From positions 1 through 64,000 of IMG/VR virus record IMGVR_UViG_3300031772_000001: a DNA stretch of 64,000 bases. One strand, written 5' to 3'. A model generated the notes under the pieces. It ran no database searches. It was not told the DNA's origin and worked only from the letters and a program-made list of their open reading frames with translations. This document shows positions 1 through 64,000 of this stretch, piece after piece; positions within the stretch are counted from its first letter, which is position 1; every line of letters starts with the position of its first letter. The translations under genes were made by a program, and so were the position numbers. The stretch is from a virus.

Positions 1-126
1 CTGTATCAAAGATCGAAACATTTCCAAGATTCTCTTGAACTGATAGCTGCTCAAAAGTGGTAACTGTATCAAAGATCGAAACATTTCCAAGATTCTCTTG
101 AACTGATAGCTGCTCAAAAGTGGTAA
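1..126. repeat. Exact 63-bp tandem repeat (2 copies visible) encoding a 21-aa unit
   Basis: CTGTATCAAAGATCGAAACATTTCCAAG...GTGGTAA at 1-63 and 64-126. Confidence 0.95.
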
Positions 127-1351
127 CACCATCGAATACTACTATTGAAGTTGGAGGTATATCTACATCTGTATTCTCCAAAACATGTACTAACTCATAA
201 ACAACAACAGTGATATTTTCAGATTCTTCAACCACATCAAAGACAGAAACAGTATCAACTACAGATATGTAAATAACAGGATTAGAGACACTTAGATTTT
301 CAGAAACATTGACATCCTCAGATATACCTATTCTTCCTAAATCCTCACGGGCATCTATATTTTCAAAAACAGACACAGCCTCAGATACCGAAACACCCCC
401 AAGACTCTCAAACAAAGTCAACAATTCCGACACAGCTATAGAATCAGAAACAGAGATACTCCCAAGATTAAGAACAGAAACACTAACAGCATCAAATACA
501 GAAACAGAGTCATTTATGCTTATAGAACCAAGATCCTCCTGCACACTCAAAACATCAAAAACAGATACCGAGTCAGATACACCTATACTTCCAAGATTAA
601 GAACACTTAAACTCACTACATCAGAAACAGTAATAGTATCACTTACACTAACTGCCCCAAGGTCTTCCTTTACAGACAATACCTCAGAAACACTTACTGT
701 CTCAGAGACAGAGACAGAAGGCAATGGAGAACTAACACTAAGAAGCTCAGAAGAAGTTACCGTATCAGAAACTAAGATATTACCAAGAGTTTCTTGCCCG
801 ATCAACAATTCAGATGTGGTAACTATGTCAGAGACAGAAATACTACCAAGAACCTCTTGGACTGTTACCAATTCAGAAGAAGTTACCGTATCTGAAATTG
901 AAATTAAACCAAGACTCTCCTGAACTATCAACTGCTCAAAGGCAGCCACAGTATCAAAAATCGAAATATTACCAAGAGTTTCTTGTACTGATACTAACTC
1001 AGAAACAGTAACTGCGTCTGAAACAGAAATATTTCCAAGATTCTCTTGAATTGTCACCAATTCAGACGTAGTAACTGTGTCAGAAACAGACAAAAGAATT
1101 GGATTAAGACTAATAGACAGTGTTTCGTTAGTAGCAATAGCATCAGATATGCTTATTGCACCAAGGTCTTCTCTTACCGTCAATAATTCTGAAGTTGAAA
1201 CAGTGTCAGAAACTGACACCAAAAGGGGAATTGAAACAGACAAAGACTCTGTTAGGGAAACAGAGTCAGAAATAGAAACACGTCTTGAAGGACGTAAACC
1301 AACAAAGGGTACGCCAAGTACCGTTACTTTTGTAACGGCAGTAGAACCCAT
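1..1351 (-). CDS. Repeat-rich Ser/Val/Asp structural (tail/fibre-like) protein, truncated at the window edge; absent from the ORF track
   Basis: ATG at 1351-1349 abuts the upstream TAA (1352-1354). Frame reads MGSTAVTKVTVLGVPFVGLRPSRRVSISDSVSLTESLSV... with ~21-aa repeats (SVSDTVTTSELVTIQENLGNI) and no stop seen before position 1. Confidence 0.8.
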   Translation of the reverse strand, partial: MGSTAVTKVTVLGVPFVGLRPSRRVSISDSVSLTESLSVSIPLLVSVSDTVSTSELLTVREDLGAISISDAIATNETLSISLNPILLSVSDTVTTSELVTIQENLGNISVSDAVTVSELVSVQETLGNISIFDTVAAFEQLIVQESLGLISISDTVTSSELVTVQEVLGSISVSDIVTTSELLIGQETLGNILVSDTVTSSELLSVSSPLPSVSVSETVSVSEVLSVKEDLGAVSVSDTITVSDVVSLSVLNLGSIGVSDSVSVFDVLSVQEDLGSISINDSVSVFDAVSVSVLNLGSISVSDSIAVSELLTLFESLGGVSVSEAVSVFENIDAREDLGRIGISEDVNVSENLSVSNPVIYISVVDTVSVFDVVEESENITVVVYELVHVLENTDVDIPPTSIVVFDGVTTFEQLSVQENLGNVSIFDTVTTFEQLSVQENLGNVSIFDT

Positions 1352-4300
1352 TTACACTACCTCAAAAGCATCAGTATTAGCAGGAGCACCTGTGAATGCG
1401 TCGCAAGTAAAATGGCCTCTACCTCCTGTAAGACTATAAGCAGTAATAGCCTTTGCCTGACCTGAGAGATTACCGCTCCTCCAAACTATTGTTCTATCTT
1501 TCCAATAATTTGCAGTTGCATTTGTCAAACTCGAAGTCTCAAACTCAGTAGAAGTAGGTGAAAATCCGGCTGTGTCAACTGTACCTGCTTGCATAGTTGC
1601 TGCTGATTCAGATAACCTACTTGCGGCAGTAGCACTTCCTGCTATTTGATCCGTATTAGCAGTGACACGAGCCGTCACTGAACCAACTGCCTGAGACACA
1701 TTGTATCTCGCGGTCTGTGTGAGTGTTCCTGCAAATCCACCCCCTACATTGTCAATATAATCCATACACCCTCTGAGCTTAATTGACCCTCCGGTACAAT
1801 TTGAATCAACAATAACTCTACAATTACCCTCAACAATGGTATAATTACCAGTAGCCATAGAGTTAAGATTTACTCCACCATGCCAATCCCTGAATCCAAT
1901 CCTTGCTGAAGCAGCATAGACAAATACAGGATTTGTGTCTGTAGGATCGCCATCACTGCAATCCAAAGGCCAATAAGTTGCAGAAGCAATCATGGTAAAG
2001 GTTCCGGTAAAGCTACACCGGAAGAACCATGCACTATCCATCGTACATGTGCCTACCAATGAGTCATAAATGTTGGCTCCTGTTCCAGAACTTACTCCTG
2101 TGATACTCGAAGACCCGTAAATTGCAATATTGGAAATACTCTGTCCATTCAAGTCAATAGTATAGTTATCCCCTTTTATAGTGTAATTAGCAGAAGAAGC
2201 TGTCAGTTGAATAGCTGACCCATTTGCTATTCTAAAGTTCTTGATATTTAATGCAGCAGCAAGGGTTAAGGCACTAGACCAGAGATTAGTAGGTTTATCT
2301 ACTGTACCATGCACATAAGATGTAGAACCTGCGATACCATTAACAGTATCTACCCAAATACATCCGTCTTGGTATCCTGCTGCAAGCTGTGAGTAAGGTG
2401 TGGCACACTTCAAGTCAAATCCAGTAGAGCCTTTTGTAAGAAGCATACCATTTCCAGCACCGGCACCAGTGGCATTTATACCGTGACCGGCAGTGCCTCC
2501 TGTAGCAGTAAGCCCATCCCCTGAAGTTGACGTACCAGATATACCAGATCCAGATGTTGCGCCGCCTACACAAGATACTCCGATACCAGTTGCTCCACCT
2601 GTAGATAAGATACCGGCACCAGAGCCATTACCAGCAAGTGACATCCCCACACCATTACCACCACCGGCAGATACGGTTATTCCATTGCCTGAAGTTGTAC
2701 TTACATACAATCCTGCTCCAGAAGTTGAACCACCTGAAATAAGCATACCGTAAGTAGCATTTGTAGCACCTCCAACTGCCGCTATTCCTGCTGTGGATGC
2801 TGTAGTTCCAGAAGTACCTACTATCCCATGCCCACCAGTACCAACACCAGTTGCTGAAATTCCTGCTCCCGCTGTACCGGCTGTAAAGGTTGCAGCAGAT
2901 CCAGAAGTTGCAGATACAACAAGTCCCGTACCTGAAGTAGATCCACCTGCTATAGTCATTCCATTAGTCGCGTTTGTAGCACCACCAATTGCATAAATTC
3001 CAGCGGTTGATGCTGTGGTTCCAGAAATTGCATAAATTCCATGCCCACCGGCACCAACTCCTGTACAAGATAGACCTGCACCAGATGTAGCACCAGCAGT
3101 AATTTTCATCCCTCCACCAGTAGTACCACCGATGCTATACACCCCCGAACCTGCTACGTTACCTACAGTGTAGATACCATGAGCGCCAGAGGCACCTCCA
3201 CTGCATATCAATCCGGCTGTTGTTGATGAATTACCACCAGTAGCCGCTATACCACCTCCGGCAGTATTCCCAAGTGCATATATTCCGTTTGCTAAAGCTG
3301 CTCCACCAGCCGCATAAATACCTCCAGTTATAGCACTGTTTCCACCAACTGCCTTTATTCCGTTACCTGCACCATTACCAGTACAGATAAGCCCCTGCCC
3401 ACCTGTCCCTCCTAATGCAGCTATACCACCAGAGGCTACGTTGGCACCTCCAGTAGCACTAACACCATGACCAGTACCAGTACCAAGGGCAAGGATAGCA
3501 CTTGAGTTAGTTGCTGATGTAGATGCACTAATTCCCGAAGCTCCATCTGTCGCACCACCAACCGCAGATATACCATGACCCGCTGTATTTCCAAGTGCAT
3601 AAATTCCACAAGCTAGTGTAGTACCTCCAGTACATTTTAGACCTGCTGTGGTTGCTGAATTTCCTCCTGTTGCAATAATCCCATTACCTGCGGCTGCTCC
3701 TGTAGCTGACAACCCATGACCGGCAGTACCACCTGTCAAAGTCATTCCATTACCAGAAGTTGACGTTGCTTTTATACCATCACCTGAAGTCCCTCCACCA
3801 ATTGCGAGAATACCGTTTCCGGTTGTTGCTGATCCTACTGCATAAATACCATTATAAGAAGTACCTACTCCTGTTACACTAATCCCATGACCTGAAGTAG
3901 CTCCAGCAGATATAGTCTCTCCATTGCCTGTAGCTCCTCCCGTTATCTTAAATCCTGCTCCTGTACCGTTTCCGGTAGCATTCAATCCATTACCATTCGA
4001 TCCAGATGATGTAAGTACAAGTGCATCCCCACCCGAATTACTTATAGTCATCTGTTTAAGGGTAGCCGATCCCGCAGCACCGTCCGCAAGTAGATTACAC
4101 TGTACCTCAAAATCTGCTTGAGCTAAATTTGTAGCCCCAGATACTGATATGAGAAGTGAGTTTGTTGAAGCAAATCGAGCATCTGCAATATGAATCTCAT
4201 ACACACCTTTATGATTGGTTGCATCTACTTCTTTGAATCTGCATTTGGTAGCAGTTGGAGCAGCATAAGTTCCAAGAGTTGCAATTGTTTCTATTGTAGA

Positions 4301-4477
4301 TCCTGCTTGCGTATAGGTTGTGGCAGACGCTTCAGCTATCTGAATTGTACTAATTATTAGTCCGGCTGAGGAACTTGACAATCCCGTAAGACCTGCACCT
4401 GTAGATACTGAAGAGTCCATTAACTTGACTCTTAATACTACACTCGTAGGTGATACACCATAACAGAGCTTTGCCAT
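1352..4477 (-). CDS. Gly/Ala/Thr-rich repeat protein, probable tail fibre/adhesin
   Basis: 1041 aa with dozens of ~15-aa GxGIxAxGGxT-type repeats flanked by non-repetitive domains; tail-gene context. Confidence 0.7.
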   Translation of the reverse strand: MAKLCYGVSPTSVVLRVKLMDSSVSTGAGLTGLSSSSAGLIISTIQIAEASATTYTQAGSTIETIATLGTYAAPTATKCRFKEVDATNHKGVYEIHIADARFASTNSLLISVSGATNLAQADFEVQCNLLADGAAGSATLKQMTISNSGGDALVLTSSGSNGNGLNATGNGTGAGFKITGGATGNGETISAGATSGHGISVTGVGTSYNGIYAVGSATTGNGILAIGGGTSGDGIKATSTSGNGMTLTGGTAGHGLSATGAAAGNGIIATGGNSATTAGLKCTGGTTLACGIYALGNTAGHGISAVGGATDGASGISASTSATNSSAILALGTGTGHGVSATGGANVASGGIAALGGTGGQGLICTGNGAGNGIKAVGGNSAITGGIYAAGGAALANGIYALGNTAGGGIAATGGNSSTTAGLICSGGASGAHGIYTVGNVAGSGVYSIGGTTGGGMKITAGATSGAGLSCTGVGAGGHGIYAISGTTASTAGIYAIGGATNATNGMTIAGGSTSGTGLVVSATSGSAATFTAGTAGAGISATGVGTGGHGIVGTSGTTASTAGIAAVGGATNATYGMLISGGSTSGAGLYVSTTSGNGITVSAGGGNGVGMSLAGNGSGAGILSTGGATGIGVSCVGGATSGSGISGTSTSGDGLTATGGTAGHGINATGAGAGNGMLLTKGSTGFDLKCATPYSQLAAGYQDGCIWVDTVNGIAGSTSYVHGTVDKPTNLWSSALTLAAALNIKNFRIANGSAIQLTASSANYTIKGDNYTIDLNGQSISNIAIYGSSSITGVSSGTGANIYDSLVGTCTMDSAWFFRCSFTGTFTMIASATYWPLDCSDGDPTDTNPVFVYAASARIGFRDWHGGVNLNSMATGNYTIVEGNCRVIVDSNCTGGSIKLRGCMDYIDNVGGGFAGTLTQTARYNVSQAVGSVTARVTANTDQIAGSATAASRLSESAATMQAGTVDTAGFSPTSTEFETSSLTNATANYWKDRTIVWRSGNLSGQAKAITAYSLTGGRGHFTCDAFTGAPANTDAFEVV

Positions 4478-4481
4478 AAGT

Positions 4482-5600
4482 TCACCTCAATCCTGTTGTT
4501 CCTGTAGGATATGCTAATTCATTTCTCATCTGCAATAAAGGCCATTTAGCAGAACTTGCGGGGACAGGTGTACCCACAGTAATAAAAGTGGAAGGAGAAT
4601 CTTGTGAGTTGTATGATGTACTTATCCAACTAGCGGATCTGACTACTGAGGATACCCTGTGCTCATCAATTCTTCCCGGCCAACCTGTATCAAAACCATC
4701 TACAGATTGTTTCCACGCATAACGATTCTGTGTAATGTCCCTTGACCAAGAAGTATCCTGGGCGACATACGCCCCATTTCCGTATGATTTTATGGTAGTT
4801 GACGCATTATCATACGATACAGTTATATGTCCCCAATTGGACGATGATGTATAAAACACCCCCGTATTAAATGAAGTAATATTGCTGTCGCCATTGACCT
4901 TGAACTGATCATCATCCCCGTTACCCCAGAGAACAAAATCACAGCTATATCCGGCAGTGCCACCACCCACAAGTCCACGTTGAGTATCATAATATGTAAT
5001 GCTTTGCCATACTTCAACGGTTATTGTAGAAGGATTTGCAAAGGAATTACTCGCAAACCCAGAATTGTAAAAATATGTTGTAGTATTCTGACATTTACCT
5101 ATTTTGCCATCTTCTTCAGTTGACCCCGTTCCAAACTCAGTTCCTGTATGTCCATTGCCTGTTGCATCGGTTAATGTCGTTGTACCGTCCCCATGCCATA
5201 CCAGCATGAAACTATTTGACCATACGGCATTCCTTCCATATGTGTCAGTGACAGCAGGCATTGATGCTGAGGAATTATTGTACCAAACGTAGATGACAGT
5301 ATCTACAGTTGAAGATACTGAAGTTACCTTAACCCAAATTTCAGCTAAACCATTGGCGGGATTATTGTCTCGTGTGAACGAGACTACTTCCACGGGGAGT
5401 TGAGTAGCGCCAGCGGAATCTGAGGAAAACCTAATATCCCCGCCGTCTGAATTGGCAGGGTAGCTGCCATCAGCATCGAACATCTCGGAGGGAAGATTAC
5501 CTACAGTAAATAAAACAGGGAAGTTAGATTGATCTGCACTTACTTTAGTGTGATCAATTGTTAATGAACATCTGCGGTTCCATCCTGAAGGGAAAGCCAT
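4482..5600 (-). CDS. DUF2341 domain plus LamG/concanavalin-A-like lectin domain protein
   Basis: NFPVL...DGGDIRFS...EIWVKV...IYVWYNN (DUF2341-like); WGHITVSYD...GRIDEHRVSSVVRSASWI (LamG-like). Confidence 0.8.
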   Translation of the reverse strand: MAFPSGWNRRCSLTIDHTKVSADQSNFPVLFTVGNLPSEMFDADGSYPANSDGGDIRFSSDSAGATQLPVEVVSFTRDNNPANGLAEIWVKVTSVSSTVDTVIYVWYNNSSASMPAVTDTYGRNAVWSNSFMLVWHGDGTTTLTDATGNGHTGTEFGTGSTEEDGKIGKCQNTTTYFYNSGFASNSFANPSTITVEVWQSITYYDTQRGLVGGGTAGYSCDFVLWGNGDDDQFKVNGDSNITSFNTGVFYTSSSNWGHITVSYDNASTTIKSYGNGAYVAQDTSWSRDITQNRYAWKQSVDGFDTGWPGRIDEHRVSSVVRSASWISTSYNSQDSPSTFITVGTPVPASSAKWPLLQMRNELAYPTGTTGLR

Positions 5601-5607
5601 GTCTTAC

Positions 5608-6177
5608 TCATGCGGTAAATAAAGTTGTAGCCAGCCAATCAATATTTGAATTTACAAGATTCTGCACTACAGAATCCGCTACAGCGCCTCCGGTAGATTG
5701 AATGGTAGAGTCCTGACTTATCAAAGCCATAAAGTAGCCAATATAATCATCAAGGCTATTAGCTAGGTCTGAAGCAAGTTTTGATCTTTGACTATGATAT
5801 GTGGTATCTGCTGACTCATTGCGAATATCGTATGAAGCCTTCAGCATAGCCCCTTTTGTCCGATCACGCAATGGTCCTGAATTGTAAAGTTTGGAAATGT
5901 TAGATAGTGTTGAGGTTATTACTAGTGAATGATCTGCTTCAGGGGTTTCCACCGTCCGCATGTAATATGCGGCTTCATCTCCAAGTCCCTCATGATAAAC
6001 ATAAAAACCAACACTATTCCAGAGTCCTGTTGGCCTAGATTCATCAGAATCTTTCCCAACCTCAAAGAAACTAACCCGATACCAAGTGACTCCATCCGTT
6101 TCCACTTGCTGCACTTCAGGAGTGCGGACTACAAGATATTTTCCAGATAGTTGAGCCAGCAGTGCAGCCTTATTCAT
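5608..6177 (-). CDS. Hypothetical protein
   Basis: 189-aa ORF tightly packed in the operon. Confidence 0.7.
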   Translation of the reverse strand: MNKAALLAQLSGKYLVVRTPEVQQVETDGVTWYRVSFFEVGKDSDESRPTGLWNSVGFYVYHEGLGDEAAYYMRTVETPEADHSLVITSTLSNISKLYNSGPLRDRTKGAMLKASYDIRNESADTTYHSQRSKLASDLANSLDDYIGYFMALISQDSTIQSTGGAVADSVVQNLVNSNIDWLATTLFTA

Positions 6178-6192
6178 ACATTTTCCCTCTCA

Positions 6193-7641
6193 TTAAATTT
6201 TTGAGATAAGTTCAGCAGTCACCCAATCGCACGTAAACACATCAGAATCTGTAGTCAAATCCACTTGTAACGTGAGAGCTTGATCTTTATTTGTAGCCAG
6301 TGATCCTCCCGACCCATAGGCGCGGTCAGCATCGTGCCATAGATACCCATCTATATTTGTACCAGCAAGATAAATATGGCCACAAAGAACTATTGGTGTA
6401 TTACCCGTTGCTGCAAGTGCTACTACAGATGTACCGTTCCAGCACAACCTAAAAGTTCCGTTCGCACTACCTGTTGTCCTTCTAACACCGGCCTGTAACC
6501 TCAGTATCCTATTATCTACTAAGGTATAAGCTGGAACAGTTATTGTTTTCAGTATTTGAAATCCAGCACCAGTTGCAGTTGAAGCTGTAGTAGAAACCGC
6601 TATCGCCTGTACAACCTCTTTGTAGTTTATTTTCCAAGTTTGCGCGCTTGCCGTAAAATCAAGAACAAATTCAAAACGATCCGTAACTCTGTGGTACAGG
6701 TTAGTATTGGTCACATCATTTATTACTGACGGTGATAAGGACCAACACGCCTCTGTGTTCAACTTCAATCTTTTCCACCTATTGACTGAAGCACCAGATC
6801 CATAATTTTCGTCGGAGGTTCCCCAAGCATCCAATGACCACATCAAGGAAGATAGATACCCAAAGTTAGATAGCTCTTGTCCTACAACACTAGCATTGGC
6901 TATAACTCCACCGCCTGCTACATTTATCGGATATGAACGCCTAAGACTAACAGCCTTCGCCCCGCGAGCATACCAGTCAGTCTTAGTCTCGTATCCCCCA
7001 GAACCAGAATAAGCTGCTGTGTTTATTGCAAAACTTTCCAAAAGAATCCAATCAATTGATCTCAAATGTGAGGAAACTAATGTTGGATTATAAGTAGAGT
7101 TTGGATAGCTTACATCGTTTGCTATGCCTAACAAGTGATCGGTGTTCCAAGCGTTAGCAAATGCCAACTTTGAGTATGTCCGACTATGCACATAGTCCAA
7201 CATAGTATTAAACTGCGCCCTGGTTACAGTATAGTCATATCCTGACTCATCCATGAACACACCATCAACTTGTAGTGTATTCCACTGATCTACTTTTGTC
7301 TGAAAATTTACCAAAGTTTGGTTCGCAATGACATAACCAAAAATCAAGCATTTTGGATTAAGAACTTTGATTCTGGGTATTATTATCTGGGTATTGACAT
7401 AATCAGGATGTGTAGGGGATTGTATAGTGTCACCAAAAACAATAAGATCATACTTAGCAAAATCCTGTGCCACAGCTTCATTATACCAAGCATTTTGAGC
7501 ACTATTAAAACTATTTAGATAGCCATAGTAAATCAAAAGATTCTTAGGTGAAACCTCTTGTTTTTCCAGAGTATTTACCAAGTTAGATATAGTTTGTATA
7601 TCTTGACTCATCTGTCTATTTAGATACTTTTCACTTGGCAT
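6193..7641 (-). CDS. TIM-barrel glycoside hydrolase-like protein (GH114/GH135-like) with C-terminal beta domain
   Basis: FAKYDLIVFG...IFGYV...VDGVFMDE...WILLES pattern. Confidence 0.55.
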   Translation of the reverse strand: MPSEKYLNRQMSQDIQTISNLVNTLEKQEVSPKNLLIYYGYLNSFNSAQNAWYNEAVAQDFAKYDLIVFGDTIQSPTHPDYVNTQIIIPRIKVLNPKCLIFGYVIANQTLVNFQTKVDQWNTLQVDGVFMDESGYDYTVTRAQFNTMLDYVHSRTYSKLAFANAWNTDHLLGIANDVSYPNSTYNPTLVSSHLRSIDWILLESFAINTAAYSGSGGYETKTDWYARGAKAVSLRRSYPINVAGGGVIANASVVGQELSNFGYLSSLMWSLDAWGTSDENYGSGASVNRWKRLKLNTEACWSLSPSVINDVTNTNLYHRVTDRFEFVLDFTASAQTWKINYKEVVQAIAVSTTASTATGAGFQILKTITVPAYTLVDNRILRLQAGVRRTTGSANGTFRLCWNGTSVVALAATGNTPIVLCGHIYLAGTNIDGYLWHDADRAYGSGGSLATNKDQALTLQVDLTTDSDVFTCDWVTAELISKI

Positions 7642-7650
7642 AGAATTCCT

Positions 7651-7854
7651 CTACTTAACTGTTCTTCTCTTCGATTTAAGATCAGAAATATCCCACACTC
7701 TCATACAAATAACCTTTCCCCCATGATCACCTGCATACCAACAATCTCGAAGCTCTAAATCACAGTTCCCGTACTCTACATTATGCTTTTTCTTATGATA
7801 ACATTCTGTCTTATCTGTGCATTTCTTATAATAAGAACAACGAAACTTTGTCAT
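7651..7854 (-). CDS. Small Cys-rich hypothetical protein
   Basis: Fills the gap between genes, same strand. Confidence 0.55.
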   Translation of the reverse strand: MTKFRCSYYKKCTDKTECYHKKKHNVEYGNCDLELRDCWYAGDHGGKVICMRVWDISDLKSKRRTVK

Positions 7855-7857
7855 TCA

Positions 7858-8637
7858 CTATGGATACTGCCTTCCAGTTTGCCTATCAATATGTCTACAA
7901 AAGATAGAAGTATCACAAAGAAACGGATGCTCCCGTTTTGCAACTTTCTTCCACCCTGTTTTTTCAAGAACCTTGTTCTCAAGTAACTGATCAAAGAAGT
8001 AAAGATCCTGAGTCCCGGCTTTTCTAGAAAAAGACATACTCTCGGGGTCTAAGAATACCTGCTGAGGTGTCTCAAACACCTTATGAAGCACGGTTCCATC
8101 ACACGCCTTATACTCAGCCGTATGCTCCCACATCCACTTCAAAATCGAAGTATGAATGAGCAAACAACCCATTGGAAGACCATCACACCAAACTTTATCC
8201 CCTATCTTCCAATCCGTATATGACCCATTACCCCGACCCCTAAAAGTCAAAGGAAGTGTAGGTGAAGCCTTCAAGTAATACAAACCAGAGACTACCGGGA
8301 TAGTCTCTTTCTTAGTATATTCAAAAAACCTTAAAAAAAGATCGGGCGGTATTAGTACATCATCTTCAATAGTTATCAGCCAATCAACCCCTAATTCCAA
8401 GGCTTTCTTAGTGATGCAATTGTAGGCATCAGCAATGTTATACCCTATAGCCGTATATGCCAAATCAAACCCAGACGCTTCCCAATTCATCGGAATGATC
8501 TGGGCAAATCTGTTGTGACACCACTCGTAACGCACCCATCCTTCAGTGGGAGTAGCTATAAGAGTCCTTTTCTTCCACTTCTTCTTGCAATATGACAGAA
8601 TCTCTCTTGTCCCGGTTGTCTTTTTTGTCTCTTTCAT
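7858..8637 (-). CDS. Glycosyltransferase, GT-A fold (GT2-like)
   Basis: IATPT...DWLITIEDDVL (DxD-like)...VVSGLY...GLPMGCLLI...QDLYF...CRHI. Confidence 0.75.
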   Translation of the reverse strand: MKETKKTTGTREILSYCKKKWKKRTLIATPTEGWVRYEWCHNRFAQIIPMNWEASGFDLAYTAIGYNIADAYNCITKKALELGVDWLITIEDDVLIPPDLFLRFFEYTKKETIPVVSGLYYLKASPTLPLTFRGRGNGSYTDWKIGDKVWCDGLPMGCLLIHTSILKWMWEHTAEYKACDGTVLHKVFETPQQVFLDPESMSFSRKAGTQDLYFFDQLLENKVLEKTGWKKVAKREHPFLCDTSIFCRHIDRQTGRQYP

Positions 8638-8788
8638 CCCTAGTTATCCTTCCGATAGCTAATAAAACTACCTGCTCAAGCAATGGATTCTTGCTTAAAC
8701 AGGATGAACAAGTGTAAACAGAATTCACTAACACCGGACCAACATCAACACTCTTTCTACAAAACTGACATTTAATACTTGGCATATC

Positions 8789-9274
8789 CTACTCCTCAAT
8801 CTTGCGAAGTGCAATCTCAAGGGTCGCGTGCTTATCCCACGAAACCTTCTCACCCTTCCAAGGCTTAGGTCTATAAATCTGATAAAGAGGTTGATCTTTT
8901 ATGAAATATGTAGGTGTAGCTTCATTCCAGGGAGAAATATGAGTTGGGTCTTGATAATACCCAAAACTTGTTGCATAAGGGGTCGCTATCATTAACAACC
9001 CGTCAGGAACAAGAACCCTCCAACACTCATTCATTAAGTCAATCTGAAGCCACGGTTTAATGTGCTCCACCAAATGACTCATCACAACAACAGCACAACT
9101 ACAATCTGGCAAAGGCCACGGAAATACCTCTGCATCATGCACTATGTCAACACCATCAACCTTACGCTTGTCCATCCCTGTGAATCCTTTTTGCTTATTG
9201 AATCCACAGCCAACATCAAGACGTAACTTCTGCTTAACTAAGAGTTTCCTTAGTCCTGATTTTTTCGCAGACAT
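8789..9274 (-). CDS. Class I SAM-dependent methyltransferase
   Basis: LDVGCG motif I; SHLVEHI; ECWRVLVPDG; DPTH. Confidence 0.85.
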   Translation of the reverse strand: MSAKKSGLRKLLVKQKLRLDVGCGFNKQKGFTGMDKRKVDGVDIVHDAEVFPWPLPDCSCAVVVMSHLVEHIKPWLQIDLMNECWRVLVPDGLLMIATPYATSFGYYQDPTHISPWNEATPTYFIKDQPLYQIYRPKPWKGEKVSWDKHATLEIALRKIEE

Positions 9275-9533
9275 TGATACTTAGCCCTCCAGACGAATCA
9301 GACTGTTTAGAGACTTCTTCCTGCACAGGGTACTGCACAGGTCCACCTGTCCCTATATTATACGCTTCATTCATCATTTCTGTAAAGACAAACGTATCTT
9401 TACTTGACAAACAAAATTTTCTTCCCCAAGGCTTACCCTTATAGGTAAACTGCTTGATAGGAGAAAACGGACTTTCTAAAAAAGAAAATGGAGATTGCTC
9501 TCCATTCTCTCGAACATCCAAATTGTCAGCCAT
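9234..9533 (-). CDS. Hypothetical protein
   Basis: Operon packing. Confidence 0.5.
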   Translation of the reverse strand: MADNLDVRENGEQSPFSFLESPFSPIKQFTYKGKPWGRKFCLSSKDTFVFTEMMNEAYNIGTGGPVQYPVQEEVSKQSDSSGGLSINVCEKIRTKETLS

Positions 9534-9545
9534 AACCTTCCAATC

Positions 9546-10028
9546 TTATGAAAACCTCAACTGGTAAGTCGCACTGATAGCTTGGTTACTATTCCATGCA
9601 CTTGAGTTGAACGTCTGACCACACGCCAAAGTTCCACCAGAACTCGTGTTGAACAATCCAAGATTCTGAACACTCGGAGTACCACCGGGATTATCACCAC
9701 TTGCCCATGAAGCAGTACACTGAAGCGTACCAGTCGATACAAGAGAATTGGAAGTAGTCTTACGTGTTCCCGTCTCACCCTGCAAGGAAGTATGCGAGGC
9801 GTTAGGGGCAGTACCGGTTCCAATACCCATGTAACTGATCTGCTTACTTCCACCAAGACCACCAACCGAACCTACGATGTAATTCTGAAATCCATCATTG
9901 ACAACTTGGTTCTCTTGCCAACCAGAGTCACCAACAACCACAGTTTTTCCACCCCTAACCTCACCAATAGCAACACGGAAAAAACCATGTACCTGGATGT
10001 TAGAACTTACACTTCTCTTCTTTGCCAT
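9546..10028 (-). CDS. Phage tail/baseplate-associated structural protein
   Basis: NQVVNDG...YMGIGTGTAP...LQGE...LGLFN pattern resembles tail-fibre attachment domains. Confidence 0.55.
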   Translation of the reverse strand: MAKKRSVSSNIQVHGFFRVAIGEVRGGKTVVVGDSGWQENQVVNDGFQNYIVGSVGGLGGSKQISYMGIGTGTAPNASHTSLQGETGTRKTTSNSLVSTGTLQCTASWASGDNPGGTPSVQNLGLFNTSSGGTLACGQTFNSSAWNSNQAISATYQLRFS

Positions 10029-10095
10029 ACTAACTCCTTCAAAAAAATGTGTCTGTCAATATCGGATACTGTTTACAGATTTACCATCTGCTAAA

Positions 10096-11064
10096 CTAAC
10101 TCAACATCGAATTTGAAACCACATTCAACTCAAGCTCGGCAGGTGTAGTAGCTGCAAGAGCCGAAATCCGAAGAGTACCAAAAACCCGACCATCAATAGA
10201 CACATTCTTTTCACCTTCACTCTGAACAGAAACTCCAGAAGAAACAAGAACACCAGCATCCGCACCACCCACAAAATTATCAAGAGCACTGATAGCAGCA
10301 TTAACAACACCAGCCGAAACATCAGTAAGAGCAGCAGAAGCCGCCTTACCAACAGTACCCCACGCTGTCCCTGACGCTACACCAGCAATCACTTGAGCCA
10401 CTGTTGACGTAGCAGCCTTGGAAATAGTCACACTATTCTTAGCCCACGCAATTGTCTCAGAACCCGCTGCAACTGTGTTCTGCATAACCACAGTATACTC
10501 ATTGTAAACTTGACCACCAAGAAGAGCAGTAACCGAAACTTTGTTCTTCTCACCATAAGCCTTAGAAGGATTGAAATTGTTATTGCTTTGAGCAAGAACA
10601 AGAGAAACAACACCACCAAAAAGATGCTTAAACATCAGGACAGGATTTACAGGAAAACCCTTTCCACCCTCTTTTTCAAGATTAAGGTCAATCGAAGAAG
10701 GGGCAACACCAACAACCGCATCCGGCATCATACGGATAGCAGTCAAAGCCTGAGCAACAACAGCAGTACCACCAGCAGCAATAGCAGCAATAGTTCCCCA
10801 AGGAGTTCCAGTTACAGTAGCAGCAAGAACCTGAGTAATCGTTGACACACCACCCTGCACATTGATCGTGCAACGATTCGGTGTCCAAACAATCGTCTCA
10901 TGTGTCGCTACTACTGAATTAAGAACCTCCACACCAAAGTCATTCTGCACCTCACCAACATCAATAGCAGTAATGCTCATAATGTTGACCACAGGAAACT
11001 CACCATACGCCTTAACACCAGTAACCACAGGAGCCTGAATAATCTTGCGAATAACGGATACCAT
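10096..11064 (-). CDS. Virion structural protein with internal duplication
   Basis: ETIVWTPNRCTINVQGGVSTITQVLA..GTPWGT vs ETIAWAKNSVTISKAATSTVAQVIA..GTAWGT. Confidence 0.55.
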   Translation of the reverse strand: MVSVIRKIIQAPVVTGVKAYGEFPVVNIMSITAIDVGEVQNDFGVEVLNSVVATHETIVWTPNRCTINVQGGVSTITQVLAATVTGTPWGTIAAIAAGGTAVVAQALTAIRMMPDAVVGVAPSSIDLNLEKEGGKGFPVNPVLMFKHLFGGVVSLVLAQSNNNFNPSKAYGEKNKVSVTALLGGQVYNEYTVVMQNTVAAGSETIAWAKNSVTISKAATSTVAQVIAGVASGTAWGTVGKAASAALTDVSAGVVNAAISALDNFVGGADAGVLVSSGVSVQSEGEKNVSIDGRVFGTLRISALAATTPAELELNVVSNSMLS

Positions 11065-11085
11065 ACCTGCCTCCTAAAAGTTAAG

Positions 11086-11571
11086 TTATTTCAGTGCTTT
11101 AACTACACTCGAAACTATGAAAGGCAACGTATACAAAGCATTATCAAGATGCTTGCAAACCGTTCCTTCAAGATTCGGATTTCTTATCTTGGGTATTCTC
11201 TTTTCTTTCTTACCAACCACCGAATCAAGCTGAGTCAAGATATATCTGTACCCGTAATAGAGAAATGAAGGACAACCACAATCTACTTTCAAGTCCCCGT
11301 ATATTGCCAACCTCACCCGATCAATCAACTTCAACTTATCATCTGGTATATCTAAAGCAACCTGCAAATCAACCAGTTTTATCTTCTGTTTCCACTTTAA
11401 TCCAGTACCCGGATAGGTCTGGGACTCAGTAGAAAAAATCAAAGAACTACTCTTCTTATCAAACTTTACAAACTTAGTTCCCGAAGGCAACTTCTTAGAT
11501 CGTGCTCGTATCTTAGGCTGAACTGCACCCCTCAAATCCCCGTAAGTAAATTCCAGCAAAGACCCGCTCAT
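11086..11571 (-). CDS. SWIM-type zinc-finger protein
   Basis: VDCGCPSF...GTVCKHL (CxC...CxH). Confidence 0.7.
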   Translation of the reverse strand: MSGSLLEFTYGDLRGAVQPKIRARSKKLPSGTKFVKFDKKSSSLIFSTESQTYPGTGLKWKQKIKLVDLQVALDIPDDKLKLIDRVRLAIYGDLKVDCGCPSFLYYGYRYILTQLDSVVGKKEKRIPKIRNPNLEGTVCKHLDNALYTLPFIVSSVVKALK

Positions 11572-11612
11572 TCAAATTGACCTTCATAGTAGTTTATCAC
11601 ATTAACACATCA

Positions 11613-11924
11613 CTACGACTTATTTATCAACTCATCCAGCTTCTTAATCACCGCCCCAAACCCTTCCTCATCTTGCTTTCTTCGCTCATTATCTTCTATT
11701 TTTTCACGTATCCACTTCACATCTGTTGTAACAACAGTAATACTCTCAACAAGTGCTGCATGGGAACCACACACAAAACCATTCGTCTTCTTACTTGGCT
11801 TTTCAGAAGAATCTTCTCTTTTACCTTTCTTAAAAGCCTCAATAATCTTCACAGTACCTATTCCTCCTCCAGCAAGTAAAGCACCAATTCCGGCACCTAC
11901 TTGCCCAAGATATGATGCATCCAT
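11613..11924 (-). CDS. Small protein with N-terminal hydrophobic segment (possible holin/membrane protein)
   Basis: VGAGIGALLAGGGIGTV followed by a charged coiled segment. Confidence 0.4.
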   Translation of the reverse strand: MDASYLGQVGAGIGALLAGGGIGTVKIIEAFKKGKREDSSEKPSKKTNGFVCGSHAALVESITVVTTDVKWIREKIEDNERRKQDEEGFGAVIKKLDELINKS

Positions 11925-11979
11925 AATATTCCTCTTAGATGTAATCCCGAAGATGCTGTATCAAATCTAAATACGCAAA

Positions 11980-12369
11980 TCACGGAGTAGCATCACGACC
12001 AACAAAAATAGTCACAATCGCATCAACAGATATGTGGCTATTTGAAAAGAATAACTTATCAGGATCGGCACCAAGAAGTCCAACCTCCCCGGCACCAACA
12101 AGCAACTGCATAGAATCAAGAACAATCGGAGAACCACCAGCAGTATGCGCTTTATAAGAAAGACCTGCGGGATACTGATTAGCCTTGATAGCAAGAACAT
12201 GAACAGCAGTAACAAGACCTGTAAAAAGATCCACTTCCATGTCAGAACTTCCGTGAGGAACTGACACCTCAACCTTGTCAATAGCCTCACATGTAATGTT
12301 CTTCTGTTCCGAAAGAGAAGAATCTCCGAGAATCTGCGTGTTCTGAGAAACAACTATAGTATTTGGCAT
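11980..12369 (-). CDS. Hypothetical (likely structural) protein
   Basis: GGAGG RBS; beta-rich 129 aa. Confidence 0.6.
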   Translation of the reverse strand: MPNTIVVSQNTQILGDSSLSEQKNITCEAIDKVEVSVPHGSSDMEVDLFTGLVTAVHVLAIKANQYPAGLSYKAHTAGGSPIVLDSMQLLVGAGEVGLLGADPDKLFFSNSHISVDAIVTIFVGRDATP

Positions 12370-12384
12370 AAGTCCTCCTATTTG

Positions 12385-13701
12385 TTAAAACTCAATTCCA
12401 TTTTTACGGGCATTTTCTACTACTTCCAAAATCTCGTCCACAGAGTCTATGTTTGACCCAACACGGTAACCTTTAACCAAACCACTATTTTCTTTTATCT
12501 TACTAATACATTCCTCAACAGTATCACCTAAAACAATCATAAACCCAACAGGATCAGTTGGTCCTGTCCCAGGTATCACATAATCAAGTCCGTTTACCCG
12601 ACACCTCATCTTCAATTTAACAATTTTTCTTATTGTCTCATCTTCAAAGTATATAGGATTCCAAACAAGCTCAGAGGAATTAGTAAATACTGCTACCTGC
12701 ATGGCATATTTACTTCTGTACTTTGGCTCTGTAACAATTCCCTTTGAACCATACCAAATAATCTCCGCAAGGTTCTCCACCCACTCACACTGAATCTCAG
12801 AATTTGGAGAACCACAACGACAAGTACAATCTATCAGGTAATTATTTCCATCTTCACCCATTCTAACCTCAGTAGCAAACCACCCCCTATACCCATAATC
12901 GGAAAAGACAGGCTTCAACTTGTCCATACTTTCCTTCATGGACTCATGCAGCTTATCATAAGAAACATGCGTCGTTATGTAAGCCTTATCCTTTATCTCA
13001 AAACCCATACCCATCTGTGAAGCATACTCACCATCTACCACAAAAGCATCAACACCACACTCAACTTTTGACTTTATAGGAGACTCAAGTATGTAATCAA
13101 CCTTACCATCTAACTTACGAGCAACCCCAAGATCAGACGCAACTTTCAATAAGAAATCCTCTGACTTTTTATGACTCTCTATGTGGTGTGTCTCAAAAAG
13201 ACCCCTCCACCACGACACCTTCAAGTATAGGTCTGAATTTCCATTCTTTATATGGTCAACAACATCGTCAAAATTAGTAAAATACTCTGCTTCAGATACA
13301 GGCAACCCTATTTTCTTGAATACCTGTTCTCTTGTCTCTATTCGGAGTAGTTCTAACTTCTCTCCATCACGACTCCCCCAAACCCGCTTCCCAAGGGAAA
13401 TAAGATGTTCCTGCAAATCCCCCATATACACATCTGGAAAAACAAACAAATCTACCTCATTAAAGTCATACCCCTTATCTGGACACTTGTAAAACATCTG
13501 ATCAATAACAGTAATTCCAGACAACCCCTCTCCAATCATCGACTTTTTAACATCTGGAAATGAGGAGTAATTAGGAACCCAATAAAACACCTTACCAAAA
13601 TCCCTCGCCAACCTTTCAGCAACAAATGTAAAAACCCCTGTATCTACTACAAGAACTTTTTTGTCTTTAAGATTGTCCACCACTAAATCCTTATGTAACA
13701 A
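12385..13701 (-). CDS. ATP-grasp ligase, PurD (GAR synthetase)-like
   Basis: KLELLR...IGLPV...LYLKVS...ILESPI..VECGVD...GYRGWFATEVR...IDCTCRCGSP. Confidence 0.7.
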   Translation of the reverse strand: MLHKDLVVDNLKDKKVLVVDTGVFTFVAERLARDFGKVFYWVPNYSSFPDVKKSMIGEGLSGITVIDQMFYKCPDKGYDFNEVDLFVFPDVYMGDLQEHLISLGKRVWGSRDGEKLELLRIETREQVFKKIGLPVSEAEYFTNFDDVVDHIKNGNSDLYLKVSWWRGLFETHHIESHKKSEDFLLKVASDLGVARKLDGKVDYILESPIKSKVECGVDAFVVDGEYASQMGMGFEIKDKAYITTHVSYDKLHESMKESMDKLKPVFSDYGYRGWFATEVRMGEDGNNYLIDCTCRCGSPNSEIQCEWVENLAEIIWYGSKGIVTEPKYRSKYAMQVAVFTNSSELVWNPIYFEDETIRKIVKLKMRCRVNGLDYVIPGTGPTDPVGFMIVLGDTVEECISKIKENSGLVKGYRVGSNIDSVDEILEVVENARKNGIEF

Positions 13702-14233
13702 AGTAAGTAATTATCCTTTTCAATGCCTCACGAACCTTAACCAAACTCTCCATATCTAAGTTTATGTTGGCGTGATACTTGCCAACAACCGGAATACACA
13801 AACTAAAAACCCTACACCCTCTTTTACTCCAAACACACGACTCATCATCATCCACCGCTACAGGCTTATACTCGTACTGTAAATCCTCAGAATCCAAAAA
13901 ATCACAAAACTGCTTTATCGAAAGCTCATCCCAATTGTAGAAATTCTCAATAGAAAAGTCTTTTCCGTCTGACCTGCCCAAATCAATAACTATAACAACG
14001 TCATTCTTAGAAACAGAAGGAAGATCATCAACCCCAAACTCTTCGCCCTGAGAATGCACAACCTTCAAAGACCCACTCTTACACAACAACCTCAAAGCAG
14101 GATTATCATACACCGTCAAGTACGAAACCAAAACCCCAAGAAAATTATCCAAAAGACCTTGATGTACGCCGCCCTCAAACGTCAAATTTCCGTCATTACG
14201 AACCTTATCCAAATGAGCACTAAGAATAACCAT
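13691..14233 (-). CDS. Zn-dependent peptidase, M20/M28-like
   Basis: SAHLD...LLDNFLG...QGEEFG...VIDLG...YHA metal-ligand pattern; start at MVILSAHLD assumed. Confidence 0.65.
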   Translation of the reverse strand: MVILSAHLDKVRNDGNLTFEGGVHQGLLDNFLGVLVSYLTVYDNPALRLLCKSGSLKVVHSQGEEFGVDDLPSVSKNDVVIVIDLGRSDGKDFSIENFYNWDELSIKQFCDFLDSEDLQYEYKPVAVDDDESCVWSKRGCRVFSLCIPVVGKYHANINLDMESLVKVREALKRIITYFVT

Positions 14234-14260
14234 AGATACCTCCCATAACATTAGAAACTA

Positions 14261-14443
14261 TTAAGACTTATGAAGACCTTTAACAATCTTCAAAGACCCT
14301 GCTGGCAAAGACTTTACTGGATCAGAAGCAACAACATCCTTTTTATCTTTCTTTTCTTCCGCAACAACCTCTTTAAGTACAACTACAGGGGGTTGTTGCT
14401 CCTCTGGTAGACTCTTCTCGTATATCCTTGATAAGAGATTCAT
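14261..14443 (-). CDS. Small putative head-internal protein (N-terminal LLxxIYE motif)
   Basis: MNLLSRIYE. Confidence 0.65.
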   Translation of the reverse strand: MNLLSRIYEKSLPEEQQPPVVVLKEVVAEEKKDKKDVVASDPVKSLPAGSLKIVKGLHKS

Positions 14444-14457
14444 AGACTAAACTCCCA

Positions 14458-14991
14458 CTACTTCGAGTAGTAATCAGTTGCCCCTGTCCGCGTAGACTCC
14501 TTCTTACTCAACTCAAGACTCTTCACAACACCCATAGCCACATCATCACTCTCTGTCGTGAAAACTGCTCCCTCTTTATCGGCCCCACGCTTCCAGAGAG
14601 CATCTATACCCTTCGCTTCCATCTTAGCTTCAACATTAGTCAACCCTCGAAGATACCACACCTTATCCTGCTTGTAGACCTCAACAGGATTATTGCCTTG
14701 CTCATTGACCTGCTCTTTAGGCTTCTCCTTTGACTCCTCGTACATCTTAACCATCAAAACCCCCTTGAAAGATTCTGTCTTAGTTGGCATTGCCGCCGCC
14801 CCCAAAGACTTTTTCAAAACAGCAAGCGTCTTAGGATCTTCCTTATCCGGCTGCTCCAACTTTGTCATTATATTGGAAAGCAACTCAAAAGGAATACTAT
14901 CATCTGCCCTCTTCTGGGTCATTCTCTCAGTAACAACACTAAGCAACGTGTGAAGTACGTTATTCTCTTTTGGGGTCAGGGACACATTCAT
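14458..14991 (-). CDS. Putative head-internal protein (internal motif)
   Basis: KTESFKGVLMVKMYEE. Confidence 0.65.
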   Translation of the reverse strand: MNVSLTPKENNVLHTLLSVVTERMTQKRADDSIPFELLSNIMTKLEQPDKEDPKTLAVLKKSLGAAAMPTKTESFKGVLMVKMYEESKEKPKEQVNEQGNNPVEVYKQDKVWYLRGLTNVEAKMEAKGIDALWKRGADKEGAVFTTESDDVAMGVVKSLELSKKESTRTGATDYYSK

Positions 14992-15356
14992 TAGAAACCT
15001 CCGGGGTTATGTGATGCAGCATACGCCGCTGACGACCTCTTTGGTGACTGATCTAAGTTAGTATAGTCAAATTGAATATCCGGCTTCTTCTTTAGAATCT
15101 TCTTACTTTCTTTGGAATCATAAAACTCACCTGTGTCCGGCTGAGTGTCGTACATCTTCTGAAGCAACGACACGTCAACACCTTCGTTCTCAGACTTGTA
15201 CGCCAAGTTTGCTATTCGTATTTTCAGAATGTTCTTTCCATTTACTATAGGCTGTCCATGCACATCCTTACCAATTTCCTTAACAGTAACACGACGATTT
15301 TTGAACTTTCCAGTAAAAATCGTATCCCCTACCTCAATTGGAATAACTATGCTCAT
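14991..15356 (-). CDS. Putative head-internal protein (internal motif)
   Basis: ENEGVDVSLLQKMYD. Confidence 0.65.
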   Translation of the reverse strand: MSIVIPIEVGDTIFTGKFKNRRVTVKEIGKDVHGQPIVNGKNILKIRIANLAYKSENEGVDVSLLQKMYDTQPDTGEFYDSKESKKILKKKPDIQFDYTNLDQSPKRSSAAYAASHNPGGF

Positions 15357-15487
15357 AACTACTTCCACACTTACTGTTTTAGTTCTTGTGTAATATCAGA
15401 GTATCCATCTGATATTTTCCTCATACACTTAGCCAATGCCTTACTCTCCACACCTCTCTGATCTTCCCCCTCAGCAATCACCTTTAC

Positions 15488-16630
15488 TTGAGGTGTGTAC
15501 CCTATCCGGCCAAATGCCTATCCTCCACAGTTTATAGTGGACAGACTTTTCTGGCAGGGTTCTTTAGCCGCCCTGTGCAAAATGTTAATGGCTGCGTTAT
15601 AATCCGCGTCCATCTCCACTTTACAATCAATACACTTGTACCGCTCGCCCACACGAGACTCCTTGTGTATTGATCCACACACTGAACAAGTCTGGGAAGT
15701 GTAAGCTGGATTGACCTTTGTAAGAAGAACACCGTTCTCCTCACAAGTTCTCACCAGCTTACCTATTGCCGATAAATAGACCCAATACTGCAACTTGTTC
15801 ATAAACTTTGTCGAAATTCGATGATCCTTCTTAGAATTTCTTTTGACGTTCTTTAGGTCTTCTATAGCAAGACTGTTTACGTTTGACAGGTCTAACTCGT
15901 TCACAACTCGGTTAATTTCATTGTCCCGGAATCTCAAACTCTGCTTAAAATTCTTAGAGTTCCTTACCTTCTTTGATATGTCTGTACAAACTTGCTCAAT
16001 ATCGGTCCCTAAAAACTGACCATCGGAAGTTGAAAGCAATTTCTTGTAGCCAATATCAACTCCCAAAGACTTACCTGTAGATTTTATTACAGGTGCCTCT
16101 TTCTCAAAAGTCAAAAACACAAAATACTTGCCGGATTCGTCTTTGGTTAATTTGATGTTCTTCTTACGCTTCCAATCAGCATACTTCAAATAATGCTTGT
16201 GATACTTGATTGGTAAGTTTATTGTGACTGCTCGATGCTTACCATCCTGAAAATAGGGCAATCGAATATGAATAAACTCATCAAAATGACCATCTTCTTG
16301 TACTTCAATATCAAACATCCGGTCATCCAACGAGATTGAAGTATTTTGTATCTCTGGCTTTGATTTTTTCTGTTTCTTCTGATTGGACCTGATAATCTCA
16401 GATGCTTGCTTATATAAAATTTGTTTCCAAGCAGAATAAGTAAAAAGATTTGAAGGACAATCCTTAGAACTGAGAAACTTCTTCAGTGGAAGTTTCTTAT
16501 CCCAAATTTGATCTATATAAAACTGTAAGTCAACCTTATAGTCTTGAAATAACTGGTCTAATTGCTTAGACTTAGTACCAGTTTGATACTTCAAAATGTG
16601 TTTGGTTGATCTTAACATAATTATCTATGT
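15488..16630 (-). mobile_element. Solo IS200/IS605-family (IS1341-like) TnpB element
   Basis: Right end ends in TCAA (15491-15488); inferred left junction follows TTAT (16634-16631); removing it restores a short ORF; no tnpA in the window. Confidence 0.65.
15518..16618 (-). CDS. tnpB: RNA-guided endonuclease TnpB
   Basis: RuvC-I GVDIG, RuvC-II AIEDL, VNPAYTSQTCSVCG and CIDC zinc finger, RuvC-III DADYNAAINIL. Confidence 0.93.
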   Translation of the reverse strand: MLRSTKHILKYQTGTKSKQLDQLFQDYKVDLQFYIDQIWDKKLPLKKFLSSKDCPSNLFTYSAWKQILYKQASEIIRSNQKKQKKSKPEIQNTSISLDDRMFDIEVQEDGHFDEFIHIRLPYFQDGKHRAVTINLPIKYHKHYLKYADWKRKKNIKLTKDESGKYFVFLTFEKEAPVIKSTGKSLGVDIGYKKLLSTSDGQFLGTDIEQVCTDISKKVRNSKNFKQSLRFRDNEINRVVNELDLSNVNSLAIEDLKNVKRNSKKDHRISTKFMNKLQYWVYLSAIGKLVRTCEENGVLLTKVNPAYTSQTCSVCGSIHKESRVGERYKCIDCKVEMDADYNAAINILHRAAKEPCQKSLSTINCGG

Positions 16631-16655
16631 ATAATTTATCACAACACCCCTTACT

Positions 16656-17234
16656 TTAGTCCTTCAGCAAATCCTGAATTTCATCCTGAGAATGTCCAGC
16701 AGCCTTCATGTAATCCTGAATCTTCTTCTCAGACCAACCACCCTTATTCAACATGAACAAGTAAGCAGCCTTCAAGTCCATCCCACCCATAATATTCGCC
16801 GCCATCTTACTCATCTTCAAAGTCTTGAGCGCAATCTTCTTTTAATGCCCTTCAGGAACACCCTCTTCTACTTTACCTTCGGTAATCTTCAACTCTTTAA
16901 GAACTTTTGTCAAAATCTCCTGATACGCCTTCATTAAAGCCTTTGCCTGCGGCCCACCCTTCTTCATTATCTTATAAACTTCCATTGTAAATCTTAATTC
17001 TACATTTGCACCTCTACGCACACAATCAACTCTTGCATCACCAACCTTACTAAACAGCTTATCATATTTTGGCTCTTGTTGCTCATAATTTACATTATAC
17101 GCAATATCATCTTGAGGATTTACTTCTTCTGGTACACCTCTAATAACAGCACCAGCAAATCCCCAATCCGATTTCTTTACTTCTATTCCTTCACTTACCT
17201 TCCTGTTTTCATACATCTCTTCAAGTAAGCTCAT
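16656..17234 (-). pseudogene. Motif-bearing putative head protein split by an in-frame TAA at 16842-16844
   Basis: MSLLEEMYE...VPEGH*KKIALKTLKMSKMAANIMGGMDLK...DLLKD*; the frame stays open for 61 codons after the TAA. Confidence 0.55.
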
Positions 17235-17244
17235 AAACACACTC

Positions 17245-17502
17245 CTACATGTAAAGATGACCTAATAACTTCTTTGATTTCAATTCATAAATCCCAACAA
17301 ACCCTGTGTCCATTCCTTGAATATACTTAGCAAACTTCGTTATAAGATCATCAAAACTATCTGTAAAATCCCTTGTATGACCACGCTTTTCTTTGAACTC
17401 CTTTTCATCGTCAGGATCGTGTACTTCTTGTGATGCACCAATAAGAGCATACTTCTTCTTAGAAATTTCCTTCTCGTACATCTTGGTAAAAAGACTATCC
17501 AT
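17245..17502 (-). CDS. Putative head-internal protein
   Basis: MDSLFTKMYE. Confidence 0.7.
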   Translation of the reverse strand: MDSLFTKMYEKEISKKKYALIGASQEVHDPDDEKEFKEKRGHTRDFTDSFDDLITKFAKYIQGMDTGFVGIYELKSKKLLGHLYM

Positions 17503-17510
17503 AACAACTC

Positions 17511-17912
17511 CTATGACAAGTATGAATTTAATTCATAAGGCTTAGGTGCCTGACTGTTCTTGTAAATATCAAGAACCAAAACACTATTCTTAATCTCTGC
17601 ACAAGTAGGCGCATCCTTCCAAAGCCGCCGCACTAAGTCAATCCGCAACCGTACCGTTTCACCAGAAGACATCGCCCCATTAAACGTCCCTACCCACTTC
17701 TCATCACCAACCACAGGAACAAGACCCAACTCCTCTAACGCTGCCAACACAGTAGTCGTAATATCGCCCAAAGACTTATAATAAGACTCTTTTACAAGAT
17801 TAGAATACTGCCTACGAATCCGAGACGGAAGAGACTCAGACCCCTCTATATGGACAGTCTCACCACTGCCCATCAAGGACATGCCCTCGTACATTCGTGT
17901 AAGAAGACTCAC
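17511..17912 (-). CDS. Putative head-internal protein
   Basis: GTG start, (M)SLLTRMYE. Confidence 0.7.
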   Translation of the reverse strand: MSLLTRMYEGMSLMGSGETVHIEGSESLPSRIRRQYSNLVKESYYKSLGDITTTVLAALEELGLVPVVGDEKWVGTFNGAMSSGETVRLRIDLVRRLWKDAPTCAEIKNSVLVLDIYKNSQAPKPYELNSYLS

Positions 17913-18235
17913 TCTAAAACCTCTTTCCATTCAGAGTAAAGTAATGTTACCCCACTCTTCTCAACAGCACCAAAATCAATATCATCCCAATTCCGAATAT
18001 TAGCGTTTGGCCTTACTTTTTTAATAATCAACTTCCTTAACTCATTAGGAACCCCTCCTTGATTATTAAAAATTCGTATGTAAGGATCGGTTGTTATACT
18101 TCCAGAAATTTGTGCGGACCAAGAGTAACCACCAAAATTCTTCTTTAACCACTGCTTCAACTCCTTAGAAAAGTCAGTATAAACCTTCTTTTCTTTTGAA
18201 GAAACTTCCTCATACATCTGCTGAAGCAAGCTCAT
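17909..18235 (-). CDS. Putative head-internal protein
   Basis: MSLLQQMYEE. Confidence 0.7.
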   Translation of the reverse strand: MSLLQQMYEEVSSKEKKVYTDFSKELKQWLKKNFGGYSWSAQISGSITTDPYIRIFNNQGGVPNELRKLIIKKVRPNANIRNWDDIDFGAVEKSGVTLLYSEWKEVLE

Positions 18236-18236
18236 A

Positions 18237-18518
18237 TTATCTCCCGAAAACATTTTTACCCTTATACTGAAAGAACACTTCCATCTTATCTGTCAAGGTC
18301 TTGATATTGTCCTTGATTCTATCCTCTAAGTCTTTGGCAACAACCTTGGGATCTTCCTTTTGACGCTCAACACGATCCACAAACTCCTTCTCCCAATCCT
18401 TAGAGTTAGACGCTATTTTCTTTGAAATAGAAGCACCCGAAGGAAGCTCCAACACAACAACTGCCTTGTCCCTCTTAGGGAATGTGCTTACCTCATACAT
18501 CCTTTTCAAAAGAGCCAT
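18237..18518 (-). CDS. Putative head-internal protein
   Basis: MALLKRMYE. Confidence 0.7.
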   Translation of the reverse strand: MALLKRMYEVSTFPKRDKAVVVLELPSGASISKKIASNSKDWEKEFVDRVERQKEDPKVVAKDLEDRIKDNIKTLTDKMEVFFQYKGKNVFGR

Positions 18519-18520
18519 GA

Positions 18521-19072
18521 CTACACCTTACTTCTCTGAATCTTATTCAACCTATCATTCGACTTCTTAACCCTTTCAGCATCCCCGGACATCCTCGCCT
18601 TCACCACAGAAGCCCTCGCACGAGCAACTTTTTCAGATTTACTACTCACGGCTTCAATAACCCTACCACCCTTACCACGCTTCTTTTTCTTATACTCGGG
18701 GTCAATAGAATCTGTTGAAGGGTAATAAAACTGCTTTCCAGCAGAACCAACTGACCCCGCAGTAGTCAACTCATACATCGCCACAATCAATGGGAAAATG
18801 GATCTTTCGTTCTTTTCTCCTCTTGCCTTCTCAAAAGCAACCGGAGAGTAATCATGTGTCTTGAGCCATGACTTAGCCTCTGCCGGAGTAAACTTGTCTG
18901 CTGAGAACCTAATAGACGCTACCGTTGTCCTCCCACCCTTCTCACCCTTCTTTGCCCTTAGACCATACAGCACACTTATCCCCGGCTTAAAAGCATCCGT
19001 CTTCCAACGATAGCCCTTAAACTTCGTGTTATCTATCGTTGCTGAATGATAATTTACAAAACCACGAGGCAT
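18521..19072 (-). CDS. Putative head-associated protein (internal motif)
   Basis: SIRFSADKFTPAEAKSWLKTH domain; KNERSIFPLIVAMYE. Confidence 0.65.
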   Translation of the reverse strand: MPRGFVNYHSATIDNTKFKGYRWKTDAFKPGISVLYGLRAKKGEKGGRTTVASIRFSADKFTPAEAKSWLKTHDYSPVAFEKARGEKNERSIFPLIVAMYELTTAGSVGSAGKQFYYPSTDSIDPEYKKKKRGKGGRVIEAVSSKSEKVARARASVVKARMSGDAERVKKSNDRLNKIQRSKV

Positions 19073-19084
19073 GAAAACTCCTTC

Positions 19085-19390
19085 TTATGCGGGTATGATA
19101 TACCCTACCTTCTTCTTATCATCCCAAACTGCAACCTTCTCACCCACATTTGAAAGCATATAACACTTTTCCTCAGACTTTATTTCACCCTTATGAAACC
19201 GATCTAAGTCTTTCTTGGAATAAAAGCAATGTGACTCAGAAGCAGAGAAATACTTCTGCTTTTCAAGAAAGTCGTCAAACTTCTTTCTATCTGTAAACTT
19301 CACTACCTTAGAATTAGCTGAAAGAAGTTTTACAACATCAGGAATAATTGGATCAATGTAATCCTCATAAATCTTCACAAGTAAACCCAT
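19085..19390 (-). CDS. Putative head-internal protein
   Basis: MGLLVKIYE. Confidence 0.7.
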   Translation of the reverse strand: MGLLVKIYEDYIDPIIPDVVKLLSANSKVVKFTDRKKFDDFLEKQKYFSASESHCFYSKKDLDRFHKGEIKSEEKCYMLSNVGEKVAVWDDKKKVGYIIPA

Positions 19391-19402
19391 AACAACTCCT
19401 TC

Positions 19403-19855
19403 TTATTTCTCAATTATCTCGTACTTTCCAGACTTCTTCTCTTGATCCAACTTGTCTTTTGTAATAACCTTCTTAATTGACTTACCAGAAATCGGAAACA
19501 CATAAGTCACAGCATATTTACCGTCACTACGAGGTAAACTACTCACATAAAGAGTAGACTTCCCTGTAGGAACATCACCAAAACCTTCGTACATCTTGAC
19601 AAGTAATCCAGTATCAACTGCCTCTACCTTTTGAACTCTTGAATTCCAAAGCCTCAACTCGGACATTGGATTTTTAGGAATCTCTTTGAAAATATAATAC
19701 CACTCGGAACCAATCGCATCTGTTGTTACTCTGTCAACAGTAACAGGGGATTTATCCACAGCACGGGGAAATACTAACTTATCACCTTTCTTATACAACG
19801 GCTTCCCTTTTGGGGCTTCAACCATATTACCCCAAATATCCTTAATCTTCATCAA
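19403..19855 (-). CDS. Putative head-internal protein (internal motif)
   Basis: KVEAVDTGLLVKMYE. Confidence 0.65.
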   Translation of the reverse strand: MMKIKDIWGNMVEAPKGKPLYKKGDKLVFPRAVDKSPVTVDRVTTDAIGSEWYYIFKEIPKNPMSELRLWNSRVQKVEAVDTGLLVKMYEGFGDVPTGKSTLYVSSLPRSDGKYAVTYVFPISGKSIKKVITKDKLDQEKKSGKYEIIEK

Positions 19856-20196
19856 AACGCCCCGTGAATCTTAGCATAATCCTCTGGGGACAAAATCTTC
19901 TTTGCCTGATCCATTGCAACTATCATAAACTCTTCTCTGGCTCTTTTTGCACCCTCAGACAAGTGACCAAAATAATCAGAAATTGTCTCTATTGCGTCAA
20001 GAGCCTTCACCATCTTAGTATCTTTCAGGATCTCTTTTGCGAGAATCTTCAAGCTCTCGGTGTGCATATTCTGATCCGTTGCCTTCGCAATCTTTTTCAC
20101 AATAGCATCAAGATCCATGACCTTAGAACCAGACTTCACAGTCTCATCAACTACTTTCTTACTCTTTGTGTACATTTCTGCAAAAAGACCTGACAT
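19852..20196 (-). CDS. Putative head-internal protein
   Basis: MSGLFAEMYT...VVDE. Confidence 0.65.
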   Translation of the reverse strand: MSGLFAEMYTKSKKVVDETVKSGSKVMDLDAIVKKIAKATDQNMHTESLKILAKEILKDTKMVKALDAIETISDYFGHLSEGAKRAREEFMIVAMDQAKKILSPEDYAKIHGAF

Positions 20197-20221
20197 AGTT
20201 ACTCCTTTACTTATCCTTTTG

Positions 20222-20818
20222 TTATGCTATGGCAAGACCCCTTCGTGCCTGTCCATCTGCAAAAGCCTGTCGCATTTTTTCCAGTTTTCTCTTAGCATCC
20301 TCATAAGTCTTAGCCGCAAACGTAGACCTTGTTTTCTTATCTGTAAATGCAAATTCCTTTAGGTCTTCCCACCAACCATTAAACAAAACCCCAAGCCTAT
20401 CAGCTATACTCTGACCTTCTTTTTTCAAGTCATCAGGTAGCTGTTCTTCTGTGATAAAATGACAAGACTCAACTGTTGTCTTCCCGTAAGGTGCGTAAGC
20501 AGAAGACCCAACCCCTGACGCTGTAGGACTTGTACCTACAAAACCTCTCCGGTCACTCGTAGCACCTGAATAATCAAATCCAGCAACACTACCCTTCATC
20601 TGAAATCGTTTACCATCCCTGTAAGCCGATACTATCTTACCCTCTTTACCTTTTGCCGAAGACACCACATAAGTCCCATCTTGAAACTCATAAGTATACA
20701 CATCCTTAACAAATCCTGTACTTGACTCTTTTGCCTTAGCATCAGCATCCACTTTTCTCTTGAACCCTGTCAAGAAAAGTTCAGAACCAGATTCGTATAT
20801 GTCAACAAGTAAAGTCAT
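20222..20818 (-). CDS. Putative head-internal protein
   Basis: MTLLVDIYE. Confidence 0.7.
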   Translation of the reverse strand: MTLLVDIYESGSELFLTGFKRKVDADAKAKESSTGFVKDVYTYEFQDGTYVVSSAKGKEGKIVSAYRDGKRFQMKGSVAGFDYSGATSDRRGFVGTSPTASGVGSSAYAPYGKTTVESCHFITEEQLPDDLKKEGQSIADRLGVLFNGWWEDLKEFAFTDKKTRSTFAAKTYEDAKRKLEKMRQAFADGQARRGLAIA

Positions 20819-20819
20819 T

Positions 20820-21074
20820 TCAATTCTCATAAATACTAACCAAAAGACTTACAAAAGACTCGTCTTTTGGACCGTACATATTTCCATACAAAATCTTGTT
20901 GATTTCCCACCTCACAGCCTGTCCCCCCATACTACCAAGATCACCCTTGTCTGGTGCCTCCCCTTTTCTTCCTAACTTTTCCCACTGCCATCTTCGGGTT
21001 GCATAATCCTTTTTAGCAACATTTTTGATCCTACTAATGTACTTCAACATCTCTTTTTCTTTAGGCTCATGCAT
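20820..21074 (-). CDS. Putative head-internal protein (C-terminal motif)
   Basis: KDESFVSLLVSIYEN*. Confidence 0.65.
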   Translation of the reverse strand: MHEPKEKEMLKYISRIKNVAKKDYATRRWQWEKLGRKGEAPDKGDLGSMGGQAVRWEINKILYGNMYGPKDESFVSLLVSIYEN

Positions 21075-21092
21075 ACATCACCTCAACTTTTG

Positions 21093-21120
21093 AAAAGATG
21101 GGGGCACTTTCGTACCCCCC
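21093..21120 (-). terminator. Possible intrinsic terminator
   Basis: GGGGGTAC-GAAA-GTGCCCCC followed by ATCTTTT. Confidence 0.5.
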
Positions 21121-21134
21121 CACCCCCACCCAAC

Positions 21135-21338
21135 CTAATTGATCTTGACAACACTCTGCACAGCAAGAGCCGCCTGAAGTGTGTTCAAAGCACTCGAAAC
21201 ATCAGATGCCAAAGTCTGTACCCCACCAAGAGTAAGCGTGCTGATCGTAATTGACACAGCATCAACACCCACCGCTCCGGCATTCAGAATTTGAGGAACA
21301 TGTGCCTCTAAATCCTTACGCGATTCATACAAACTCAT
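21135..21338 (-). CDS. Small structural-like protein
   Basis: GGAGG RBS then MSLYES. Confidence 0.6.
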   Translation of the reverse strand: MSLYESRKDLEAHVPQILNAGAVGVDAVSITISTLTLGGVQTLASDVSSALNTLQAALAVQSVVKIN

Positions 21339-21378
21339 AACTACCTCCAAATTTGAAATTATTCCAGACACGAGAACA

Positions 21379-21771
21379 CTAAGAGGCAGGTATCTCTCCC
21401 CACTCTTTTGACTTCATCAAAGCATCCATAACAGAACGGGCCTTCTGGGAAAGTTCCGGGTTTTGCCTGGAATTCCAGCGTTCTATGTTGGAGATCGCTC
21501 TTGTCATTGCCGGTTTACCCTTTTTCTTTGCTATCTTGATAAAATGAGAAACAAGGTCTTTAACCGGCCACTCAGACCAAGAGTTTGCTGGCAACTTCGT
21601 GATACCCGGAAACTTCGCCTTCACCATAACCTTTTCAGAAAGAGTTAGCTCCTCAGAGACTTCAAACTGACCCCAAGCATCAACGAAGTCGTTAGCCGCT
21701 TCAAGAAGTTTCTTGATATAGCCTGACCCACAAGACTCTATCGCCTTTGATCTTTTTGAAAAATTCACCAT
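21379..21771 (-). CDS. Hypothetical head-region protein
   Basis: ORF with xxE sites (AIES, LLEA, TLSE). Confidence 0.6.
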   Translation of the reverse strand: MVNFSKRSKAIESCGSGYIKKLLEAANDFVDAWGQFEVSEELTLSEKVMVKAKFPGITKLPANSWSEWPVKDLVSHFIKIAKKKGKPAMTRAISNIERWNSRQNPELSQKARSVMDALMKSKEWGEIPAS

Positions 21772-21787
21772 AACTATTCTCTCCAAC

Positions 21788-21839
21788 TTGAAAAAAGGCT
21801 GTCAAGGAATATTCCCAAACCCTGACAGCCTTTTCCAAG
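21788..21839. terminator. Intrinsic terminator (possibly bidirectional)
   Basis: AAAAGGCTGTCA...TGACAGCCTTTT inverted repeat. Confidence 0.7.
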
Positions 21840-21858
21840 CACCCACCCCTTGTATCAC

Positions 21859-22392
21859 TTACTCGTCACCCTCATCATCGCCCTCATCATCACCCTCATC
21901 ATCTTCCGCTTCAGCATCAGAAGTCCACTCAACGTACTTATCCATCATCTCCACAAGAGCCTCTTCCGCTTCCTCTGTAGACTCCACAGTCACACCCTCG
22001 TCAACGTCATCACCATTGTTTGCATCAACGGCATAGACATCCATCGCACCATCATACGCCTCAATGATGATAGACACGTCTTCAGATTCATCAGAAGAAA
22101 GAACAAGAAAAGGCTCATCACTGTCATCACGGTCTGACACTGACCAGCCACTTTCCTTCGCCAAAGACTCAACAGTATCAAACCAAGCAGTCACGTCATC
22201 AGTCTCAAGCTGCTCACAAGCAGATGCAGTATCGCCCGATCCATCACCAGAATCATCACCAGAGTCATCACCACTTCCGGGGTCATCACCAGAAGGGTCT
22301 TCTACACCCTTCTTCTTTTTTCCTTTTGCTTCATCGAGGACAGCAACACCGCCTTGCTTTATGTCCTCATATATATCAATAAATACTGACAT
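21859..22392 (-). CDS. Highly acidic head-region protein
   Basis: MSVFIDIYE; Asp/Glu-rich tracts. Confidence 0.7.
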   Translation of the reverse strand: MSVFIDIYEDIKQGGVAVLDEAKGKKKKGVEDPSGDDPGSGDDSGDDSGDGSGDTASACEQLETDDVTAWFDTVESLAKESGWSVSDRDDSDEPFLVLSSDESEDVSIIIEAYDGAMDVYAVDANNGDDVDEGVTVESTEEAEEALVEMMDKYVEWTSDAEAEDDEGDDEGDDEGDE

Positions 22393-22417
22393 AGTGCCTC
22401 CAAGATACAGGTACGAG

Positions 22418-22576
22418 TTACTTTGTGGTACTCACTTTGTCTGCTCCTGATTTAGCGTGCAAAGAGACAGAAGCAGAAGGAGACTTCTTTTCTCCCATAA
22501 TCCACGAATCTTCGTCTGACTTGGGATTACCCTTCCGGCTTGCAATAATCTTTGCACGTTTTGTTAAAAAACTCAC
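22418..22576 (-). CDS. 52-aa hypothetical protein below the ORF-track cutoff
   Basis: AGGGAG RBS, GTG start, (M)SFLTKRAKIIASRKG...STTK*. Confidence 0.5.
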   Translation of the reverse strand: MSFLTKRAKIIASRKGNPKSDEDSWIMGEKKSPSASVSLHAKSGADKVSTTK

Positions 22577-22593
22577 GCAATCTCCCTACAAGC

Positions 22594-22637
22594 AAAAAAG
22601 GGAAGGCTTGGGCTTATTAAAACCCAAAACCTTCCCT
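22594..22637 (-). terminator. Intrinsic terminator
   Basis: AGGGAAGGTTTTGGG...CCCAAGCCTTCCCTTTTTT. Confidence 0.7.
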
Positions 22638-22646
22638 AATACCCGA

Positions 22647-23297
22647 CTACTGCTTGTCTTCAGTACCCTCAGTACCCTCGTCACCTTCACCCTCAAGGTC
22701 TTCCGAAACCTCATCAAGATACTCACAATACGAATCAAGGTACTCCTGATCCCGTTCGTCAATCTTACCCTCATGTGCTATCACAGACTCAACAACCTGC
22801 ATCACAGGAGCAATGTCGTTGAGAACAATCGAATACAGTTCGTCATTCTCAAGACCCTCTGCCACACACTCATTCAGATGTGTCATCAGAGATTCCTTAA
22901 TCTCCTCATAACTCTCGTCTGTGAGCTTCGGATTCTTCTCATCAGAGAGAACCGTCTCAAGAACTGCACGAACATTATCAATAGCACTCTCACCATACCG
23001 ACGCTTACGGGTCTTCAGAGCACGCTTCGCACGAAGACGAAGTTTCGACTTCGGAGTACGCCGCATTGCCTTCTTCATAGCACGGGCAAGAGCACGACTC
23101 TTGTACACACCATGCGAACGACGACGAGCCGCAAGACGACGCTTCCGACGCTCCGACGCAGTAGGCTTACGCGAAGCCTCATCAAGCCCATCACTACCCT
23201 CAAGAACAGGTTCCGGGGCAGCAGGAGCAGCAGGCTTTGACCCTCGACCCGCCATGATCGACTCAAGGATCGCCGCTTCGGTAGACTTTCCACTCAT
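22647..23297 (-). CDS. Prohead core protein-like (T4 gp68-like basic tract plus acidic domain)
   Basis: ERRKRRLAARRR...RLRAKRALKTRKRR basic tract flanked by xxE sites; lies downstream of the portal gene. Confidence 0.55.
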   Translation of the reverse strand: MSGKSTEAAILESIMAGRGSKPAAPAAPEPVLEGSDGLDEASRKPTASERRKRRLAARRRSHGVYKSRALARAMKKAMRRTPKSKLRLRAKRALKTRKRRYGESAIDNVRAVLETVLSDEKNPKLTDESYEEIKESLMTHLNECVAEGLENDELYSIVLNDIAPVMQVVESVIAHEGKIDERDQEYLDSYCEYLDEVSEDLEGEGDEGTEGTEDKQ

Positions 23298-23329
23298 AAC
23301 AGTACCCTCCATGTAAAAAGTTTTGAAAA

Positions 23330-26275
23330 TTACTTTCGATCTTCAGGAGACAAGAACACACCCTTCAAGAAATTCACAGCACTTACCTTCTTTCCTTCAA
23401 AAAGATTACCCATCTTCTCATAGGTTAGTGACCTGAAAACATTGAGAGACGGAACCCTTCTGAGGTCATTCTCTTTGACCACCCTACTGAGGCAGGAACT
23501 AAAAGCAAGAACCGCTTTGTTGAAGTCCATATTTTCCGGCAAAAGTTTTCGGATATTTCTATGCAAATCAGTCCGCTTCAAAACCTCCGCTCGAAGATTA
23601 CCCAAGATTTCCTCAGACAAAACCTTCTTTGCCACACCCTCATAATACTCTGGTGTTGCCTTCTCATAAGCATCAATTGGTGTCAAACTTCGATCATACA
23701 TCTCAGTCATAAAAGCAGAAATCTCTTCGTGATCCTTATGAGACAGGGACAAATTCTTTGCCCTCATCACATTCAAAGCAGAATAGAACTCGGGGTAAAT
23801 TTCAACAAACCGATCATACAAACCCTCACAAACCTTGCTGTCTGTCAACTTATCAAACTCAACAAGCAACGGGCTTATAGCACAAAGAGTAGCATCATCA
23901 AGTTTTGAAAACTCCTGCAAAGCATCTGTATCAACCTCTAAGTTTTCTGAATACTTTTTGATGTTTGCTACAATCACACCTTTATCTGCATCCCCAAACT
24001 TATACACAAGAACATTCTCTACAATAGCAGGAATATTAGAGTTTCCTAACAAAGAATCCGCTATCTCTATACCCCTAAACTCAACACCAAAACGCTTACA
24101 AGATTCAGTCAGCTTCTCAATTCGCTTCTCTTGATTATCCTCGTTTATATGGGAGTTGTTCAAAAGATGAAAAACTTCCACAATTGCGGAATCATAAGAC
24201 AAGCTCTCTTCCACTTCCAAAGCAGAGAAACCGCATCGGCCACACTTACCACCAAACCCTTCACAAGCACACCTTGGGCAAATCATACTCTTTACCCCCA
24301 CCCCAGAGGAAAGAACCTGCTCAAGATCGTACCCACAATCCGTACAGTGCTTTGGATAACGCCCACGATACTTCGGAATCAACATCCCGCACGAAGGACA
24401 CTGGCCCTTGTACTTGATCTTGTCAAAAGCAGTCTGCATCCCCGGAGTCATGCCTTGCTCATTTGTCTGCTCATCCGTCTGCTCCCCAAATCTCTTAGCA
24501 ACCTTTTCTATTGCATTCAACATCCTCTCTTCTTTCTTTGCACACTCAGCACAGAAAAGACCAAACGCCTTATTAGAAAGTTCACCTTCTTTACCACACC
24601 TCGCACATTTACCTGTTTTCTTAGAAGATCCTTCTTCTATCTGCTCCCAATTCATATTATTTGCGAGATACTGAGCATGAAGATCATTTACTACCTTCAT
24701 ATCCTTAATACCAAACTGTTGTGAAAACTGAGTAAGAGTCTTACCAGTATCTTTCAAGTCAGAATGATCCTTAAACCAATCAAACATCTTTCGTGTGATA
24801 TTCACACCAGACTCATTTACCTGCTCATTCTGGTCAATAACACTGCCTTTCTTATGAAAAGGAGGATACGTCACCAGAGCATCACCTTCTTTGTTGACCA
24901 TGTAATAACCAGCCAACGTACTATCTTTTACCCTACTCTCATATCCCATCTTCTTAGCAAGTGCATCAAACTCTTTCAAAGTAATATCTGAGGCAATTAC
25001 CTTCGCTTTTCCAGTATCAGTTGTTTCCTTGTTTACCAAAGCAACTGACACTTTAAGAGTTACTTCTACTACCTGCTCATCAAACTTTTTATCCATCGGT
25101 ATAGCTGCATCAGTCCTTACCCCGGAAGGGGGCTTTTCTCTTTTCGATATAAACCAACTATCTCTGTCCTTCCCCTGCCACGCAATAACACCCTTTGGCA
25201 ATTTACCAGCATACGATTTTACAGCCTTGTATGTCACCAAATATGTCCCACCATCCATGATATTCTTTATCATCTTCTCTAAATCATCTGTATCCTCAAT
25301 TATTACATCCTCTTTTATCTCTGACATCTTCTTTACATTCGTAGCCCAATCAGGCAACTCACCTCTCACCAAATACCAAGTCTTATCCCCGTTCTTTTCT
25401 TGAAACGCATGAGTATCTTGGGGAACCTTACCAATAAACTGTTTCAGGTCTTTCTCACTTCCGATCTTAACAATAGCACTCTCTAAAGACACCAAAATAC
25501 CTTGCAAGTCTGTACTAGCTACCCGCTCTACCACTACCTGCTCACTAACTCCCTCTTTCTTAGTCTGTGATTTAAGCACGTCTTTCAAAAAATCTATAGC
25601 CTTAACAGCATACCCATCAAATATCTTTCTTGTTCCTTTGAAAAGAGCTACCTTTCCAACCTTATCAATATTGCTTCTCTCAAGAGTAGCCTTGAAAGCT
25701 GTATTGTACTCAGTAATGTACTTATCAAGCTCTTCCTCGTCTACCTTACTCTCACCCACCACAGAAGCCTCCGGCTGTACCAAGTGCTCCCCACACTCAG
25801 GACAAAACTTAGGATACCTGCCTGGGTAAGTAGGAACCACAAACCCGCAACTGTCACACTTCTTCCAAACATTACCCTTAGAAACACTTCCGTAAACAGC
25901 CTTTCCCATACCCGGAGTCATCTGCTCATTCAATTTATCCAAAACAACACTGGCAACAGTACAGATTGTTGCTGCTTCCTTTGTTGTAATTACTGATTCC
26001 ATGTACTTACGAAAAAGAGAATCAAGAAATATTCCCAAATCAGAAATTCCTGATATGGAATCCTTATCTACACCCTTGACTTTTTTCATTAAGTCAAGTA
26101 TACTCTTAGAAACTTCTTTTGCTTGGGATTTTACATCGGAAGGGAAGTCAACAACAAAATCTCCAAGAGCCTTCAGGAACTCGGCTCCCTTTTCGAGATC
26201 AGAAATTGACTTCACATACTGCGAAGGAACCGACTTAGAAACGGCATCTTCAAATGCATTCTGTTGACCTAACAT
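23330..26275 (-). CDS. Large modular head-region protein with several zinc ribbons
   Basis: Duplicated MTPGM...CxxCG...YxGRYPKxCxxCG module; many xxE linkers; start taken at MLGQQ. Confidence 0.7.
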   Translation of the reverse strand: MLGQQNAFEDAVSKSVPSQYVKSISDLEKGAEFLKALGDFVVDFPSDVKSQAKEVSKSILDLMKKVKGVDKDSISGISDLGIFLDSLFRKYMESVITTKEAATICTVASVVLDKLNEQMTPGMGKAVYGSVSKGNVWKKCDSCGFVVPTYPGRYPKFCPECGEHLVQPEASVVGESKVDEEELDKYITEYNTAFKATLERSNIDKVGKVALFKGTRKIFDGYAVKAIDFLKDVLKSQTKKEGVSEQVVVERVASTDLQGILVSLESAIVKIGSEKDLKQFIGKVPQDTHAFQEKNGDKTWYLVRGELPDWATNVKKMSEIKEDVIIEDTDDLEKMIKNIMDGGTYLVTYKAVKSYAGKLPKGVIAWQGKDRDSWFISKREKPPSGVRTDAAIPMDKKFDEQVVEVTLKVSVALVNKETTDTGKAKVIASDITLKEFDALAKKMGYESRVKDSTLAGYYMVNKEGDALVTYPPFHKKGSVIDQNEQVNESGVNITRKMFDWFKDHSDLKDTGKTLTQFSQQFGIKDMKVVNDLHAQYLANNMNWEQIEEGSSKKTGKCARCGKEGELSNKAFGLFCAECAKKEERMLNAIEKVAKRFGEQTDEQTNEQGMTPGMQTAFDKIKYKGQCPSCGMLIPKYRGRYPKHCTDCGYDLEQVLSSGVGVKSMICPRCACEGFGGKCGRCGFSALEVEESLSYDSAIVEVFHLLNNSHINEDNQEKRIEKLTESCKRFGVEFRGIEIADSLLGNSNIPAIVENVLVYKFGDADKGVIVANIKKYSENLEVDTDALQEFSKLDDATLCAISPLLVEFDKLTDSKVCEGLYDRFVEIYPEFYSALNVMRAKNLSLSHKDHEEISAFMTEMYDRSLTPIDAYEKATPEYYEGVAKKVLSEEILGNLRAEVLKRTDLHRNIRKLLPENMDFNKAVLAFSSCLSRVVKENDLRRVPSLNVFRSLTYEKMGNLFEGKKVSAVNFLKGVFLSPEDRK

Positions 26276-29200
26276 GGAGTAATTTTGCCCTTTCCTGTAT
26301 TGCAGGAACTCGAAGGTCACTGTGAGAAGGTTTATTGACCCTCTCTTTAATCCAAAACCCAGAACCCACTAAATTTCGGATTTTTTCGGCTCTTACTTTG
26401 GTAGTACCGCTACCGTTGGAGCCATCACCTTCTTCTTGAAGTATATCAAGTTCTGACTCAACACCCTCTTCTTCACCTTCACCCTCCTCGCCACTCCCAC
26501 CTTTTCCTCCACCCTTACCCTCCTCATCCCCTTCATCATCGCCGCTTGGCTTTCCCTTCCTTCTTGGAACCGGAACAGAACCACGAGAACCAAGAGCATC
26601 AGACTTCGAGGAAGAAGACTTATTTCCTAACAACTTATCAATATCAAGATCGGGAAATGCAAATATCTGCTTGAATATGTACTCAACATACATCTTCTTG
26701 TTGATAATTCCTTCCATCTCCCCAGACAAACCAAGCATAGACGTAGCAATACCAATCTTTCTTTCCGTGTACTCCAAACGAGAATCTTCCTCTGCCGAAG
26801 AAATTGGAACCATCCCAATAGACAAATCTTCAACACTTATATCCTGACTGTACTTGTAAGACAGGTGAATTTGAAATAGCCGATACATCCCCTCAATAAG
26901 TGCCCTCTGCACCTTCTTGACCATACGAGCATATCGAATATCCAAACGAGTAAGAGTCTGTGAACCAGAAAACCCCGGTATACTTTCAGAATTGTGAACA
27001 AACACACCACAAGAGAGAGAGAAGTTGTGGTTGTCACTTTCAACAGTTAAATCATAAGCATCTTCAACAACATCAAGATATTCTACATTTACAACTCTAT
27101 GATTGTAACAATTTGCTGCCATCTTCCTTTCAGAAATCATCTTACTATTTGCTTTAGCTCGACAAACCCTCTGGCATCTAACACAGCAAAACCTTGGTGT
27201 CTGTAAGTATGAAGAAATGTCGTTGTAAGGAACCTTCTTCATAAACATCTTCCCACACTCATCACAACAAATCTCAAACTCCTGTGGGTGATAATCACCC
27301 CACCTACCCTGAACCATCTTACCCTTCCAAGAAGCAAACTCAGGACTATCAGGGGAAATAGTCTTCATATAATTAAAGGATTTTCTTCTCCCCTCCTGAA
27401 TAGCCTTAATTATTCCCTGCCTTGCTTTCTCTCTATACTCAGGATTAGCCATCGGGTTATTCTCACCCTTCTGGTAATCCCTGTTAATACCCATCAAAGA
27501 CTTTGATACTTTTGCACCAAACCCATCCGGCTTCTTTCTCCCTTTTCCCAAAACAGACATTCTTTTGGAATACTCAAGCCTCTCCTCTGAAGACATAGCC
27601 TCCCGTCTCTTCCTTGCTGAAACACTTCCCAAAGACCTGCCCATATCTAAAACACTTGCCATCTCTGGATGATACTTAACAAAATGCTCTCGCCTATTCT
27701 CACAAATTGCCAGATTTAAGGCATCATTATTACTCTTGACTTTATCTCTATGATGAACAACTTGCTCAGAAGATAGAACCTTCCCACCATTCAACAAATC
27801 TTCTGCAACAAGACGGTGTACCCGAACATAATGCCGATCCTTATTATCAATAATTCCATAATATCCCTTCTCTGCCCCAGACAACTCAAAGTAATATAGA
27901 GGCATTAAAGATTCCCCAGAGACAAGTTTCTCTGCCTCTTTGTAAGACCCATCTCTTAACATACACCTATGGTCAGGGGTAACGTCAAAATATTCTCCGT
28001 TATCAAGATGCACCCTAACATACTTCGCATTAAGTCGCGTCTTGTTAATATCAGAGATATTCGTGGCGTGAACCCTGCCATCCTTATCACTTGTAAAAAT
28101 TGTCTTGCCCCTGAAATATTCCTTATTCTCAAACATCTCCCTAATAGTAGGTGTAGTTCCATCACATAACCGAATACCAGTGTTTCCTCTCAAACACATT
28201 CCTAAAAATGCGCCGGGGATGCGGATAGCTGCAAGTAGCTTATCCCGAATATACTCAATATCAACTATGTCTTTTATGTTTACATCACCACCAACCGTCT
28301 CAACTCGCATATCCCCTTTTGTACCTGTATAGGGAATAAAAACCTCGTCATTATACTGCAAAGGATTGTACTTCATACGATAGAAATTCACAGGAATATC
28401 TATTGCCTTCTTCTGCATAAATTTCTGCTCAAGATCCTGAATCAAATCCCTACGCTCATCCTTTGTCATACCCTCAGTATTTACATAAAACACACGTATA
28501 AGGGGAGATCGGGCAAGACGAGCAAGAGCAAGAGAGACTTCAAGCAAATTCAGGATACGATAAATCAATCTTGCGTTCTGCAAAATTGACGTACCATACA
28601 TCGAAGTAAGAATCTTTTCAACTAACTTACGCTCACCCTTCGGAACATCCCCACGTCTATTTGCATCAATCATCCTACGGGAAGGAGATTTCTGAGGATC
28701 ACCGCTATCAACATCCCAAGTTGACTTATCAAAAGGTTTTGTATCCTTTGTCTTATCTCCATACTCAGCAGGCTCATCCTCGGCCTCCCCTGTCTTATCC
28801 TCCCCCTCCACAGACTTTTGCATTTCATCTTCCCACATCTTGACCTTTACAGACTCAAAATTGGGTTTGAAGTTGTTGATGAAATGCACATACCCTGAAG
28901 AGTCCATTATCTCTTCCTTACGGGCAGAAATATCCTTCTTGATAAAACAAGCAAGTTTTCCGTCTATGTCAATACGATAAACACTTTTTGGATGTTCCGA
29001 CTCACGAATATTAGTGATCCCTTCACCCTTCTTAGGGTAAACCCTTAACATGAAATCACCATACTTCGCAATATTATAGGTCCACCCCCAAACCTTATTC
29101 TCAAAATCAATTGTTGAAAGAAACTCTTGAAGTTCGTGGCCGTACTTATGCTTTCCACCAATCCATAAAGTACCATTCATTTCATGGGAGTATTGTGTAG

Positions 29201-29483
29201 CATCATCAACAACTAACTCCAAAGCAGATGAAATAATTGGATCTTCTTCCATCTGATCATAATCAGAATACCGAGATTCACGATCTTTTTCCAGTTTCGT
29301 AGCAGCAGAAAACAACTCCCAAACACGACCCTCATTCATCAAAACTTTTACAGTATTCGTTGCCTTATCATCAACAACATACACCTCATTTGACTGACCA
29401 TTTTTTGCATCAGCCTGAAGAGCCTCAAGAACAATATTCTCGTTGACTCTTAACCCACCCTTTTCAAACAGACGAACAGACAT
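26250..29483 (-). CDS. Portal protein (T4 gp20-like) containing an intein
   Basis: YDQMEEDPIISSALELVVDDA; KYGDF; LARLARSPLIRVFYV; DIEYIRDKLLAAIRIP; LTRLDIRYARMVKKVQ. Confidence 0.9.
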   Translation of the reverse strand: MSVRLFEKGGLRVNENIVLEALQADAKNGQSNEVYVVDDKATNTVKVLMNEGRVWELFSAATKLEKDRESRYSDYDQMEEDPIISSALELVVDDATQYSHEMNGTLWIGGKHKYGHELQEFLSTIDFENKVWGWTYNIAKYGDFMLRVYPKKGEGITNIRESEHPKSVYRIDIDGKLACFIKKDISARKEEIMDSSGYVHFINNFKPNFESVKVKMWEDEMQKSVEGEDKTGEAEDEPAEYGDKTKDTKPFDKSTWDVDSGDPQKSPSRRMIDANRRGDVPKGERKLVEKILTSMYGTSILQNARLIYRILNLLEVSLALARLARSPLIRVFYVNTEGMTKDERRDLIQDLEQKFMQKKAIDIPVNFYRMKYNPLQYNDEVFIPYTGTKGDMRVETVGGDVNIKDIVDIEYIRDKLLAAIRIPGAFLGMCLRGNTGIRLCDGTTPTIREMFENKEYFRGKTIFTSDKDGRVHATNISDINKTRLNAKYVRVHLDNGEYFDVTPDHRCMLRDGSYKEAEKLVSGESLMPLYYFELSGAEKGYYGIIDNKDRHYVRVHRLVAEDLLNGGKVLSSEQVVHHRDKVKSNNDALNLAICENRREHFVKYHPEMASVLDMGRSLGSVSARKRREAMSSEERLEYSKRMSVLGKGRKKPDGFGAKVSKSLMGINRDYQKGENNPMANPEYREKARQGIIKAIQEGRRKSFNYMKTISPDSPEFASWKGKMVQGRWGDYHPQEFEICCDECGKMFMKKVPYNDISSYLQTPRFCCVRCQRVCRAKANSKMISERKMAANCYNHRVVNVEYLDVVEDAYDLTVESDNHNFSLSCGVFVHNSESIPGFSGSQTLTRLDIRYARMVKKVQRALIEGMYRLFQIHLSYKYSQDISVEDLSIGMVPISSAEEDSRLEYTERKIGIATSMLGLSGEMEGIINKKMYVEYIFKQIFAFPDLDIDKLLGNKSSSSKSDALGSRGSVPVPRRKGKPSGDDEGDEEGKGGGKGGSGEEGEGEEEGVESELDILQEEGDGSNGSGTTKVRAEKIRNLVGSGFWIKERVNKPSHSDLRVPAIQERAKLLHVRSTECI
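26991..28196 (-). mobile_element. Intein (402 aa) with HNH homing endonuclease in the portal gene
   Basis: GM|CLRGNT...TPDHRCML...VHHRDKVKSNNDALNL...GVFVHN|S. Confidence 0.9.
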
Positions 29484-29528
29484 AGAATTCCCTTTTTGTT
29501 AATTAACACTTACAAGAGACAACCACTG

Positions 29529-29762
29529 TCACAGAGGACTAAGATTCACACTCAACTGAGTATCAAGATAATTCAACAGCTTTAACATGTTATCCTTATT
29601 TGAAAACACAAAAGTATTCGCTATACCACTAACACTAACGATCTTTAGACTAAGCCCGTCCAAGACCTTGTAATCATCAATCCCGTCTATGTCAAATCTG
29701 ACTCCTGCTGTAATATCTTGAGCACTTTGATTATCTGTAACAATCCTTACATAACGTGACAT
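29529..29762 (-). CDS. Hypothetical protein
   Basis: AGGAG RBS; lies between the terminase and portal genes. Confidence 0.6.
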   Translation of the reverse strand: MSRYVRIVTDNQSAQDITAGVRFDIDGIDDYKVLDGLSLKIVSVSGIANTFVFSNKDNMLKLLNYLDTQLSVNLSPL

Positions 29763-29772
29763 AAAAACTCCT

Positions 29773-32298
29773 CTATATAGAAGAAAACAAACCGTGGTCT
29801 ATCCCACCATAATCACCCGACTCTAAAACCTTCACCAACTTCAACTCTTTCCCTGTCTTTGGATCAATCCTCTTAGGCATAACCCAACTATCATCAGACT
29901 GAGCTTCCTGTCTCAACCCAAGTGTAAACACTATATCCCCAACAACCTCAGCATTAGTACGGCCAGCAAAATAAGAAGGATCAGCTTCAACAGCGTTCGC
30001 ACAAGCGGCAACAAGAGCATCACTACAACCCTTGTCCCCTCTTGTACCATCATCATTTACATCAGGGTGATCTACCTTCTTAGATTCTACGAAATGATTA
30101 AGGTTAAAAAACTCCCGCTCCAAAATGGAGTAGTTGTACATAATAAGTCTATCTTCATAGATCAAATCCACTACTTGAAGATAAGCAGAGTCATCCTTAT
30201 CAACAGACCTTCTCGCAGCATTAAAAGAGTTTGCTGTAAATATCTGAATTGTATCTTCTGATTGGTACTGATCTAACGAAATCTTCCCAAACCTCATACC
30301 CATCTGCCGAAGTTCAAAGATAAACTTACGGATTTTAGTGAATGAAATCCTATCAGGACTCTTGGGGGCCATCACAGACAAAACAATATCAGTCTCCAAT
30401 TTTGGTATTCTCAACATCGTATTCGGGTCTTCGATCATCTCCGCTATGTGAACAATAGCAAGACCCAAAGTATCATGTGTTGTTGCATAGTCAAGGTGAA
30501 CATACCTCAATGCTTCAGGGTGACGTATTAGCCCCTTGTAACTCGCCTTCCCACTCTCAATCACTTTGTTAAACATCAATTCTGGTAGAAAATAATCTAT
30601 AAGATGCTGTGTTGTTTTCAGGGATATTGTAAAAGTCTCTTTTGTAAAAGGATGTCTTATCTCTGAAGAAATACACTTCTGCCAAGCATACTTCGAGGAA
30701 AACAACTTACCAGACGGTGATATAGACACACCAGCAATATTCCTCAAAGCTCCATACACATCATCTATAAAGTTTTGCTTAAAGTCCATCGGAACTGCTA
30801 CGAAATTATCTATAAACTTAGCTGGTAACTTTACCATAACATCAGACACAGCTTTATCCGTGTCCACACTCTTACCATCTGCAATCATCTTATCCCTAAT
30901 ATCAATAATCTTGGCTCTTATAGCATCAGAACTCATAGGAATAAGACCATTTACAGACGTAACAATAAAAGCATCTTCATTTTCAGAACCCTGAAATACA
31001 AAGAACCTATCATTAGAGTAGTTCCCCGGCTTAACATCCCAAAGAGTCGTAATAAAAATCGTCGCTGAGTTGTACTGTCTGGCTTGCCTAATTCGAGAAG
31101 AAACAAATGAAGACTGAATTGAAGCAGACGAAATAATAGCAGAAAATCCAGGGTCATAACCCTTCATCATAAACCGAGACATACGACGGTCTGTAACTTC
31201 CCTGTAAATCTTAGCCGCCTTTGCAGCATCACCAACTGAGGCACCTGAACCACCCCTACGGTAGAAGTCAGCCTCATCCATAATACACCCAAACAAGTTC
31301 GTTGATATAACAGAGAGATTATCAGAACCCGGAAGGATTGCTATACGTTGAGGAAATTTGAGGATGGACTTGTATGTTCGGTCACGCGGGAACTCTTTTC
31401 GGAAGTACGGTATTGAATCCACCATCGACCTAAACTGCCCAAACCCAACTCTCTCCGCATGTGTCATGTTAATTGACAAATATGCAAACACTATGTCCGT
31501 CATGTCAGACAAACCAAACAATCTCTGAGGATAGTCATAACAAGACAATTCATAAAGTTTTCTAAGCCAACACACGAAAGCGAAGGTAGTCTTACCTGCA
31601 CCTATTGAATTATGAACAAAAACACCAGAGGAAAGAGCAAAGTTATGGTATTTCTCTACCTCAAAATCATACACATCCTCTTTTTCCTCCAACTTTCTAA
31701 CCACCACTACTCTTACAGGACAGGTTAAAAAACTCATCAAACCATCACCCGCCAAAAGCTCTTCCGCACTTCTATAAGAACCATCATCCAACATCCACAA
31801 ATGATCAGGAGTACATCGTTCTTTACCTCCATTACTAAGAACTACCTCTACAATATCTTTTTGCAAACCTGTTTTTCTACATCTACTTGCAACACCAATG
31901 CCATAATGACCATCCAAAGAACAAGATACTACATCAAAAACATGACCAGATTCAGCTAACTCTTTTATTGTTCTATCCCGAAGGTCATATAACCGTATCT
32001 TAGTAGAACCAACAAAACATCCAGTAATTATAGTTTCAGGTTTTTTAGAGTCTATATAAGTTGGTAATGCTTCCTTCCAGTACGGATACAAGTCTTTCGC
32101 AAGTGATCCCAAATAATATGTGTAATTTACCCACTTATTAACAGGTACAATCTCTTTTACCTGAGTAGCTTTTAATACACCAGTCTCTTCAGAGATTGCA
32201 CGACCCAACAAGCTCTCAATAGCGGAAAATTGAGAATCACCTATACCCTCAAAGAACTTTAGGGTTTCAGGAGAGATTTTTTCTGGGATCTCTGACAT
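29773..32298 (-). CDS. terL: Terminase large subunit containing a mini-intein
   Basis: Walker A TG|SIGAGKTT after splicing; Walker B CIMDEAD; RNase H-like YVHLDYA...ISLDQYQS...KVDHP...KGCSDAL. Confidence 0.88.
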   Translation of the reverse strand: MSEIPEKISPETLKFFEGIGDSQFSAIESLLGRAISEETGVLKATQVKEIVPVNKWVNYTYYLGSLAKDLYPYWKEALPTYIDSKKPETIITGCFVGSTKIRLYDLRDRTIKELAESGHVFDVVSCSLDGHYGIGVASRCRKTGLQKDIVEVVLSNGGKERCTPDHLWMLDDGSYRSAEELLAGDGLMSFLTCPVRVVVVRKLEEKEDVYDFEVEKYHNFALSSGVFVHNSIGAGKTTFAFVCWLRKLYELSCYDYPQRLFGLSDMTDIVFAYLSINMTHAERVGFGQFRSMVDSIPYFRKEFPRDRTYKSILKFPQRIAILPGSDNLSVISTNLFGCIMDEADFYRRGGSGASVGDAAKAAKIYREVTDRRMSRFMMKGYDPGFSAIISSASIQSSFVSSRIRQARQYNSATIFITTLWDVKPGNYSNDRFFVFQGSENEDAFIVTSVNGLIPMSSDAIRAKIIDIRDKMIADGKSVDTDKAVSDVMVKLPAKFIDNFVAVPMDFKQNFIDDVYGALRNIAGVSISPSGKLFSSKYAWQKCISSEIRHPFTKETFTISLKTTQHLIDYFLPELMFNKVIESGKASYKGLIRHPEALRYVHLDYATTHDTLGLAIVHIAEMIEDPNTMLRIPKLETDIVLSVMAPKSPDRISFTKIRKFIFELRQMGMRFGKISLDQYQSEDTIQIFTANSFNAARRSVDKDDSAYLQVVDLIYEDRLIMYNYSILEREFFNLNHFVESKKVDHPDVNDDGTRGDKGCSDALVAACANAVEADPSYFAGRTNAEVVGDIVFTLGLRQEAQSDDSWVMPKRIDPKTGKELKLVKVLESGDYGGIDHGLFSSI
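31609..32019 (-). mobile_element. Mini-intein (137 aa, no endonuclease) inserted in the terminase Walker A motif
   Basis: TG|CFVGST...CTPDHLW...VYDFEVEKYHNFALSSGVFVHN|SIGAGKT. Confidence 0.92.
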
Positions 32299-32929
32299 CT
32301 TTGTAGTTCTCTACTGCGTCAAGAAACTTGTTTATATCTGTCTGAAGCATCAACGGAAGAAACTTTTTGATTTTCTTCTCCGACCAATCCCACCACTTAA
32401 CCTGAAGAAGCCTCTCAATAATCTTCTCATCAAACCGCATCCGAATTACCTTTGCAGGATTACCACCCACAATTGCATACGATGGAACATCTTTGGTAAC
32501 AACTGAGTTTGCTCCTACAGCCGCACCATCACCTACTGTAACACCGGGAAGTATAGTCACCGAGTCACATATCCAGACATCATTTCCGATAACCACCGGA
32601 CCCTTCACCCGACCGTGCCCACTAACCCCTTCTGCCGCATCCCAAAGAACAGGGAAAGGGTAGGTAGTCACCCAATCAGTTCTATGATCTCCACCAATCA
32701 TCACAGTTAAACAATCAGAAATAGAACAAAAAGAACCTATGGTCAAGCTACCGCCGTACTCCAGCCTACCCAAGATACTCGTGCGTCCAATATATGTGTG
32801 TCTCCCCACAGAAACCCAAGGACACCGTTGTTTGAAAACATCTGTAAAAAGCACAGCATCACGACGGCACTCTATGTTGAACTTCTGCCGATCCTTCTTG
32901 TCCATTCTATCAATCTCAATAGACATCAC
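32267..32929 (-). CDS. Hexapeptide-repeat O-acetyltransferase (CatB/Vat-related)
   Basis: IGSFCSI...HRTDWVTTYPF...IGNDVWI...VTKDVPSYAIVGGNPAKVIRMRF...WWDW. Confidence 0.88.
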   Translation of the reverse strand: MMSIEIDRMDKKDRQKFNIECRRDAVLFTDVFKQRCPWVSVGRHTYIGRTSILGRLEYGGSLTIGSFCSISDCLTVMIGGDHRTDWVTTYPFPVLWDAAEGVSGHGRVKGPVVIGNDVWICDSVTILPGVTVGDGAAVGANSVVTKDVPSYAIVGGNPAKVIRMRFDEKIIERLLQVKWWDWSEKKIKKFLPLMLQTDINKFLDAVENYKDVRDPRKNLS

Positions 32930-33142
32930 CTTTACCTCTTAATTCCGCGCAGCTTATCCACCAGTGCCAGCATCTCCTCACTCGGCCTCTGTACCTCTCC
33001 TACCTGCACATCCTCAACTAGAGGCTTCCTACGAGGCTTATCCCCGCAACACCCTACTGGCCCCTGCTTCGCAAACCCACCCCCATGAGTCCTCAAAGGA
33101 TTGTCTCTGTTCATACTACTAACTCCTTGTTTTCCCTCACAA

Positions 33143-33445
33143 TTACATCACCTCATCAGTATCTCTCTGCACGTCTTCTACCTTTTCATAAGTAGCTAAA
33201 AATATGTCATTTCGGCAAGGATAAAATTCTCCTTTTACATCACGAATAATGTAATCACCAATATTAGCTACAAAAACACCTTCAAGTGTAGTTATTTTGA
33301 ATTGACCGTCTGTTGGATCAATACCATAACCGCAATCCAAAAAACTTCCCTTATTCGTTATACCAAGAAACTCGTATAACTCATCAAGACTATATTGTGT
33401 TAGCTGAACCGCCTCAATAATAACTGGCTTTTTTCGATACTTCAT
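33143..33445 (-). CDS. Conserved phage hypothetical protein
   Basis: KYRKKPVIIEAVQ...ITTLEG...GDYII...GEFYPC..DIF..TYE. Confidence 0.8.
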   Translation of the reverse strand: MKYRKKPVIIEAVQLTQYSLDELYEFLGITNKGSFLDCGYGIDPTDGQFKITTLEGVFVANIGDYIIRDVKGEFYPCRNDIFLATYEKVEDVQRDTDEVM

Positions 33446-33469
33446 TTACATTTTTACCTTTCTTGGTTT

Positions 33470-33528
33470 CAGTTTACTAACTCTTCGGTTTTCAGGATCA
33501 ATGCTGTAAACCACTCGACCAACTCTCC
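33470..33528 (-). pseudogene. Truncated tRNA-Ser(TGA)-like remnant (5' half only)
   Basis: GGAGAGTTGGTCGAGTGGTTTA...CCTGAAAACCGAAGAG; mispaired anticodon stem; no T-arm or 3' acceptor strand. Confidence 0.55.
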
Positions 33529-33535
33529 AAGTAAA

Positions 33536-33623
33536 TACGGGGGATGGGACTCGAACCCACAGGCTCCCTTTCGGGAAAAGCGAATTTTAAGTTCGCCGTC
33601 TATGCCAATTCGACTACCCCCGC
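33536..33623 (-). tRNA. tRNA-Leu(TAA)
   Basis: GCGGGGG acceptor; GCGAA-CT-TAA-AA-TTCGC; long variable arm; GGTTCGAGTCC. Confidence 0.92.
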
Positions 33624-33628
33624 AAAAA

Positions 33629-33708
33629 TACGGGTGAAGGGACTCGAACCCCCACGCTTTCGCATCAGATTTTGAATCTGAGATGTCTACCAATTCCATC
33701 ACACCCGC
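33629..33708 (-). tRNA. tRNA-Leu(CAA)
   Basis: GCGGGTG acceptor; TCAGA-TT-CAA-AA-TCTGA; GGTTCGAGTCC. Confidence 0.92.
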
Positions 33709-33713
33709 AAGTA

Positions 33714-34109
33714 TTACTCATAAACTCTCTTTTTTCCCACCCACGGAATCCCACCCGCCTTTACAAACTTCTTAGTAGACACCTCAGAGTCAAGTGTTTC
33801 CCTGACTCTTGGAACCCAAGCCTCGCCAGACCGCAACTTCATATCCCCGTCTGTCCAACGGATCATAGGAACTTTTCTAACCGGATGCAATTGCTTCTCA
33901 TCCATCTCCCCACAACGTATCAACCTACCATGCCTGTCATACACCCGAAAACAAAGGTCTTTTTGTGCAGAACTCCATTTGAAAATCTTTGCCCTCGCCA
34001 CACACTCTTCACATCCCCGCTCAGATGCCGAACGGTAGATTGTAGTCCAAACACCACTCCTATCCAAAACATCAAGAGACCACCTCCTTCTCAGTTTTTT
34101 GACATACAT
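33714..34109 (-). CDS. Hypothetical protein
   Basis: ORF on the coding strand. Confidence 0.55.
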   Translation of the reverse strand: MYVKKLRRRWSLDVLDRSGVWTTIYRSASERGCEECVARAKIFKWSSAQKDLCFRVYDRHGRLIRCGEMDEKQLHPVRKVPMIRWTDGDMKLRSGEAWVPRVRETLDSEVSTKKFVKAGGIPWVGKKRVYE

Positions 34110-34277
34110 AAGAGCACTCCGGTAATCTTACCAATTTAGGGTAGTATGTTCCGTGACTTACAGGCTTACCATATTTCAAACAAATATGAAGACTCTTGTT
34201 CTTTGGAAACCTCTCTCTGCCACTCTCTTCAGGTGACACATAACCACAAAACTCGTCACAAAAACACGCAGTCGATG

Positions 34278-35114
34278 TCATACCGTCACCCGACTTCTCA
34301 CAATCCCCATAAAATGCACACCCTCACCATCCTTGATTGACTTACAATACTTTATCCAAGCATCAGTTGTTGTACTGTAAAAATGATCCTTAATCTTGTT
34401 AAACATAATATGAAAAAAAGGCTCCTCAAGTTTCATAGGCTTGCCAGCATGTTGAAACCCTGCAAACTCTGGTGGAAGATACTGTGTAAACTCATACCCA
34501 TGATGAATATTGATGTAGTTTATGGGAAGACCGTCTACTTCATCACAAAATTCCTTAGTACCAACACGAGGAGCACCATGAGCTACACAAACACAAGGAA
34601 GTCCCAGATTCTTAGCCTTATCCCTTGCTGACAAAATAGTAAGTGCTCCACCCCGCGAATGTCCAGTATCGAGAATTGGAGGAAGATTATTTTCTCTCCA
34701 AATCTCCCCAAGACGTGTCTTCTTGTCTGCCATCATGTGCGTCTTATCATAAGCATATTTTTGAAGATACTCTTGAAAGGTCTGCTTATAGTACAGCCAA
34801 GACTTGTAAAAATCACAGTGAATATAGCCAGCCTTCGTACTACCATCACCAACATACACCAAATATTTCTCTGGACTTGGATCTTGTAGAGGGAACGCAT
34901 CAAAATCACCTATCCACGCAGCAAGATCCTTTGTTCCTCGAAAAGAGAAAACTATCTTATCTGGAAACTCCGCTATGTATGCAAAATCTTTATCATTCTC
35001 CAACGCCGTGTAGATTGAATTTTCAAATTCTGGAAACTTGTCAATAGGAGGACGCTCGTGCATCCCATGACTTGCTGCCTCTGCATACATCCACGACTTT
35101 GCAAAACTATCCAT
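34278..35114 (-). CDS. Lipase class 3 (alpha/beta hydrolase)
   Basis: VFSFRGT; TGHSRGGAL nucleophile elbow; HGAPRVG. Confidence 0.85.
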   Translation of the reverse strand: MDSFAKSWMYAEAASHGMHERPPIDKFPEFENSIYTALENDKDFAYIAEFPDKIVFSFRGTKDLAAWIGDFDAFPLQDPSPEKYLVYVGDGSTKAGYIHCDFYKSWLYYKQTFQEYLQKYAYDKTHMMADKKTRLGEIWRENNLPPILDTGHSRGGALTILSARDKAKNLGLPCVCVAHGAPRVGTKEFCDEVDGLPINYINIHHGYEFTQYLPPEFAGFQHAGKPMKLEEPFFHIMFNKIKDHFYSTTTDAWIKYCKSIKDGEGVHFMGIVRSRVTV

Positions 35115-35125
35115 AAATCCTCCTG

Positions 35126-35782
35126 TTACCTTTTGACAAGTCCAAGAAACTTCTCTAACAACTCCTTCTTGGCTTCTCCTTGTATCCCGTAAGGATGAAT
35201 TATGAAAGCATTATCCAAAACATCACCATCATAATCCCTTGAATGTTTATTAAAAATATCGTTCTTCCACACACAAACATGACTCTTATTTTCTTCTTGA
35301 TTACAAAAAAAGTCTATGGCTCTCTGCTCACAGCCATCATGTAAGTAAGAACAACCCGGACATCTTAACTTACATGGATCAGAATAACCAACCTTCCCAT
35401 AAACATCCCTCAAAAAAGACTCTGACCAAGAACAACTCTTTACAAAGAAAACCCCTGCATTAACACTGCCATTATCAGCCCTTACTCTACTATCACGATC
35501 TCTTGTAATAACAAAATCATTTTCAAAAAACTGCTCCAACCTCATACCCATATCAACAATCACCGCATCAGCGTCAATCCACACTATACCATCGTATATT
35601 GGGGTATAAGTTTGTATAAGTCGTATTTTACTCCAAACCAAAGGTCTATCGGTAACTACACTACTACCGACAGATATTAGTTTATATTTATTCCTTTCAC
35701 AATACTCAAACTTATTCCCAAGAGTCTGCAATGCGTAATCACTAATCTCATGTGTATGCATCGTCAAAACAGCAATTTTCAT
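35126..35782 (-). CDS. Glycosyltransferase, GT34-like
   Basis: NKFEYC...WSKIRLI...VWIDADAVI...VNAGVFFVK...EQRAI...FIIH. Confidence 0.8.
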   Translation of the reverse strand: MKIAVLTMHTHEISDYALQTLGNKFEYCERNKYKLISVGSSVVTDRPLVWSKIRLIQTYTPIYDGIVWIDADAVIVDMGMRLEQFFENDFVITRDRDSRVRADNGSVNAGVFFVKSCSWSESFLRDVYGKVGYSDPCKLRCPGCSYLHDGCEQRAIDFFCNQEENKSHVCVWKNDIFNKHSRDYDGDVLDNAFIIHPYGIQGEAKKELLEKFLGLVKR

Positions 35783-36360
35783 CGTATGTACGGAATCCTG
35801 TGGTAAGGTGCGGGTATTCTTTCCGGTCCTATCAAAGAATATCTTCGTAGGTTCGACAAATGGTAATGATACAACAGCACTTTATCACAAGGGTTCTTTA
35901 CAGTATACCCGACCTTTACAAACTCATAAGCAAGTCTTAGATCACACCCAAATATCCCTTGAGTAAAGTCACAAAACAAATTCTTCTCATCCTTCAAAAA
36001 ATTCCCTCTGAAAATCCAACAATCCTGCCTGTCCGTCATAATATCACCAGCAATAAACGGAACAACACTCAAAACATCCCTTCTCGAAACACACCAAACC
36101 TCATCATAAGTGATGTTAAAAATGTAAGGCAAAGAACTGTGTTCAAGCCAGCAATCTGAATTTATTATTACATTTATATCGTTTGGGAGAGAAACCTCTT
36201 TTATCAAGTCAAAATACTCCCTAAAAGTAGGTCTTCCGTCTATCAACTGTATTGAAGCAATATCTGGAAGACCAACCTGAGTTTGTTGGTAAGAATAAAC
36301 CAACTCTGCGTCACGAACAGGGTCAGGATCAACATACAGGTTGTAAAAAATATTGATCAT
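35779..36360 (-). CDS. Glycosyltransferase-like protein
   Basis: RPTF...IINSDC...VSRRD...QDCWIF...GCDLRLA...HYHLSNLR; ATGA overlap with the upstream gene. Confidence 0.55.
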   Translation of the reverse strand: MINIFYNLYVDPDPVRDAELVYSYQQTQVGLPDIASIQLIDGRPTFREYFDLIKEVSLPNDINVIINSDCWLEHSSLPYIFNITYDEVWCVSRRDVLSVVPFIAGDIMTDRQDCWIFRGNFLKDEKNLFCDFTQGIFGCDLRLAYEFVKVGYTVKNPCDKVLLYHYHLSNLRRYSLIGPERIPAPYHRIPYIR

Positions 36361-36581
36361 GTATGGAAATCTATGGTTGATGGAATAGACATCCAATGCG
36401 TGACCTTCCATGAAGAATCGTCTTCGCGGTCCCCGCACCAATCCGACCACCCAACCTCTTTTTGATACTTGACCTGAAAAACAACCTTCTGTCGGTGTTC
36501 TGGAAGTCCAACCTCACATAATCCAAGTACCCACACATTATCATCTGGCAACCAACCCTCTACCTTTATCCACGTATGCAT
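36357..36581 (-). CDS. DUF551-like small phage protein
   Basis: WIKVEGWLP...VTHWMSIP. Confidence 0.7.
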   Translation of the reverse strand: MHTWIKVEGWLPDDNVWVLGLCEVGLPEHRQKVVFQVKYQKEVGWSDWCGDREDDSSWKVTHWMSIPSTIDFHT

Positions 36582-36585
36582 AATC

Positions 36586-36852
36586 TTACTTCCTACCTCT
36601 CTTGCTTTTATGAAACTTCAAAGTCGAAGAAGCATCTTTACTACTTAAAGCATACTCAGGTGGAACTTCGTTGTCGTGAAATGACCTTACAACAAATGTA
36701 TAATGATTCTCTGGATCTTTAGGAACCCTGTACTTAAACCCTACAAGAGCCACATCACACTTCTTATCCTTTGGGTCTGAAATATCCGGGGTAAGTAAGA
36801 AAGATCCCCAATGATCAATCAAATCTTCAGCAACGTCAACGATAATCCTCAA
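36586..36852 (-). CDS. Hypothetical protein
   Basis: GGAGG RBS with TTG start. Confidence 0.6.
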   Translation of the reverse strand: MRIIVDVAEDLIDHWGSFLLTPDISDPKDKKCDVALVGFKYRVPKDPENHYTFVVRSFHDNEVPPEYALSSKDASSTLKFHKSKRGRK

Positions 36853-36870
36853 TAGACACCTCCTGTAATT

Positions 36871-36971
36871 AAAAAAGCCCGTAGGATAACTGGAAGGAAA
36901 AACGAGTCCCCACTAAACTCGTACCAGAACCTTACGGCAACCGGCTTCCAGTAGATCAAACCCTACGGGCT
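36871..36971 (-). ncRNA. Structured intergenic RNA (multi-stem, closed by a terminator-like stem and U-tract)
   Basis: AGCCCGTAGG/CCTACGGGCT and ACTGGAAG/CTTCCAGT nested stems enclose two hairpins; followed by TTTTT. Confidence 0.55.
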
Positions 36972-36974
36972 ACA

Positions 36975-37441
36975 CTACTTTCTTTTTTCAGTTTTCGTAG
37001 AACAACAACTCTTAGTTCCATCAGGGAACTCGTAAGTAAGCGTTCTTTCTAACAAATCTACCTTTAACTTCTCCCCTGTCAAATTAAAGTACATTGTCAT
37101 AAGTCTTATCATGTGTAAACTCAACTCCCTTACCAAGTCACTATCCGTCGTAAGCTCAACTCCCTTACCAAGTCACTATCCGTCGTAAGATCCGAATTGA
37201 TAATCTGCGTCAAAGAAACTACATCCCCGACAATTTTCTCTTGTTGCTCTCTCTGATCCCGCTGATTAACGGGTGAAGGCCGCACAAGATTTACCGTATT
37301 CAAAAAAGAAGACAATTCCACATCACTTACTTTCTTCTCTATAACTTCCTGTCCCTTATCTCTGTTCTTCCATGAAAAAACAAGCCAACGTGCAACATCA
37401 ACTATACAATCAGACAAACTTATTCTCATACTCTCCTCCAA
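36975..37441 (-). pseudogene. Hypothetical gene frameshifted by a 35-bp tandem duplication
   Basis: Removing one copy gives a 143-aa ORF ending ...KSCCSTKTEKRK* at 36975. Confidence 0.7.
37120..37189. repeat. Exact 35-bp tandem duplication
   Basis: CTCAACTCCCTTACCAAGTCACTATCCGTCGTAAG x2. Confidence 0.95.
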
Positions 37442-37444
37442 TCA

Positions 37445-38197
37445 CTATACCATTCCAGCAATATCCGACAAATACAGCTTCCCACTCTTAGCAAGCAACT
37501 CAAGTATCCTCTTTCCTATTACGTTTCTCAAGGGTGACTTTATAAACTTGAAAGCAACCTTAGTCATCTCTATATCAACCCTCTGCTGCTCTTTACCATC
37601 CAATTTCTTACTATTATCTACAATCAAAAAGTTTTCCCCTCCAAACAACGTCTGAAATCCTCCTATATTTCCCTGAACCTGATTCCATGCCTGTTTTACA
37701 AAATCCTCTGGAACACTTCTCTCCCTTTCTTCATTACGCTCAATAGCTACCTCCAAAGAGGTATTTACAAAAACCATGTATGTATCATACCCTATCCTCT
37801 CCATAGTCTCTTTCTGCTTTGTAATCTTCGCTAAATCCTTACCAGTACCGTCAATCACCAAAGGTAACATACCATTCACCCAATAACCCATACGAGTATC
37901 AGTAAGACGCTTCGCAGCCTCCCTTGCTGACAACTGCTTTGCATGAATCTCTTTGTTTGAAGGGTCTATGTCAAACGGAAGATTCTCTTTTTTCAAGTTT
38001 CTCTCAAATACAACATCAGAATTTACAAAATTAGCAAATCCAGCAAACATTTTCTTAGAGTAGAAGCTCTTGCCACTGCCCGGTCCCCCCGCCATAAACA
38101 CACACTTGAACAAGTTCGCATCGTTTATGCTCTCTTTAATCTCATTATCCTTAACATCGTCTTCATACATATCTCTAAGAAGAGCTTTTACTGCCAT
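37445..38197 (-). CDS. P-loop kinase (zeta-toxin/AAA_33-like) with N-terminal LLRDMYE motif
   Basis: MAGGPGSGKS; VNSD; VIDGTG; MVFVNTSLEVAIERNEERER. Confidence 0.8.
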   Translation of the reverse strand: MAVKALLRDMYEDDVKDNEIKESINDANLFKCVFMAGGPGSGKSFYSKKMFAGFANFVNSDVVFERNLKKENLPFDIDPSNKEIHAKQLSAREAAKRLTDTRMGYWVNGMLPLVIDGTGKDLAKITKQKETMERIGYDTYMVFVNTSLEVAIERNEERERSVPEDFVKQAWNQVQGNIGGFQTLFGGENFLIVDNSKKLDGKEQQRVDIEMTKVAFKFIKSPLRNVIGKRILELLAKSGKLYLSDIAGMV

Positions 38198-38212
38198 AAG
38201 TTTCTCCTGTGT

Positions 38213-38948
38213 TTAATTGATTTCTGAAAGTAACACCTTCATCTTCTCTTGCTTACCCTGCATTAACTTCTCATAACAATCATCACACACCACGTCACAC
38301 TCCTCTACAGGCTTATCAAATTCTTGCTTCATCTCGGCAATCGCCTCTTCGTCAGACCACGCTTTTTCAAAAGTACCTCCGCAGACACAACACTTGAAAG
38401 TATTGTCAGGCATAATTACTTCTCCACTCTTACGCTCAAGTTACCATTACACTTAGGACATTGAACCACAAACTCTCTTGTGTCTGGCTTATCAACATGA
38501 TTGACGTTATAGATACCAAACTCGAAGACAAGAACATTCAGGACAATCAAACGTGCGGATATATGAGGATTATGGTCACTTTTGTAAAGATCAATCTGAG
38601 ATTCAAAGTTTACAAAATTGATCCCATCCTTAAACTTACGAATAACATAGAAAAACGCAAGCTCCCAAGCATAGTTCTTAGATATTTTCGTTCCTATGAC
38701 CACCGTTCTTTCCTTCCTTATTCTTGTTCTTATCTCTTCATCAACGAATGGTCAAGGCAATATTTCTTCCTTCGTACAACACGAAATTCAGCGGTGCATC
38801 CTTCCCACTGACACCGCCTCATAGAAGTATATCGTCTTTTGCTCTGTATTTTAGTTTCTTCTATGTAATACTTATCTATGTACTGATGTCCTTTACTTAC
38901 TATCTCATCAATCCTTGACATGACACACCACTTACTCAAACACCACAA
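38213..38948 (-). other. Three small Zn-ribbon hypothetical genes (38213-38413, 38416-38703, 38730-38948)
   Basis: CxxC-type pairs; packed on the coding strand. Confidence 0.55.
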
Positions 38949-39191
38949 GAAAGCATGTTACATAGCTTTGATCTTCTACTTTTCTCTCTGCTTCCAAACA
39001 AGCCTCGCAACGCATTATCCACCCGTTTATCTGAATCAACTCGGTGTAAGATTTTTCTTCAAAAGGGAAAAGTCGGCACACAGAAACTGTCCAAAAGTCT
39101 TAGTCCCAAAAAATTTGCAAAACTTGTTAGGCTCACTGACGTTAAAGCACCACAATTAAGATCAAACCGTACTTCTATCATAGAAATCCCC

Positions 39192-39512
39192 TTACTTTGA
39201 TCCCACTCTCTGCTTTCCGCACATAGGACAGAATTTTACACCGTTATCTGTTGCTGTACCTTCAGAAAAACACCACTTATCCCCACACTCCGTATCATAA
39301 GAGTCTGTTGTAGAGTCGTATATCCAATGACAAGTCTTCTTTGGCTTCGCACACACCTCTCCTTCCACTATGATCTCACCTCTTGGACGAACTGGAGGTG
39401 GAGGAGGTGGAGGAGGTGGAGGAGGTGGAGGAGGTGGAGGAGGTGCCGGAACTTTCTTCATTCGCTCCAATTTCTCTGGTGACGGTAAGGATCGTGGCGC
39501 GTTTGTAGTCAT
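39192..39512 (-). CDS. Poly-Pro (17 P) plus zinc-ribbon protein
   Basis: CCT/CCA codon run at 39393-39443; FCPMCGK. Confidence 0.65.
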   Translation of the reverse strand: MTTNAPRSLPSPEKLERMKKVPAPPPPPPPPPPPPPPPPPVRPRGEIIVEGEVCAKPKKTCHWIYDSTTDSYDTECGDKWCFSEGTATDNGVKFCPMCGKQRVGSK

Positions 39513-39934
39513 TTCTCACCCACTACCTTCAACAAATCATCCATTGTCTCTCTGTCAGCAACAACTACAAAAAGACGCAAAAGATGGTCTACAGCATCTT
39601 TAAGTTCTACCCACTTAGCTTTGAACTTAACATAAAACTTCTCTGGTAACTCATACTCAGAATAGTTAATCTGCTTTTGCATATCAAAAATCTTTGTCTT
39701 AACAACAGCTTCAACATCAGAAACAAGTGAAGGTGAAACTACTAAACGAACTCTTCTATTCCAATACTCTACCGCTTCCTTCTCAGAGTAAACCAACCCA
39801 CCACACGTAGCTCCACAATCACACTGCACTCGAAAATCACCAAGATCGTCAAGCTCCTCGTACATCTCAGGAGTACCGCCACAAAAAGGACAAGGCAGTA
39901 ACCCCTCTACTGGATGGTCTGTCTTAACACTCAT
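39509..39934 (-). CDS. Lar-family (restriction alleviation-like) zinc-ribbon protein
   Basis: LLPCPFCGG...VQCDCGA...EAVEYWNRR. Confidence 0.7.
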   Translation of the reverse strand: MSVKTDHPVEGLLPCPFCGGTPEMYEELDDLGDFRVQCDCGATCGGLVYSEKEAVEYWNRRVRLVVSPSLVSDVEAVVKTKIFDMQKQINYSEYELPEKFYVKFKAKWVELKDAVDHLLRLFVVVADRETMDDLLKVVGEK

Positions 39935-40714
39935 TGAAACTCCTTCCACACATAACCATGATTCTCTGTGTCAGGATCTACCTTCCACTTCTCATGTTCT
40001 AACCTACCATCATCCTGGTCTTCATTCTCTCTTATATCAGGCTCTTTACCTGCCCCATGAAGAAAATTCTCGTCATCCTCGTACCCCATATACTACGTTC
40101 TTTCTCTCTCAAAGGCACACAAGCAGTTTACATAAGACACTGAGTTATATCCTTTAGAACGAAATATCGGCCAGAACTTCTTACCATCAAACTCTGTTAT
40201 CTGTTTTATCTTCTTTGGTATGTGCAACTCCCCATACTTTTCACCTTTTGGTATAGGAACACCATTCACCTCACACTGAGTATACCTCACCGCTTTCATG
40301 TGCAAATAGCGACGTTCAAACTCCTGCTTAGGCATCTAACAGCATTCTCCTCCAACGCTCAAGTGCAGCTACGAATTCCTCTTTTTTATCTTTACCTCTT
40401 CCACAAGCAACATCTGTCCCGTTAATAAAAACCACTCCCCACGGGTCAACGTCAAATAATTCCATGACTCTCTTAATCAACTTTTCGGGGTCTGTTGGCA
40501 ATGCTTCAAAGTATGATTATCAAACATGTACCAATAATTTCTTTTTAGAGGACTCTTAGCCTTGCTAACCTCACGAATGAAAAACTTTGCCTGCTCAAGA
40601 CCTTTAATGAAAGAGTCCTGATCAATACCCTTTGGGGCCATATTAGCTTTACACCACTCAATTTCCTTATCTACAGCATCAAGATACTCCTGCATATTCT
40701 TCCTCCATTATTTC

Positions 40715-40918
40715 TCAACCTATAGTGTCAAGCCGTGTTTTGGGCTTTAGCTGTTGTACGAAGTGGCGCAAATTCCGCAGTGTCCGCCACGCCTTATCCA
40801 ACAGCGTGTACCAATGATAAACTATGAATGCACGCGGGAATCCTGACCAGAAATGCCACTTACCGCAATACGGATAGTTACAGAACGATTTACTTTCAAT
40901 AATGAAACCTCTCCACAT
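40715..40918 (-). CDS. Cassette ORF 1, hypothetical
   Basis: Crosses the core at FVQQLK. Confidence 0.5.
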   Translation of the reverse strand: MWRGFIIESKSFCNYPYCGKWHFWSGFPRAFIVYHWYTLLDKAWRTLRNLRHFVQQLKPKTRLDTIG

Positions 40919-40977
40919 AAACTTCTACTTTCCGGCGCGGCCTATAAATTCAGGCTTTGCGCCATTTTGTACAACGT

Positions 40978-41214
40978 CTACGCAATGGGCGATAGTTTGC
41001 CCCTACAATTACACTGGCCTACCACGACCACATGTATGCCATCGGTGTCCTCAAAATAATGAGGGCAAATTTCGGCCCTTGCGGTGTTGGGTGCCGGTTT
41101 GTCAACCACCACGCGGTTGGCCGCGCTCCAACCGATCTCCGCACTCACCATATCTATCTGATAATCACCAGGCCCTTGCGTCTTCCACCACTCACGGAAT
41201 GTCTTCGCGGCCAT
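40978..41214 (-). CDS. Cassette ORF 2, hypothetical
   Basis: GGAGG RBS; MAAKTFREWW; crosses the core at APNTA. Confidence 0.65.
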   Translation of the reverse strand: MAAKTFREWWKTQGPGDYQIDMVSAEIGWSAANRVVVDKPAPNTARAEICPHYFEDTDGIHVVVVGQCNCRGKLSPIA

Positions 41215-41270
41215 ATCACCTCCAAAGTTGACAAACTGGCATCCCAACGTCTTGCGAAACGTGCGCCGTG

Positions 41271-41486
41271 CTACAGATTATAGTGGCACACCATACACGC
41301 TTCGCCGAGCGAATACCGCCCTGCACGCTCACCACAGTTCGGACATGGCGCACTTTTGCTGTTGGTTGTCTGTTGAGCGAGTACAGCGGTTTTCAGAGTT
41401 TGCCATGCTTCATCCGCAAGAACGACATTACCTACATGTATAGCACAATTTTTCTCGATAGCATCAATAGCCTCGATTGGCGTCAT
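41271..41486 (-). CDS. Cassette ORF 3, C-terminal zinc ribbon
   Basis: AGGAG RBS; crosses the core at TTNSK; CPNCG..CMVC. Confidence 0.65.
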   Translation of the reverse strand: MTPIEAIDAIEKNCAIHVGNVVLADEAWQTLKTAVLAQQTTNSKSAPCPNCGERAGRYSLGEACMVCHYNL

Positions 41487-41555
41487 GGCATACTCCTATA
41501 ATAAATTTTAGAGCGAAATTGCAAACAACGTTCCGGCAAATTGCCGAAGTGTGCA

Positions 41556-41780
41556 TCACATTTTGGCATTTGCCTGTTGTGTGCTGTTTTTTGCGCCACC
41601 GCTGCTTTCAGAGGTTGGCGGGGATGGAACGAGCATCCAATGCGTTATTTTGCAATTATACTCGCAATGGCCAGCAATAAAATCCTGTGCGTGAATAGTC
41701 TCGATACTGCCGTTGTCAAAATGAACTAATATCGGGCCATCGTAATCCGGGACAACACCTTCACCTTTTTTGTACCACAT
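41556..41780 (-). CDS. Cassette ORF 4, DUF551-like
   Basis: GGAGG RBS; ITHWMLVPSPP; crosses the core at STQQA. Confidence 0.65.
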   Translation of the reverse strand: MWYKKGEGVVPDYDGPILVHFDNGSIETIHAQDFIAGHCEYNCKITHWMLVPSPPTSESSGGAKNSTQQANAKM

Positions 41781-41832
41781 AGCCAACCTCCTATAATTTG
41801 AAAGCGCAAAAAATTGCATACAACGTTTTGCT

Positions 41833-42090
41833 CTATTGCGACGTGCGTGACAACCACTTGTCAACCTTATTACGGTAGCACTCCGAACAACGCGGAGATT
41901 TGGTCCGCACAAAAACGCACTCTCCGCATGGCGTAATAGCGCTGTTGGGTGCCGTGGAATGAGCATCCGCCAGATAGTGGCCACAGTCGCTGCACAAAGA
42001 ATAGTTGCTGTCCCGAACTATGCATACATCTCGCTTAATGCAATCAAGTTTTTTGTGGCCACCTATAACCTCCAAGCGAATGAATGGCAT
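41833..42090 (-). CDS. Cassette ORF 5, Cys-rich hypothetical (start uncertain)
   Basis: Crosses the core at APNSA. Confidence 0.5.
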   Translation of the reverse strand: MPFIRLEVIGGHKKLDCIKRDVCIVRDSNYSLCSDCGHYLADAHSTAPNSAITPCGECVFVRTKSPRCSECYRNKVDKWLSRTSQ

Positions 42091-42104
42091 CCCAACGATC
42101 CGCG

Positions 42105-42329
42105 CTACTGGTTCCGTTGCTCGATCTCACGCAGAAAATCACAAAACCTCATTTTTTGCGCATCAGACCGAGAAGAAGACAATGCCAGTTTGCGCACGAG
42201 AGCAATGGCATCTATAGCGCTGTTGGGTGCCGTTGTTGACAATTCCTCCGGTTTGGAGGCGCAGCGATCGCACGAACCTGCCGGTATGCCGTGCTGACAC
42301 CACCCGTTGAGCAATACGCTATCATTCAT
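42105..42329 (-). CDS. Cassette ORF 6, hypothetical
   Basis: GGAGG RBS; crosses the core at APNSA. Confidence 0.65.
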   Translation of the reverse strand: MNDSVLLNGWCQHGIPAGSCDRCASKPEELSTTAPNSAIDAIALVRKLALSSSRSDAQKMRFCDFLREIEQRNQ

Positions 42330-42396
42330 TTTGCGCCTCCTCGGCATATCGACTTGTCAACTATGGCATCCCAACGTCCGAGCAATGTACGCAGTG

Positions 42397-42609
42397 CTAC
42401 TGCTTGTGACAAATCGGAACTCCGGTACAGCAACAACTTTTGATAGGATACTTGCAGCTCGCATACAGAGAGCATTGCGTACTTGCTTTGTTGGTGGATG
42501 TAAATCTTTCCACCATAGCGTTCTGTGCGGCATTCCAGACGTTGCTATACTTCTCCATATCTCCGCCGCCGCCAACGTTGCTCCACCACTGCTCAAATGT
42601 CATTTCCAT
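42397..42609 (-). CDS. Cassette ORF 7, hypothetical
   Basis: MEMTFEQWW; crosses the core at STNKA. Confidence 0.65.
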   Translation of the reverse strand: MEMTFEQWWSNVGGGGDMEKYSNVWNAAQNAMVERFTSTNKASTQCSLYASCKYPIKSCCCTGVPICHKQ

Positions 42610-42672
42610 GCCGCACCTACAATTCCAAAGAAAGGTTTATTTCCACCAACGTTTGCGCAACAGCCGAAGCCG

Positions 42673-42936
42673 CTACGCCCCCTTGCTACGCTTACGCGGT
42701 TTTGGCTTTGCGCTGTTGTTTGTTGTTGCCGTGCGCTCAACTGCTTTCTGCGCGGCGGCGATTTCGCTACGTAACGATTCAATAGCTTTGTCAACGCCGT
42801 GACCAAGGTTGTCCTTTAACATACTGTCGAAAAGCATAGAATACACTTGGTCGGTGATAATGTTTTCGGCGTTGACATAAGGATATCCAAACTCACGCAT
42901 ATTGCGGATAGCCGCAGAAATCAATTTATCTCGCAT
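42673..42936 (-). CDS. Cassette ORF 8, hypothetical
   Basis: AAGGA RBS; MRDKLISAAIRNMREFGYP; crosses the core at TNNSA. Confidence 0.65.
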   Translation of the reverse strand: MRDKLISAAIRNMREFGYPYVNAENIITDQVYSMLFDSMLKDNLGHGVDKAIESLRSEIAAAQKAVERTATTNNSAKPKPRKRSKGA

Positions 42937-42987
42937 ACATTCCTTTCCGCCGCGCCTATAATATGGTCGCACGGCAATTGCAAACAA

Positions 42988-43275
42988 CTACCTCAATAAC
43001 GCACTCTCAAACCGTAGACATTTCTCTTTTTCTCTCCTTAATTCCTTTACTTCCCGAAACTTACTTGCATTATCAACCTCTAACCAAGTAACCCTCTGTT
43101 GTAACCTGTCAATCTCTTTTCTTAACCAAGCAACCGCATCCGAAGTACCATTACGCTTATTATCCTTACTCTCACTCTCATTCTCACTTGTAAGTCTTTT
43201 TGCAATTCCGAGTAACCAAGTGTTATCCCTGAGATACACACGCGAATTTACAACAACATCAATGCCCCGCACCAC
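42988..43275 (-). CDS. Hypothetical coiled-coil protein
   Basis: Its TAG stop overlaps the first GTTG of the cassette array. Confidence 0.55.
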   Translation of the reverse strand: MVRGIDVVVNSRVYLRDNTWLLGIAKRLTSENESESKDNKRNGTSDAVAWLRKEIDRLQQRVTWLEVDNASKFREVKELRREKEKCLRFESALLR

Positions 43276-43477
43276 AAACCTCTTTCAATTCAACTCTCTT
43301 ATTCCATTGCGTCAAGGCAGGATAATGCATAACAACCCCACATCCACTACACTTCACAACCTGCTCATTCCCTACATCATTCTGTATCGACTCCCAATCT
43401 ATATACGCTTTCCCGCCACAAAAAGGACATGGAAGTAACTTCTTCTTGTCTCTATCGTTAATTAAACCTTCCCACAT
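43259..43477 (-). CDS. Second Lar-like zinc-ribbon protein
   Basis: LLPCPFCGGKA...KCSGCG...QWNKR. Confidence 0.65.
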   Translation of the reverse strand: MWEGLINDRDKKKLLPCPFCGGKAYIDWESIQNDVGNEQVVKCSGCGVVMHYPALTQWNKRVELKEVCGAGH

Positions 43478-43871
43478 TTCAACCTCACAAAATAAAACAC
43501 TACCCACCATAATGACAATGATGACAGCAGTACCCGTTCTTTACAAGATGGTCACACTTAGGACACCTGTGGGTCACTACCCAAACTCTATAGTCAGCAT
43601 TATCCCTAAGAAGCTGATCAACCTGAAGTTCAAGACTCTCAATTCTGGTATCCTTTGACTGTCCCGGCAAACACTCAGCCATACCTATCAGCCTTTTATC
43701 TTACTTTTAGATAAATACTCAGCTACTTCACGCCTTTCAGCCTCAAACTCTTCTCGCTCACTCAAATCAAAAACCTTGATCCCGTCCCGCGTCATTATTC
43801 TATACCCCTGACCAGCAGGACAAGACACGTCCTCCCAACCTATTTTACGTTTTTCAATCATACTTTATACA

Positions 43872-44129
43872 CTACAACGAAACGGCTAACAGTTGCCGCA
43901 GCTTATTAACTACATAAGGTATAAAAATTTCACTCTCATTTTCATAAATACCAGAAAGCTCATTCATGTAAGCGGCAATTTCATCTCGTAGATGTTTCAG
44001 GGTATTCTCTTTGTCTTCTACCAACTCAAGCATCACACATTTTGCCTCTTCCAACATAGGGTTTGGCGCGTGATGCTCAATCAAAGTTGTAATAACAGAC
44101 AGTGCCTCTTCTTTTGTCATCCGGCTCAT
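43872..44129 (-). CDS. Hypothetical protein, possibly a decayed cassette ORF
   Basis: Ends within a degenerate CAAC...GTT hairpin. Confidence 0.55.
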   Translation of the reverse strand: MSRMTKEEALSVITTLIEHHAPNPMLEEAKCVMLELVEDKENTLKHLRDEIAAYMNELSGIYENESEIFIPYVVNKLRQLLAVSL

Positions 44130-44172
44130 ACAACCCTGCCTTTCATTGGTTTTACTTACAGCATCCTATATG

Positions 44173-44520
44173 TCAATGATAATCCTTCTCATCCTGCTCC
44201 CATCCATCCTCAGACCTCAACTCACTTTCCTCCACACCCAACGCCTCAGCCGCTTCCTCGTATCCCCAAGGGTATTGATCTTGCCTGTACCGCACACCCC
44301 CACGTCTTTCCAACCCATGCTTAAATACCCTCGAAATAAACTTCTCCCCCGATGCACCTTCTACCAGTGCAAAATACACAAAATGCCCTACGTCCAGTTT
44401 TACCCGGTATCCTGTCCTCCATTGAAGCTGGTGTGATTGTATTGCATCAACCTCAGATGTACCTTCATACTCAAGCCACTCAGACAAATCAGGCTTCACA
44501 TACCTGAATTTGAAAATCAT
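44173..44520 (-). CDS. Hypothetical protein
   Basis: ORF with a G-rich RBS. Confidence 0.6.
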   Translation of the reverse strand: MIFKFRYVKPDLSEWLEYEGTSEVDAIQSHQLQWRTGYRVKLDVGHFVYFALVEGASGEKFISRVFKHGLERRGGVRYRQDQYPWGYEEAAEALGVEESELRSEDGWEQDEKDYH

Positions 44521-44548
44521 ACTTACACCCCATCCTACTCATATACCA

Positions 44549-44851
44549 TCACGCATCCGTAACTTCAACTCCAGGAAATGCCTCAACAAATTCTACGCGC
44601 CGCTCGGTCAGATTTTCCCAGAACGTCACCGCCTCATCTACACACAACGGCTCTATGCGGTCCTGTTCGCCCTGCCATTTCGTCAGATGCACCGCGAAAT
44701 ATCCACCCTTGAATGTACGATACAGGAAAGTCTGCCGTCCGTGCCGCTCGAAGTTGTGGCCGTCCCAATAGTCATTCCCGGCGATCAACGTAGCAGATTC
44801 AGTGTTGTACTTCTTGCGGTCGATAATCTCGGTCATGGATACTGGCTTCAT
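44549..44851 (-). CDS. Conserved phage hypothetical (early) protein
   Basis: KKYNTESATLIA...LYRTFKGGYF; directly downstream of a promoter. Confidence 0.7.
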   Translation of the reverse strand: MKPVSMTEIIDRKKYNTESATLIAGNDYWDGHNFERHGRQTFLYRTFKGGYFAVHLTKWQGEQDRIEPLCVDEAVTFWENLTERRVEFVEAFPGVEVTDA

Positions 44852-44934
44852 ACTCGGTACTCCTTTGGGGTCTTTGCCCCGGTTTGTGTGTGGTCTGTGC
44901 CACTATGCTACTACAACATCAGAATCAAAAATCT

Positions 44935-44977
44935 TGTCTTACACCTCTAATATACTAAACATAATCAGCAAAGTCAA
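44935..44977 (-). promoter_or_regulatory. Sigma70-type early promoter, copy 1
   Basis: TTGACT-17nt-TATATT-AGAGGTGTAAGACA; AT-rich upstream. Confidence 0.8.
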
Positions 44978-45130
44978 CAGAAAAATAAATTAAATTAAAT
45001 CTACGAAGCCACAACACCCCTATCAGTATCAGTCGCCTCTACACCCGACGGGATCTCAGATCATTTTGTAAATAATCCTCAAACAGATCCAACTTCCAAT
45101 CATTTTCTGGTGATAATTCTTCATCTTTTC

Positions 45131-45343
45131 TTACCTGTGGCAATGCGTATTCATCCACTTCGCCGTATCCACCCACCCTTCAACAGTCATACTGGTAAGG
45201 TATAGGGTAAACACAGATGTCTCTGTCCACTTCTCAGTCACCCCACCCGCGAAATACCAGTATCCCTGCCCCTTTACCACCTCTACCCCACGAAACCCTG
45301 CTTTCTGGAGTGCGAGATTCACCTTTTTTACAGTTGTACGCAT
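45131..45343 (-). CDS. Small early hypothetical protein
   Basis: Downstream of promoter copy 2. Confidence 0.65.
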   Translation of the reverse strand: MRTTVKKVNLALQKAGFRGVEVVKGQGYWYFAGGVTEKWTETSVFTLYLTSMTVEGWVDTAKWMNTHCHR

Positions 45344-45384
45344 CCCGGTCCCCTAATTCTTTTGAATTCTCTATCGAGCAAGCC

Positions 45385-45591
45385 CTAATAGTCTAATTGC
45401 CAATTCTGTGCGGCCTCGTAAGCTGCCCCACCATCACGCTCAACATCACGCTCAACATCACGCTCAACACTTTCCTTAGCAATCAGTGAGGAATACCAGT
45501 TGGCTTCTGCCTCAGTCTCAAACCGAACAACCGTCCCATCATCAAATCGAACATACCATCCAGACTGTTCCTGCTTAACAACACTTTTCAT
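45385..45591 (-). CDS. Small early hypothetical protein with a 12-bp x3 repeat (VERD)
   Basis: AAGGAGG RBS; CATCACGCTCAA x3 at 45432-45467. Confidence 0.65.
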   Translation of the reverse strand: MKSVVKQEQSGWYVRFDDGTVVRFETEAEANWYSSLIAKESVERDVERDVERDGGAAYEAAQNWQLDY

Positions 45592-45641
45592 TCTCTACCT
45601 CCTTAGTCTTATCAACTCTATCTTATCTTTTTTCTCTCCCC

Positions 45642-45684
45642 TGTCTTACACCTCTAATATACGCTATTTCGCCGGTAAAGTCAA
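45642..45684 (-). promoter_or_regulatory. Sigma70-type early promoter, copy 2
   Basis: TTGACT-17nt-TATATT-AGAGGTGTAAGACA; -10 to +1 region identical to copy 1. Confidence 0.8.
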
Positions 45685-45845
45685 GTTATTTCTAATAAAA
45701 ATGCAAGTAATCCTCGCTGTTTACTGCAAATAGCAACAACATCAATGAGTTACAGAGTTATTTTTTGTGGTTTTGCCGTATTTTTGAGCTATGTCCAATG
45801 ATCTTACACCATCTTTCTGCATTACATCACATATTACTGCCCTTA

Positions 45846-46118
45846 TTACTTCTTGTCTACATCACCATCAGCTTCCTTAATAACATCCTCCAAATCCTCA
45901 CCCTCTACATCTGAAATAACATCATCTGAATCCTCCACCGGCAACGGCTCATCAAACGCTACCGCAAATGCAATATCTACCGCCTCCTCTATACACCCCA
46001 ACATCTCATAGTAATACCCCGTGTGCCGCTTGACAAACCCCGTTACATCTACCCACTTGTCAAACCTGTGACACGCCTCCCGCTTCGCATACTCTACTTC
46101 CCCACGCTTACATCCCAT
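45846..46118 (-). CDS. Hypothetical protein
   Basis: ORF with RBS. Confidence 0.6.
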   Translation of the reverse strand: MGCKRGEVEYAKREACHRFDKWVDVTGFVKRHTGYYYEMLGCIEEAVDIAFAVAFDEPLPVEDSDDVISDVEGEDLEDVIKEADGDVDKK

Positions 46119-46156
46119 ACAATACCCCCCTATGATACCTGATCAACGCTACATCA

Positions 46157-46192
46157 ACGGTAATCTGATTGACGGTAATCTGATTGACGGTA
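46157..46192. repeat. 15-bp intergenic tandem repeat (~2.4 copies)
   Basis: ACGGTAATCTGATTG x2 plus ACGGTA. Confidence 0.85.
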
Positions 46193-46318
46193 GTTTTTAT
46201 CAAAAATCAACATTTTTTGACACTAGACGCCCCACCGTTTTTACGACCCCCGCCAACAGGCCCCATAGGGTAAGTCGTCAAGTATATTTTTGAAAAAGAA
46301 TAGAAGAACTGTCTACCC

Positions 46319-46648
46319 TTACCGTTCCCCCACCGTAGCATCAACAAGACACTCCCTTATACACTCTTCAGGATGATAACCTATCACCCTATCTACCTGC
46401 CTACCCTCTTTGTAAATCACCAATGTAGGCACTGCTGTTATGTGATGTAACTTAGCTTGTTCAAAAAACCCTTCGTGATCCTCTACATTTACTTTATAGA
46501 ATTGAATTGAAGGAAACTCTTTTTCAAACCCCTCTATTATAGGGAGAACTTTATTACAAGGAGCACACCATCCTGCATGAAACAAGATCGCCACAATACC
46601 CTCACCATGTGTCACCTCATCATACTGCAACTCTTTTAATAATCTCAT
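46319..46648 (-). CDS. Thioredoxin
   Basis: FHAGWCAPC; FYKVNVE; ITAVPTL. Confidence 0.9.
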   Translation of the reverse strand: MRLLKELQYDEVTHGEGIVAILFHAGWCAPCNKVLPIIEGFEKEFPSIQFYKVNVEDHEGFFEQAKLHHITAVPTLVIYKEGRQVDRVIGYHPEECIRECLVDATVGER

Positions 46649-47310
46649 GGTGTCACCTTCCTTACTTCCTTCTTGTGTTCCTTACTTTCAGCCTTCTTGC
46701 CAAACATGTGTGTGGACATCAAATCCGCGCCATGTATCAAAGCTGAAAACTTTGTCATCCCACTACCATCACTCATATAACTGTACGGGCTTGACAAGTT
46801 ACAAGACCAACCTCCGTGATGGTGTGCAACCGCTTCTATTTGAGTGTCACTTAAAATTATCCCATGTAAAGCACAAAGCTGAGTTACCTTTGCACTTTCA
46901 TCAGGATATGTAATACCGTCTGCTACTTCCCAAATCTGTCCACCATATTTTGCTTGCCTTCTGTAATCACCCTCCGGCATATCCTTGTACCTGTATAATT
47001 TGTCAAGATCATGCACATAAGCCACAAGTATTACATCGTCCAATGTAAAATCAATAGGATTAACTGCAAGTTTTTCACAATAGGCTGTTACATTATAGTA
47101 ACTCTGAATCGCCAACATCATCACTTCCTTTACATGATCCACATACCCACCTACCCAAGCGTGATGATGCCGCTTTGACGCGGGCCAATAAATAATCCGA
47201 TCCTTCAAACTAGAATGCATCAACGGCAAACTCTCCCTCAACTCCTGATCTAAAATCATGTTGAGCATCTGCGTAATCTGATCGTAACTACTCAGTACCG
47301 TATCTGACAT
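46645..47310 (-). CDS. HD-domain phosphohydrolase (YhaM-like)
   Basis: HHHAWVGGYVDH...VHDLDK...AHHHG...IHGADL. Confidence 0.8.
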   Translation of the reverse strand: MSDTVLSSYDQITQMLNMILDQELRESLPLMHSSLKDRIIYWPASKRHHHAWVGGYVDHVKEVMMLAIQSYYNVTAYCEKLAVNPIDFTLDDVILVAYVHDLDKLYRYKDMPEGDYRRQAKYGGQIWEVADGITYPDESAKVTQLCALHGIILSDTQIEAVAHHHGGWSCNLSSPYSYMSDGSGMTKFSALIHGADLMSTHMFGKKAESKEHKKEVRKVTP

Positions 47311-47324
47311 CTGAAACCCCCTTA

Positions 47325-47525
47325 TTACTTTTGATTCAGTTTAAGATAATCCCTGCACTGCAACAACGCCCCAATCAACTCCTCAAATGTCAGACTGTCT
47401 ACAATCTCATCCTCAATGTTGTGCTTATTATCCCTAATCAACTGCTGATAACAAAACTCCAAAGTAACCTTCACCGGCTCCTTTGGACGATAACTCTCAA
47501 GTTCAACCTGACTCCTATCCCTCAT
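47325..47525 (-). CDS. Hypothetical protein
   Basis: GAGGGGG RBS before MRDRSQ. Confidence 0.6.
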   Translation of the reverse strand: MRDRSQVELESYRPKEPVKVTLEFCYQQLIRDNKHNIEDEIVDSLTFEELIGALLQCRDYLKLNQK

Positions 47526-47551
47526 AGAACCCCCCTCAGTTTTTGAACAAA

Positions 47552-47650
47552 GGCGCGGATCAATGGGCGGCTCCACTCAGTACCCCGTAAAAGGATAAAC
47601 GGGGCACACTAGGGTTGCTTCCGCTTCACCCACCCCCACCAACCCGCGCC
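47552..47650 (-). ncRNA. Candidate structured ncRNA (three-way junction)
   Basis: 16-bp closing stem with four G-U pairs on the minus strand; inner GGGT..GC-GGAA-GC..ACCC and GTGCCCCGT..ACGGGGTAC hairpins. Confidence 0.55.
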
Positions 47651-49326
47651 AACTACTACCTTTAATACTACGCTTTTTGGCACTTAACAATTAAGTTAAA
47701 AGCCTTAAAATTAAGCAGAATTTGACCCTCTAAAGAACTCGTGCTCCAGCAACTGCTCTCCTCCAGGCTGTGGCCCCCACCCCTCCAAAATCATAAAAAC
47801 TTCATCCAGCCGACACCCACCACCCTAAGTACACACTCGCTTCCGACTCAATCCAGCAAATCGCAGCTACAACAAGGCTTGGCTATTTAACAACAGACGT
47901 ACTTAACAATGTCGCATAATATACATTACGTAAACTTAACAGGGGATGCGTCTCTAACCCCATGATATATCTGGCTTAAATTGCTTCCGTTTGTCAACTT
48001 TTAGACTTTTCGTTAAGTTAAAATAACCCTAATTTCGCAATGTTTACTTAACGACTGTACATTGCGTGTTATTACTGCTATTTTACCGCAAACCAGAGTA
48101 AAACCACCCAAAACCGTCTGGAACTGGAACCTCACGGCTTCGCACAACACCGCAAGGGCGAAGCCTCAAAACCTGACCCCACCACCCTGACCCCACCACC
48201 CTGACCATGACCTCACATCCAAAACCATGTTAAATGCCGTTAAATAGACCTAGTTTTGGTTAACGCCAACACCAAACCGCTAGCTCTCTCAAAACAAACC
48301 CACTGCCCAAATTTCGCCAAAATCGCCATTTCCAAAAACCCTAAAAGAATTTCTGATGAAAAAGGGAACCGCCGTCGCTTTGAACCCTGTACTTGTTCAG
48401 AAAAAATAGTGCCCTAATTTCGCCAAAATCGCCAGTAGGTAAATTGTGCAGTACGATAATTTTAATGCTCCCATTTAACAGCACTTAACCGATAAACTCG
48501 ACCAAAAACCCCCACCCCGTCTTAACCACGCTCTGCATACCAAACTTTCTTAAAGATTCATCCAGACACACCTACCTGAGTCCACTGTGGCTCGCCTCCA
48601 CCATCAGGCTCCGCTCCTTTCAAATCTAAATAAACCTAAAATTTACGCCCGGAACTCACCCCCACTGCCACTTCCCCGTTCCCTCCACCATCAGGCATCA
48701 GGCTCCCGACCCCCTACCGCCTATATCGAATCTTAAAAAGAACACTGTCCAATCCCCCACCAAGGACCACTGGCTCGATAACAGTCTCGATCCCTCTGAC
48801 CTGTGCATACCCTATTCCGGCCTGCATCAAAGTCCATCTATCAAGCCGGGAAACCGTCACAACCGCTGTACAACCATCCAGAACCAGCATCAAAGCCATA
48901 AGGACCACCAGCCCTATTGACTTTCGCCTGTAGGAATAGAACCCTCTAACCCCACTCAAAGCACACTCCCTCTTATATCTATGATTTCTTCTTAATTCCG
49001 ACCTTGTTGACTTTTGCCTATAGGAATAGAAACCTTCACCACCTTTTGACCCTTACCAAACTTGACACGCGAGAACTCGTAAACCTACTTAACGTCTTTT
49101 TGAAAACTGGCATTGATTTTAACCAAGTTAAATCAAAAATTAACTAATATTAACTTGACAAACTCGAATGACAAATGATAAATAAACTCCAAGACCTGTG
49201 TACCAACACCAACTTCTCAAAATCCTGTCATAATCCTTGACATAATGACTTAACAACCCAAATCTCCGTCCTTACATCATGCTTACCAAATCAATTTTCA
49301 GTGCTACACCACAGACTTTTCAAATT
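47651..49326. other. Long, mostly non-coding region with dispersed repeats (candidate origin/packaging/regulatory locus)
   Basis: ACTTAAC x7 plus one reverse copy; several paired direct repeats; no convincing gene. Confidence 0.45.
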
Positions 49327-50043
49327 CTATAGCTTCCCTTGACCTTTCTCGAAATCCTCTACTCGCACACCCTTCTTGCTGGACCCCACCGACGAACCTG
49401 TCCTGGCCTTCTTTACCTGTCCAAGCATCTCTTTAACTGCCTTCAGACCTTCCTCGTCCAATGACCTCACCAGATTCACCAACTCATCACGTTCTGGGTC
49501 TATGATAATTTCCTTTGCCTCTACAGAGAATCTTCTTGCAAACTCCAAGAAGTCATTTACGGTATTTTTTAGTCTTGTATGATGTGTAAACAACTGAGCA
49601 TCACTTAATCCATCTATATTCCTGTCAATTAACAGCTTGTCCTCTACTCTGTGAAGCTGCCCAAGCAATCCATTCAGGTTTGTCATCCGCTGCATTATCA
49701 CATAGGCAATGTAATAACCCATCTTATTTGAAATATCAGCCATCATCTTAGCCAACTGACTCGGCGGCACCGTCTTCTCGCCCCGCATCCACTCGAAAAT
49801 CTCCTTCGGGATCACCGAATTCTTCGCAAGCTCCTCCGTTGGATTAGGCTGCAACTCAGGTTGCTGCCCCGCTGGCTTGAACTGCGTGTCTTCTGGGCTA
49901 ACTTTTTCAAAATTTCTATGTTCCTGCAAGCTACGACTTACCAAGTTCGATATGCCCTCAGATGCCTCTGTAAACCTCGGCTTCGGCACCACCGGCCTCC
50001 CTGCCCTCCCCAAGCTCGTTCTACGCGATGGAATCAATGACAT
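49327..50043 (-). CDS. Hypothetical helical protein
   Basis: AAGGA RBS before MSLIPSRR. Confidence 0.65.
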   Translation of the reverse strand: MSLIPSRRTSLGRAGRPVVPKPRFTEASEGISNLVSRSLQEHRNFEKVSPEDTQFKPAGQQPELQPNPTEELAKNSVIPKEIFEWMRGEKTVPPSQLAKMMADISNKMGYYIAYVIMQRMTNLNGLLGQLHRVEDKLLIDRNIDGLSDAQLFTHHTRLKNTVNDFLEFARRFSVEAKEIIIDPERDELVNLVRSLDEEGLKAVKEMLGQVKKARTGSSVGSSKKGVRVEDFEKGQGKL

Positions 50044-50205
50044 ACTACAATTTCCTTTTACAAAAAGAATATATTTCGCCTTTGTCAAACAGACTCTAAC
50101 TCATTATCAAATATCATGTATATTCTATTTACTTAACTCCGATCTCACACTACTACTTCCCAAAACCCCAACAACCTCTCATAAAAAGAGATACTACCAT
50201 TGCTA

Positions 50206-50796
50206 CTACTGCAATAATTCCGTAGGCAACACACTCTCTGTCGGTCCAATACTGTCGCCACATGTAAACAACTCCTTGAATTGGTTCATACACGTCCTGA
50301 CCTTATCCGTTATGATCCTCAATTTCTCTACTGACTTTTTATACTTTTTAGATGCAGCTTCATAAGCCTCATCTGTAAACTCATTCTCCTTTATGTAAAG
50401 ATATATCTTAGAAAACTTCTTTAACTTCAACAAGTACCGTATATCCGGCACCTTCATTGAACACCCATTAAACATCGACAGAAATAAGATGGTTTCCCTC
50501 CCAAACAATGAATACAACTTACAATAAAAATCATTCTTTGAAAATCCTGATAGCAAACTTACCATCACTATCAGGTCATTCTCTGTGAAGGATGAGGAAA
50601 AATTAAACAATGACTTGTTCTTGTTATGTAAATTATCCCCCTCACTACTATCCCCACTATTATCTACGTCTGCATCAGTTATCTCCGCAACTAATTGTTC
50701 TAATAACCGCTGACTTGATTGAGAACCAATCAACTCCGGTCTTACGCTCATGTCTACTACAGTGTCCGGTGTCAAGCTCGCTGTCGTGTCTGCCAT
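50206..50796 (-). CDS. Hypothetical protein, possible Mor-like transcription regulator
   Basis: FLSMFNGCSMKVP followed by a helical HTH-like tail. Confidence 0.35.
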   Translation of the reverse strand: MADTTASLTPDTVVDMSVRPELIGSQSSQRLLEQLVAEITDADVDNSGDSSEGDNLHNKNKSLFNFSSSFTENDLIVMVSLLSGFSKNDFYCKLYSLFGRETILFLSMFNGCSMKVPDIRYLLKLKKFSKIYLYIKENEFTDEAYEAASKKYKKSVEKLRIITDKVRTCMNQFKELFTCGDSIGPTESVLPTELLQ

Positions 50797-51388
50797 GACT
50801 AATCATCTCACTTTCATCTGGAAGAAATGACTGTATTCCACAAGTTGTAATTCCCATTTTATTAAATCTCTCAGATATTGTTTCATACCCCACTGTCAAG
50901 GCACTACGCGCAGCATGACCATCATCCCCTTGCTCATCATCATCCATCAAATAATCAAAGTCTTCGTCAGGAGTCAACTTCTCTCTCCTGAGTTTCCTTA
51001 GAAAATTCCCAATCTCGTTCCTTGCCGTCGAATAAACTATAATTACCAAATCAATATCTGGGTTTATCCAAGGTTCCTTCAGCTTTATAAACGCTTTACA
51101 ATACCCTAATGAGAAAACTTCCCTAATATCAAGATGTGGATTCCTTGGCAAAAAATGTCTTCTTATTACAAGGGAAACAACATCTGAAATCGTAGCCTCC
51201 AACAAATATTTATCGTACTTCTCACCCCTCACAAACAATGAAAGATTCTTATCTGATATTCTCTTCTCCCACCCCGGCCTCTTACTCTGTGCATACACCC
51301 CCGCTAATCCTGTTCGCATAACAAAACACTCCCGATTATCTGTGGTGTAACAACACTTGACAGAATACCAGTAGTCACCAGCAGACAA
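50675..51388 (-). CDS. Possible sigma-factor-like protein (region 2); start uncertain
   Basis: DIREVFSLGYCKAFIKL...IVYSTARNEIGNFLRK resembles sigma70 region 2. Confidence 0.4.
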   Translation of the reverse strand: MSAGDYWYSVKCCYTTDNRECFVMRTGLAGVYAQSKRPGWEKRISDKNLSLFVRGEKYDKYLLEATISDVVSLVIRRHFLPRNPHLDIREVFSLGYCKAFIKLKEPWINPDIDLVIIVYSTARNEIGNFLRKLRREKLTPDEDFDYLMDDDEQGDDGHAARSALTVGYETISERFNKMGITTCGIQSFLPDESEMISHGRHDSELDTGHCSRHERKTGVDWFSIKSAVIRTISCGDN

Positions 51389-51871
51389 TCAGGCAAAGAA
51401 TACCAAAAAAGGAATTAAAACCAACCAACTTGACAAACACAAAAAGTAGCAGATATACCAGCAGATTATACAAGCAAAAATTTACAAAAGAAAGTCAACG
51501 CGGCTCAAATAAAAACCCGAAGAATTATTATAAGTTAAGATAACCATTTTCTTAAAAGTCATTTTTAATTATTGACAAAACGCAACAATAACACGGTTTA
51601 TGGCACAAATTCCGGTTGTTAATCTTTGTTCTTCTTTGTTCTTCTTTGTTCTCTTCCATCCACACTTTTCCTTATTCTTCTCATCTTTAATTAACCTCTA
51701 TCCCACCTGTAAATATATGTAATCTCTCCCCAAATATCAAGTACCCAAAACCCGTGTACCAACATCAGATTTCTACATCCCTTACTATCACCTATCCTTT
51801 CCCCTTATCATAACCGTACTATCTTACCTTCTCTAATCCTATAGCCATATCCTCTCTCCCTATACGTACTC

Positions 51872-52699
51872 CTACCAGAATATCCATCTCTTCTTTTCTT
51901 TCTTTGTCTTTATCTTTGTTACTATTTCAGGTTTCTTCTTTGTTAAAGCATTAACATAGAAATCCTTCCTTAATTCCTGTAGGTATCTCTTTTCCATTCT
52001 ACTCAACTGCTCTTCCTCTGTACCCTCCTCTACTCCATTCATTACTCCATCTTCTCTGTTCCTCTCTCTACTCCCTTCCTTCTCCGTCTCTATTCTGCCT
52101 GAAAGAGAAGACTCGATTTCAGATCCATACACTTTCTCAAAATGTATAGGTATAACACCACTTTTTTGATACATTTTAGGGACAGGTTTTGAAGTCACCT
52201 GACTGGCTGAACCACTGGCTGAACCATCTACCTGACCCGCAACAGCCGCAGATGAAGATGAACCATACGGCATAACAAACATACCATTCTGATTCTTCCT
52301 TTGTAAACCCGAATCTGCCGAAAACTCGTATACCGCCTTATACACCTGAACTGTGTATCCACATAAATCCGATAACATCTTAACAAATACTGATATGCTT
52401 ATACTAGAATAAACCCTACACTTATGCGTGACATCATCAAATACCACCAAACCACCCTGAGTATTTTCATATACAATTATGGTAATAACCTGAGTTGACT
52501 CAACCATCTGACCACCATTAGGTATTTTTATAGTTGACAAATCAGAAATACTACCCCCAATATCCAGTTGTATCTTGTCAAGATCAAATAGCCCCCTTTG
52601 ACCACCTTGACCACCCTTTTCATCCTTTTCAACAACCTGTGTAATAGATACATCGTATAAAATAGGATGATCCGTTGATACAACTTGCAAAATATACAT
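51872..52699 (-). CDS. Hypothetical protein
   Basis: 275-aa ORF with RBS. Confidence 0.65.
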   Translation of the reverse strand: MYILQVVSTDHPILYDVSITQVVEKDEKGGQGGQRGLFDLDKIQLDIGGSISDLSTIKIPNGGQMVESTQVITIIVYENTQGGLVVFDDVTHKCRVYSSISISVFVKMLSDLCGYTVQVYKAVYEFSADSGLQRKNQNGMFVMPYGSSSSAAVAGQVDGSASGSASQVTSKPVPKMYQKSGVIPIHFEKVYGSEIESSLSGRIETEKEGSRERNREDGVMNGVEEGTEEEQLSRMEKRYLQELRKDFYVNALTKKKPEIVTKIKTKKEKKRWIFW

Positions 52700-52987
52700 T
52701 GCTAAAACTCCGTTTTGTCAATCAATAGTTTGCACCGCACCATGACCTTGAAAAAATACCCCAAAACCTGCCCACATATACCCCAAAACTACCCATTCTT
52801 AATACCAAAAATGAATTGATTTTCCAATTATGTAAGCCATACTCATAATACAAGAAAACCGCATGATATGTCTACAAACTTGAACCTAATTTGATCTAAA
52901 TTTGAACCAGATCCAACCAAACCCCAACCCCACATAACCCTCTAAAAGAAAATGCCCCGAATTAAATCAATAATCCAAAGGCATAAC

Positions 52988-54307
52988 TTAACTTTGCTTT
53001 TTGATTCCTGTTACTAACTCAGAATCTAAACGATCCGCCAACCTATTCTCATACTCCTCAATTATAAAATCAGCCAAAACACGAAAATCATCAGCCCTAT
53101 CTACAATACCAGCACGAAACTCCAACACAGCCTTATCTAATACAATCCGAGAAGCCGCACGTATACCCCTATCTATACCAGCACGATAAGAATTATTTAT
53201 CTTTTCATCCAAAGCATCAGTTGTAAGACCACATACAGCCGAAGAATTAGGTCTTTTGTCAACCTTAAAATACCCAGACCCCTCATCAGGACCACCCTGA
53301 CCCTTACTCTTAACAACCTCCCCAACCTGTTTTACAACGTCACACGTGTTAGGATGAGTAAACTCCCGTACCTTCGGAATAGCCCCTAATATCTTTGAAC
53401 TCTGCACCCGAACAGACTTATTACTTTGTGCCCCCTGAGAAACCATCTTAGCCGTCTCAATCACCTGACCAACCTTACTCCCATCCTTTGACCCACCCTT
53501 TGACTCACCCTTTGACTCACCTTTTGTCCTTACCTTTGACATCCGTTGAATCTCATCCTCAGTAGACTCACATACAGCCGCACAATCCTTCTCGTACTTC
53601 TCCTTCAATCGCTCCAACCGCTCCACAGCACTACCAACCGCCCTGTCAACCTTACCCTTATCAACCAACGGAACACTACCATCCTTGACTGATTGCTTGA
53701 CTGGCTGCTCCACCGGCATACCCGCTATCATCTTTGCCCTGACCCTTGCACGCTCCTCTACCTGCTCTGGAGTAAAACCCCGCCAACCATCACACACATG
53801 CTTTGCAGTAATACGCCTCTTACCACACATCTTAACCCCACAATTACTACAATCCTTTACATCCGAAAACATGTCCTGTGACATAACTCCACTCCCTTTG
53901 TTTTGTAAAGAAACATCACCAACCTTATCACCATTATTATCACCCTTATCAACACCATTTACTTTACTCTGCATAATACTCCTCTCGTGAATCCTAGGAA
54001 GCCCCATCACAACATGATAATCAATAGCCTTCTTCCTGCCAAGCATAACAACATCCTTTTTTATTTGCTTAGTTACATCAACATCATTTAGAACAAAAAC
54101 CTTTTTGACCTTACTTTCTATTACTCGATCTACTGCATTTACATTCTCCACTGCATTTACATTCTCCACTGCATTTACATTCTCCACTATCCACCTATCA
54201 CACACGCTATTGAAAACACGCCATCTCTTACCACACGAACTAACCCCACAATTACTACAGTGTCTACTCACAAATATTCTTTCATCCAACTTCTTTTCCT
54301 TTGGCAC
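52988..54307 (-). CDS. Low-complexity protein with a duplicated CSNCGVxxCGKR zinc motif and short tandem repeats
   Basis: VENVNA x3; KGES repeats. Confidence 0.65.
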   Translation of the reverse strand: MPKEKKLDERIFVSRHCSNCGVSSCGKRWRVFNSVCDRWIVENVNAVENVNAVENVNAVDRVIESKVKKVFVLNDVDVTKQIKKDVVMLGRKKAIDYHVVMGLPRIHERSIMQSKVNGVDKGDNNGDKVGDVSLQNKGSGVMSQDMFSDVKDCSNCGVKMCGKRRITAKHVCDGWRGFTPEQVEERARVRAKMIAGMPVEQPVKQSVKDGSVPLVDKGKVDRAVGSAVERLERLKEKYEKDCAAVCESTEDEIQRMSKVRTKGESKGESKGGSKDGSKVGQVIETAKMVSQGAQSNKSVRVQSSKILGAIPKVREFTHPNTCDVVKQVGEVVKSKGQGGPDEGSGYFKVDKRPNSSAVCGLTTDALDEKINNSYRAGIDRGIRAASRIVLDKAVLEFRAGIVDRADDFRVLADFIIEEYENRLADRLDSELVTGIKKQS

Positions 54308-54754
54308 AACATCATCCTTTTTACTTCTTATTCTTCTTAACCTTAATCTTAGACTTCACTGCCTTTCTTTTTGCCTTCTTGAAAATCCACTTACAGTAAT
54401 CAACATAATTCAAGTTACCACCCCAATATCCCGAATACTAGCAATGATAACCCCTCGCCTTGTGCCATCTCTTACACGTACCACAACATCTCTGTGTAGG
54501 CATCTTATTACTCATACGCTTATTTGCCCCCAAAACGAAAGAAGGGCTTTTCAGCCCTTCAAAATAACCATCAAAATCTTTTCCTCATCAATTCCCTCAT
54601 TCCTACAAGTAAAGCCATCAGCGGACCAAATAACACCAACAACATCACCGAAGATAAAACATGAAACCATGACCACGGATACTCAACATCCCAAACATCC
54701 CTCAAATACGCAATCACCAAAAGTAAACTTATTACAAAGTAAATCACCAATAGC

Positions 54755-55243
54755 CTATGATGCAACATCAAAAAATGTAGTATCATTCTCTGCTCCTTTT
54801 CTATCTCTCCGATCCTCCAACATCGAAAAATTCTGTGACTTCATTCTTTCAAAAAATGTCTGATCCTTTAGATGATCATACAAATACGGCATAAACACCT
54901 CTATAAACTCCGCTTGATCCAATTCAATCAAGCTCATCTGCACATCAATCCAATCCGATAAAAGCCGCCACGCCGTCCTCTCTGCTTGTGCGGCAATGCG
55001 ATCCAATGTACCCTCGTGCAGCTTCTTAATCTCCTTCTTCAGCCTTTCCTCCACCCTATCAATACGCGCAGGCAATCTAAATGACATATCACGATTATTT
55101 ACAAATATCACAAAAGCAACACCAACAAGTTTCCCCTTCTCTGCCATCTTCACAACAGTCTTCGCACCAGCAGCTATAAGCCGGTCCTCAATATGCTGCA
55201 CTGACTTACTTGCGGAAACCATCGAAGTGTAATTCTTTATCAT
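54755..55243 (-). CDS. Conserved phage hypothetical protein
   Basis: MIKNYTS...FRLPA...QAERTAWRLLSDW. Confidence 0.7.
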   Translation of the reverse strand: MIKNYTSMVSASKSVQHIEDRLIAAGAKTVVKMAEKGKLVGVAFVIFVNNRDMSFRLPARIDRVEERLKKEIKKLHEGTLDRIAAQAERTAWRLLSDWIDVQMSLIELDQAEFIEVFMPYLYDHLKDQTFFERMKSQNFSMLEDRRDRKGAENDTTFFDVAS

Positions 55244-57230
55244 CAAGAACCCTTTGTAATAAGCAACCTTTTCTTTACCCAAGAAGATACTTCTTTTTCT
55301 TTTGCTTCTGCATTACTCGCATCTATAACAGTCTGCTTCTCCCACCACTCATCAACCTCCTTCGGCACAACAATACCTGCCGCTTCTGCTTCATGCAAAA
55401 CATCAAGTATCTCACGAGGAGGAAGAATATCACAAAGCATTTTCTTTTAAGCTCCAATCCCATTACCAACAGAAGTCAAAACATCAATAGCCCTCTTAAC
55501 TTCCTCTTGTTGCTTTAACACTTCATTAAAATCATCTATATCTCGAACAGAATCATACCTTTTCATAATAAACTCCAACTCGTCATACCTATTCTGAAGG
55601 TATCTAATAGTATGTGGGAATTTCTTGTAATTCATATTTTCCTCTACAACTCCCAAATAAACATGTCCGTACCAAATCGCCTTCCTAAAGTCCCCAAATA
55701 AATTGCTTTTTGAACAGGAGTAACTACGTCCGGGTGAGAATCACTAACACTAAACAAATCAAAGGATGGGTGACTATCTGTAGACTGATTTTCCTTGATA
55801 GCATACTCTGTAGCAACTGCCTTTGAACCTACAGTGTAGATACTGCCAGTAACATTATTCCGAACAAGATACAACATACAAATCCTCCTTTATATTGCCA
55901 GCCAATTACTAATCTCCGTAACAACTGCACTTATCTCCCGAACATCAGCATCATCTACCCTATCCAAAAAATAAAAAGCCTCACAAATAGTCTGCCTCAA
56001 CTCAGCAACCGTAAGCTCTGAAACCTTCTTCTCAACACCATCAAAAACACCAGCAATTACTTCAGTTGGCTTATACCTCAAAGGTATAATAATTCTCTTT
56101 TTGATATTTTTCATAGTTAATCCCTCTTCCTTCTCAGAATCTTCTTGACCTCTTCAATCTCCTGCTTGTTAGGACTCCTATACTGATCATCCAACACCCA
56201 CGCATTCCCATTCTCAAGATCAAAACATCAACCATCCAGCACCACAACACCAATCACACTCGTAGGGAACCTTACACCCACAAGCAACAGTACATGCCTT
56301 ACTCGGCCCCACCGTATGCGCCGCACCATAATCCCGCTCACCCCAAAGTAAACTTGCCTGCTGCATCACAAACCCATAGCCCAACCTCTCACAAATCTGT
56401 TTTACCTGTGCAGTATGCAGCTTATTCATCCCGTCAATCCGACGCTGCAACGCCTCACTCGCCTTTATTTCTTTTTCACTTCTCATATTGTAGGCTCCAC
56501 AACAGGGACAATAATTGTAGCTTCACTTACAGCAATGCTAAGACCTTCAACAACAGGCTCAATAACTGGCTCGATAACTGGCTTAACCTCAGCAAGAACT
56601 TCCGGGGCAACTTCTTTTACAGTTTCCTCAACCACAACAGGAGGTGGAGGGTACATCTCATCCCAATTTGACGGCTTCACACCAACAACCTCAATGTCCT
56701 TCTCCTTGTAACCGTTCTTCTTCAGCCACTCCAACGCACGCTCCGATACATCAACAATGGTAGGAAAATCCTTACCACGATGAATCTGTGACACATGCGC
56801 GTAACCCCACGGAGTAGTCAACGTAACCGTTGTGGTCTTAGGCGGCAGCTTCTCTTCCTTCTTAGCCATTATTTATCTCCCTGTTCCTATTACAACGTGA
56901 TACAATCCCCACAGAACTGTCAACACAAAAGCCAAAAAATACGAGTCATCCTTACAAACCATAGACTGAATGCCTGTGATGATCCATGACAGGATCACCA
57001 CAGACAAACCAGGATGATTTAACATCGCCCTAACAACATCAAACACCTCACTCATCCTTTTTCTTTTCAAAAACAGGAATACCCTGACAACTCATCTCGT
57101 GCTGCACTCCCTCATGCACCACATGCACCGGCCTACGCTCACCATCAGGAAATTTCAAAAAAGAAACATCCTCCTCCGGGGTGCAATCCCGTTTGCAAAA
57201 ACCACAAATTACTTCTTGCTTGGACATCAA
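55243..57230 (-). other. Run of ~8 small hypothetical genes
   Basis: Abutting or overlapping ORFs: 55243-55440, 55447-55656, 55644-55877, 55890-56114, 56220-56486, 56483-56869, 56873-57070, 57048-57230. Confidence 0.55.
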
Positions 57231-57242
57231 AACCCCCTGTTA

Positions 57243-57878
57243 AATCACCATTACCATACCTGAAATCACCATACAACACCAATACTGGACTCCACATCAC
57301 ATAATTCTACTGCACATCACCACACCTTTACGTCACATGACATCACCCGACCGCACGTTACTATACCATCACCTAACTGGACAAAACCGCACGCCACTCC
57401 ACCGCACCGTCACATGACCACACCGAACGCCACTACACCATACCATAACTATACGATACCGCATAACAACTGCACCCCACCAACACTGAAATCCACTGCA
57501 ATCTACTGTACCAATACCTAACGTCACGCAAAGACACCTTATCTTCACCCAACCTGACAGTAGATAACTCCACGGAACGACACCAAACCAATACTGAACA
57601 TCACTCCAACAGACCGGACCCCACCCAACACAACTCAACCGTTACCGTACTCGACGTAACCCCACAAAACTCTACCATCACCAAATTGTACACAATCTCA
57701 CCGAACTCCACCGTCACATCATTGTACAGTAGATAACTCAACCATCACAATATCGTAACGAAACTCGATGTCACTTAACCCAACTTCACCATAACAGCAC
57801 GGAACGATACTGCACCCCACCGCACCAAACCATACCCTAACAGCACGGTATCACACCCCACGACACCCGACCATTACA
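57243..57878 (-). ncRNA. Pentamer-periodic (NNN-GT)n non-coding array, putative guide-RNA array
   Basis: Minus strand reads e.g. GGT ATGGT TTGGT GCGGT GGGGT GCAGT ATCGT TCCGT GCTGT TATGGT GAAGT...; starts right after the RAMP gene stop. Confidence 0.8.
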
Positions 57879-58583
57879 TTAAACTACTTTTGTCAAGGTG
57901 TAGTCATACCTTCCGTACATGCCTGAGTTACGCCACTGACCAATACCCATATACCGGGAAGAGTAATCCAGCAACGTCCTCAGCAACTCCTCGGTCAGTG
58001 TGAACCTTGGTGTCTCCAAGCACTGAATCTGACAATCAAAATGAGCACCCTCCTCAATCATCTCACTCCGCAACAGAAACACACGCGGCCCATCCTTACC
58101 TATCACACGTACTCCACGCTCCAGAAACCCAATCGGCTTATCTGTAATGAGGGGAATCCTTCTGGGATTGACATTAACTGTCCGTGTCACGTTGGCAAGA
58201 AAAGCAGTTACTTTCTCACCAACCTCAACAACATCATCACCATCACTATCATCACCCTTTTTCTTCTTCTTAGTCACCATCTTACCCGTTGCCAAACCAT
58301 TCAACGTAGACGCGGAATCCTTCAGGGCACCCTTCACAACATACGTATAGAGAAGAGGGTTCCCGTCTGCATCCCGATGAAAGCACGTAGTGCCCTTCTT
58401 CACCTCATCCGGCAACGAATCAATTTCTTCTTGAACCTGCTGCGGAGTAAGGTGTGGGTTCTCTTCCAAAATCTTCTTTATCAGATAGTCAAGGGCAATG
58501 GAATCATTGCCAGGCTGACTACCAAGAACCTGAGAATTGAACACCACACTCAAATCGTACACAGACTCTTTCAACAAAGACAT
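57879..58583 (-). CDS. Stand-alone Cas7-like RAMP-fold protein
   Basis: N-terminal strand LSVVFNSQVLGS; PLLYTYVVKGALKD (RAMP PxxxxxxxKGxxR-like); C-terminal Gly-rich loop GIGQWRNSGMYGRY. Confidence 0.75.
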   Translation of the reverse strand: MSLLKESVYDLSVVFNSQVLGSQPGNDSIALDYLIKKILEENPHLTPQQVQEEIDSLPDEVKKGTTCFHRDADGNPLLYTYVVKGALKDSASTLNGLATGKMVTKKKKKGDDSDGDDVVEVGEKVTAFLANVTRTVNVNPRRIPLITDKPIGFLERGVRVIGKDGPRVFLLRSEMIEEGAHFDCQIQCLETPRFTLTEELLRTLLDYSSRYMGIGQWRNSGMYGRYDYTLTKVV

Positions 58584-58690
58584 ACACCCATCCTTTGATT
58601 AAAGTTAAAATAACACCCATCCAATTCAGACATCCTTATAGTATACGTTATCCTCACCAAAAAACATCAGCTTGTCTTACTGCTATTAAT

Positions 58691-59278
58691 TTAGGCAACC
58701 AGAGACTCCTCAGACTCATCAACCGCCGGACCACGCACCACCACATAATCTGAAAAAATGTCCTCTATGATCTCAGCCGTAGTCCTCTTGTCATACCAGA
58801 CGTTCAATTCAGTAATACGGTTGTTGCACTCCTTGGCATCATCAATGTATTTCTTAGCCTTACTTAACGCACCACACCCCAAGGCATCAAAAACTTTCCT
58901 CAAAATCGTCGCAGCAGTGTCTTCACCATCAACAAGAACTGTGTTTTCTTTTGAATCTAAAATAAATTCATGGAAAACTCGCTTTGAAAAGACAGGCACC
59001 TCCGACTTTGGCAGCTTCCGAAGATAGTAAAATTCCCGCATCAAGCGTGGAAGATCGGCCTCCCGAACAGACTCCGGGGATAAGCTATACTCTGGCATCA
59101 CCGAATCATCACGCACGAGCTTCTGTATCATCACAAGATATACCTTGTCACCAACGGCAATCTGTGACCAAAAAGGCTTCTGATTCAGTGCCTCAAGCAC
59201 CAAATCGTCCTCAGCAATCAGCATGTACTTCTTATCATAAGACAAGAACCTCTTCTTGAACAACTCAAGATCCTGCAT
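58691..59278 (-). CDS. Hypothetical protein
   Basis: 195-aa ORF. Confidence 0.65.
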   Translation of the reverse strand: MQDLELFKKRFLSYDKKYMLIAEDDLVLEALNQKPFWSQIAVGDKVYLVMIQKLVRDDSVMPEYSLSPESVREADLPRLMREFYYLRKLPKSEVPVFSKRVFHEFILDSKENTVLVDGEDTAATILRKVFDALGCGALSKAKKYIDDAKECNNRITELNVWYDKRTTAEIIEDIFSDYVVVRGPAVDESEESLVA

Positions 59279-60083
59279 TGATTACCCCACTTCTTAGAAC
59301 ACGAATACGTTCTTCTGCTACCTGACAATACTTCTCTTCCTTCTCAATCCCAATAAAATTTCTTTTGGTATTTATACAAGCAATCGCAGTTGTTCCTGAT
59401 CCTATGCAATTATCAAGAACAACATCATTTTCATTTGTGTAAGTACGAATAAGATACTCAAACAATGCTACAGGTTTTTGGGTTGGGTGAAGCCCCGCCT
59501 CCCTCGCATGATATGCTGTTGAAAATTCTACAACAGAACGAGGATACCCGACATCAGTACCTACAGAACGAAAAACCCCTTCCGTAAATTTACCACACGT
59601 CTCAGTCATCACTGTTTTTTGTGCTGCTCTATGACTTGGCTTTACAAAAAATTGTGGGTTATATGGAGGAACACCATAACAAAAAATAAGAATATCCTCA
59701 TGCTGTCGAAGAGGACGCTTTTTTGCATTTAAGAACCCGACAGTATTAGACTTTCTCCAACACATATCATACTTAAAGTTTGAGACATTGCTCATCACTA
59801 AAGCAGAAGTAAATGGCTGTGACGCAGTTAGTACAATGACACCATTACAGATTCTCTCATACTCCTTCCATAACGGCTCAAATGGAATAACTGTGTCCCA
59901 TTTACACTGTGTAGTTCCATAAGGCAAATCACATAACACCATATCAATACTCTTATCAGGTATTAATGGCATTACCTCAAGACAATCACCATGAATTATT
60001 GTATTTATTTGCAACGCACCATCTCCCGTTAGATACTCTCCCCGGCCACGGTGAAGTTGTATTGCCAGCCCTTCTCTGTCCAC
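59265..60083 (-). CDS. DNA amino-methyltransferase (N6A/N4C, beta-type order); start may be downstream
   Basis: IHGDCLE...LCDLPYG...HPTQKPVAL...VLDNCIGSGTT...GIEKE. Confidence 0.92.
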   Translation of the reverse strand: MDREGLAIQLHRGRGEYLTGDGALQINTIIHGDCLEVMPLIPDKSIDMVLCDLPYGTTQCKWDTVIPFEPLWKEYERICNGVIVLTASQPFTSALVMSNVSNFKYDMCWRKSNTVGFLNAKKRPLRQHEDILIFCYGVPPYNPQFFVKPSHRAAQKTVMTETCGKFTEGVFRSVGTDVGYPRSVVEFSTAYHAREAGLHPTQKPVALFEYLIRTYTNENDVVLDNCIGSGTTAIACINTKRNFIGIEKEEKYCQVAEERIRVLRSGVINAGS

Positions 60084-60478
60084 ACACCAGCAATCAAAAT
60101 ATTCTTAACAGTCGCAGCAACAGAAGAGACATTCAACGAAATCTCATAAACTTCCGGGTCCATACTCACAGTTGTTTCTCTGTCAACTATCACAGAGTAA
60201 AGATACGGTCTACGGTTGTCTGGGTCAATCCAATTAAAGCTGAAAGCAAAACTCTCACGCCCATCCTTGTGTGTCCGTCGTATTACCTTCACCTTATCAA
60301 AGTAATACTTGAAACTCTTATCCATCTCCTCCCATGTCAACAAAGTCATATAGCTCATGTGATGGACAATATCATCACCATCGGAAATATCACATAGAAC
60401 ATCAGTATCCATATTATCCTCTGTTCTAAAAGAACTGTTCGTCTCCATTCTCACTACATACGATATGTTCAATCTCAT
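60029..60478 (-). CDS. Hypothetical protein (start uncertain)
   Basis: ORF on the coding strand. Confidence 0.5.
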   Translation of the reverse strand: MRLNISYVVRMETNSSFRTEDNMDTDVLCDISDGDDIVHHMSYMTLLTWEEMDKSFKYYFDKVKVIRRTHKDGRESFAFSFNWIDPDNRRPYLYSVIVDRETTVSMDPEVYEISLNVSSVAATVKNILIAGVWTEKGWQYNFTVAGESI

Positions 60479-60911
60479 CCTCCAAGTTCGGTAGGATCAT
60501 CCTGGCTTGATGACACCCATACTTGCAGAAATCACACTCCTTAATCCACTTCTCCCAATTATCTGACAGAAGAGATACAAAACTTTCTGGTGATCCCCGG
60601 TCACGAAACCGCTTGAGGAAATCTTCTTTCCTACATTCATCTGGGTACACCAGATAGAAAAATATGCAAGAGTCCAACAAAGCATCACGAACTTCCTTAT
60701 GGGAAGAAACGAAGATGAACTCGTACTTCCCAATATTCTCCTTGATGTGCTGGATATAATTCGCTGGAAAATCTGGATGACGTACTTTAAGTCCAAATTC
60801 TGTAGTCCAGCTAAACAAAGAAGAATCCGAATCCAAAGTTGTTTCATGGTGATTCTTATGATAATAGCTTTTTCCAGTACCAGGAAATGCAGATATTATT
60901 CTAGTTCTCAT
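60426..60911 (-). CDS. Small P-loop NTPase/kinase
   Basis: IISAFPGTGKS; LDSDSS. Confidence 0.75.
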   Translation of the reverse strand: MRTRIISAFPGTGKSYYHKNHHETTLDSDSSLFSWTTEFGLKVRHPDFPANYIQHIKENIGKYEFIFVSSHKEVRDALLDSCIFFYLVYPDECRKEDFLKRFRDRGSPESFVSLLSDNWEKWIKECDFCKYGCHQARMILPNLEDEIEHIVCSENGDEQFF

Positions 60912-61102
60912 GTTATCTCCTTTTTCACCTTATCAAGTTCCGTCTCAAACATGTAGACATTCTTTGCTTCACCATTCAAAAAGTACCTTGTCTCGTACTG
61001 CACCCCAGACTTTGAAACCCAGACAGAAACAATGACTCCAATAGTGTCAAGCTCTTTTATTTTAACCCTCTCAAACAAATCAAATGCTGTCTCTACCCTC
61101 AT
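60908..61102 (-). CDS. Small hypothetical protein
   Basis: ATGA overlaps on both sides. Confidence 0.6.
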   Translation of the reverse strand: MRVETAFDLFERVKIKELDTIGVIVSVWVSKSGVQYETRYFLNGEAKNVYMFETELDKVKKEIT

Positions 61103-62211
61103 CGTGCAGCCGTCCTATTCCGGTCAACAAGTGATCCACTGGACTTCTGACTTCCTGAAGACATTGCAGGGGCACCATTCCTGAACTGATTATAGACCAA
61201 CCACAACAACGCCTGTAGTGTGGTGTCATTCCTGAAAGAATTAACTGCCCAATCCTGCATCAAAATAGTGAAAAGTTTGAAAATGTCCTGATTCCAAACA
61301 GCACTGACCTTCTTGTAAAGATCCTCAAAGTAAGAAGACCTTATCTTATTGCACGAGATACTGTAGATCAAATTGTTTACAACAAGATATATGTCGTTCT
61401 TAACACACTCCAACATGCATGTAACCAACTCAGCTATTGTCTCAGCAACCACATTCTCATCTGCCACTCGTACCGCCAGCAGGTAATCAAGTACCTTACT
61501 CTCCGCAGACCTGACAGAAGCAAAAAACTTGTCCTTGTCCTCCATCATCGCATACAGATCAAGAAACATGACCGAATCCCGAACGTGCCCCTTACTTGTT
61601 ATTGCTATGTAATAAAGAATCTCGTCAGATATTGTGATGTTTTCTGACTTCACAATCCTTTTCAGATTCTCGGTAATCTCCTCCACAGTCAACGTGCGAA
61701 ACACCAACTCAACTGACCGAGAACGAATAGTATTCTCAATCTTCTCCACATCTGTAGAACAAAAAATTACAAACATGTTCTCAGGTAAATCTTCCAGCAC
61801 CTTTAACAACTGTCCTTGTGCTGGTTTAGATATAAGATGTCCCTCATCAAACACAATCACACGCCAATCACACACTGTAGACGCAGTAAAAAACACCCCC
61901 TTCATTTCCTTAATAGCATCAACATTACCTACATCTCCTGAATCAAACTCTTGGTAGAACGGGACAAACGAAAGATCCGATTGACAAATATCACAAATAC
62001 CACATGGCTTCTTTTCTGAATGTGATTTACAATTCAGACCACGAGCAAGCAAACGGGCAGATGTTGTTTTTCCTGTTCCAAAATCTCCAGACATAACAAG
62101 ACATCTTGGCGCATTGATAGGATTCCGTATGATGGACCTAAGAATCTCCACAGGAGCATCTTGCCCGTAAAGCTCATCAAATATTCTGGACCTATACTGC
62201 TGTGTGAACAT
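61099..62211 (-). CDS. dnaX: DNA polymerase III gamma/tau-like clamp-loader ATPase
   Basis: QYRSRIFDELYGQ; GDFGTGKTT; LNC...PCGICDIC; VFDEGH; LLKVLED; TIRSRS; GHVRD. Confidence 0.88.
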   Translation of the reverse strand: MFTQQYRSRIFDELYGQDAPVEILRSIIRNPINAPRCLVMSGDFGTGKTTSARLLARGLNCKSHSEKKPCGICDICQSDLSFVPFYQEFDSGDVGNVDAIKEMKGVFFTASTVCDWRVIVFDEGHLISKPAQGQLLKVLEDLPENMFVIFCSTDVEKIENTIRSRSVELVFRTLTVEEITENLKRIVKSENITISDEILYYIAITSKGHVRDSVMFLDLYAMMEDKDKFFASVRSAESKVLDYLLAVRVADENVVAETIAELVTCMLECVKNDIYLVVNNLIYSISCNKIRSSYFEDLYKKVSAVWNQDIFKLFTILMQDWAVNSFRNDTTLQALLWLVYNQFRNGAPAMSSGSQKSSGSLVDRNRTAAR

Positions 62212-62856
62212 CTACTTCCCCACCAAAATCTTATGTACCGGACAAGAGGAAATACCAAAAACCATAGCAGCGTCATGTGGCTCACTCACAATCGTAAAAT
62301 TACAAGAACAAGTGTCTCCTCTCTTGACAGACCCTACAAGATCGTGACCGTCAACAGCGACTATTACAGCCCTTCCGTCCTCGTGAACAAGAAGACTCAG
62401 CTTCACCTCATCACACGCATGAGAAAACATCCTCACCGCATCTTCAGTAAGACCAATCTTTTTTCCAATGTCCCAAAGTATCTCATCAGATCCATGCACA
62501 TACACGTCAACGTAATGCATAAGTCACCTCGAAGATTTCGGCAAATCTAAGTTGTATCTTTCTAAAAATTTCTTCTTCCATACCAAGGCAAGTTCTGATC
62601 CCGACTTCATCTCCCCTATCGCCTTCTGCAACTCATCAACACAAACAGGAACTTCCCCACCCAAAATCTTCAGCTTCTTCTGGGCTATGAAAAGAACAGT
62701 ACAGAACGGCTTGTTCAAGACAACTTGCTCACCAAGATCCCCACCATAAACGGCCAAAAATGCCAGCACCCAAACACAAAACTCAGTTGAGTACATTGGC
62801 GCACCAACAGTATCAAAAGCGTCACTGAGATCCATCAAAAGTGCAGAATTATCCAT
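62212..62856 (-). other. Two hypothetical genes (62212-62520, 62524-62856)
   Basis: Operon packing. Confidence 0.6.
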
Positions 62857-62859
62857 AGA

Positions 62860-63282
62860 TCACCCCTTAACAAGAACATCCTTGTTCAAATGAACCACAA
62901 AACACCGTATCTTTAACTTCTCAAAAACTCCGACTGCGTTCTTAACCCCACTCGCCTGAAAAGCCAGATCCAAAGCATTCTTTTCAAGAAGTAAGATAGA
63001 CCTGACCAACCTACCCATCGGCGTATTAAGTAGCTCTACCTTAACGGTGAAGTCATCCAAAATCTCCTCTATAACACACACCGCACTCGAAAGACCAAGC
63101 TCAGAATTGATATAACACACCCGACCAAGCCAGTTCTCTTCGTTTTTTATCTCATCCCTAAATAAATAGATCGCCTTCCTTAGAACATCCTTCGGTATAC
63201 CATGCGTGTCCTTTATGTGAAACTCCGCGTACACCTTCTGGTTTTTCGCAAACAACACACTTTTAAGGGTTGCCCTGTCCAT
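62860..63282 (-). CDS. Possible degenerate homolog of T4 gp21-type prohead protease
   Basis: IKNEENWLGRV and VELLNTPMGRLVRSIL resemble gp21-family RALGELGH and ILxTPxGxI; catalytic residues not evident. Confidence 0.35.
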   Translation of the reverse strand: MDRATLKSVLFAKNQKVYAEFHIKDTHGIPKDVLRKAIYLFRDEIKNEENWLGRVCYINSELGLSSAVCVIEEILDDFTVKVELLNTPMGRLVRSILLLEKNALDLAFQASGVKNAVGVFEKLKIRCFVVHLNKDVLVKG

Positions 63283-63288
63283 ACATCT

Positions 63289-63492
63289 TTATACGATTTT
63301 ACTTCCACTCTCTGTCAGTAGGTTCCCTTGAGGCATCGTGTGGACGTTAATGTGACCCCCAATAGCATCTATCACACACCGAGAAATCACACCATCCTTT
63401 TCAACCTCAATCTCAATCTTGTCTGATAGCTCCGAGTCAATAACCGAAAAATTGTTTTGGTCTTTGTCTTTCGTGTACAGTGTAACCTTCAT
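63289..63492 (-). CDS. Hypothetical protein
   Basis: GAGG RBS. Confidence 0.6.
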   Translation of the reverse strand: MKVTLYTKDKDQNNFSVIDSELSDKIEIEVEKDGVISRCVIDAIGGHINVHTMPQGNLLTESGSKIV

Positions 63493-63504
63493 ACCTGCCT
63501 CTCT

Positions 63505-63549
63505 AAAAAATGTGGCTGTGACACTAATAGTATAATGTCACAGCCACAT
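63505..63549 (-). terminator. Intrinsic terminator
   Basis: ATGTGGCTGTGAC/GTCACAGCCACAT 13-bp stem plus a T-run. Confidence 0.8.
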
Positions 63550-63568
63550 CCCATCACACCACCAATCT

Positions 63569-64000
63569 CTATGCTGACAACCTACTCTTTGCCCAAGCAT
63601 AACTTCCCTTCTCACAATTCTCTCTTACTGCAAAAAGGGTTGACGTTTGACACAGAAAAGTGAAAAGGTTCACCCAATTCCACACTGAATCAAGTGAAGG
63701 TATCCCGGCACTCACAAGATTCTCTTCGTTTGACTTGATAGCCGCTCCCTTAACACGAGCATCCTTAATAACTCTACGAGGAATCATCTTTGCCTCTTCT
63801 GCCTTATCACACACCACCTCGACAGGCTCATCTACCTTCTTGGCATCAGCTTCCTCAACAAACTGCTTCATACCGGCACCATAAATATCACAATCCCTTG
63901 CACGGGCCTGAAGAACATCCGCAATGAATGTTGGTGTTGCGTTCTTTGTGTCAATCTTGTAGGTCTGGCAATGTGTAGCATTTATCAAGCCATTCTTACA
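63569..64000 (-). CDS. 3' part of a hypothetical gene, probably entering from the right edge
   Basis: Open frame up to the window end. Confidence 0.5.
   Translation of the reverse strand, partial: CKNGLINATHCQTYKIDTKNATPTFIADVLQARARDCDIYGAGMKQFVEEADAKKVDEPVEVVCDKAEEAKMIPRRVIKDARVKGAAIKSNEENLVSAGIPSLDSVWNWVNLFTFLCQTSTLFAVRENCEKGSYAWAKSRLSA

Follow-up and report, generated by a model that had tools for sequence, protein, structure and literature searches.

The analysed window, a stretch of 64,000 nucleotides, is part of the complete 167,660-bp (~168-kb) genome of an uncultured T4-type phage (G000). A T4-type portal gene (gp20 family, Portal_T4; 26250-29483), split by an intein that carries an HNH domain, heads a tightly packed run of minus-strand genes in which intergenic gaps do not exceed 87 nt from 12385 to 22392. 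Directly downstream of the portal lies a gene for a 981/996-aa protein with several zinc ribbons (23330-26320), followed by one for a charged 221-aa protein (22647-23312; no family) with I-L-E in its N-terminus. The run then enters a cluster (14261-22392) of genes whose products share a heptapeptide of the form L-[L/F]-x-x-[M/I]-Y-E, the tag, which the 221-aa protein lacks. Across the genome, about 20 otherwise unrelated small proteins open with the common short peptide L-L-x-x-M-Y-E. The sequence-only reading had placed the cluster downstream of portal and prohead-core genes; the portal was recovered, but the prohead-core label is unconfirmed because the two genes between portal and cluster match no family.

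All 15 heptapeptides listed in that reading were found again by six-frame translation, each in a coding minus-strand frame of 14261-22392, and none occurred in a plus-strand frame across the 64-kb window. The copies of the cluster span 14417 to 22386 on the minus strand. N-terminal tags are 9-10 residues long and sit at the extreme N-terminus. The sister phage (G001), itself with 17 tag copies, lacks counterparts of seven tagged genes of the cluster. These comprise (i) a 60-aa ORF opening M-N-LLSRIYE (14261-14443; tag DNA 14417-14437); (ii) an 85-aa ORF opening M-D-S-LFTKMYE (17245-17502); (iii) a 133-aa ORF with a GTG start, opening M-S-LLTRMYE (17511-17912); (iv) a 108-aa ORF opening M-S-LLQQMYE (17909-18235); (v) a 93-aa ORF opening M-A-LLKRMYE (18237-18518); (vi) a 101-aa ORF opening M-G-LLVKIYE (19085-19390); and (vii) an 84-aa ORF (20820-21074) with a C-terminal copy, LLVSIYE-N-stop (20826-20846), which the next gene's tag follows after 13 nt.

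Further N-terminal copies open a 130-aa ORF (M-S-LLEEMYE; 16842-17234), whose similarity to G001 starts exactly behind the tag (17207), where G001 has an extra module of ~63 aa; a 114-aa ORF (M-S-G-LFAEMYT, with Thr for Glu; 19852-20196), whose G001 orthologue has another leader, ending L-N-E; a 198-aa ORF (M-T-LLVDIYE; 20222-20818), which corresponds to two G001 genes, the second with its own tag; and a 177-aa ORF (M-S-VFIDIYE; 21859-22392) with very acidic cargo (net charge ~-50). A 67-aa ORF (21135-21338; G001 orthologue 55% identical) opens with a short form, M-S-L-Y-E (21324-21338), and the earlier figure of about 16 carriers is reached when this form is counted. The cluster also holds an untagged 135-aa ORF (21379-21786; no family, G001 orthologue 71% identical) and, outside the tag system, an inserted TnpB-like gene (Cas12f1-like_TNB; 15518-16618, minus strand) that is absent from G001.

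The remaining copies are internal. A 177-aa ORF (14458-14991) carries LMVKMYE (14737-14757) with Glu at -6 and, immediately 5′ of the tag, an in-frame ATG and an AAGGGGG ribosome site; right after the tag, G001 has ~257 bp that are absent from G000. In a 125-aa ORF (14991-15368), the Asp-ended LLQKMYD (15147-15167) is preceded in frame by GAAGGTG...GTG, like the ribosome site and start of the N-terminal copy at 19384. A 150-aa ORF (19403-19855) has LLVKMYE (19586-19606) between two modules, which are separate genes in G001 with one additional tagged cassette between them; nucleotide similarity stops at 19617 and restarts at 19594. Finally, a 183-aa ORF (18521-19072) consists of an N-domain (residues 5-90), Glu, five residues, LIVAMYE (18770-18790) and a basic tail. 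Ten of the 667 relatives of this N-domain were sampled, and in five of the ten it was joined to a head-morphogenesis domain (four prohead proteases or protease-like domains, namely Peptidase_S78 twice and Mu I protease and DUF2213 once each, and one capsid protein); a sixth was part of a polyvalent protein. Through these relatives, one carrier has an independent link to the head.

A Glu had been noted 4-6 residues before every non-N-terminal copy, and its spacing proved tighter: four of the five copies have it at -6 and one has it at -5, while all three internal copies of G001 have it at -6. Over both phages, 7 of 8 non-N-terminal copies have Glu at -6; when the untranslated sequence 5′ of N-terminal copies was translated in the frame of the tag, 5 of 27 did (Fisher p = 0.0008). 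At internal copies, the P3 residue relative to this Glu is Lys, which is, to our knowledge, unlike any known site of the S77 protease family and counts against cleavage there. Internal copies are located at junctions where G001 genes are separate or joined differently; some retain an in-frame ribosome-binding site and start codon, and both phages keep them in translated form. They look like fused cassettes but might also be internal starts, and the earlier description of the tag as position-independent is doubtful.

Motif frequencies were determined over the whole genome with our own gene calls (223 minus-strand genes, 48,217 aa). The strict motif L[LF]xx[MI]YE occurred 13 times versus 0.10 expected from composition, and 500 per-protein shuffles averaged 0.08 occurrences, with at most 1 in any shuffle. 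A loose motif gave 21 copies versus ~4 expected. Copies overlooked at first reading include LLRDMYE (38162-38182; residues 6-12, after M-A-V-K-A) on a 250-aa P-loop kinase (AAA_33 / Zeta_toxin family; 37445-38197, minus strand), whose G001 orthologue has ILADIYE instead; four copies in a second cluster at 142.7-144.8 kb of the genome; and M-R-K-L-Y-E, which opens a 1157-aa protein adjoining the prohead protease.

The description of the carriers as unrelated held: all-against-all BLASTP gave no pair at E ≤ 1e-3, and with the tags masked no pair below E = 0.05. None of the carriers of the cluster matched a Pfam or PHROG family. For 10 of 16 protein bodies 3′ of the tag, the pI was 8-10.4, and the extreme net charges among tagged bodies were -50 and +41. 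The anti-defence role suggested for the cargo is unsupported, the cargo of the cluster being without match to known families.

About half of the cargo differs between G000 and G001 while the tag is retained, and three genes of the second cluster likewise have no G001 counterpart. Head genes on either side share 63-94% identity. Homology breakpoints between the two genomes coincide with tags, evidence that comes from one genome pair because only two near relatives exist. The other relative (G002; capsid protein 52% identical, 30% GC) is represented by a fragment, 31% complete, whose one tagged ORF, of 64 aa, opens M-D-LLTKMYE and is syntenic with the second cluster. Other phages with an S77 protease have shared N-terminal tags of their own, again with a hydrophobic-x-Glu end: G003 has A-x-[E/D]-L-I-x-x-Y-L-x-E on 6-8 small ORFs near its protease and capsid genes, and G004 has M-L-S-F-K-Q-F-L-N-E, of T4 type, on three ORFs.

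The G000 genome encodes an intact Peptidase_S77 (gp21-family) prohead protease (genome 151071-152579) within a 502-aa protein whose other half is coiled-coil and scaffold-like. The protease aligns to T4 gp21 (5JBL), and His83 and Ser139 are invariant among 11 relatives. A MoxR AAA+ / VWA-metallopeptidase cassette lies upstream of the protease gene. The capsid protein belongs to the Gp23 family, as the portal does to Portal_T4; its nearest cultured relative, from Thornevirus, is 38% identical, and the G000 lineage is deep-branching. We can only guess that the maturation site of the capsid protein is M-D-E at residue 66. Protease and capsid genes (genome 149.6-152.6 kb) lie ~47 kb from the tag cluster, measured across the genome ends. 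Among records with shared tags, three of four encode an S77 protease (G000, G003 and G004). The family search found none in G001, but tblastn matched there an S77 protein that a protein look-up gave as 69% identical; G002 has a protease relative by tblastn but none by PF03420 family search.

The idea of a T4-style capsid-targeting peptide is consistent with these head genes, the form of the tag, the turnover of its cargo and the tags of other phages. We put at roughly 65% the probability that L-[L/F]-x-[charged]-[M/I]-Y-E serves this lineage as its own tag for capsid targeting and cleavage, like that on T4 internal proteins. Alternatively, the tag could be a recognition peptide for a modifying enzyme, as RiPP leaders are, for a chaperone or for the MoxR AAA+ / VWA-metallopeptidase cassette, with no loading into the head. 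That the 1157-aa protein beside the protease itself opens M-R-K-L-Y-E would fit this, but the complete genome has no radical-SAM gene, the protease accompanies shared tags in three of four records, and G001 lacks counterparts of the two genes that follow the cluster directly (12385-14251), which leaves no candidate enzyme that moves with the cluster. We consider this explanation unlikely.

Across both phages, 35 of 38 copies end in M/I-Y-E; the other three end in D, T or G and retain the rest of the tag. The proteome contains 561 hydrophobic-x-Glu tripeptides, and the ending by itself is therefore weak proof. Such an ending, together with the S77 protease, would also suit a propeptide that is merely removed, for instance to keep cargo inactive or as a processing mark, with any head loading via other features; head proteins of giant phages have Glu-cut N-terminal propeptides for which a targeting role is not shown (PMC10052503). 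Positions 1, 2, 5 and 6, however, are more strictly conserved than a three-residue cleavage site needs, and they persist in the three copies without Glu. Moreover, because a prohead protease works within the shell, its substrates must have entered already. A propeptide of this kind is quite unlikely.

The tag is conserved at the protein level, and selection acts on the peptide rather than the DNA. Identity over the five conserved codons was 86% at first and second positions and 47% at third positions; Leu at position 1 is encoded by five different codons, Tyr by TAC and TAT (10 each) and Glu by GAG (13) and GAA (5), and exact nucleotide matches between copies reach 13 nt at most. That the repeat is a functionless by-product of gene spread, through a portable start (ribosome site, ATG, first nine codons) or recombination microhomology, is very unlikely: breakpoints at tags, relics of ribosome sites and start codons at internal copies and the C-terminal copy 13 nt before the next tag speak for it, but the amino acids are fixed while third positions are nearly randomised, exact matches are this short, the tag persists in the 30%-GC relative, and both phages conserve the internal copies in translated form.

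For a capsid-targeting tag we infer the following course of binding, packaging, cleavage and delivery. The tag would correspond in function to the 10-residue N-terminal propeptide carried by T4 internal proteins, and tagged genes would be produced together with head genes. Its hydrophobic face (positions 1, 2, 5 and 6, an amphipathic-helix pattern) would bind a component of the assembling prohead core, most likely the coiled-coil scaffold half of the 502-aa protein. After shell assembly, Peptidase_S77 would cut behind the Glu of [M/I]-Y-E, releasing cargo within the head to exit along with the DNA during infection; where Asp, Thr or Gly replaces this Glu, loading would go ahead and cutting would not. 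In-frame joining of tagged cassettes could have produced the internal and C-terminal copies, in which the tag and the Glu six residues upstream would form a cuttable joint.

Among known systems, the giant phages phiKZ and SPN3US process propeptides and ejection proteins by gp175 / gp245 (PMC10052503, PMC5694885). As proposed here, many head-internal proteins are Glu-trimmed by a protease of the same superfamily. Their propeptides, however, mostly have 20-254 residues with no single shared portable tag, and the cleavage motif is described as different; in these phages it is small-x-Glu. MuF-fused toxins and phage polyvalent proteins are loaded into virions at the level of domains (PMC5576092, PMC5512222). 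They too place variable effector modules on a constant capsid-entry module, and the N-domain of ORF 18521-19072 is found in one polyvalent protein; unlike in the system proposed for G000, whole folded domains take the place of a 7-10 residue peptide, and prohead-protease cleavage plays no part.

The closest parallel is T4, although the G000 tag does not resemble the T4 tag, M-K-T-Y-Q-E-F-I-A-E, in sequence. Both are short N-terminal peptides with a hydrophobic-x-Glu end, the form cut by T4 gp21, on otherwise unrelated, mostly basic small proteins, in phages with gp21-, gp23- and gp20-family head genes, and in both the cargo is hypervariable between relatives and the tag constant. In T4, the capsid-targeting sequence is carried by IPI, IPII, IPIII and Alt and removed by gp21 (Mullaney and Black 1996, as cited in PMC9026906 and PMC3012670). 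T4 propeptides have 10-19 residues, the first 10 of which are enough for loading; residues for targeting can be told apart from those for processing, and a propeptide with Asp as its last residue is still loaded but no longer cut (PMC9026906). The commonest residue at P3 in G000, Met, lies outside the gp21 consensus L/I-x-E (PMC9026906). G000 further differs in having ~20 carriers rather than three or four, internal and C-terminal copies at module junctions, and a protease fused to a coiled-coil scaffold-like half, in a system known from sequence alone; T4 Alt, processed at both ends, offers a precedent for non-N-terminal tags. The variable internal-protein loci of T-even phages are described as plastic, with only the targeting peptide conserved (Repoila et al. 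1994, as cited in PMC3012670). They belong to close T4 relatives with the T4 tag, unlike the deep-branching G000 lineage, but resemble the G000 cluster in combining a plastic locus and diverse proteins with a conserved targeting peptide, a putative one in G000. The tag system is thus most likely this phage's own variant of the known T4 head-loading system rather than a new one.

Six-frame translation recovered every heptapeptide that the sequence-only reading had described as a shared tag, L-[LF]-x-x-[MI]-Y-E, on otherwise unrelated small proteins at 14261-22392 (minus strand). All copies lie in minus-strand frames between 14417 and 22386, and none was found in the plus-strand frames. The studied phage (G000) is represented by a complete IMG/VR record of 167,660 bp bearing direct terminal repeats, and the window spans its bases 1-64000; the minus strand holds about five in six of our own gene calls (223 of 269). 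According to the place of the tag, the carriers in this interval comprise (i) ten with an N-terminal copy, two to three residues past the start; (ii) four with an internal copy; (iii) one with a C-terminal copy, which forms the last eight residues of the protein; and (iv) one with the short form M-S-L-Y-E. Across the genome, 15 N-terminal copies were counted. Beyond the interval, the tag was found on a P-loop kinase of 250 aa (37445-38197, minus strand) and in a second cluster of four N-terminal copies at 142.3-144.8 kb, about 5 kb downstream of the capsid gene. A 1157-aa protein (152620-156093, minus strand) starting M-R-K-L-Y-E adjoins the protease gene. Outside the window, a 248-aa protein (65536-66282, minus strand) starts M-S-L-M-S-Y-G-Y-E, possibly a diverged copy. 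Based on our own gene calls, the strict motif occurred 13 times compared with 0.10 expected from composition, and never more than once in 500 per-protein shuffles; for its loose form, 21 occurrences were observed and about four expected. The observation of a shared tag is confirmed and extended.

A logo was built on 38 copies from G000 and its sister phage G001 together. Position 1 is Leu in 33 copies and position 2 Leu or Phe in 34; position 3 is variable, and position 4 is charged in 34. At position 5 (P3), Met was found 21 times, Ile 14 times, and Leu three times. Tyr at position 6 is invariant (38 of 38), and position 7 is Glu in 35 copies, the remaining three ending in Asp, Thr, or Gly with the rest of the tag kept. 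The hydrophobic positions 1, 2, 5, and 6 follow the pattern expected for one side of a short helix.

Sequence comparison bore out that the carriers are unrelated: no BLASTP pair was detected at E ≤ 1e-3, and none below 0.05 once the tags were masked. None of the carriers in the interval matched a Pfam or PHROG family. The kinase outside it is the exception, matching the AAA_33 and Zeta_toxin families; a paper on MuF toxins does not mention Zeta-type kinases and is therefore not used as support for the kinase as cargo. Downstream of the tag, 10 of 16 protein bodies have a pI of 8-10.4, and the extremes of net charge are about -50 and about +41 (one protein each). A tagged protein of 344 aa was found in G000 and G001 only among 5.8 billion proteins searched. 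The search for longer relatives of ORF 14991-15368 returned none, and for ORF 20222-20818 nothing usable came from the ESM Atlas. Runs of G-D-D-S-G-D-D repeats occur both in the acidic tagged protein (21859-22392, minus strand) and in the 1157-aa protein, whose G001 orthologue has G-E-G-G repeats in their place.

From the portal gene down to 12385, genes are packed on one strand, with gaps of at most 87 nt from 22392 down; an apparent 937-nt gap upstream of 22392 is mostly filled by an ORF (22647-23312) omitted by a greedy gene list. The portal protein (26250-29483, minus strand) belongs to the T4 gp20 family (PF07230, E = 3e-39) and contains an intein that includes an HNH domain. An 841-aa protein (29773-32298, minus strand), also intein-bearing, is probably the large terminase, as judged from gene order in Listeria phage LIS04 and not from direct comparison. 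The prohead-core genes proposed upstream of the cluster could not be confirmed, as the two genes between portal and cluster match no family. The capsid protein (149622-151055) was assigned to the gp23 family (PF07068, E = 6e-45) and matches solved T4 gp23 structures; its N-terminal part aligns weakly to the T4 gp23 propeptide. With 38% identity, the closest capsid proteins among cultured phages come from Listeria phage LIS04 and Bacillus phage SP-15 (genus Thornevirus).

Directly upstream of the capsid gene lies a gene for a 502-aa protease-scaffold protein (151071-152579), of which residues 1-190 constitute a Peptidase_S77 domain (PF03420 at 49 bits, above the cut-off). The protease aligns to the solved structure of T4 gp21 (5JBL), and its His83 and Ser139 are invariant in 11 relatives. 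The last 270 residues of the protein resemble a coiled-coil scaffold. Members of this protease family start with M-x-L-L-x-E-D-Y-F or something close to it (residues 1-15 of the family alignment, A2), the G000 protein having I-L-I-D-D-Y-Y. This N-terminus resembles the cargo tag and may be the protease's own targeting peptide of the same kind; the tag, in turn, may imitate the N-terminus of the protease.

Several further elements were noted in and around the cluster. T4 late promoters (TATAAATA) gave only two matches, both within genes, and thus no promoter evidence for late expression; no Rfam family was detected in 13500-23500. A TnpB-like gene with a Cas12f1-like TNB domain (15518-16618, minus strand) lies inside the cluster and is absent from G001; its guide RNA could lie in the 150-nt gap that follows. 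Immediately beyond the downstream end of the cluster, two genes (12385-14251, minus strand) encode proteins of 432 and 186 aa that match no family and lack a counterpart in G001; at the corresponding cluster end, G001 carries another gene, of 214 aa. Two adjacent tRNA-Leu genes with anticodons TAA and CAA are located at 33535-33709 (minus strand).

One carrier could be linked to phage heads by a route other than the tag. In ORF 18521-19072, an N-terminal domain (residues 5-90) precedes the internal tag; it has 667 relatives at E ≤ 0.001, in which it is usually N-terminal, in proteins of many sizes. Domain partners, read in 10 sampled relatives out of the 667, included (i) Peptidase_S78 (Caudovirus prohead protease), found twice, and, once each, (ii) the Mu I protease-scaffold; (iii) DUF2213; (iv) a capsid protein domain; and (v) the ADP-ribosyltransferase, GNAT, and DdrB-ParB domains of a polyvalent protein of 1822 aa. 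Packaging of phage polyvalent proteins in capsids is itself a prediction (PMC5512222). An Atlas structure search for the domain pointed in the same direction, that is, to head-linked proteins. By homology, at least this one carrier would be placed among head-interior proteins independently of its tag. The folded head-associated domain was found in ORF 18521-19072 only; the remaining carriers have the peptide alone.

The sole close relative in IMG/VR, G001 (156.6 kb), has a capsid protein 94% and a protease 69% identical to those of G000. It shares the cluster and bears 17 tag copies across its record. G001 lacks counterparts of seven tagged genes in the G000 cluster and of the three small tagged genes in the second one, and in turn has genes of its own; the flanking head genes are 63-84% identical. 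The tag is thus conserved between the two phages and the cargo varies. Several breakpoints of nucleotide similarity coincide with or adjoin tags: (i) similarity is interrupted between 19617 and 19594, around the tag at 19586-19606, where G001 has an additional tagged cassette of about 200 bp and one G000 protein corresponds to two G001 genes; (ii) similarity starts at 17207, directly past a tag, where G001 has an additional module; (iii) similarity ends at 14735 and resumes at 14718, about 257 bp directly after the G001 tag being missing from G000; and (iv) similarity starts at 20809, at a tag. Two adjoining G001 genes (18467-19500, minus strand) have a common leader, M-S-x-Q-S-D-L-F-L-x-E-A-V-S-K, ending L-x-E; one has L-L-x-x-L-Y-E right after this leader, the other being orthologous to G000 ORF 19852-20196. 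A megablast search of the tag cluster against cultured phages gave no match, and scans of metagenome contigs found no relatives. A degenerate-DNA scan of IMG/VR for M-S-L-L-x-x-M-Y-E returned 19 stretches, about the number expected by chance on a rough, uncomputed estimate; several copies in one record were found in G001 only.

Some internal copies keep an in-frame ribosome site and start codon at the DNA level. The leader before the tag at 15167 is closely like that of the N-terminal copy at 19384, with GTG replacing ATG, and in the G001 orthologue of the 19606 copy ATG-AGT still stands directly before the tag. In view of these relics, in-frame fusion of cassettes is the best account of the internal copies, some of which may still serve as translation starts. 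A Glu shortly before the non-N-terminal tags, pointed out in the sequence-only reading, was found at -6 in seven of the eight internal copies of G000 and G001, compared with 5 of 27 cases when the leaders preceding N-terminal copies were virtually read in frame (p = 0.0008). The residue at P3 of this Glu is mostly Lys. A mere translated relic of the ribosome site would fit some copies, such as that at 15167, but not a Glu at -6 in seven of eight. Tentatively, and with more doubt than confidence, we suggest that the tag and the Glu six residues upstream could form a doubly cuttable joint, with which cargo modules would be strung, swapped, inserted, or deleted in frame, as a protein-level exchange of cassettes, and a "polyprotein" loaded via one tag and cut in the head. 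Structure prediction of ORF 19403-19855 (mean pLDDT 55) was confident for the C-terminal module alone and uninformative for the tag region; modelling the N-terminal 40 residues of ORF 18237-18518 in complex with the protease-scaffold (A2), run without controls, scored 0.00 and gave no verdict.

To more distant phages, the protease was the guide: a profile scan of IMG/VR yielded 42 loci. G002, a 52-kb fragment with 30% GC and a capsid protein 52% identical to that of G000, contains an ORF of 64 aa that starts M-D-LLTKMYE and follows closely on the genes found ahead of the second cluster in G000, a single case in a syntenic place. In G003 (L042, IMGVR_UViG_3300017990_000110; 12 kb, 54% GC, capsid protein 35% identical), small ORFs surrounding the protease and capsid genes (1500-9800, plus strand; six strict, two looser) share A-x-[E/D]-L-I-x-x-Y-L-x-E, with Leu, Met, Val, or Ile at P3 and all tagged ORFs on the coding strand. 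This peptide is a putative second lineage-specific tag of the same kind. In the T4-like fragment G004, three ORFs start M-L-S-F-K-Q-F followed by L-N-E or L-I-E, and one starts M-K-T-Y-K-Q. Taken together, S77 proteases are repeatedly accompanied by shared N-terminal tags that end in hydrophobic-x-Glu and differ in sequence from lineage to lineage. For Listeria phage LIS04, no shared N-terminal tag was seen among the genes within about 19 kb on the upstream side and 8 kb on the downstream side of its capsid gene.

From context and comparison, the best available reading is that the tag is a lineage-specific capsid-targeting and cleavage peptide, to which we assign a probability of roughly 0.65. 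Among the alternatives, a recognition peptide for a modifying enzyme, similar to a RiPP leader, was tested: the complete G000 genome has no match to PF04055 (radical-SAM), the one match in G001 lies about 43 kb away from the cluster of that phage, and the genes adjoining the G000 cluster are not shared with G001. A propeptide without any targeting role is a less likely possibility; it leaves unexplained that copies lacking the Glu retain the hydrophobic positions. The codon data run counter to a pure DNA repeat: mean identity of the 21-nt tag DNA is 62%, first and second positions of the five conserved codons are 86% identical and third positions only 47%, position 1 uses five Leu codons, TAC and TAT are used ten times each, and the longest exact match between any two copies including flanks is 13 nt. 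As third codon positions have diverged and the amino acids were kept, selection acts on the tag peptide.

If the capsid-targeting reading is true, the set of proteins carried in the head could be read from sequence. For G000, it would contain at least 20 proteins, including the Zeta-toxin-family P-loop kinase and the proteins of net charge about -50 and about +41. The loading principle of T4 would extend deep into the T4 superfamily, and a hydrophobic-x-Glu tag specific to each lineage would provide a simple rule for mining injected proteins of metagenomic phages. Tags at module junctions suggest a way in which cargo sets are rapidly rebuilt. As the T4 tag already does, a new short loading tag that comes with its own protease could help to package foreign proteins in phage capsids.

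The principle of capsid targeting in T4 has been known since the 1990s, and by analogy the concept proposed here is the same. In T4, N-terminal propeptides of 10-19 residues bring internal proteins into the scaffolding core, and the first 10 residues of IPIII suffice and load foreign proteins (PMC9026906). Residues 4 and 7 of the propeptide are important in targeting and residues 8 and 10 in processing; with Asp at position 10, a protein is still loaded but not cut, and Alt is trimmed at its C-terminus too (PMC9026906). Internal proteins of T-even phages form a diverse set with only the targeting sequence in common (PMC3012670). The tag of G000 agrees with that of T4 in length and position and, as a putative cleavage site, in its ending (hydrophobic, any residue, Glu), and its conserved hydrophobic part is likewise separable from the terminal Glu, as seen in the three copies of G000 and G001 ending in Asp, Thr, or Gly. 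G000 also encodes a gp21-family protease with its catalytic residues, a gp23-family capsid protein, and a gp20-family portal. The T4 cleavage form is L/I-x-Glu; 35 of the 38 tags end in Y-E, and P3 over all 38 is Met (21), Ile (14), or Leu (3), a form that would fit a cleavage site of the G000 protease. The tag has no sequence similarity to that of T4, and G004, an unrelated record, was the only one to show a T4-like tag. New here are the sequence of the tag, its occurrence in a lineage that branches deeply, how many proteins carry it, and the clear placement of tags where cassettes are gained, lost, or fused.

Follow-up and report, generated by a model that had tools for sequence, protein, structure and literature searches.

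What kind of element is a run of small genes alternating with hairpins in a phage genome, and by what means could such genes be exchanged? The locus examined here lies in the complete, 167,660-bp (168-kb) genome of an uncultivated phage (IMG/VR record IMGVR_UViG_3300031772_000001); the window, i.e. the whole stretch of DNA analysed, comprises its first 64,000 nucleotides, to which all coordinates refer. The initial annotation proposed a phage-borne, integron-like cassette array in which GTTG...CAAC bodies alternate with attC-like CAAC...GTTG modules, and assumed an integrase acting in trans.

The array consists of eight co-oriented minus-strand cassettes spanning positions 40716–42988, each unit extending between consecutive GTTG cores and carrying one small accessory gene. 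Two stems meet at the CAAC/GTTG core. In Stem A, an arm of about 21 nt at the GTTG start pairs with a cassette-specific partner ending in CAAC, enclosing the ribosome-binding site, the start codon and the N-terminal part of the coding sequence; its layout is 9 bp, a fixed A.A/A.C mismatch and 10 bp. Stem B is a second hairpin that extends from the CAAC to the next GTTG; in it, a core box of 4–5 bp is followed by an unpaired spacer, which is asymmetric, and then by a box of 6 bp, a bulge and a variable stem. All units are coding: the ORFs (67–87 aa, one per cassette) read through the CAAC, cross the core into the module and stop inside Stem B.

The array opens at 42985–43003 (minus strand) with an attI-like boundary, ...TTGAGGTA|GTTG, which overlaps the stop codon of a non-cassette gene of 94/95 aa (42988–43275). 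The cassettes and their ORFs then follow, all on the minus strand. C8 (42647–42988; Stem A arms 42968–42988 and 42715–42735, Stem B 42647–42718) encodes an 87-aa protein (42673–42936) whose stop codon lies in the hairpin loop. C7 (42372–42650; arms 42630–42650 and 42490–42510, Stem B 42372–42493) encodes 70 aa (42397–42609), with a Cys-rich tail specified within Stem B, and C6 (42093–42375; arms 42351–42375 and 42222–42245, Stem B 42093–42225) encodes 74 aa (42105–42329). In C5 (41821–42096; Stem B 41821–41947), the arms pair only over their outer ~11 nt; its ORF (41833–42090) has an uncertain start, could reach 85 aa and contains CxxC..CxxC motifs. C4 (41527–41824) combines Stem A arms at 41804–41824 and 41576–41596 with a short Stem B (41527–41579), and its 74-aa ORF (41556–41780) also stops in the hairpin loop. 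In C3 (41245–41530; Stem B 41245–41364), the stem is displaced, so that the RBS/ATG region pairs with a segment located ~40 nt before the CAAC; the 71-aa product (41271–41486) has a CxxC..CxxC tail. C2 (40972–41248; arms 41227–41248 and 41086–41106, Stem B 40972–41089) encodes 78 aa (40978–41214). Finally, C1 (40716–40975; arms 40956–40975 and 40753–40772) carries a 67-aa ORF (40715–40918) and ends in a short, degenerate terminal module (40716–40756), with the last GTTG (40719–40716) overlapped by the stop codon. A Pfam search with the eight cassette proteins gave no family above threshold, the only match being a weak one to DUF551 for C4.

This architecture is not random and occurs nowhere else in the genome. 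A repeat search returned the six inverted repeats originally assigned to the bodies as its six longest pairs (18–25 nt, 81–89% complementary), and the sequence is otherwise as first described. An ungapped whole-genome scan for GTTG..CAAC-anchored 21-nt inverted repeats found four, each matching at 18/21 positions and all within the array region, while 20 shuffles gave 0–2 hits at ≥16/21; a gapped scan of the genome retrieved six arm pairs, every one in the array. The repeats are thus far better than those of shuffled sequence, a comparison fixed beforehand as a possible refutation. The seven modules (53–133 nt), said to fold with an unpaired stretch and a bulge, do so on the plus strand with a single common layout, namely a 5-bp CAACG/TGTTG closure, a 3–4 nt bulge on the 5' side, a stem of ~6 bp, a 1-nt bulge and a long stem (z-scores −1.9 to −4.8). 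Folded as single-stranded circles, all eight cassettes fall well below shuffles, and the dumbbell postulated for the excised unit is the minimum free energy structure in most of them. Three points were amended: the count of eight bodies, six with their own repeats, holds, with bodies 3 and 5 lacking standard arms and the stem of body 3 being displaced; every unit, as noted above, is coding; and the array does not end at 40753, as initially annotated, since the degenerate terminal module and the last core extend it to 40716.

A survey of phage loci yielded 56 distinct cassettes of this GTTG/CAAC two-stem type in 16 loci (designated by L numbers below), compared with none in shuffled sequence; as controls, random viral loci contained 8 arm pairs in 737 kb and the surroundings of cellular Xer genes 3 in 619 kb. 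At Stem A positions 5–7 and 13–21, at least 86–97% of the pairs are Watson–Crick and every position shows all four types of pair, whereas a mismatch is fixed at positions 10 (A.A, 28/35) and 11 (A.C, 31/35). The CAAC is used in all three codon frames across cassettes (25/15/14). Stem A covaries strongly, and on these alignments its base pairing is under selection at the nucleic-acid level. In Stem B, the antisense strand, i.e. the plus strand of the window, is the more stable one in 30/36 modules (p = 7e-5). Relatives of C3 in L131 and L132 keep both segments of the displaced stem and differ in the interior and the module; note that the stem of this family, by covering the RBS and the start codon, resembles an RNA-level control element, which counts against the gene-capture reading set out below. 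In 24/56 cassettes, a TATAGG-like motif occurs at constant spacing from the core, which suggests that there is a promoter per cassette, unlike the situation in integron cassettes. Other searches gave little: megablast against 50,697 phage records produced no match, a 14-mer core pattern hit IMG/VR at chance level only, no IMG/VR relatives were found with the neighbouring zeta-toxin-like gene or the L141 integrase, and an Rfam scan of both strands was negative, Rfam holding no attC covariance model. Among GTDB genomes, the arm-plus-motif pattern retrieved no chromosomal array, the hits being limited to two small contigs, both phage-like, that had been binned into MAGs. We found no paper describing this class of arrays.

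Comparison of related loci bears on where exchange takes place. Three independent homology breakpoints fall on GTTG cores (42988, 42647 and 41530), so that, in another check set in advance, the breakpoints in related genomes coincide exactly with cores. Homology with L119 and L121 begins at the array-start GTTG (42988), and the C8 block, from core to core (42988–42647), matches L119 at 100% and L121 at 94.7% identity, the sequences to either side of it being unrelated. In L154, identity to the window is 99.9% from the C3 GTTG onward, the preceding sequence being unrelated; the L154 array opens three cassettes from the end. The opening boundary GTA|GTTG recurs in L132, L125 and L154, internal boundaries being AC|GTTG or CC|GTTG. 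The sequence common to boundaries is limited to 4–6 nt, the arms being cassette-specific. From these alignments, the cassette is the unit of exchange, with boundaries at the G|TT core. Cassette order is unchanged in near-identical genomes, and for this reason the array of this phage may be inactive. Note that a 6,580-bp ENA contig ends exactly at 42647 and that L119 ends in the C8 hairpin loop; such contig ends were not counted as evidence because hairpins alone can break assemblies.

Which enzyme could act at these cores? No tyrosine recombinase, serine recombinase or Y1 transposase (PF01797) was found in the complete genome. By contrast, in five related loci (L132, L141, L149, L150/L151 and L152/L153; six if a near-identical duplicate contig is counted), a Xer-like tyrosine recombinase gene lies immediately 5' of the array, on the same strand as the cassettes, and it is the sole large gene that recurs beside arrays. 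Enzymes of the L141 clade are followed by a conserved attI-like site, ..ATAACTTA|GTTG (or GTTA), and the divergent L132 enzyme by ATAAC-AAGTA|GTTG. All homologues of this integrase clade whose contigs were fetched have arrays, compared with 1/80 of the more distant cellular Xer-like loci. The array-linked enzyme consists of a SAM-like N-domain (PF13495) and a catalytic domain (PF00589), and residues R138, K162, H233, R236, H259 and Y268 (R-K-H-R-H-Y) are invariant in seven sequences that are 29–81% identical to the L141 enzyme, features that place it, by sequence, among the Xer-family tyrosine recombinases. It is not an IntI: the TIGR02249 profile matches the array-linked recombinases in two stretches only, skipping profile positions 180–254, the match to 2a3v is likewise split in two, and the best score is obtained with archaeal XerA, all of which indicates that the IntI-specific domain is missing. 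This counts against an integron-like reading insofar as integron integrases use that domain to read folded attC sites. The enzyme could in principle have another role (integration, dimer resolution) and merely adjoin the arrays. Inferring the host from the integrase relatives failed, the cellular ones being 31–44% identical and taxonomically scattered.

The sites themselves are only partly attC-like. A canonical attC folds from the bottom strand, with a roughly symmetric unpaired spacer and extrahelical bases opposite the cleaved R box. The array sites depart from this layout: the Stem B spacer has 3–5 nt on one side and 0–2 nt on the other, and the bulge lies on the crossover-core arm. Their AAC/GTT triplets are invariant as CAAC/GTTG, and the flanking purine/pyrimidine pattern fits only for arms of the GTTGGGT type. 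Of the attC-like character initially assigned to them, the AAC/GTT cores and the hairpins are borne out; the extra bases sit on the opposite arm, and the R boxes appear mostly off consensus.

Altogether, the best explanation, to which we assign a probability of about 0.7, is an integrase-less array of mobile gene cassettes belonging to a phage-borne, integron-like gene-capture system; the array represents a non-canonical family and not a classical integron. A Xer-like tyrosine recombinase would exchange strands within the GTTG core, acting on the folded antisense strand (the window plus strand). Whole cassettes would be cut out, probably as single-stranded circles folding into a rod of ~40 bp with two loops, and then inserted at the attI-like site heading an array. 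For the present array, the recombinase presumably acts in trans, supplied by a co-infecting phage or by the host, failing which the array would be currently static. The initial assumption of an integrase in trans agrees with a complete genome devoid of tyrosine recombinases and with arrays of other phages lying behind a Xer-like enzyme.

Could the locus instead be a regulatory or structural mosaic that owes nothing to a dedicated recombinase? Its stems would act in RNA (mRNA processing, stability or translational control) or stall replication, and reshuffling would proceed by homologous or copy-choice recombination at short shared sequences, for which the PeSLs of T4-like phages provide a precedent (PMC2839356, PMC4122927). 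The ORFs and ribosome-binding sites located inside stems, the sequestration of the RBS and the ATG by the C3-family stem, the fixed spacing of the TATAGG-like motif from the core and the lack of a recombinase in this genome are all consistent with such a mosaic, which is nevertheless unlikely: the boundaries share 4–6 nt only and the arms are cassette-specific, wobbles of the G.U type are not enriched over other mismatches in the covarying part of Stem A (4 sense, 6 antisense and 11 other), Stem B is more stable as the strand complementary to the coding one, and neither sigma-70-type promoters (2 versus 3.3 expected) nor intrinsic terminators (3 versus 2.7) are enriched, while five related loci have a tyrosine recombinase with a matching half-site directly 5' of the array. 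An inversion system of the shufflon type, considered on the grounds that GTTG and CAAC are inverted copies of one another, was rejected because duplex sites need no unique covarying inner arms.

A canonical integron remnant is quite improbable. CALINs, which are integrase-less attC clusters, have been reported in virulent phages, including phage CALINs recombined by IntI1 (Qi et al. 2023, PMC9892861), so that ordinary attC sites served by a host IntI would account for the conserved AAC/GTT triplets, the attC-sized hairpins, the single ORF per cassette and the boundaries in the GTT core. They would not account for R boxes that mostly appear to deviate from RYYYAAC/GTTRRRY, for an asymmetric spacer and bulged bases on the crossover-core arm, the mirror image of attC, or for the additional 21-bp Stem A, which is absent from integrons; moreover, the IntI insertion is missing from the linked recombinases, whose closest match is XerA, and phage TJE1, which has a published CALIN, contains no such arm pairs. 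Movement by an IS200/IS605-type single-strand transposase that depends on hairpins, or by the TnpB-associated element of the phage, is highly improbable, even though the ends are hairpin-flanked with tetranucleotide boundaries and a TnpB-like ORF occurs at 15518–16618: the genome has no Y1 transposase (no PF01797 match), TnpB is a nuclease and not a transposase, lies 24 kb away and does not recur beside arrays elsewhere, the stems differ between cassettes, unlike IS ends, and no TnpA homologue was detected near any array across the 16 loci. A reading of the arm pairs as terminal inverted repeats of a MITE or transposon family was also rejected, each pair being different.

Carried further, the gene-capture reading leads to a broader proposal that we hold tentatively, at slightly under even odds: large virulent phages would share their own dedicated gene-capture system, in which folded sites with two tiers are recombined at the GTTG core by a Xer-like enzyme devoid of the IntI domain, the private Stem A completes the recombination site only after excision and thereby gives a nuclease-resistant dumbbell, and the C-terminal protein modules encoded by Stem B are separately exchangeable at the CAAC. 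If so, this would be a gene- and domain-shuffling device for small early proteins, probably acting in host takeover or anti-defence, that are traded among unrelated phages. Confirmation of the gene-capture reading would explain the base-pair-precise exchange of small accessory genes among large virulent phages, would show that the IntI insertion is dispensable for recognising folded single-stranded sites, and would make GTTG/CAAC cores with two stems a simple signature with which to search phages for accessory genes, probable anti-defence genes among them. The sites also come in many natural variants, which offer a ready-made mutational series for studies of structure-specific recombination.

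How does such a system relate to known ones? The usual view of integrons is that they are bacterial and depend on a single, specialised integrase domain. The present data point to a parallel system, widespread in uncultivated phages, in which the Xer-like enzyme is plainer and the folded site is built differently. As in integrons and CALINs, the arrays are co-oriented and each cassette holds a single gene, the sites fold into imperfect hairpins that combine AAC/GTT cores with bulged bases and an unpaired spacer, the limits of a cassette lie inside a GTT-containing core, complete arrays are headed by a tyrosine recombinase of the Xer/IntI branch, and integrase-less copies exist. Unlike in integrons, (i) the recombinase has no IntI domain, is closest to archaeal XerA and lies 5' of the array, in the same orientation; (ii) the sites have a GTTG/CAAC core, an asymmetric spacer and bulges on the opposite arm; (iii) an extra cassette-specific 21-bp stem with a fixed A.A/A.C mismatch is present; (iv) the ORFs cross the core, the C-terminal parts being encoded inside the hairpin; and (v) a promoter-like motif is present in many of the cassettes.

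Folded single-stranded DNA is known to serve as a Xer substrate in CTX phage, whose attP(+) hairpin imitates a duplex site with its centre unpaired and is used by XerCD, a Xer-type enzyme without the IntI insertion. The type of enzyme and the folded hairpin site would be common to both systems; however, CTX integrates the whole phage at the host dif site, whereas here many different hairpins are arrayed inside the phage genome. The PeSLs of T4-like phages, finally, consist of a ~50-nt conserved early promoter plus terminator and are said to recombine homologously (PMC2839356, PMC4122927). Like the arrays, they lie in a hyperplastic region of a large virulent phage, where repeated stem-loops mark the points at which small accessory genes are exchanged as modules. 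No conserved stem-loop of this promoter–terminator type separates the genes of the present array: its boundaries have only 4–6 nt in common, each of its stems is unique and covaries, and arrays of this family are associated with a site-specific recombinase.

The array of the window consists of eight minus-strand cassettes (C1–C8) and combines two kinds of stem. Inspection of the sequence at 40753–42988 confirmed the GTTG...CAAC bodies and CAAC...GTTG modules described in the initial annotation; the array does start at 42988 but ends beyond the 40753 limit proposed there, at a last core (40716–40719) that overlaps the C1 stop codon. The six bodies noted as having their own inverted repeats correspond to the six longest inverted repeats in 40600–43100. 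Genome-wide, an ungapped search for 21-nt inverted repeats anchored on GTTG and CAAC gave four pairs, all matching at 18/21 positions and all in the array region, against 0–2 in shuffled sequences screened with a looser threshold, so that these repeats are better than those of shuffled sequence; a gapped scan of the genome returned six arm pairs, again all in the array. The seven modules, also predicted to fold as stems, share one common layout on the plus strand (z −1.9 to −4.8) and fold more poorly on the minus strand. Every cassette contains one small ORF (67–87 aa). Its start lies within the body and is preceded by the upstream arm, a TATAGG-like motif and an RBS; the reading frame then crosses the downstream arm and CAAC, enters the module and terminates either in the loop of the hairpin or close to the 3′ arm. 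Given this layout on the gene strand, a cassette reads GTTG, arm, 5′ part of the gene, arm′, CAAC, hairpin with the 3′ part of the gene, (A)C, next GTTG. The hairpin-encoded protein part is Cys-rich in C2, C3, C5 and C7, and no Pfam family was found for any C1–C8 protein. The combination of TATAGG and a subsequent RBS is not confined to the array, being found ahead of several other genes of the phage, and TTGACACTATAGG, directly past the last cassette (40712–40731, minus strand), is similar to the 3′ half of an SP6/T7-type phage promoter.

The window covers nucleotides 1–64,000 of an IMG/VR virus record that is 167,660 bp long, has terminal repeats and is classed as complete; megablast detected no relative among deposited phages. 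The minus strand carries nearly all genes, and the GC skew has strongly negative values; at 41–43 kb the G+C content is 0.49 versus about 0.41, with a much weaker skew. PHROG and Pfam matches are few in the phage: (i) a portal protein with an internal HNH endonuclease region (26250–29483, minus strand), whose 841-aa neighbor (29773–32298, minus strand) has an intein splicing domain; (ii) a clamp loader; (iii) a 366-aa TnpB-like ORF (15518–16618, minus strand) with a Cas12f1-like TNB domain, labeled 'transposase' in PHROG, in a genome devoid of Y1 transposase. Two adjacent tRNA-Leu genes (anticodons TAA and CAA) lie at 33535–33709 on the minus strand.

This type of array constitutes a family and is not a one-off. 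Searching IMG/VR for the TATAGG motif combined with the core and one arm type yielded 12 contigs, ten of which (6 to 219 kb) bear the same kind of array, as do two small contigs binned into MAGs. Altogether, 56 distinct cassettes with the body stem (Stem A) were collected across 16 loci; shuffled versions gave none, and unrelated viral loci totaling 737 kb contained eight arm pairs, five of which came from one repeat. In Stem A, positions 1–4 are GTTG/CAAC, positions 5–7 are Watson–Crick with all four pair types, positions 10 and 11 are A·A (28/35) and A·C (31/35), position 12 is T–A, and positions 13–21 are at least 91% Watson–Crick, every position displaying all four pair types. Covariation is thus heavy. 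At the covarying positions, wobble pairs do not exceed other mismatches in frequency, so that the pairing looks like that of DNA rather than RNA. The module hairpin (Stem B) successively comprises CAAC-A, one further base, a 6-bp box, a short stem, frequently with two A·C mismatches on the sense strand (G·T on the antisense strand), a 1–3 nt bulge in the 3′ arm, and a 3′ spacer whose final base before GTTG is C in 37/37 modules. Folded with DNA parameters, 30 of 36 modules are more stable as the antisense strand (p = 7e-5). The CAAC core falls in each of the three codon frames (25/15/14); therefore, its conservation is no by-product of protein sequence. Other genes also occur in such arrays: HNH endonuclease genes form cassettes in two other phages (L134:716–1264 and L141:4779–5168), and the L150 array contains, behind a GTTA-type core, an N6/N4 DNA methyltransferase gene (11739–12578) whose DNA is 70–76% identical to that of the window methyltransferase (59265–60083, minus strand), which has no flanking cores.

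Comparison with related sequences shows that the cassette is the unit of exchange, from core to core. A search with the C8 protein retrieved homologues on short metagenome contigs, two of which, L119 and L121, match this phage genome nowhere but in C8: the L119 copy is 100% identical from GTTG onward and preceded by a different cassette, while the L121 copy is 94.7% identical over 42988–42647, i.e. core to core, with unrelated cassettes on either side. A third contig, L154, which shares its source sample with L119, matches window positions 41529–40258 at 99.9% identity; its homology begins at the GTTG of C3 (41245–41530) and the unrelated DNA before it ends in GTA/GTTG (slash, boundary). These three independent breakpoints all fall on cores, an outcome that supports the initial annotation by its own criterion. 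In C3 relatives from L131 and L132, both stem segments are nearly unchanged and the interior and the module differ, which hints that CAAC might be a crossover point too; in L131, about 50 nt within a C3-like cassette are also duplicated in tandem (3660–3760), starting at a CAACAG core. Cassette order is unchanged between near-identical genomes. Two near-identical ENA genomes differ at about 38200–39500, between a Lar-like gene and a zeta-toxin-like kinase gene (genes of 106, 40 and 49 aa versus 95, 84 and 79 aa), marking a second site of variation that lies outside the array.

The reported lack of an integrase in the window extends to the complete 167,660-bp genome, where we found no tyrosine recombinase, serine recombinase or Y1 transposase. 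When array-flanking ORFs were clustered across loci, the sole shared large gene encoded a 280–300 aa protein located directly upstream of the array in L132 and L141. This protein contains domains PF13495 and PF00589 and scores best with archaeal XerA, then XerC/XerD; the integron-integrase model matches it only in two pieces, skipping the IntI-specific region. The L132 and L141 proteins are just 28% identical. About 40 metagenomic relatives of the L141 type exist at 48% identity or more, and the three retrieved (81%, 55% and 51%) all lie in phage contigs with an array directly after them on the same strand. The R-K-H-R-H-Y catalytic set is invariant among the array-linked recombinases compared. 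The stretch from the recombinase stop codon to the first cassette contains a conserved attI-like site, ..ATAACTTA/GTTG (or GTTA), which forms a small palindrome; the cassette core makes up its right half. Arrays without an L141-clade integrase at their head (those of the window, L125, L154 and L132) open with GTA/GTTG, that of L132 being headed by its own divergent integrase. These loci show that a Xer-like recombinase gene and an attI-like site are linked to arrays of this type. Among more distant cellular Xer-like loci, only 1/80 showed an arm pair of the array type. In L225, a 16-kb contig assigned to a Spirochaetes MAG, a Xer-like recombinase gene is followed by a typical GTTG..GCAAT arm pair (5001–7317); this is probably another phage array.

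We propose that the Xer-like enzyme would exchange strands inside GTTG, on a folded single strand. Tyrosine recombinases cut at the border between arm and spacer, on the 3′ side of the arm that they bind. The reactive strand would be the antisense one, because it folds better and because only there does the cleavage position fit the observed boundary. In the excised single-stranded circle, Stems A and B would join into a rod of about 40 bp by stacking over the core. Folded as single-stranded circles, all eight cassettes have energies clearly lower than those of shuffles (z −1.7 to −12.6), the dumbbell being the minimum-energy fold for most of them. Only the 4–5 bp core box can form between array neighbors; therefore, the private arm may complete the site only after excision. 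In this phage, the enzyme would have to be supplied in trans, or else the array is static.

Our literature searches returned no account of this two-stem architecture. Published examples of CALINs in virulent phages have sites that IntegronFinder detects and IntI1 recombines (PMC9892861); TJE1, one of these phages, has no arm pairs of the window type. The nearest phage precedent for module swapping is the PeSLs, which have conserved promoter–terminator sequences (PMC2839356, PMC4122927), whereas the array shows no enrichment of sigma-70-type promoters or terminators. Compared with classical integrons, the present system has a different enzyme in a different orientation, a different core, mirrored bulges and an additional stem; moreover, its ORFs read through the site and each cassette has a probable promoter.

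Follow-up and report, generated by a model that had tools for sequence, protein, structure and literature searches.

An integron-like array of eight mini-cassettes in a T4-like phage, with reading frames that run into its putative recombination sites

The recombination sites of integrons are regarded as non-coding DNA structures, and integron cassettes as indivisible units. Shufflons and invertases (Rci/R64 pilV; Gin, Cin and Hin) invert DNA between inverted repeats, with alternative exons on opposite strands and the recombinase gene adjacent, and Rickettsia palindromic elements (RPEs) are dispersed, high-copy insertions inside conserved genes. Clusters of attC sites without an integrase (CALINs) occur in phages (Qi et al., 2023; PMC9892861), and the hyperplastic regions of T4-type phages contain promoter-early stem-loop (PeSL) cassettes, in which the PeSLs are intergenic sigma-70 early promoters with GC-rich terminator stem-loops and exchange is homology-based (PMC2839356, PMC4122927). 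The locus described here has points of likeness to each of these systems. We interpret it, with a probability of roughly 70%, as an integron-like array of eight mobile mini-cassettes without a recombinase gene of its own, situated in the accessory (anti-restriction) region of a T4-like phage; neither folding, cleavage nor circular forms have been observed.

The window analysed comprises 64,000 nucleotides (positions 1 to 64,000 of IMG/VR record IMGVR_UViG_3300031772_000001) of a phage genome that is T4-like, complete and 167,660 bp long. The array (40715..42989, minus strand) consists of eight co-directional mini-cassettes in an accessory-gene region, flanked by Lar-like restriction-alleviation genes. 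It is a compositional island, with a GC content of 0.49 and weak GC skew; in the surroundings the GC content is about 0.41 and the skew lies between -0.3 and -0.5. Eight CAAC and nine GTTG cores alternate regularly along it. ACGTTG was observed seven times against 0.58 expected (12-fold enrichment, P 3e-6), and ATG-started ORFs of at least 60 aa account for 84% of the sense strand and 52% of the antisense strand; the mean in shuffled sequences is 11.5% and the maximum 52%. This pattern of ORFs and cores exceeds chance. Searches against cultured phages using blastn and tblastn gave no match, and the flank protein encoded at 37445-38197 had no relative in IMG/VR, so that there was no close sister genome for a comparison of inserted and empty sites.

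An earlier note, made from the letters of this DNA alone, had described eight minus-strand ORFs that each start in a cassette body and cross one CAAC core. This was confirmed for every ORF (first C of the core at 42718, 42493, 42225, 41947, 41579, 41364, 41089 and 40756), and the junction peptides were those listed in the note (APNTA, TTNSK, STQQA, APNSA twice, STNKA, TNNSA and VQQLK), with AAC read as Asn in six of the eight crossings and CAA read as Gln in ORFs e and h. The note had further placed the stop codons inside the hairpin loop of an attC-like module; they do lie within the module, but not strictly inside the loop, falling at its 3' end or in the descending arm, 0-27 nt ahead of the next (A)CGTTG core (G at 42650, 42375, 42096, 41824, 41529, 41248, 40975 and 40719). 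The ORFs are preceded by Shine-Dalgarno sequences, with the exception of ORF d, whose assigned start is uncertain: the ATG lies inside the 5' arm without a clear Shine-Dalgarno.

All eight products are small, and each can be divided at the core into an N-terminal head and a C-terminal tail. ORF a (42673..42936, 87 aa; CAAC 42715-42718) ends in a short basic tail. ORF b (42397..42609, 70 aa; CAAC 42490-42493) and ORF g (40978..41214, 78 aa; CAAC 41086-41089) both combine a TFxxWW-type head with a Cys-rich tail; as had been noted, their heads are related (BLASTP E 5e-6, 29% identity over 49 aa) while their tails are not. ORF c (42105..42329, 74 aa; CAAC 42222-42225) has a helical tail, and its type of arm and leader was seen again in contigs L133 and L134; phmmer matches of ORF c to two proteins (P0020 and P0021) were dismissed as chance matches to repeat proteins. 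ORF d (41833..42090, 85 aa; CAAC 41944-41947) ends in a CxxC...CxxC tail and has no relatives among 5.8 billion proteins. ORF e (41556..41780, 74 aa; CAAC 41576-41579) joins a DUF551/phrog_924-like head to a short tail. ORF f (41271..41486, 71 aa; CAAC 41361-41364) has a variable N-terminus, a conserved block up to the core and a CxxC...CxxC tail; an AlphaFold model of it, of low confidence (pLDDT 69), shows a small knuckle connected to a long helix by a linker at the core. The stop codon of ORF h (40715..40918, 67 aa; CAAC 40753-40756) overlaps the last GTTG, at 40716-40719.

The segments from CAAC to the next GTTG are predicted to fold as imperfect hairpins, in which CAAC and GTTG form the base and a second stem follows. 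Two stems with an unpaired asymmetry of 1-2 nt on the 5' side versus 4-5 nt on the 3' side were found at six of seven sites, at lengths of 54-133 nt, and the 5' and 3' halves pair more stably with their cognates than with non-cognates (-13.9 versus -8.7 kcal/mol; permutation p 2.5e-4). Folding is predicted for hairpins A-b (42647..42718, 72 nt), B-c (42372..42493, 122 nt), C-d (42093..42225, 133 nt) and E-f (41526..41579, 54 nt), all on the minus strand, segment D-e (41821..41947, minus strand, 127 nt) being the weakest of the set. There are relatives in which the stem ends of a tail are kept and the loop is replaced.

Each head is in turn bracketed by its own covarying inverted arms, which together with the tail hairpin give a two-tier hairpin. 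Cognate outer arms pair at -16.6 kcal/mol compared with -7.9 kcal/mol for non-cognate arms (p 5e-5), the pairs of units d and f being weak. The arms measure 21 nt in head units a (42715..42988; 86% complementary), b (42490..42650), c (42222..42375) and e (41576..41824), 18-22 nt in g (41086..41248) and 25 nt in h (40753..40975), where they contain a 5x5 internal loop (AAAAT/ACTTC); two cassettes of contig L119 have this loop as well. Three homologous TFxxWW heads (those of b and g and one in contig L137) have arm pairs that all differ from one another and are each self-complementary; on this comparison, the arm differences are compensatory changes. Watson-Crick pairs make up 131 of the 132 in the arms, the exception being one G-T, and the two strands fold with similar stability, an indication that the folding form is DNA and not RNA.

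These properties bear on a reading in which the hairpins are mRNA structures for processing, stability or translational control, belonging to an ordinary family of small paralogous genes whose modularity reflects uneven divergence only. All units are co-directional and transcribed together, and in the f-type units the conserved 3' block contains a stretch complementary to the Shine-Dalgarno and ATG, as such a reading would have it. The near-absence of G-U pairs and the similar stability of the two strands do not fit it, however; the stems of the other units leave the ribosome-binding site uncovered, an Rfam search gave no relevant family match, and the identities of 99.65% and 100% described below abut unrelated sequence, the result of recombination and not of divergence. 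We regard this explanation as very improbable.

Exchange was inferred from comparisons with other phages and metagenome contigs. Cassette f, taken as a mobile unit from GTTG to GTTG (41244..41529, minus strand), is 99.65% identical over 286 nt to a cassette in contig L141; the identity extends from GTTG to the next GTTGG, the sequence immediately beyond is unrelated, and the gene in the adjoining flank shows only about 52-63% aa identity. In this, the most recent event seen, head and tail moved together with breaks at GTTG, and the whole cassette (head plus tail) is the main mobile unit. Tails are also found apart from their heads. Tail module F, from AAC to GTTGG (41244..41363, minus strand), is 93.4% identical over 121 nt to a segment of contigs L132, L133 and L134, where it is joined to an unrelated head and arms, and tail module G (40964..41083, minus strand) is 83.5% identical over 121 nt to positions 3837-3957 of L119, which joins it to an unrelated head and is otherwise without similarity to the 167.7-kb phage. 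Neither sharing is accompanied by flanking homology. The reverse arrangement was seen in two pairs of contigs (L151/L152 and L147/L160), in which the DNA is 100% identical from the ATG to just past CAAC and the tails are then unrelated. The head of ORF f is joined to another tail in L136, the L160 tail occurs again on the head of protein P0013, and head/tail combinations are reticulate across 27 metagenome contigs.

These data show that inter-phage DNA exchange breaks at two inverted 4-nt cores, with breaks at GTTG leading to movement of the whole cassette, and breaks at CAAC and the next GTTG leading to replacement of the tail alone and to new head-tail fusions. Heads and tails that always co-occur as fixed pairs would have refuted the earlier inference of half-swapping at the core; comparison of the contigs revealed no such pairing, the same tails being found on different heads and the reverse, and the inference is largely supported. 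The proposal of a combinatorial micro-protein generator stands as head/tail exchange across the phage population, while an active generator inside one phage has not been demonstrated.

Not all of these cases carry equal weight. The pairs with the same head and different tails all belong to the f-type family and have in common a 51-nt conserved block ending at CAAC, and ordinary homologous recombination within this block explains them equally well. Exchange at the core itself is required only by the two cross-family sharings of tails F and G. A rival explanation applies the homology argument to the entire array, as in PeSL-type shuffling, in which general phage recombination swaps segments between short homologous stretches, with no site-specific step and no part for the hairpins. 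This has a precedent (PMC2839356, PMC4122927), and the resemblance is considerable: a T4-like phage, an ORFan accessory region, no dedicated recombinase (none of the known families tested), and swappable genes flanked by short conserved stem-loop motifs in cassettes that may circulate between phages. The f-type leader (about 45 nt) and block (about 51 nt) hardly vary between unrelated contigs, in contrast to the intervening cargo and tails, the breakpoints in L151/L152 and L147/L160 coincide with the end of the block, and cassettes 1 and 3 of L119 have both frames in common and different cargo. We nevertheless consider this explanation unlikely. In three transfers (cassette f with L141, tail F with L132 and tail G with L119) both sides of the break are unrelated and only a core of 4-6 nt is common, and inverted arms that covary unit by unit would be needless for exchange driven by homology. 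The joints of the array, unlike intergenic PeSLs, lie inside coding sequence, and neither promoter-like sites (3 found versus 3.5 expected) nor terminator-like sites (3 versus 2.8) are enriched in it.

A further reading treats the tail hairpins as autonomous miniature palindromic elements, similar to MITEs or RPEs, that target AAC/GTT at the ends of genes, where their in-frame presence is tolerated or has been co-opted, the cassettes being secondary. The tail modules of about 120 nt are the sole sequence common to otherwise unrelated phages and are, like RPEs, palindromic DNA translated within proteins, and CAACGTTG, a would-be 'empty' target, is present inside ORF b at 42573-42580. However, very few copies were found per tail type and the genome has no match to the transposase family PF01797; the cognate arms bracket heads and not tails, the whole cassette moved as a unit, and retention of the stem ends with replacement of the loop is not predicted by transposition of a single element. 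The palindromes of the array differ from RPEs in being cassette joints of low copy number that supply C-termini. We judge insertion of such elements to be improbable.

A model in which tails invert between the inverted cores was rejected as well, as all matches to related loci are co-linear. In-gene site-specific exchange that provides alternative C-termini for one N-terminal part is a feature of shufflons and invertases as well, but here all eight units have the same orientation, a recombinase is not in evidence, and the exchange seen is between genomes rather than a switching within one.

The earlier note had also held that the hairpin loop is coding. For tail G this is supported, because comparison with the L119 copy gave a pN/pS of 0.27, a signal confined to the ORF frame and resting on 17 differences over 34 codons (Fisher p 0.005), with no stops in that frame, and a 1-nt indel after CAAC in the L119 copy preserves the frame. 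These data show that at least one tail retains its frame and is under purifying selection.

To return to the integron-like reading, the enzyme has not been identified, because the known recombinase families tested have no match in the complete genome: there was no match at E<=1 to the tyrosine recombinase family (PF00589), and none to the serine recombinase (PF00239), IS200-type Y1 HUH transposase TnpA (PF01797) or reverse transcriptase (PF00078) families. The locus thus lacks the reverse transcriptase of a diversity-generating retroelement and the TnpA of IS200/IS605-type hairpin elements. All-against-all clustering of ORFs from the genome and from array loci totalling about 158 kb revealed no recombinase recurring near arrays. 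A TnpB-like ORF is present at 15518-16618, 25 kb from the array, and no link between the two was found. Searches for more arrays by short patterns were uninformative: a 14-mer of core and arm matched at least 117 viral contigs, as single chance matches, with four apparent multi-motif loci (L040, L012, L088 and L048) proving to be coding DNA rich in GC; a 16-mer matched 11 loci by chance, none of them with an array; and 18-mer and 25-mer patterns from the modules had no match in IMG/VR.

The array is integron-like, more exactly CALIN-like, but non-canonical, and there are no attC-model or IntI recognition data for it. It shares with integrons co-directional small promoterless cassettes, joints that are predicted to fold as imperfect hairpins bounded by inverse AAC...GTT cores in sites of 54-133 nt, against about 55-141 nt for attC, first cassette bases complementary to the cassette's own distal core (as expected for a G|TT crossover), a whole cassette common to two genomes with breaks at GTTG, and methylase cargo in related arrays. 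Since the genome has no PF00589 match, only the integrase-less CALIN form remains possible. There are also differences. The ORFs traverse the site, and the site loop encodes a selected peptide; cognate complementarity extends over 18-25 nt with its own internal loop, as a second tier; and exchange occurs on the CAAC side too, splitting head from tail. Long outer arms and translated loops are likewise unlike attC, and the asymmetric unpaired spacer of 1-2 versus 4-5 nt differs from the canonical attC geometry, in which an imperfect hairpin has R and L boxes, an unpaired spacer and additional bases on one arm. Only about half of the array sites fit RYYYAAC/GTTRRRY, the pattern being broken by GTTGTTT, GTTGTAT, GTTGTAC and ACACAAC.

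In the integron-like reading, a cassette runs from a GTTG core through a 5' arm with leader and Shine-Dalgarno, a head ORF and a 3' arm to CAAC and the tail hairpin. The 3' arm, lying inside the ORF, pairs with the 5' arm, and the imperfect tail hairpin extends to the next GTTG; the ORF reads through CAAC and has a hairpin-encoded C-terminal tail, often a small Cys-rich knuckle. We infer that, like integron attC sites, the hairpins function as single-stranded DNA in folded form. Because the phage genome lacks a recombinase of the known families tested, the enzyme may be an IntI-like integrase supplied by the host, or else a phage protein not yet recognised as a recombinase. Exchange may instead be by copy-choice, a polymerase switching template at the hairpin bases with the cores as microhomology. 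The products are plausibly small two-part accessory proteins with anti-defence roles, a suggestion based on context only.

More tentatively, and with less than even confidence, we suggest that diverse uncultured phages share a form of two-core hairpin recombination with translated sites, in which GTTG crossovers move genes and CAAC crossovers reassort heads and Cys-rich tails in frame, either by replication template switching or by an enzyme that does not belong to the known integron integrase family. If so, protein domains would be shuffled naturally at a recombination site, and cargo framed precisely between the start codon and the 3' arm would also reveal how cassettes originate, a matter still unresolved for integrons. 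In the array described here, the structured site doubles as a selected protein segment, and the comparative data show reassortment of heads and tails at the core, so that one recombination system would serve both gene exchange and protein-domain exchange. With no known recombinase in the complete genome, what carries out the exchange, an enzyme or some enzyme-free mechanism, becomes a specific question that can be put to the test.

Arrays were detected in unrelated phages, including the present T4-like genome of 168 kb, two contigs of 219 kb and 41 kb, and numerous fragments. The same architecture occurs elsewhere with enzymes as cargo (C5 and Dam methylases, and Mom), and arrays carrying such anti-restriction-type cargo beside micro-proteins may be a general route for trading counter-defences. 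In the ORF clustering described above, the sole recurrent family beyond the cassette proteins was DNA methyltransferase.

Positions 40715-42936 were found to be filled by eight consecutive minus-strand ORFs (a to h) of 67-87 amino acids, most of them with a clear Shine-Dalgarno sequence ahead. Each crosses one CAAC core and stops 0-27 nt ahead of the next (A)CGTTG core. An earlier note had claimed that minus-strand ORFs cross the core, and this was borne out for 8/8; the junction peptides were as listed there, and six of the eight ORFs read AAC as Asn at the core, as it had stated. The TFxxWW head (a head being the ORF part before the core) that it had seen in ORFs b (42397-42609) and g (40978-41214) is indeed common to both (BLASTP E 5e-6). 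Its placing of the stops within the hairpin module also held, but not in the middle of the loop: they fall at the loop's 3' margin or on the descending arm. From CAAC to GTTG each segment, 54-133 nt long in seven units and ~40 nt in the last, folds as an imperfect hairpin with CAAC/GTTG at its base. Next to the base, 1-2 nucleotides stay unpaired 5' and 4-5 stay unpaired 3'; a second stem follows, topped by a variable loop. The two halves of this tail hairpin pair better within their own unit than across units (p 2.5e-4). Cores and a TTATAGG motif in the leader, the untranslated stretch before the ATG, are strongly concentrated in the array compared with the genome, and no second array of this type was present in the complete phage genome. 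Within the head of ORF b, an 8-bp palindrome, CAACGTTG (42573-42580, minus strand), corresponds to two cores abutted, like an 'empty' joint.

A second structural tier surrounds the heads. After each GTTG come 18-25 nt that find their complement in the 18-25 nt before the next CAAC (pairs I1-I6), so that each head and its ribosome-binding site are bracketed by their own inverted arms. Cognate arms pair at -16.6 kcal/mol, compared with -7.9 for non-cognate arms (p 5e-5); pairing is weak in units d (ORF 41833-42090) and f (ORF 41271-41486). Paired arms form a 7-9 bp stem at the core; beyond it come an internal loop of 4-5 nt and a second, GC-rich stem. The arm loop of unit h (ORF 40715-40918), AAAAT/ACTTC, turns up again in an unrelated contig, where two cassettes have it with stems that covary. 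Heads b and g and a homologous TFxxWW head in contig L137 have arm pairs that are all different, yet each pair is internally complementary; as only one of the two arms is coding, this change amounts to compensatory evolution. Explaining the hairpins at the RNA level fits poorly: Watson-Crick pairing accounts for 131/132 arm base pairs and the two strands hardly differ in how well they fold, which points to a DNA-level structure, as far as sequence alone can tell. Once a cassette is circularised, its two arms and its tail hairpin would join into one long composite hairpin, the same logic as in integron cassettes, whose crossover lies in the GTT core.

Comparison with related contigs indicated which parts move. 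A search with ORF g returned one protein, P0002 (contigs L119/L120), with only the tail (the ORF part after CAAC) in common, at 81% amino acid identity from the junction Asn to the stop. At the DNA level the match covers 121 nt (83.5% identical) from just after CAAC to just past GTTG, and is the sole similarity between the 8-kb L119 and the entire phage. L119 has the same cassette architecture as the array, with a methylase and other genes as cargo, and two of its cassettes are identical in arms, leader and tail and carry different cargo. The C5 DNA methylase cargo at L119 1305-2700 is apparently interrupted: first comes a short ORF that bears the N-terminal motif of the methylase and ends in a stop, then a 148-aa ORF, the methylase motif again, an in-frame TGA and the main methylase ORF. 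An insertion of the homing-endonuclease or intron type could account for this. A search with ORF f found its tail on an unrelated head in P0005 (L132-134; module 93.4% identical over 121 nt, AAC to GTTGG). The whole of cassette f recurs in the IMG/VR contig L141, 99.65% identical over 286 nt from GTTG to the next GTTGG, with unrelated DNA beyond both ends. To its left in L141 lies a homologue (52-63% amino acid identity) of the ORF flanking our array at 42988-43275, so this is the same locus of a diverged phage with another cassette set and order. Judged from these alignments, the transfer of cassette f is the most recent event seen, and head and tail stayed together in it.

Heads are shared as well. 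The ORF f search also returned P0006 (L136), with the ORF f head and a different tail, and a dozen proteins sharing only a 17-residue block, EAWQTLKTAVLAQQTTN, which ends at the core. The DNA of this block and of the 45-nt untranslated leader is nearly invariant in unrelated contigs; leader scans matched 3 viral, 27 metagenome and 1 MAG contig. In two pairs of these contigs, L151/L152 and L147/L160, head DNA is 100% identical up to CAAC and the tails are unrelated directly beyond; the L160 tail is also found on the head of P0013, and L171 and L137 have a common head and differing tails. A phmmer search with ORF c (42105-42329) gave two proteins with one head, whose tails keep only the ends, encoded by the hairpin stem, and differ in the loops. 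The relatives of the array thus read, in the aligned sequences, as mosaics. The conserved leader of these f-type cassettes contains a sigma-70-like match, TTTGCA-16-TATTAT (41498-41525, minus strand), and part of the conserved 3' block is complementary to the leader's Shine-Dalgarno sequence and ATG. The 219-kb IMG/VR contig L143 bears, at ~3630-3730, a ~48-nt tandem duplication in an f-type cassette; it begins at the CAAC core and repeats the first part of the tail. L171 (DATKTT010000184.1, 3.9 kb), the only match in prokaryote genomes, is binned to a Williamwhitmania sp. MAG (Bacteroidota) and has three or more such cassettes as well as a C5 methylase; it may be a fragment of a phage binned in error, or else a hint about the host.

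At the level of inference that such comparisons allow, DNA exchange is shown to have its breaks at the two inverted cores. Swaps inside the f-type family need no more than ordinary homologous recombination in the conserved leader and block, which we rank third. It does not account for the three cross-family events (cassette f in L141, its tail in L132, the ORF g tail in L119), whose breaks lack flanking homology. Copy-choice at the hairpin bases is ranked second. Ranked first is attC-like recombination, in which a host or unrecognised enzyme would act on folded single strands; use of both strands would give crossovers at GTTG and at CAAC. The complete genome gave no match to a tyrosine recombinase, serine recombinase, IS200-type transposase or reverse transcriptase, and no candidate enzyme was found to recur near related arrays.

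Translation of the tail was assessed from the ORF g tail and its L119 copy. The ORF frame is open in both (pS 0.37, pN 0.10), with a pN/pS ratio of 0.27 (Fisher p 0.005; 17 differences only). The ratio is mirrored in the in-phase antisense frame, but stops interrupt that frame; just one further frame is open, at a ratio of 1.8. The phase in which the tail is entered at CAAC differs between the two copies, and a 1-nt difference in spacer length brings the tail back into frame. These values support a tail that is translated and under selection, with the reservation that so few differences impose.

The known systems nearest in logic are integron cassettes and phage CALINs (PMC9892861), although several of their defining features are unmet or unconfirmed here, and translated sites and head-tail reassortment are not part of that description. 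The nearest analogue among T4-type phages is the PeSL cassettes, promoter-terminator motifs exchanged by homology (PMC2839356, PMC4122927). Full-text literature searches turned up no account of phage recombination hairpins that are coding, which is not proof of absence. The array belongs to the integron/CALIN kind as a variant, its enzyme unidentified. The test suggested in the earlier note, whether one head is joined to different tails at the core, supports its proposal that halves are exchanged there; the main mobile unit is the whole cassette, however, and an active 'generator' within the phage was not demonstrated.

The source is a complete 167,660-bp virus record bearing direct terminal repeats, of which the window is the first 64 kb. 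The window encodes a clamp-loader-like ATPase, a TnpB-like protein and a T4-type portal protein split by an intein. Intein-splicing matches fall in two large ORFs (26250-29483 and 29773-32298, minus strand), one of them the portal gene (Intein_splicing, residues 439-831). The minus strand bears nearly all genes and has a strong G excess. At ~40.9-43.0 kb GC rises from ~0.41 to ~0.49-0.55 and GC skew collapses, marking a compositional island, and Lar-like restriction-alleviation proteins are encoded on both flanks, so that the locus is an accessory, 'hyperplastic' region. The TnpB-like 366-aa ORF (15518-16618, minus strand) has a Cas12f1-like TNB domain, and IS200-type TnpA is absent from the genome; L151/L152 have near their array a 440-aa ORF with an N-terminus TnpB-like by eye. 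No connection between these TnpB-like ORFs and the arrays was found. A long homopolymeric-codon tract (39370-39510, in ORF 39192-39512) reads poly-Pro on the minus strand and poly-Gly on the plus strand. A tail-fibre-like segment of 128 aa (4097-4480, in ORF 1352-4477) is 65% identical to L135 15403-15786; L135, a 41-kb phage contig otherwise unrelated to this phage, also bears an f-type cassette, and the segment match may reflect a common host. Outside the array, a DNA methyltransferase is encoded at 59265-60083 (minus strand); its homologues directly adjoin f-type leaders in L142 (up to 81% amino acid identity), L141, L150 and L153.

Follow-up and report, generated by a model that had tools for sequence, protein, structure and literature searches.

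A very probable VIPR locus in a T4-like phage: a vipr gene with a vrRNA array behind it

The segment at positions 57243-58583 is very probably the VIPR locus of a T4-like phage, made up of a vipr gene and, behind it, a vrRNA array. VIPR (Viral Interference Programmable Repeat) was first described in 2026, in three Doudna-lab preprints (10.64898/2026.04.26.720920, 10.64898/2026.04.26.720927 and 10.64898/2026.10.15.759431) and a fourth paper (10.64898/2026.10.21.760802). The locus is a real copy of this published system with a looser repeat type in which only GU is fixed, and is not a new kind of system. VIPR had been named in the original prediction, and rightly: the locus is the published system. 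Profile comparison indicates that its protein family is homologous to SUSP1 Vipr.

In the SUSP1 VIPR system one protomer occupies each pentamer, the protein sequesters GGY, and NN pairs with dsDNA while one base is skipped, the outcome being transcriptional repression (10.64898/2026.04.26.720920,.720927). At the present locus the array would be transcribed with or after vipr. Vipr protomers would then assemble on the RNA, one per pentamer, burying G-U and the preceding unfixed base and exposing the two variable bases with which each repeat begins. The helical filament would pair these dinucleotides with dsDNA, skipping every third base, and once bound to DNA would keep a competing phage or mobile element from being transcribed. 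For this locus we infer by analogy with SUSP1 that the RNA is expressed, that filaments form and bind dsDNA under the 1-nt skip rule, and that silencing occurs. A polymer of a solo RAMP with a 5-nt footprint, a gapped code and silencing had been proposed at the outset, with competing phages or host genes as possible targets. Apart from the targets, this is how the published SUSP1 system works, and the fold, homology, array and conserved gene-array pairing described below support it here.

The vipr gene and its protein family

The locus lies in the complete genome of a T4-like phage (167,660 bp), which has direct terminal repeats, a T4-type portal and a clamp loader. No similarity was found between the phage DNA and known phages. 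The window, meaning the whole stretch of DNA analysed, covers 64,000 nt. All elements of the locus are on the minus strand, and those of the gene and its upstream region are given here with the basis of each assignment.

57879..58583 (-): vipr gene, encoding a minimal Cas7-like RAMP (Vipr family) of 234 aa; ORF
57909..57947 (-): glycine-rich loop, residues 213-225 (G-I-G-Q-W-R-N-S-G-M-Y-G-R); codons and 25-homologue alignment
58224..58277 (-): Lys-rich then Asp-rich insertion, residues about 103-120; alignment
58584..58690 (-): intergenic stretch of 107 nt upstream of vipr, possible promoter region, without repeat tract; sequence

The RAMP hallmarks claimed for the 234-aa ORF are present in its translation, which includes VVKGALKD and, near the C-terminus, GIGQWRNSGMYGR. 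The single Vipr sequence gave no meaningful match in Pfam, PHROGs or the PDB. The AF2 model (pLDDT 89.3) was matched by Foldseek to type VII Cas7, Csm3 and Cas7-11 (prob 1.0, E about 3e-8), and the protein as modelled has a Cas7 fold. The pLDDT falls to about 81-84 at the Lys/Asp-rich insertion, which in the alignment occurs only in the Vipr described here (P0001) and in its closest relative (P0002). P0003-P0010 are 40-45% relatives of Vipr.

Six residues of the glycine-rich loop, G213, Q216, W217, N219, S220 and G224, are invariant among 25 homologues, and G215, R218 and G221 are nearly so. The loop aligns with the SUSP1 G-loop (C173-R184), the core G-x-G-x-W-R is common to both, and W217 and R218 are the equivalents of W178 and R179. 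In SUSP1 Vipr, W178 stacks on G2 and R179 holds Y3, while G1 of the repeat is read by D177 and H17 (10.64898/2026.04.26.720920,.720927). W and R are found at the G2- and Y3-holding positions here as well. Both G1 readers are replaced, D177 by Q216 and H17 by S22 (T in most relatives). This replacement fits the first G of GGY being unfixed in the present array.

The Vipr family has 974 cluster representatives (E<=1e-3), with at least 554 confirmed viral loci and 124 prokaryotic loci. Using tblastn, Vipr found only four unannotated gut phages, and no close relatives were found among metagenome contigs. When the family (72 members) was compared with the SUSP1 Vipr family (37 members) using hhalign, the probability was 96.5% with an E of 9.8e-10 over 190 columns, which points to full-length homology. 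With a single-sequence template hhalign gave 58.8% only, and a quick search of the SUSP1 genome with the family profile generated no match at E<=10. The two protein clades are therefore distant, and the homology is visible only by profile-profile comparison.

The same RNP might act on RNA, with a filament that binds or helps cut competitor transcripts like the type III/VII Cas7 backbones, and we consider this improbable. The best structural and sequence matches of the Vipr family in the PDB are RNA-targeting Cas7 proteins. The top structural matches, Csm3 and type VII Cas7, are both from RNA-targeting complexes, and the family HMM matched the G-loop region of type VII Cas7 with an E of 5e-5, compared with 0.16 for PDB 36pp, 'SUSP1 Vipr protein'. 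However, the full-length profile homology is to the SUSP1 Vipr family, a dsDNA binder. In addition, the family has no invariant acidic residue that could act as a Csm3-type catalytic Asp, and no conserved partner nuclease is found nearby.

A DNA-silencing VIPR locus remains the preferred reading, and its neighbourhood was examined for accessory genes. No vap gene was identified among the neighbours (a 195-aa ORF upstream and ORFs of 60, 65, 128 and 88 aa downstream), which had no Pfam or PHROG match, and none of them recurs beside any of 160 homologue loci. Across homologue loci the conserved module comprises nothing beyond the RAMP gene and the pentamer array. The profile of the protein family identified one RAMP copy in the phage genome. 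A consensus scan upstream of vipr produced no convincing sigma-70 site, and there was no convincing terminator at the locus.

Tandem Repeats Finder identified no repeat-spacer array in the 64-kb window, in agreement with the original prediction. Its statement that there were no other cas genes needed correction: a TnpB-like gene with a Cas12f1-like TNB domain is found at 15518-16618, unlinked to the vipr locus.

The pentamer array and its hexamers

The vipr stop codon occupies 57879-57881 and the repeats start at 57875, 3 nt past the stop, which makes the gene-array junction effectively gapless. The gapless tract of about 630 nt that had been noticed after the gene measures 629 nt. Tokenisation divided it into 19 hexamers and 103 pentamers; 88 of the pentamers end in GT, and the other 15 have a weaker ending (only T or no anchor).

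Identity at lag 5 within 57247-57875 was 0.479, compared with 0.307 +/- 0.019 in 1000 dinucleotide-preserving shuffles (z 9.2, shuffle maximum 0.372), which bears out the predicted period-5 peak. There were 74 GT...GT pairs at lag 5 versus 22 +/- 4 in the shuffles. A period-5 score above 0.35 was obtained only at 57261-57900 of the 64-kb window (100-nt windows, n=3196), and runs of at least five ACNNN/NNNGT units were found in this array only across the 167,660-bp genome. The autocorrelation peaks also at lags 21 and 26; the phase slips are due to regular +1 hexamers.

Only GT is well fixed, as had been stated. Position 3 of the 74 clean pentamers is G in 39%, A in 27%, C in 18% and T in 16%. 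Every array has GT or GC as its anchor, with position 3 unfixed. No Rfam family or ribozyme was matched in the array, and its RNA folding is weak (z -1.8). A repeated non-pentamer segment that could serve as a vrRNA 3' tail was not found in the array, where the direct-repeat families come down to the pentamer lattice itself, spaced at 36/41 nt.

At intervals of 16-51 nt (5n+1), +1 hexamers with the consensus NNYGGT divide the array. The array as a whole was defined by tokenisation, an independent parse and shuffles, and the units by tokenisation.

57247..57875 (-): vrRNA array, 629 nt, 122 tokens (103 pentamers and 19 hexamers)
57840..57875 (-): unit 1, 36 nt, first hexamer AATGGT
57794..57839 (-): unit 2, 46 nt, hexamer TAGGGT and 8 clean pentamers, the longest clean guide
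57758..57793 (-): unit 3, 36 nt, hexamer TATGGT
57747..57757 (-): irregular piece, 11 nt
57716..57746 (-): unit 4, 31 nt, hexamer GATGGT
57680..57715 (-): unit 5, 36 nt, hexamer GACGGT
57644..57679 (-): unit 6, 36 nt, hexamer GATGGT
57593..57643 (-): unit 7, 51 nt, hexamer AACGGT
57542..57592 (-): unit 8, 51 nt, hexamer ATTGGT
57516..57541 (-): unit 9, 26 nt, hexamer TAAGGT
57485..57515 (-): unit 10, 31 nt, hexamer ATTGGT
57464..57484 (-): unit 11, 21 nt, hexamer GTTGGT
57448..57463 (-): unit 12, 16 nt, hexamer TGCGGT
57412..57447 (-): unit 13, 36 nt, hexamer TATGGT
57371..57411 (-): unit 14, 41 nt, hexamer GACGGT
57330..57370 (-): unit 15, 41 nt, hexamer GATGGT
57284..57329 (-): unit 16, 46 nt, hexamer AAAGGT
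57253..57283 (-): unit 17, 31 nt, hexamer ATTGGT
57247..57252 (-): closing hexamer AATGGT

Beyond the closing hexamer the array passes into the ribosome-binding site of a small ORF at 57048-57230. Using a parse that does not favour GGT, 14/14 hexamers in this array ended in GGT, where about 39% were expected, and 27/29 hexamers of the closest relative phage do the same. Over 64 arrays, GGY ends 82% of 681 hexamers, and position 3 is G in 30% of 2017 pentamers. The +1 hexamers may be unit marks, for processing or for filament nucleation.

A further reading, which we offer tentatively and hold to be doubtful, is that the array consists of mini-guides that have no tail, count 3-10 repeats each and follow one another without a break, and is not a set of long tailed vrRNAs. 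The NNYGGY hexamer that opens each mini-guide would be its sole full GGY and a mark for processing or nucleation, while the D to Q and H to S/T losses would free the third base of each repeat. If this is true, and is not already the 'staggered array' of the preprints, the clade would have a different assembly rule from type II. Its code would then perhaps differ slightly from that of the tested type II system.

Synteny, guide divergence and target searches

The expectation that homologues would also be followed by periodic arrays was confirmed. A period-5 tract was identified at 74/80 IMG/VR viral homologue loci, 72 of them with the tract downstream of the gene, and most of the downstream tracts begin within about 100 nt of it.

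The closest relative phage has about 72 kb of DNA in common with the phage described here. No guide run common to their two arrays was longer than chance. The array scaffold is conserved while the variable positions are hypervariable.

Guides were scanned reciprocally against the phage's own genome and the closest relative using six to seven reading rules, which included skip 0-3 and three bases read, and gave no excess over shuffled guides. The IMG/VR and GTDB scans were exact. In IMG/VR, the skip-rule pattern of unit 2 (16 fixed bases) had 26 matches, about the chance number and unclustered. Four skip-rule patterns with 18-22 fixed bases (units 7, 8, 14 across the next hexamer, and 16) had 0 IMG/VR matches, as did three bases per repeat read contiguously or mirrored, with one 24-base pattern from unit 2 each. 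One pattern of 18 fixed bases had 20 matches in GTDB genomes versus about 17 expected by chance. These negatives are weak evidence, because zero mismatches were allowed and the guides are short, with 10-20 informative bases. A 20/20 match of unit 1/2 tokens to ispG (GcpE) in rumen Salinivirgaceae MAGs was rejected as target evidence, since it is one independent match among about 17 expected and no other guide converges there.

Somewhat less probable still than action on RNA is that the tract does not consist of guides and that its variable bases say nothing about targets. It would then be a sponge for Vipr, an RNA serving as decoy or scaffold, or an element acting as DNA, through protein binding or curvature. 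No target was found in the guide scans, the array units are short, and satellites are known to use vrRNAs as decoys (10.64898/2026.10.15.759431). However, two related phages have kept the scaffold while their variable positions have diverged completely, so fast-evolving specificity fits better than neutral filler with a fixed job. The same hexamer-bounded cassettes also recur in gut relatives in different orders, and the SUSP1 arrays, which are built in the same way and have been tested, are guides. An artefact of chance or composition, or an oddly composed protein-coding region, has next to no probability as an explanation of the tract, although its G/T-rich strand does allow ORFs of 46-89 aa. 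It is refuted by the shuffle statistics (z 9.2 versus dinucleotide shuffles) and by synteny (tract kept behind homologous genes at 72/80 loci), and no reading frame would be compatible with a period of 5 and slips of +1.

Comparison with known systems

Read as a VIPR locus, the segment can be compared with the described systems, whose types run from I to VII. VIPR arrays are tandem repeats of YNNGG or a related consensus (NNNGG, YNNNG, NNNNG) with at least four units, and the 88 clean NNNGT pentamers found here are equivalent to YNNNG. The Vipr homology, the adjacent pentamers, the conserved pairing with hypervariable NN and the position in a virus and outside a CRISPR-Cas locus are also those of VIPR, which is mostly viral. 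In common with VIPR systems, the locus has a solo minimal Cas7-like RAMP with G-loop and thumb, adjacent 5-nt repeats with a fixed G-pyrimidine and a variable leading dinucleotide, and is phage-encoded without a CRISPR array. It differs in that no vap gene was found, an accessory vap being typical but not universal.

The closest described forms have YNNNG-type repeats and 'staggered' arrays, to which the +1 NNYGGY hexamer punctuation may correspond. The first preprint lists YNNNG repeats in its methods and, in its legends, 'staggered' arrays that lack a tail and have a 1-nt overlap (10.64898/2026.04.26.720920,.720927). A genomic language model found 21 clusters of period-5 arrays beside Vipr-like folds, with motifs degenerate at one trinucleotide position, e.g. 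WGT/NN (10.64898/2026.10.21.760802), and the NGT/NN array described here is of the same kind. With YNNNG and WGT/NN already named, the novelty that had been implied for a repeat with only GT fixed is not sustained. Hexamer punctuation is present in this array and is not mentioned in the text of 10.64898/2026.10.21.760802.

The experimentally tested example is the type II VIPR of SUSP1 (KT454805; PDB 36pp), whose locus we placed in KT454805 with vipr at 28474-29061 and NNGGT arrays on both sides. Both loci have vipr then array on one strand, and in both the pentamer ends in GT. In SUSP1, however, position 3 is G in 69% of clean pentamers compared with 39% here, and the fixed GGY that is canonical for type II (SUSP1 / P. 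fulva clade) is absent from the present array. Each SUSP1 vrRNA has 9-16 repeats in one register and a conserved pseudoknot tail, whereas this array has no tail, slips by +1 every 3-10 repeats, and lacks the ~100-nt vrRNAs with a conserved structured 3' tail that are a feature of type II. SUSP1 has vap1, which in type II is downstream of vipr; none was found here, where the array and not vap1 is directly 3' of vipr. SUSP1 is an Ounavirinae phage of 91 kb, and the present phage is T4-like with 168 kb.

VIPR is a recently described form of RNA-guided DNA silencing that is proposed to be older than CRISPR, and each anatomised locus maps its diversity. The present locus leaves the picture of how VIPR systems work unchanged and puts VIPR in a complete, large T4-like environmental phage. 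The replaced G1 readers offer an explanation, at the level of single residues, for the clades in which only G-U is fixed. From the +1 hexamer punctuation, which is conserved across 64 arrays, the lengths of the mature RNAs and the positions of their ends can be predicted, and the short tail-less units, if functional, would be compact programmable guides.

Class 1 CRISPR Cas7 proteins (Csm3 of type III-A and type VII Cas7) differ in being accompanied by a repeat-spacer array, other cas genes, and large and small subunits. The repeat-spacer array, Cas5, large subunit and other components that define class 1 CRISPR-Cas are absent from the vipr locus. VIPR uses a 5-nt step and gapped guide reading, compared with 6 nt in class 1 Cas7 backbones.

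The vipr gene and its array

The vipr gene, which encodes a minimal Cas7-like RAMP, lies in a complete, 167,660-bp T4-like phage genome with direct terminal repeats. The genome encodes a clamp loader and a T4-type portal, which is interrupted at residues about 439-831 by an intein, with its splicing domain and an HNH endonuclease. The minus strand carries every gene in the vipr part of the window.

Features of the window around vipr, with the portal
26250-29483, minus strand: T4-type portal, 1077 aa (Portal_T4, E 2.9e-39)
57048-57230, minus strand: 60-aa ORF
57875 to 57247, minus strand: period-5 array
57879-58583, minus strand: vipr, product 234 aa
58691-59278: unannotated 195-aa ORF preceding vipr
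59265-60083, minus strand: N6/N4 DNA methyltransferase (PF01555, E 2.9e-29), two genes upstream of vipr

The end of the methyltransferase gene overlaps the start of the 195-aa ORF. Elsewhere in the window, a 366-aa ORF (15518-16618, minus strand) has a Cas12f1-like TNB domain (PF07282, E 2.4e-18) and matches to PHROG 'transposase' entries; it is a TnpB-like nuclease gene, possibly RNA-guided, and unlinked to the vipr locus. Tandem repeats of 63 nt and 126 nt at 1-127 and 746-1090 lie within large minus-strand ORFs, where they probably encode the repeated domains of a structural protein.

The single Vipr sequence had no useful match in Pfam, PHROGs or the PDB sequences. The family comprises 974 cluster representatives (E <= 1e-3), with at least 554 confirmed viral loci and 124 loci in prokaryotic genomes, for the most part gut Clostridia MAGs. 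AlphaFold, with 25 homologues as input, produced a confident model (pLDDT 89.3, pTM 0.81). Foldseek returned 172 matches at E <= 1e-3, and the top matches were Cas7-type RAMPs only (type VII Cas7, Csm3 and Cas7-11; E about 3e-8), the fold expected by the original prediction. The helix motif and terminal glycine loop that had been taken as RAMP hallmarks are among the most conserved columns of the family. They are K88, which lies in the helix following Y81, and, from the C-terminal glycine-rich loop, G213, Q216, W217, R218, N219, S220 and G224. In the homologue alignment, this Vipr and its closest relative alone have a Lys-rich, then Asp-rich insertion.

The G/T-rich tract starts 3 bases past the vipr stop codon and ends where the following small ORF has its ribosome-binding site. 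Searches with this 60-aa ORF gave no family match, and it is not a conserved neighbour of other vipr genes; its product contains a C-x-x-C pair of cysteines and, further on, a second pair. The array was parsed in two independent ways. Dynamic programming, rewarding only GT at 5-nt spacing, recovered 74 clean NNNGT pentamers along with 14 hexamers; of the 16 longer pieces, 3 are 11 nt long and 13 are 10 nt long, the latter mostly NNNNT plus NNNGT. Full tokenisation divided the 629 nt completely into 103 pentamers and 19 hexamers. The predicted period-5 autocorrelation is real, lies at the coordinates given and is far beyond chance: identity at lag 5 was 0.479, compared with 0.307 +/- 0.019 in 1000 dinucleotide-preserving shuffles (z 9.2), and GT was paired with GT at lag 5 74 times, compared with 22 +/- 4. 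No comparable period-5 signal was found elsewhere in the 64-kb window or the whole genome. Structure, terminator and repeat searches at the locus found no tail, ribozyme or clear terminator, and little structure.

Conservation and punctuation of the array

If the array belongs with the gene, homologues should also precede periodic arrays, and they do. A period-5 tract was found at 74/80 viral homologue loci and was downstream of the gene in 72/80, the majority of downstream tracts beginning within about 100 nt of it. No conserved neighbouring protein gene was found beside the homologues. The conserved module is the vipr gene plus the array. The closest relative, a 156.6-kb phage, has about 72 kb of alignable DNA in common with this one. 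Its Vipr is 55% identical, and its 820-nt array (L001, from genome G001, 3664-4483) contains about 158 tokens, 27 of them NNYGGT hexamers. The two arrays have no guides in common.

One hexamer occurs per 16-51 nt (5n+1) along the array. Using the parse that does not favour GGT, 14/14 hexamers end in GGT where about 39% were expected (P about 2e-6). The hexamer consensus is NAYGGT here and NNYGGT in the closest relative, where 27/29 hexamers end in GGT. Family-wide, 64 arrays contain 681 hexamers, 82% of them ending in GGY, compared with G at that place in 30% of 2017 pentamers; -1 slips are rare (28 only). Among gut relatives, hexamer-bounded cassettes reappear in changed order and combination between related phages, which suggests that these cassettes are the modular units.

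In four gut-phage relatives (L010, L039, L046 and L077), the pentamers end by turns in GC and GA, in tracts about 10-370 nt past the vipr match end (positions 160-520 of the extracts). Hexamer-bounded cassettes, among them one opening with TAAGGC, occupy varied positions and combinations between related phages, like shuffled guide cassettes.

Target searches with predicted guides

Each predicted guide was read by taking bases 1 and 2 of every pentamer. These guides were compared with the phage's own genome, with the array masked, and the whole closest relative phage, allowing 0-3 skipped bases and also with three bases read. No reading rule exceeded shuffled guides in either genome. Larger collections were scanned with exact patterns and no mismatches. 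In IMG/VR, a pattern with 16 fixed bases produced 26 unclustered matches, about the chance number. Four more skip-rule patterns (18-22 fixed bases, one across a hexamer) and two 24-base patterns (three bases read, contiguous or mirrored) produced none.

One 18-fixed-base pattern had 20 matches in GTDB genomes, compared with about 17 by chance. 5/20 fell in the same conserved ispG (GcpE) motif of rumen Salinivirgaceae MAGs, where the match extends to 20/20 informative bases:

L198:2871-2896 and related loci L199, L207, L213 and L214: ispG (GcpE) matches

The match covers ten consecutive tokens, the last pentamer of unit 1 (the unit nearest vipr) plus unit 2, and its skips fall on wobble positions. 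ispG was rejected as a target because chance predicts as many matches and no further guide points to the gene.

Relation to published VIPR systems

The name VIPR, given in the original prediction, is in the literature: three preprints from one laboratory (10.64898/2026.04.26.720920, 10.64898/2026.04.26.720927, 10.64898/2026.10.15.759431) and a fourth paper (10.64898/2026.10.21.760802). As described there, Vipr is a solo ancestral RAMP and the vrRNA carries a 3' tail after its 9-16 YNNGG repeats, with one protomer per repeat (10.64898/2026.04.26.720920, 10.64898/2026.04.26.720927). The protein sequesters GGY, NN pairs with dsDNA with each third target base skipped, and satellites and prophages are transcriptionally silenced. 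Seven types, six accessory vap genes, and staggered and ribozyme-interspersed arrays are described. The methods of the first preprint list NNNGG, YNNNG and NNNNG repeats at loci without YNNGG, and the fourth paper describes Vipr-linked period-5 arrays with one degenerate trinucleotide position, such as WGT/NN.

The experimentally tested SUSP1 system was located in KT454805 as a 195-aa gene (28474-29061) followed by a 146-aa gene; tailed NNGGT arrays lie on either side. A quick profile search of the SUSP1 genome with this Vipr family missed the gene, and hhalign with a single-sequence template reached 58.8% only. Aligning 72 sequences of this family with 37 of the SUSP1 family gave Prob 96.5% and E 9.8e-10, the alignment running end to end across 190 columns. 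The family HMM matched the PDB entry 36pp, 'SUSP1 Vipr protein', at E 0.16 and type VII Cas7 at E 5e-5. Since the quick and single-sequence searches were weak and 36pp was reached only at E 0.16, the two Vipr clades are distant.

The original prediction also held that only GT is well fixed. At position 3, which corresponds to the first G of GGY, G stands in just 39% of pentamers here and in 17-48% among relatives with a GT or GC anchor. According to the structure paper, H17 and D177 of SUSP1 Vipr read G1, R138 and W178 read G2, and R179 and its neighbours read the pyrimidine. In the profile alignment, W178 and R179 pair with conserved W217 and R218. D177 aligns with Q216, a nearly invariant residue of this family, and H17 aligns with S22, which is T in most relatives. 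The alignment is robust in the G-loop; the N-terminus and thumb are aligned less securely. Replacement of the G1-reading residues would explain simply, and testably, why the first position is relaxed. The counterpart of R138-P139 may lie in the conserved E-R-P-L-R stretch at family positions 155-159.

The reading as a solo RAMP on a 5-nt-periodic guide RNA is supported and agrees with the published systems. The locus is a genuine VIPR system whose array is punctuated and tail-less and whose repeats are of the relaxed YNNNG type; NNNGT is YNNNG once written from the pyrimidine. Two parts of this analysis may be additions: the residue-level explanation of why G1 reading is relaxed, and the hexamer statistics across the family. 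The preprint legend mentions a 1-nt overlap for staggered arrays, and the +1 hexamers of this clade may correspond to them. The SUSP1 repeat fixes GGY more (69% G at position 3), whereas this array fixes only G-U. VIPR loci were published as a kind in 2026, and this locus is a new member rather than a new kind.
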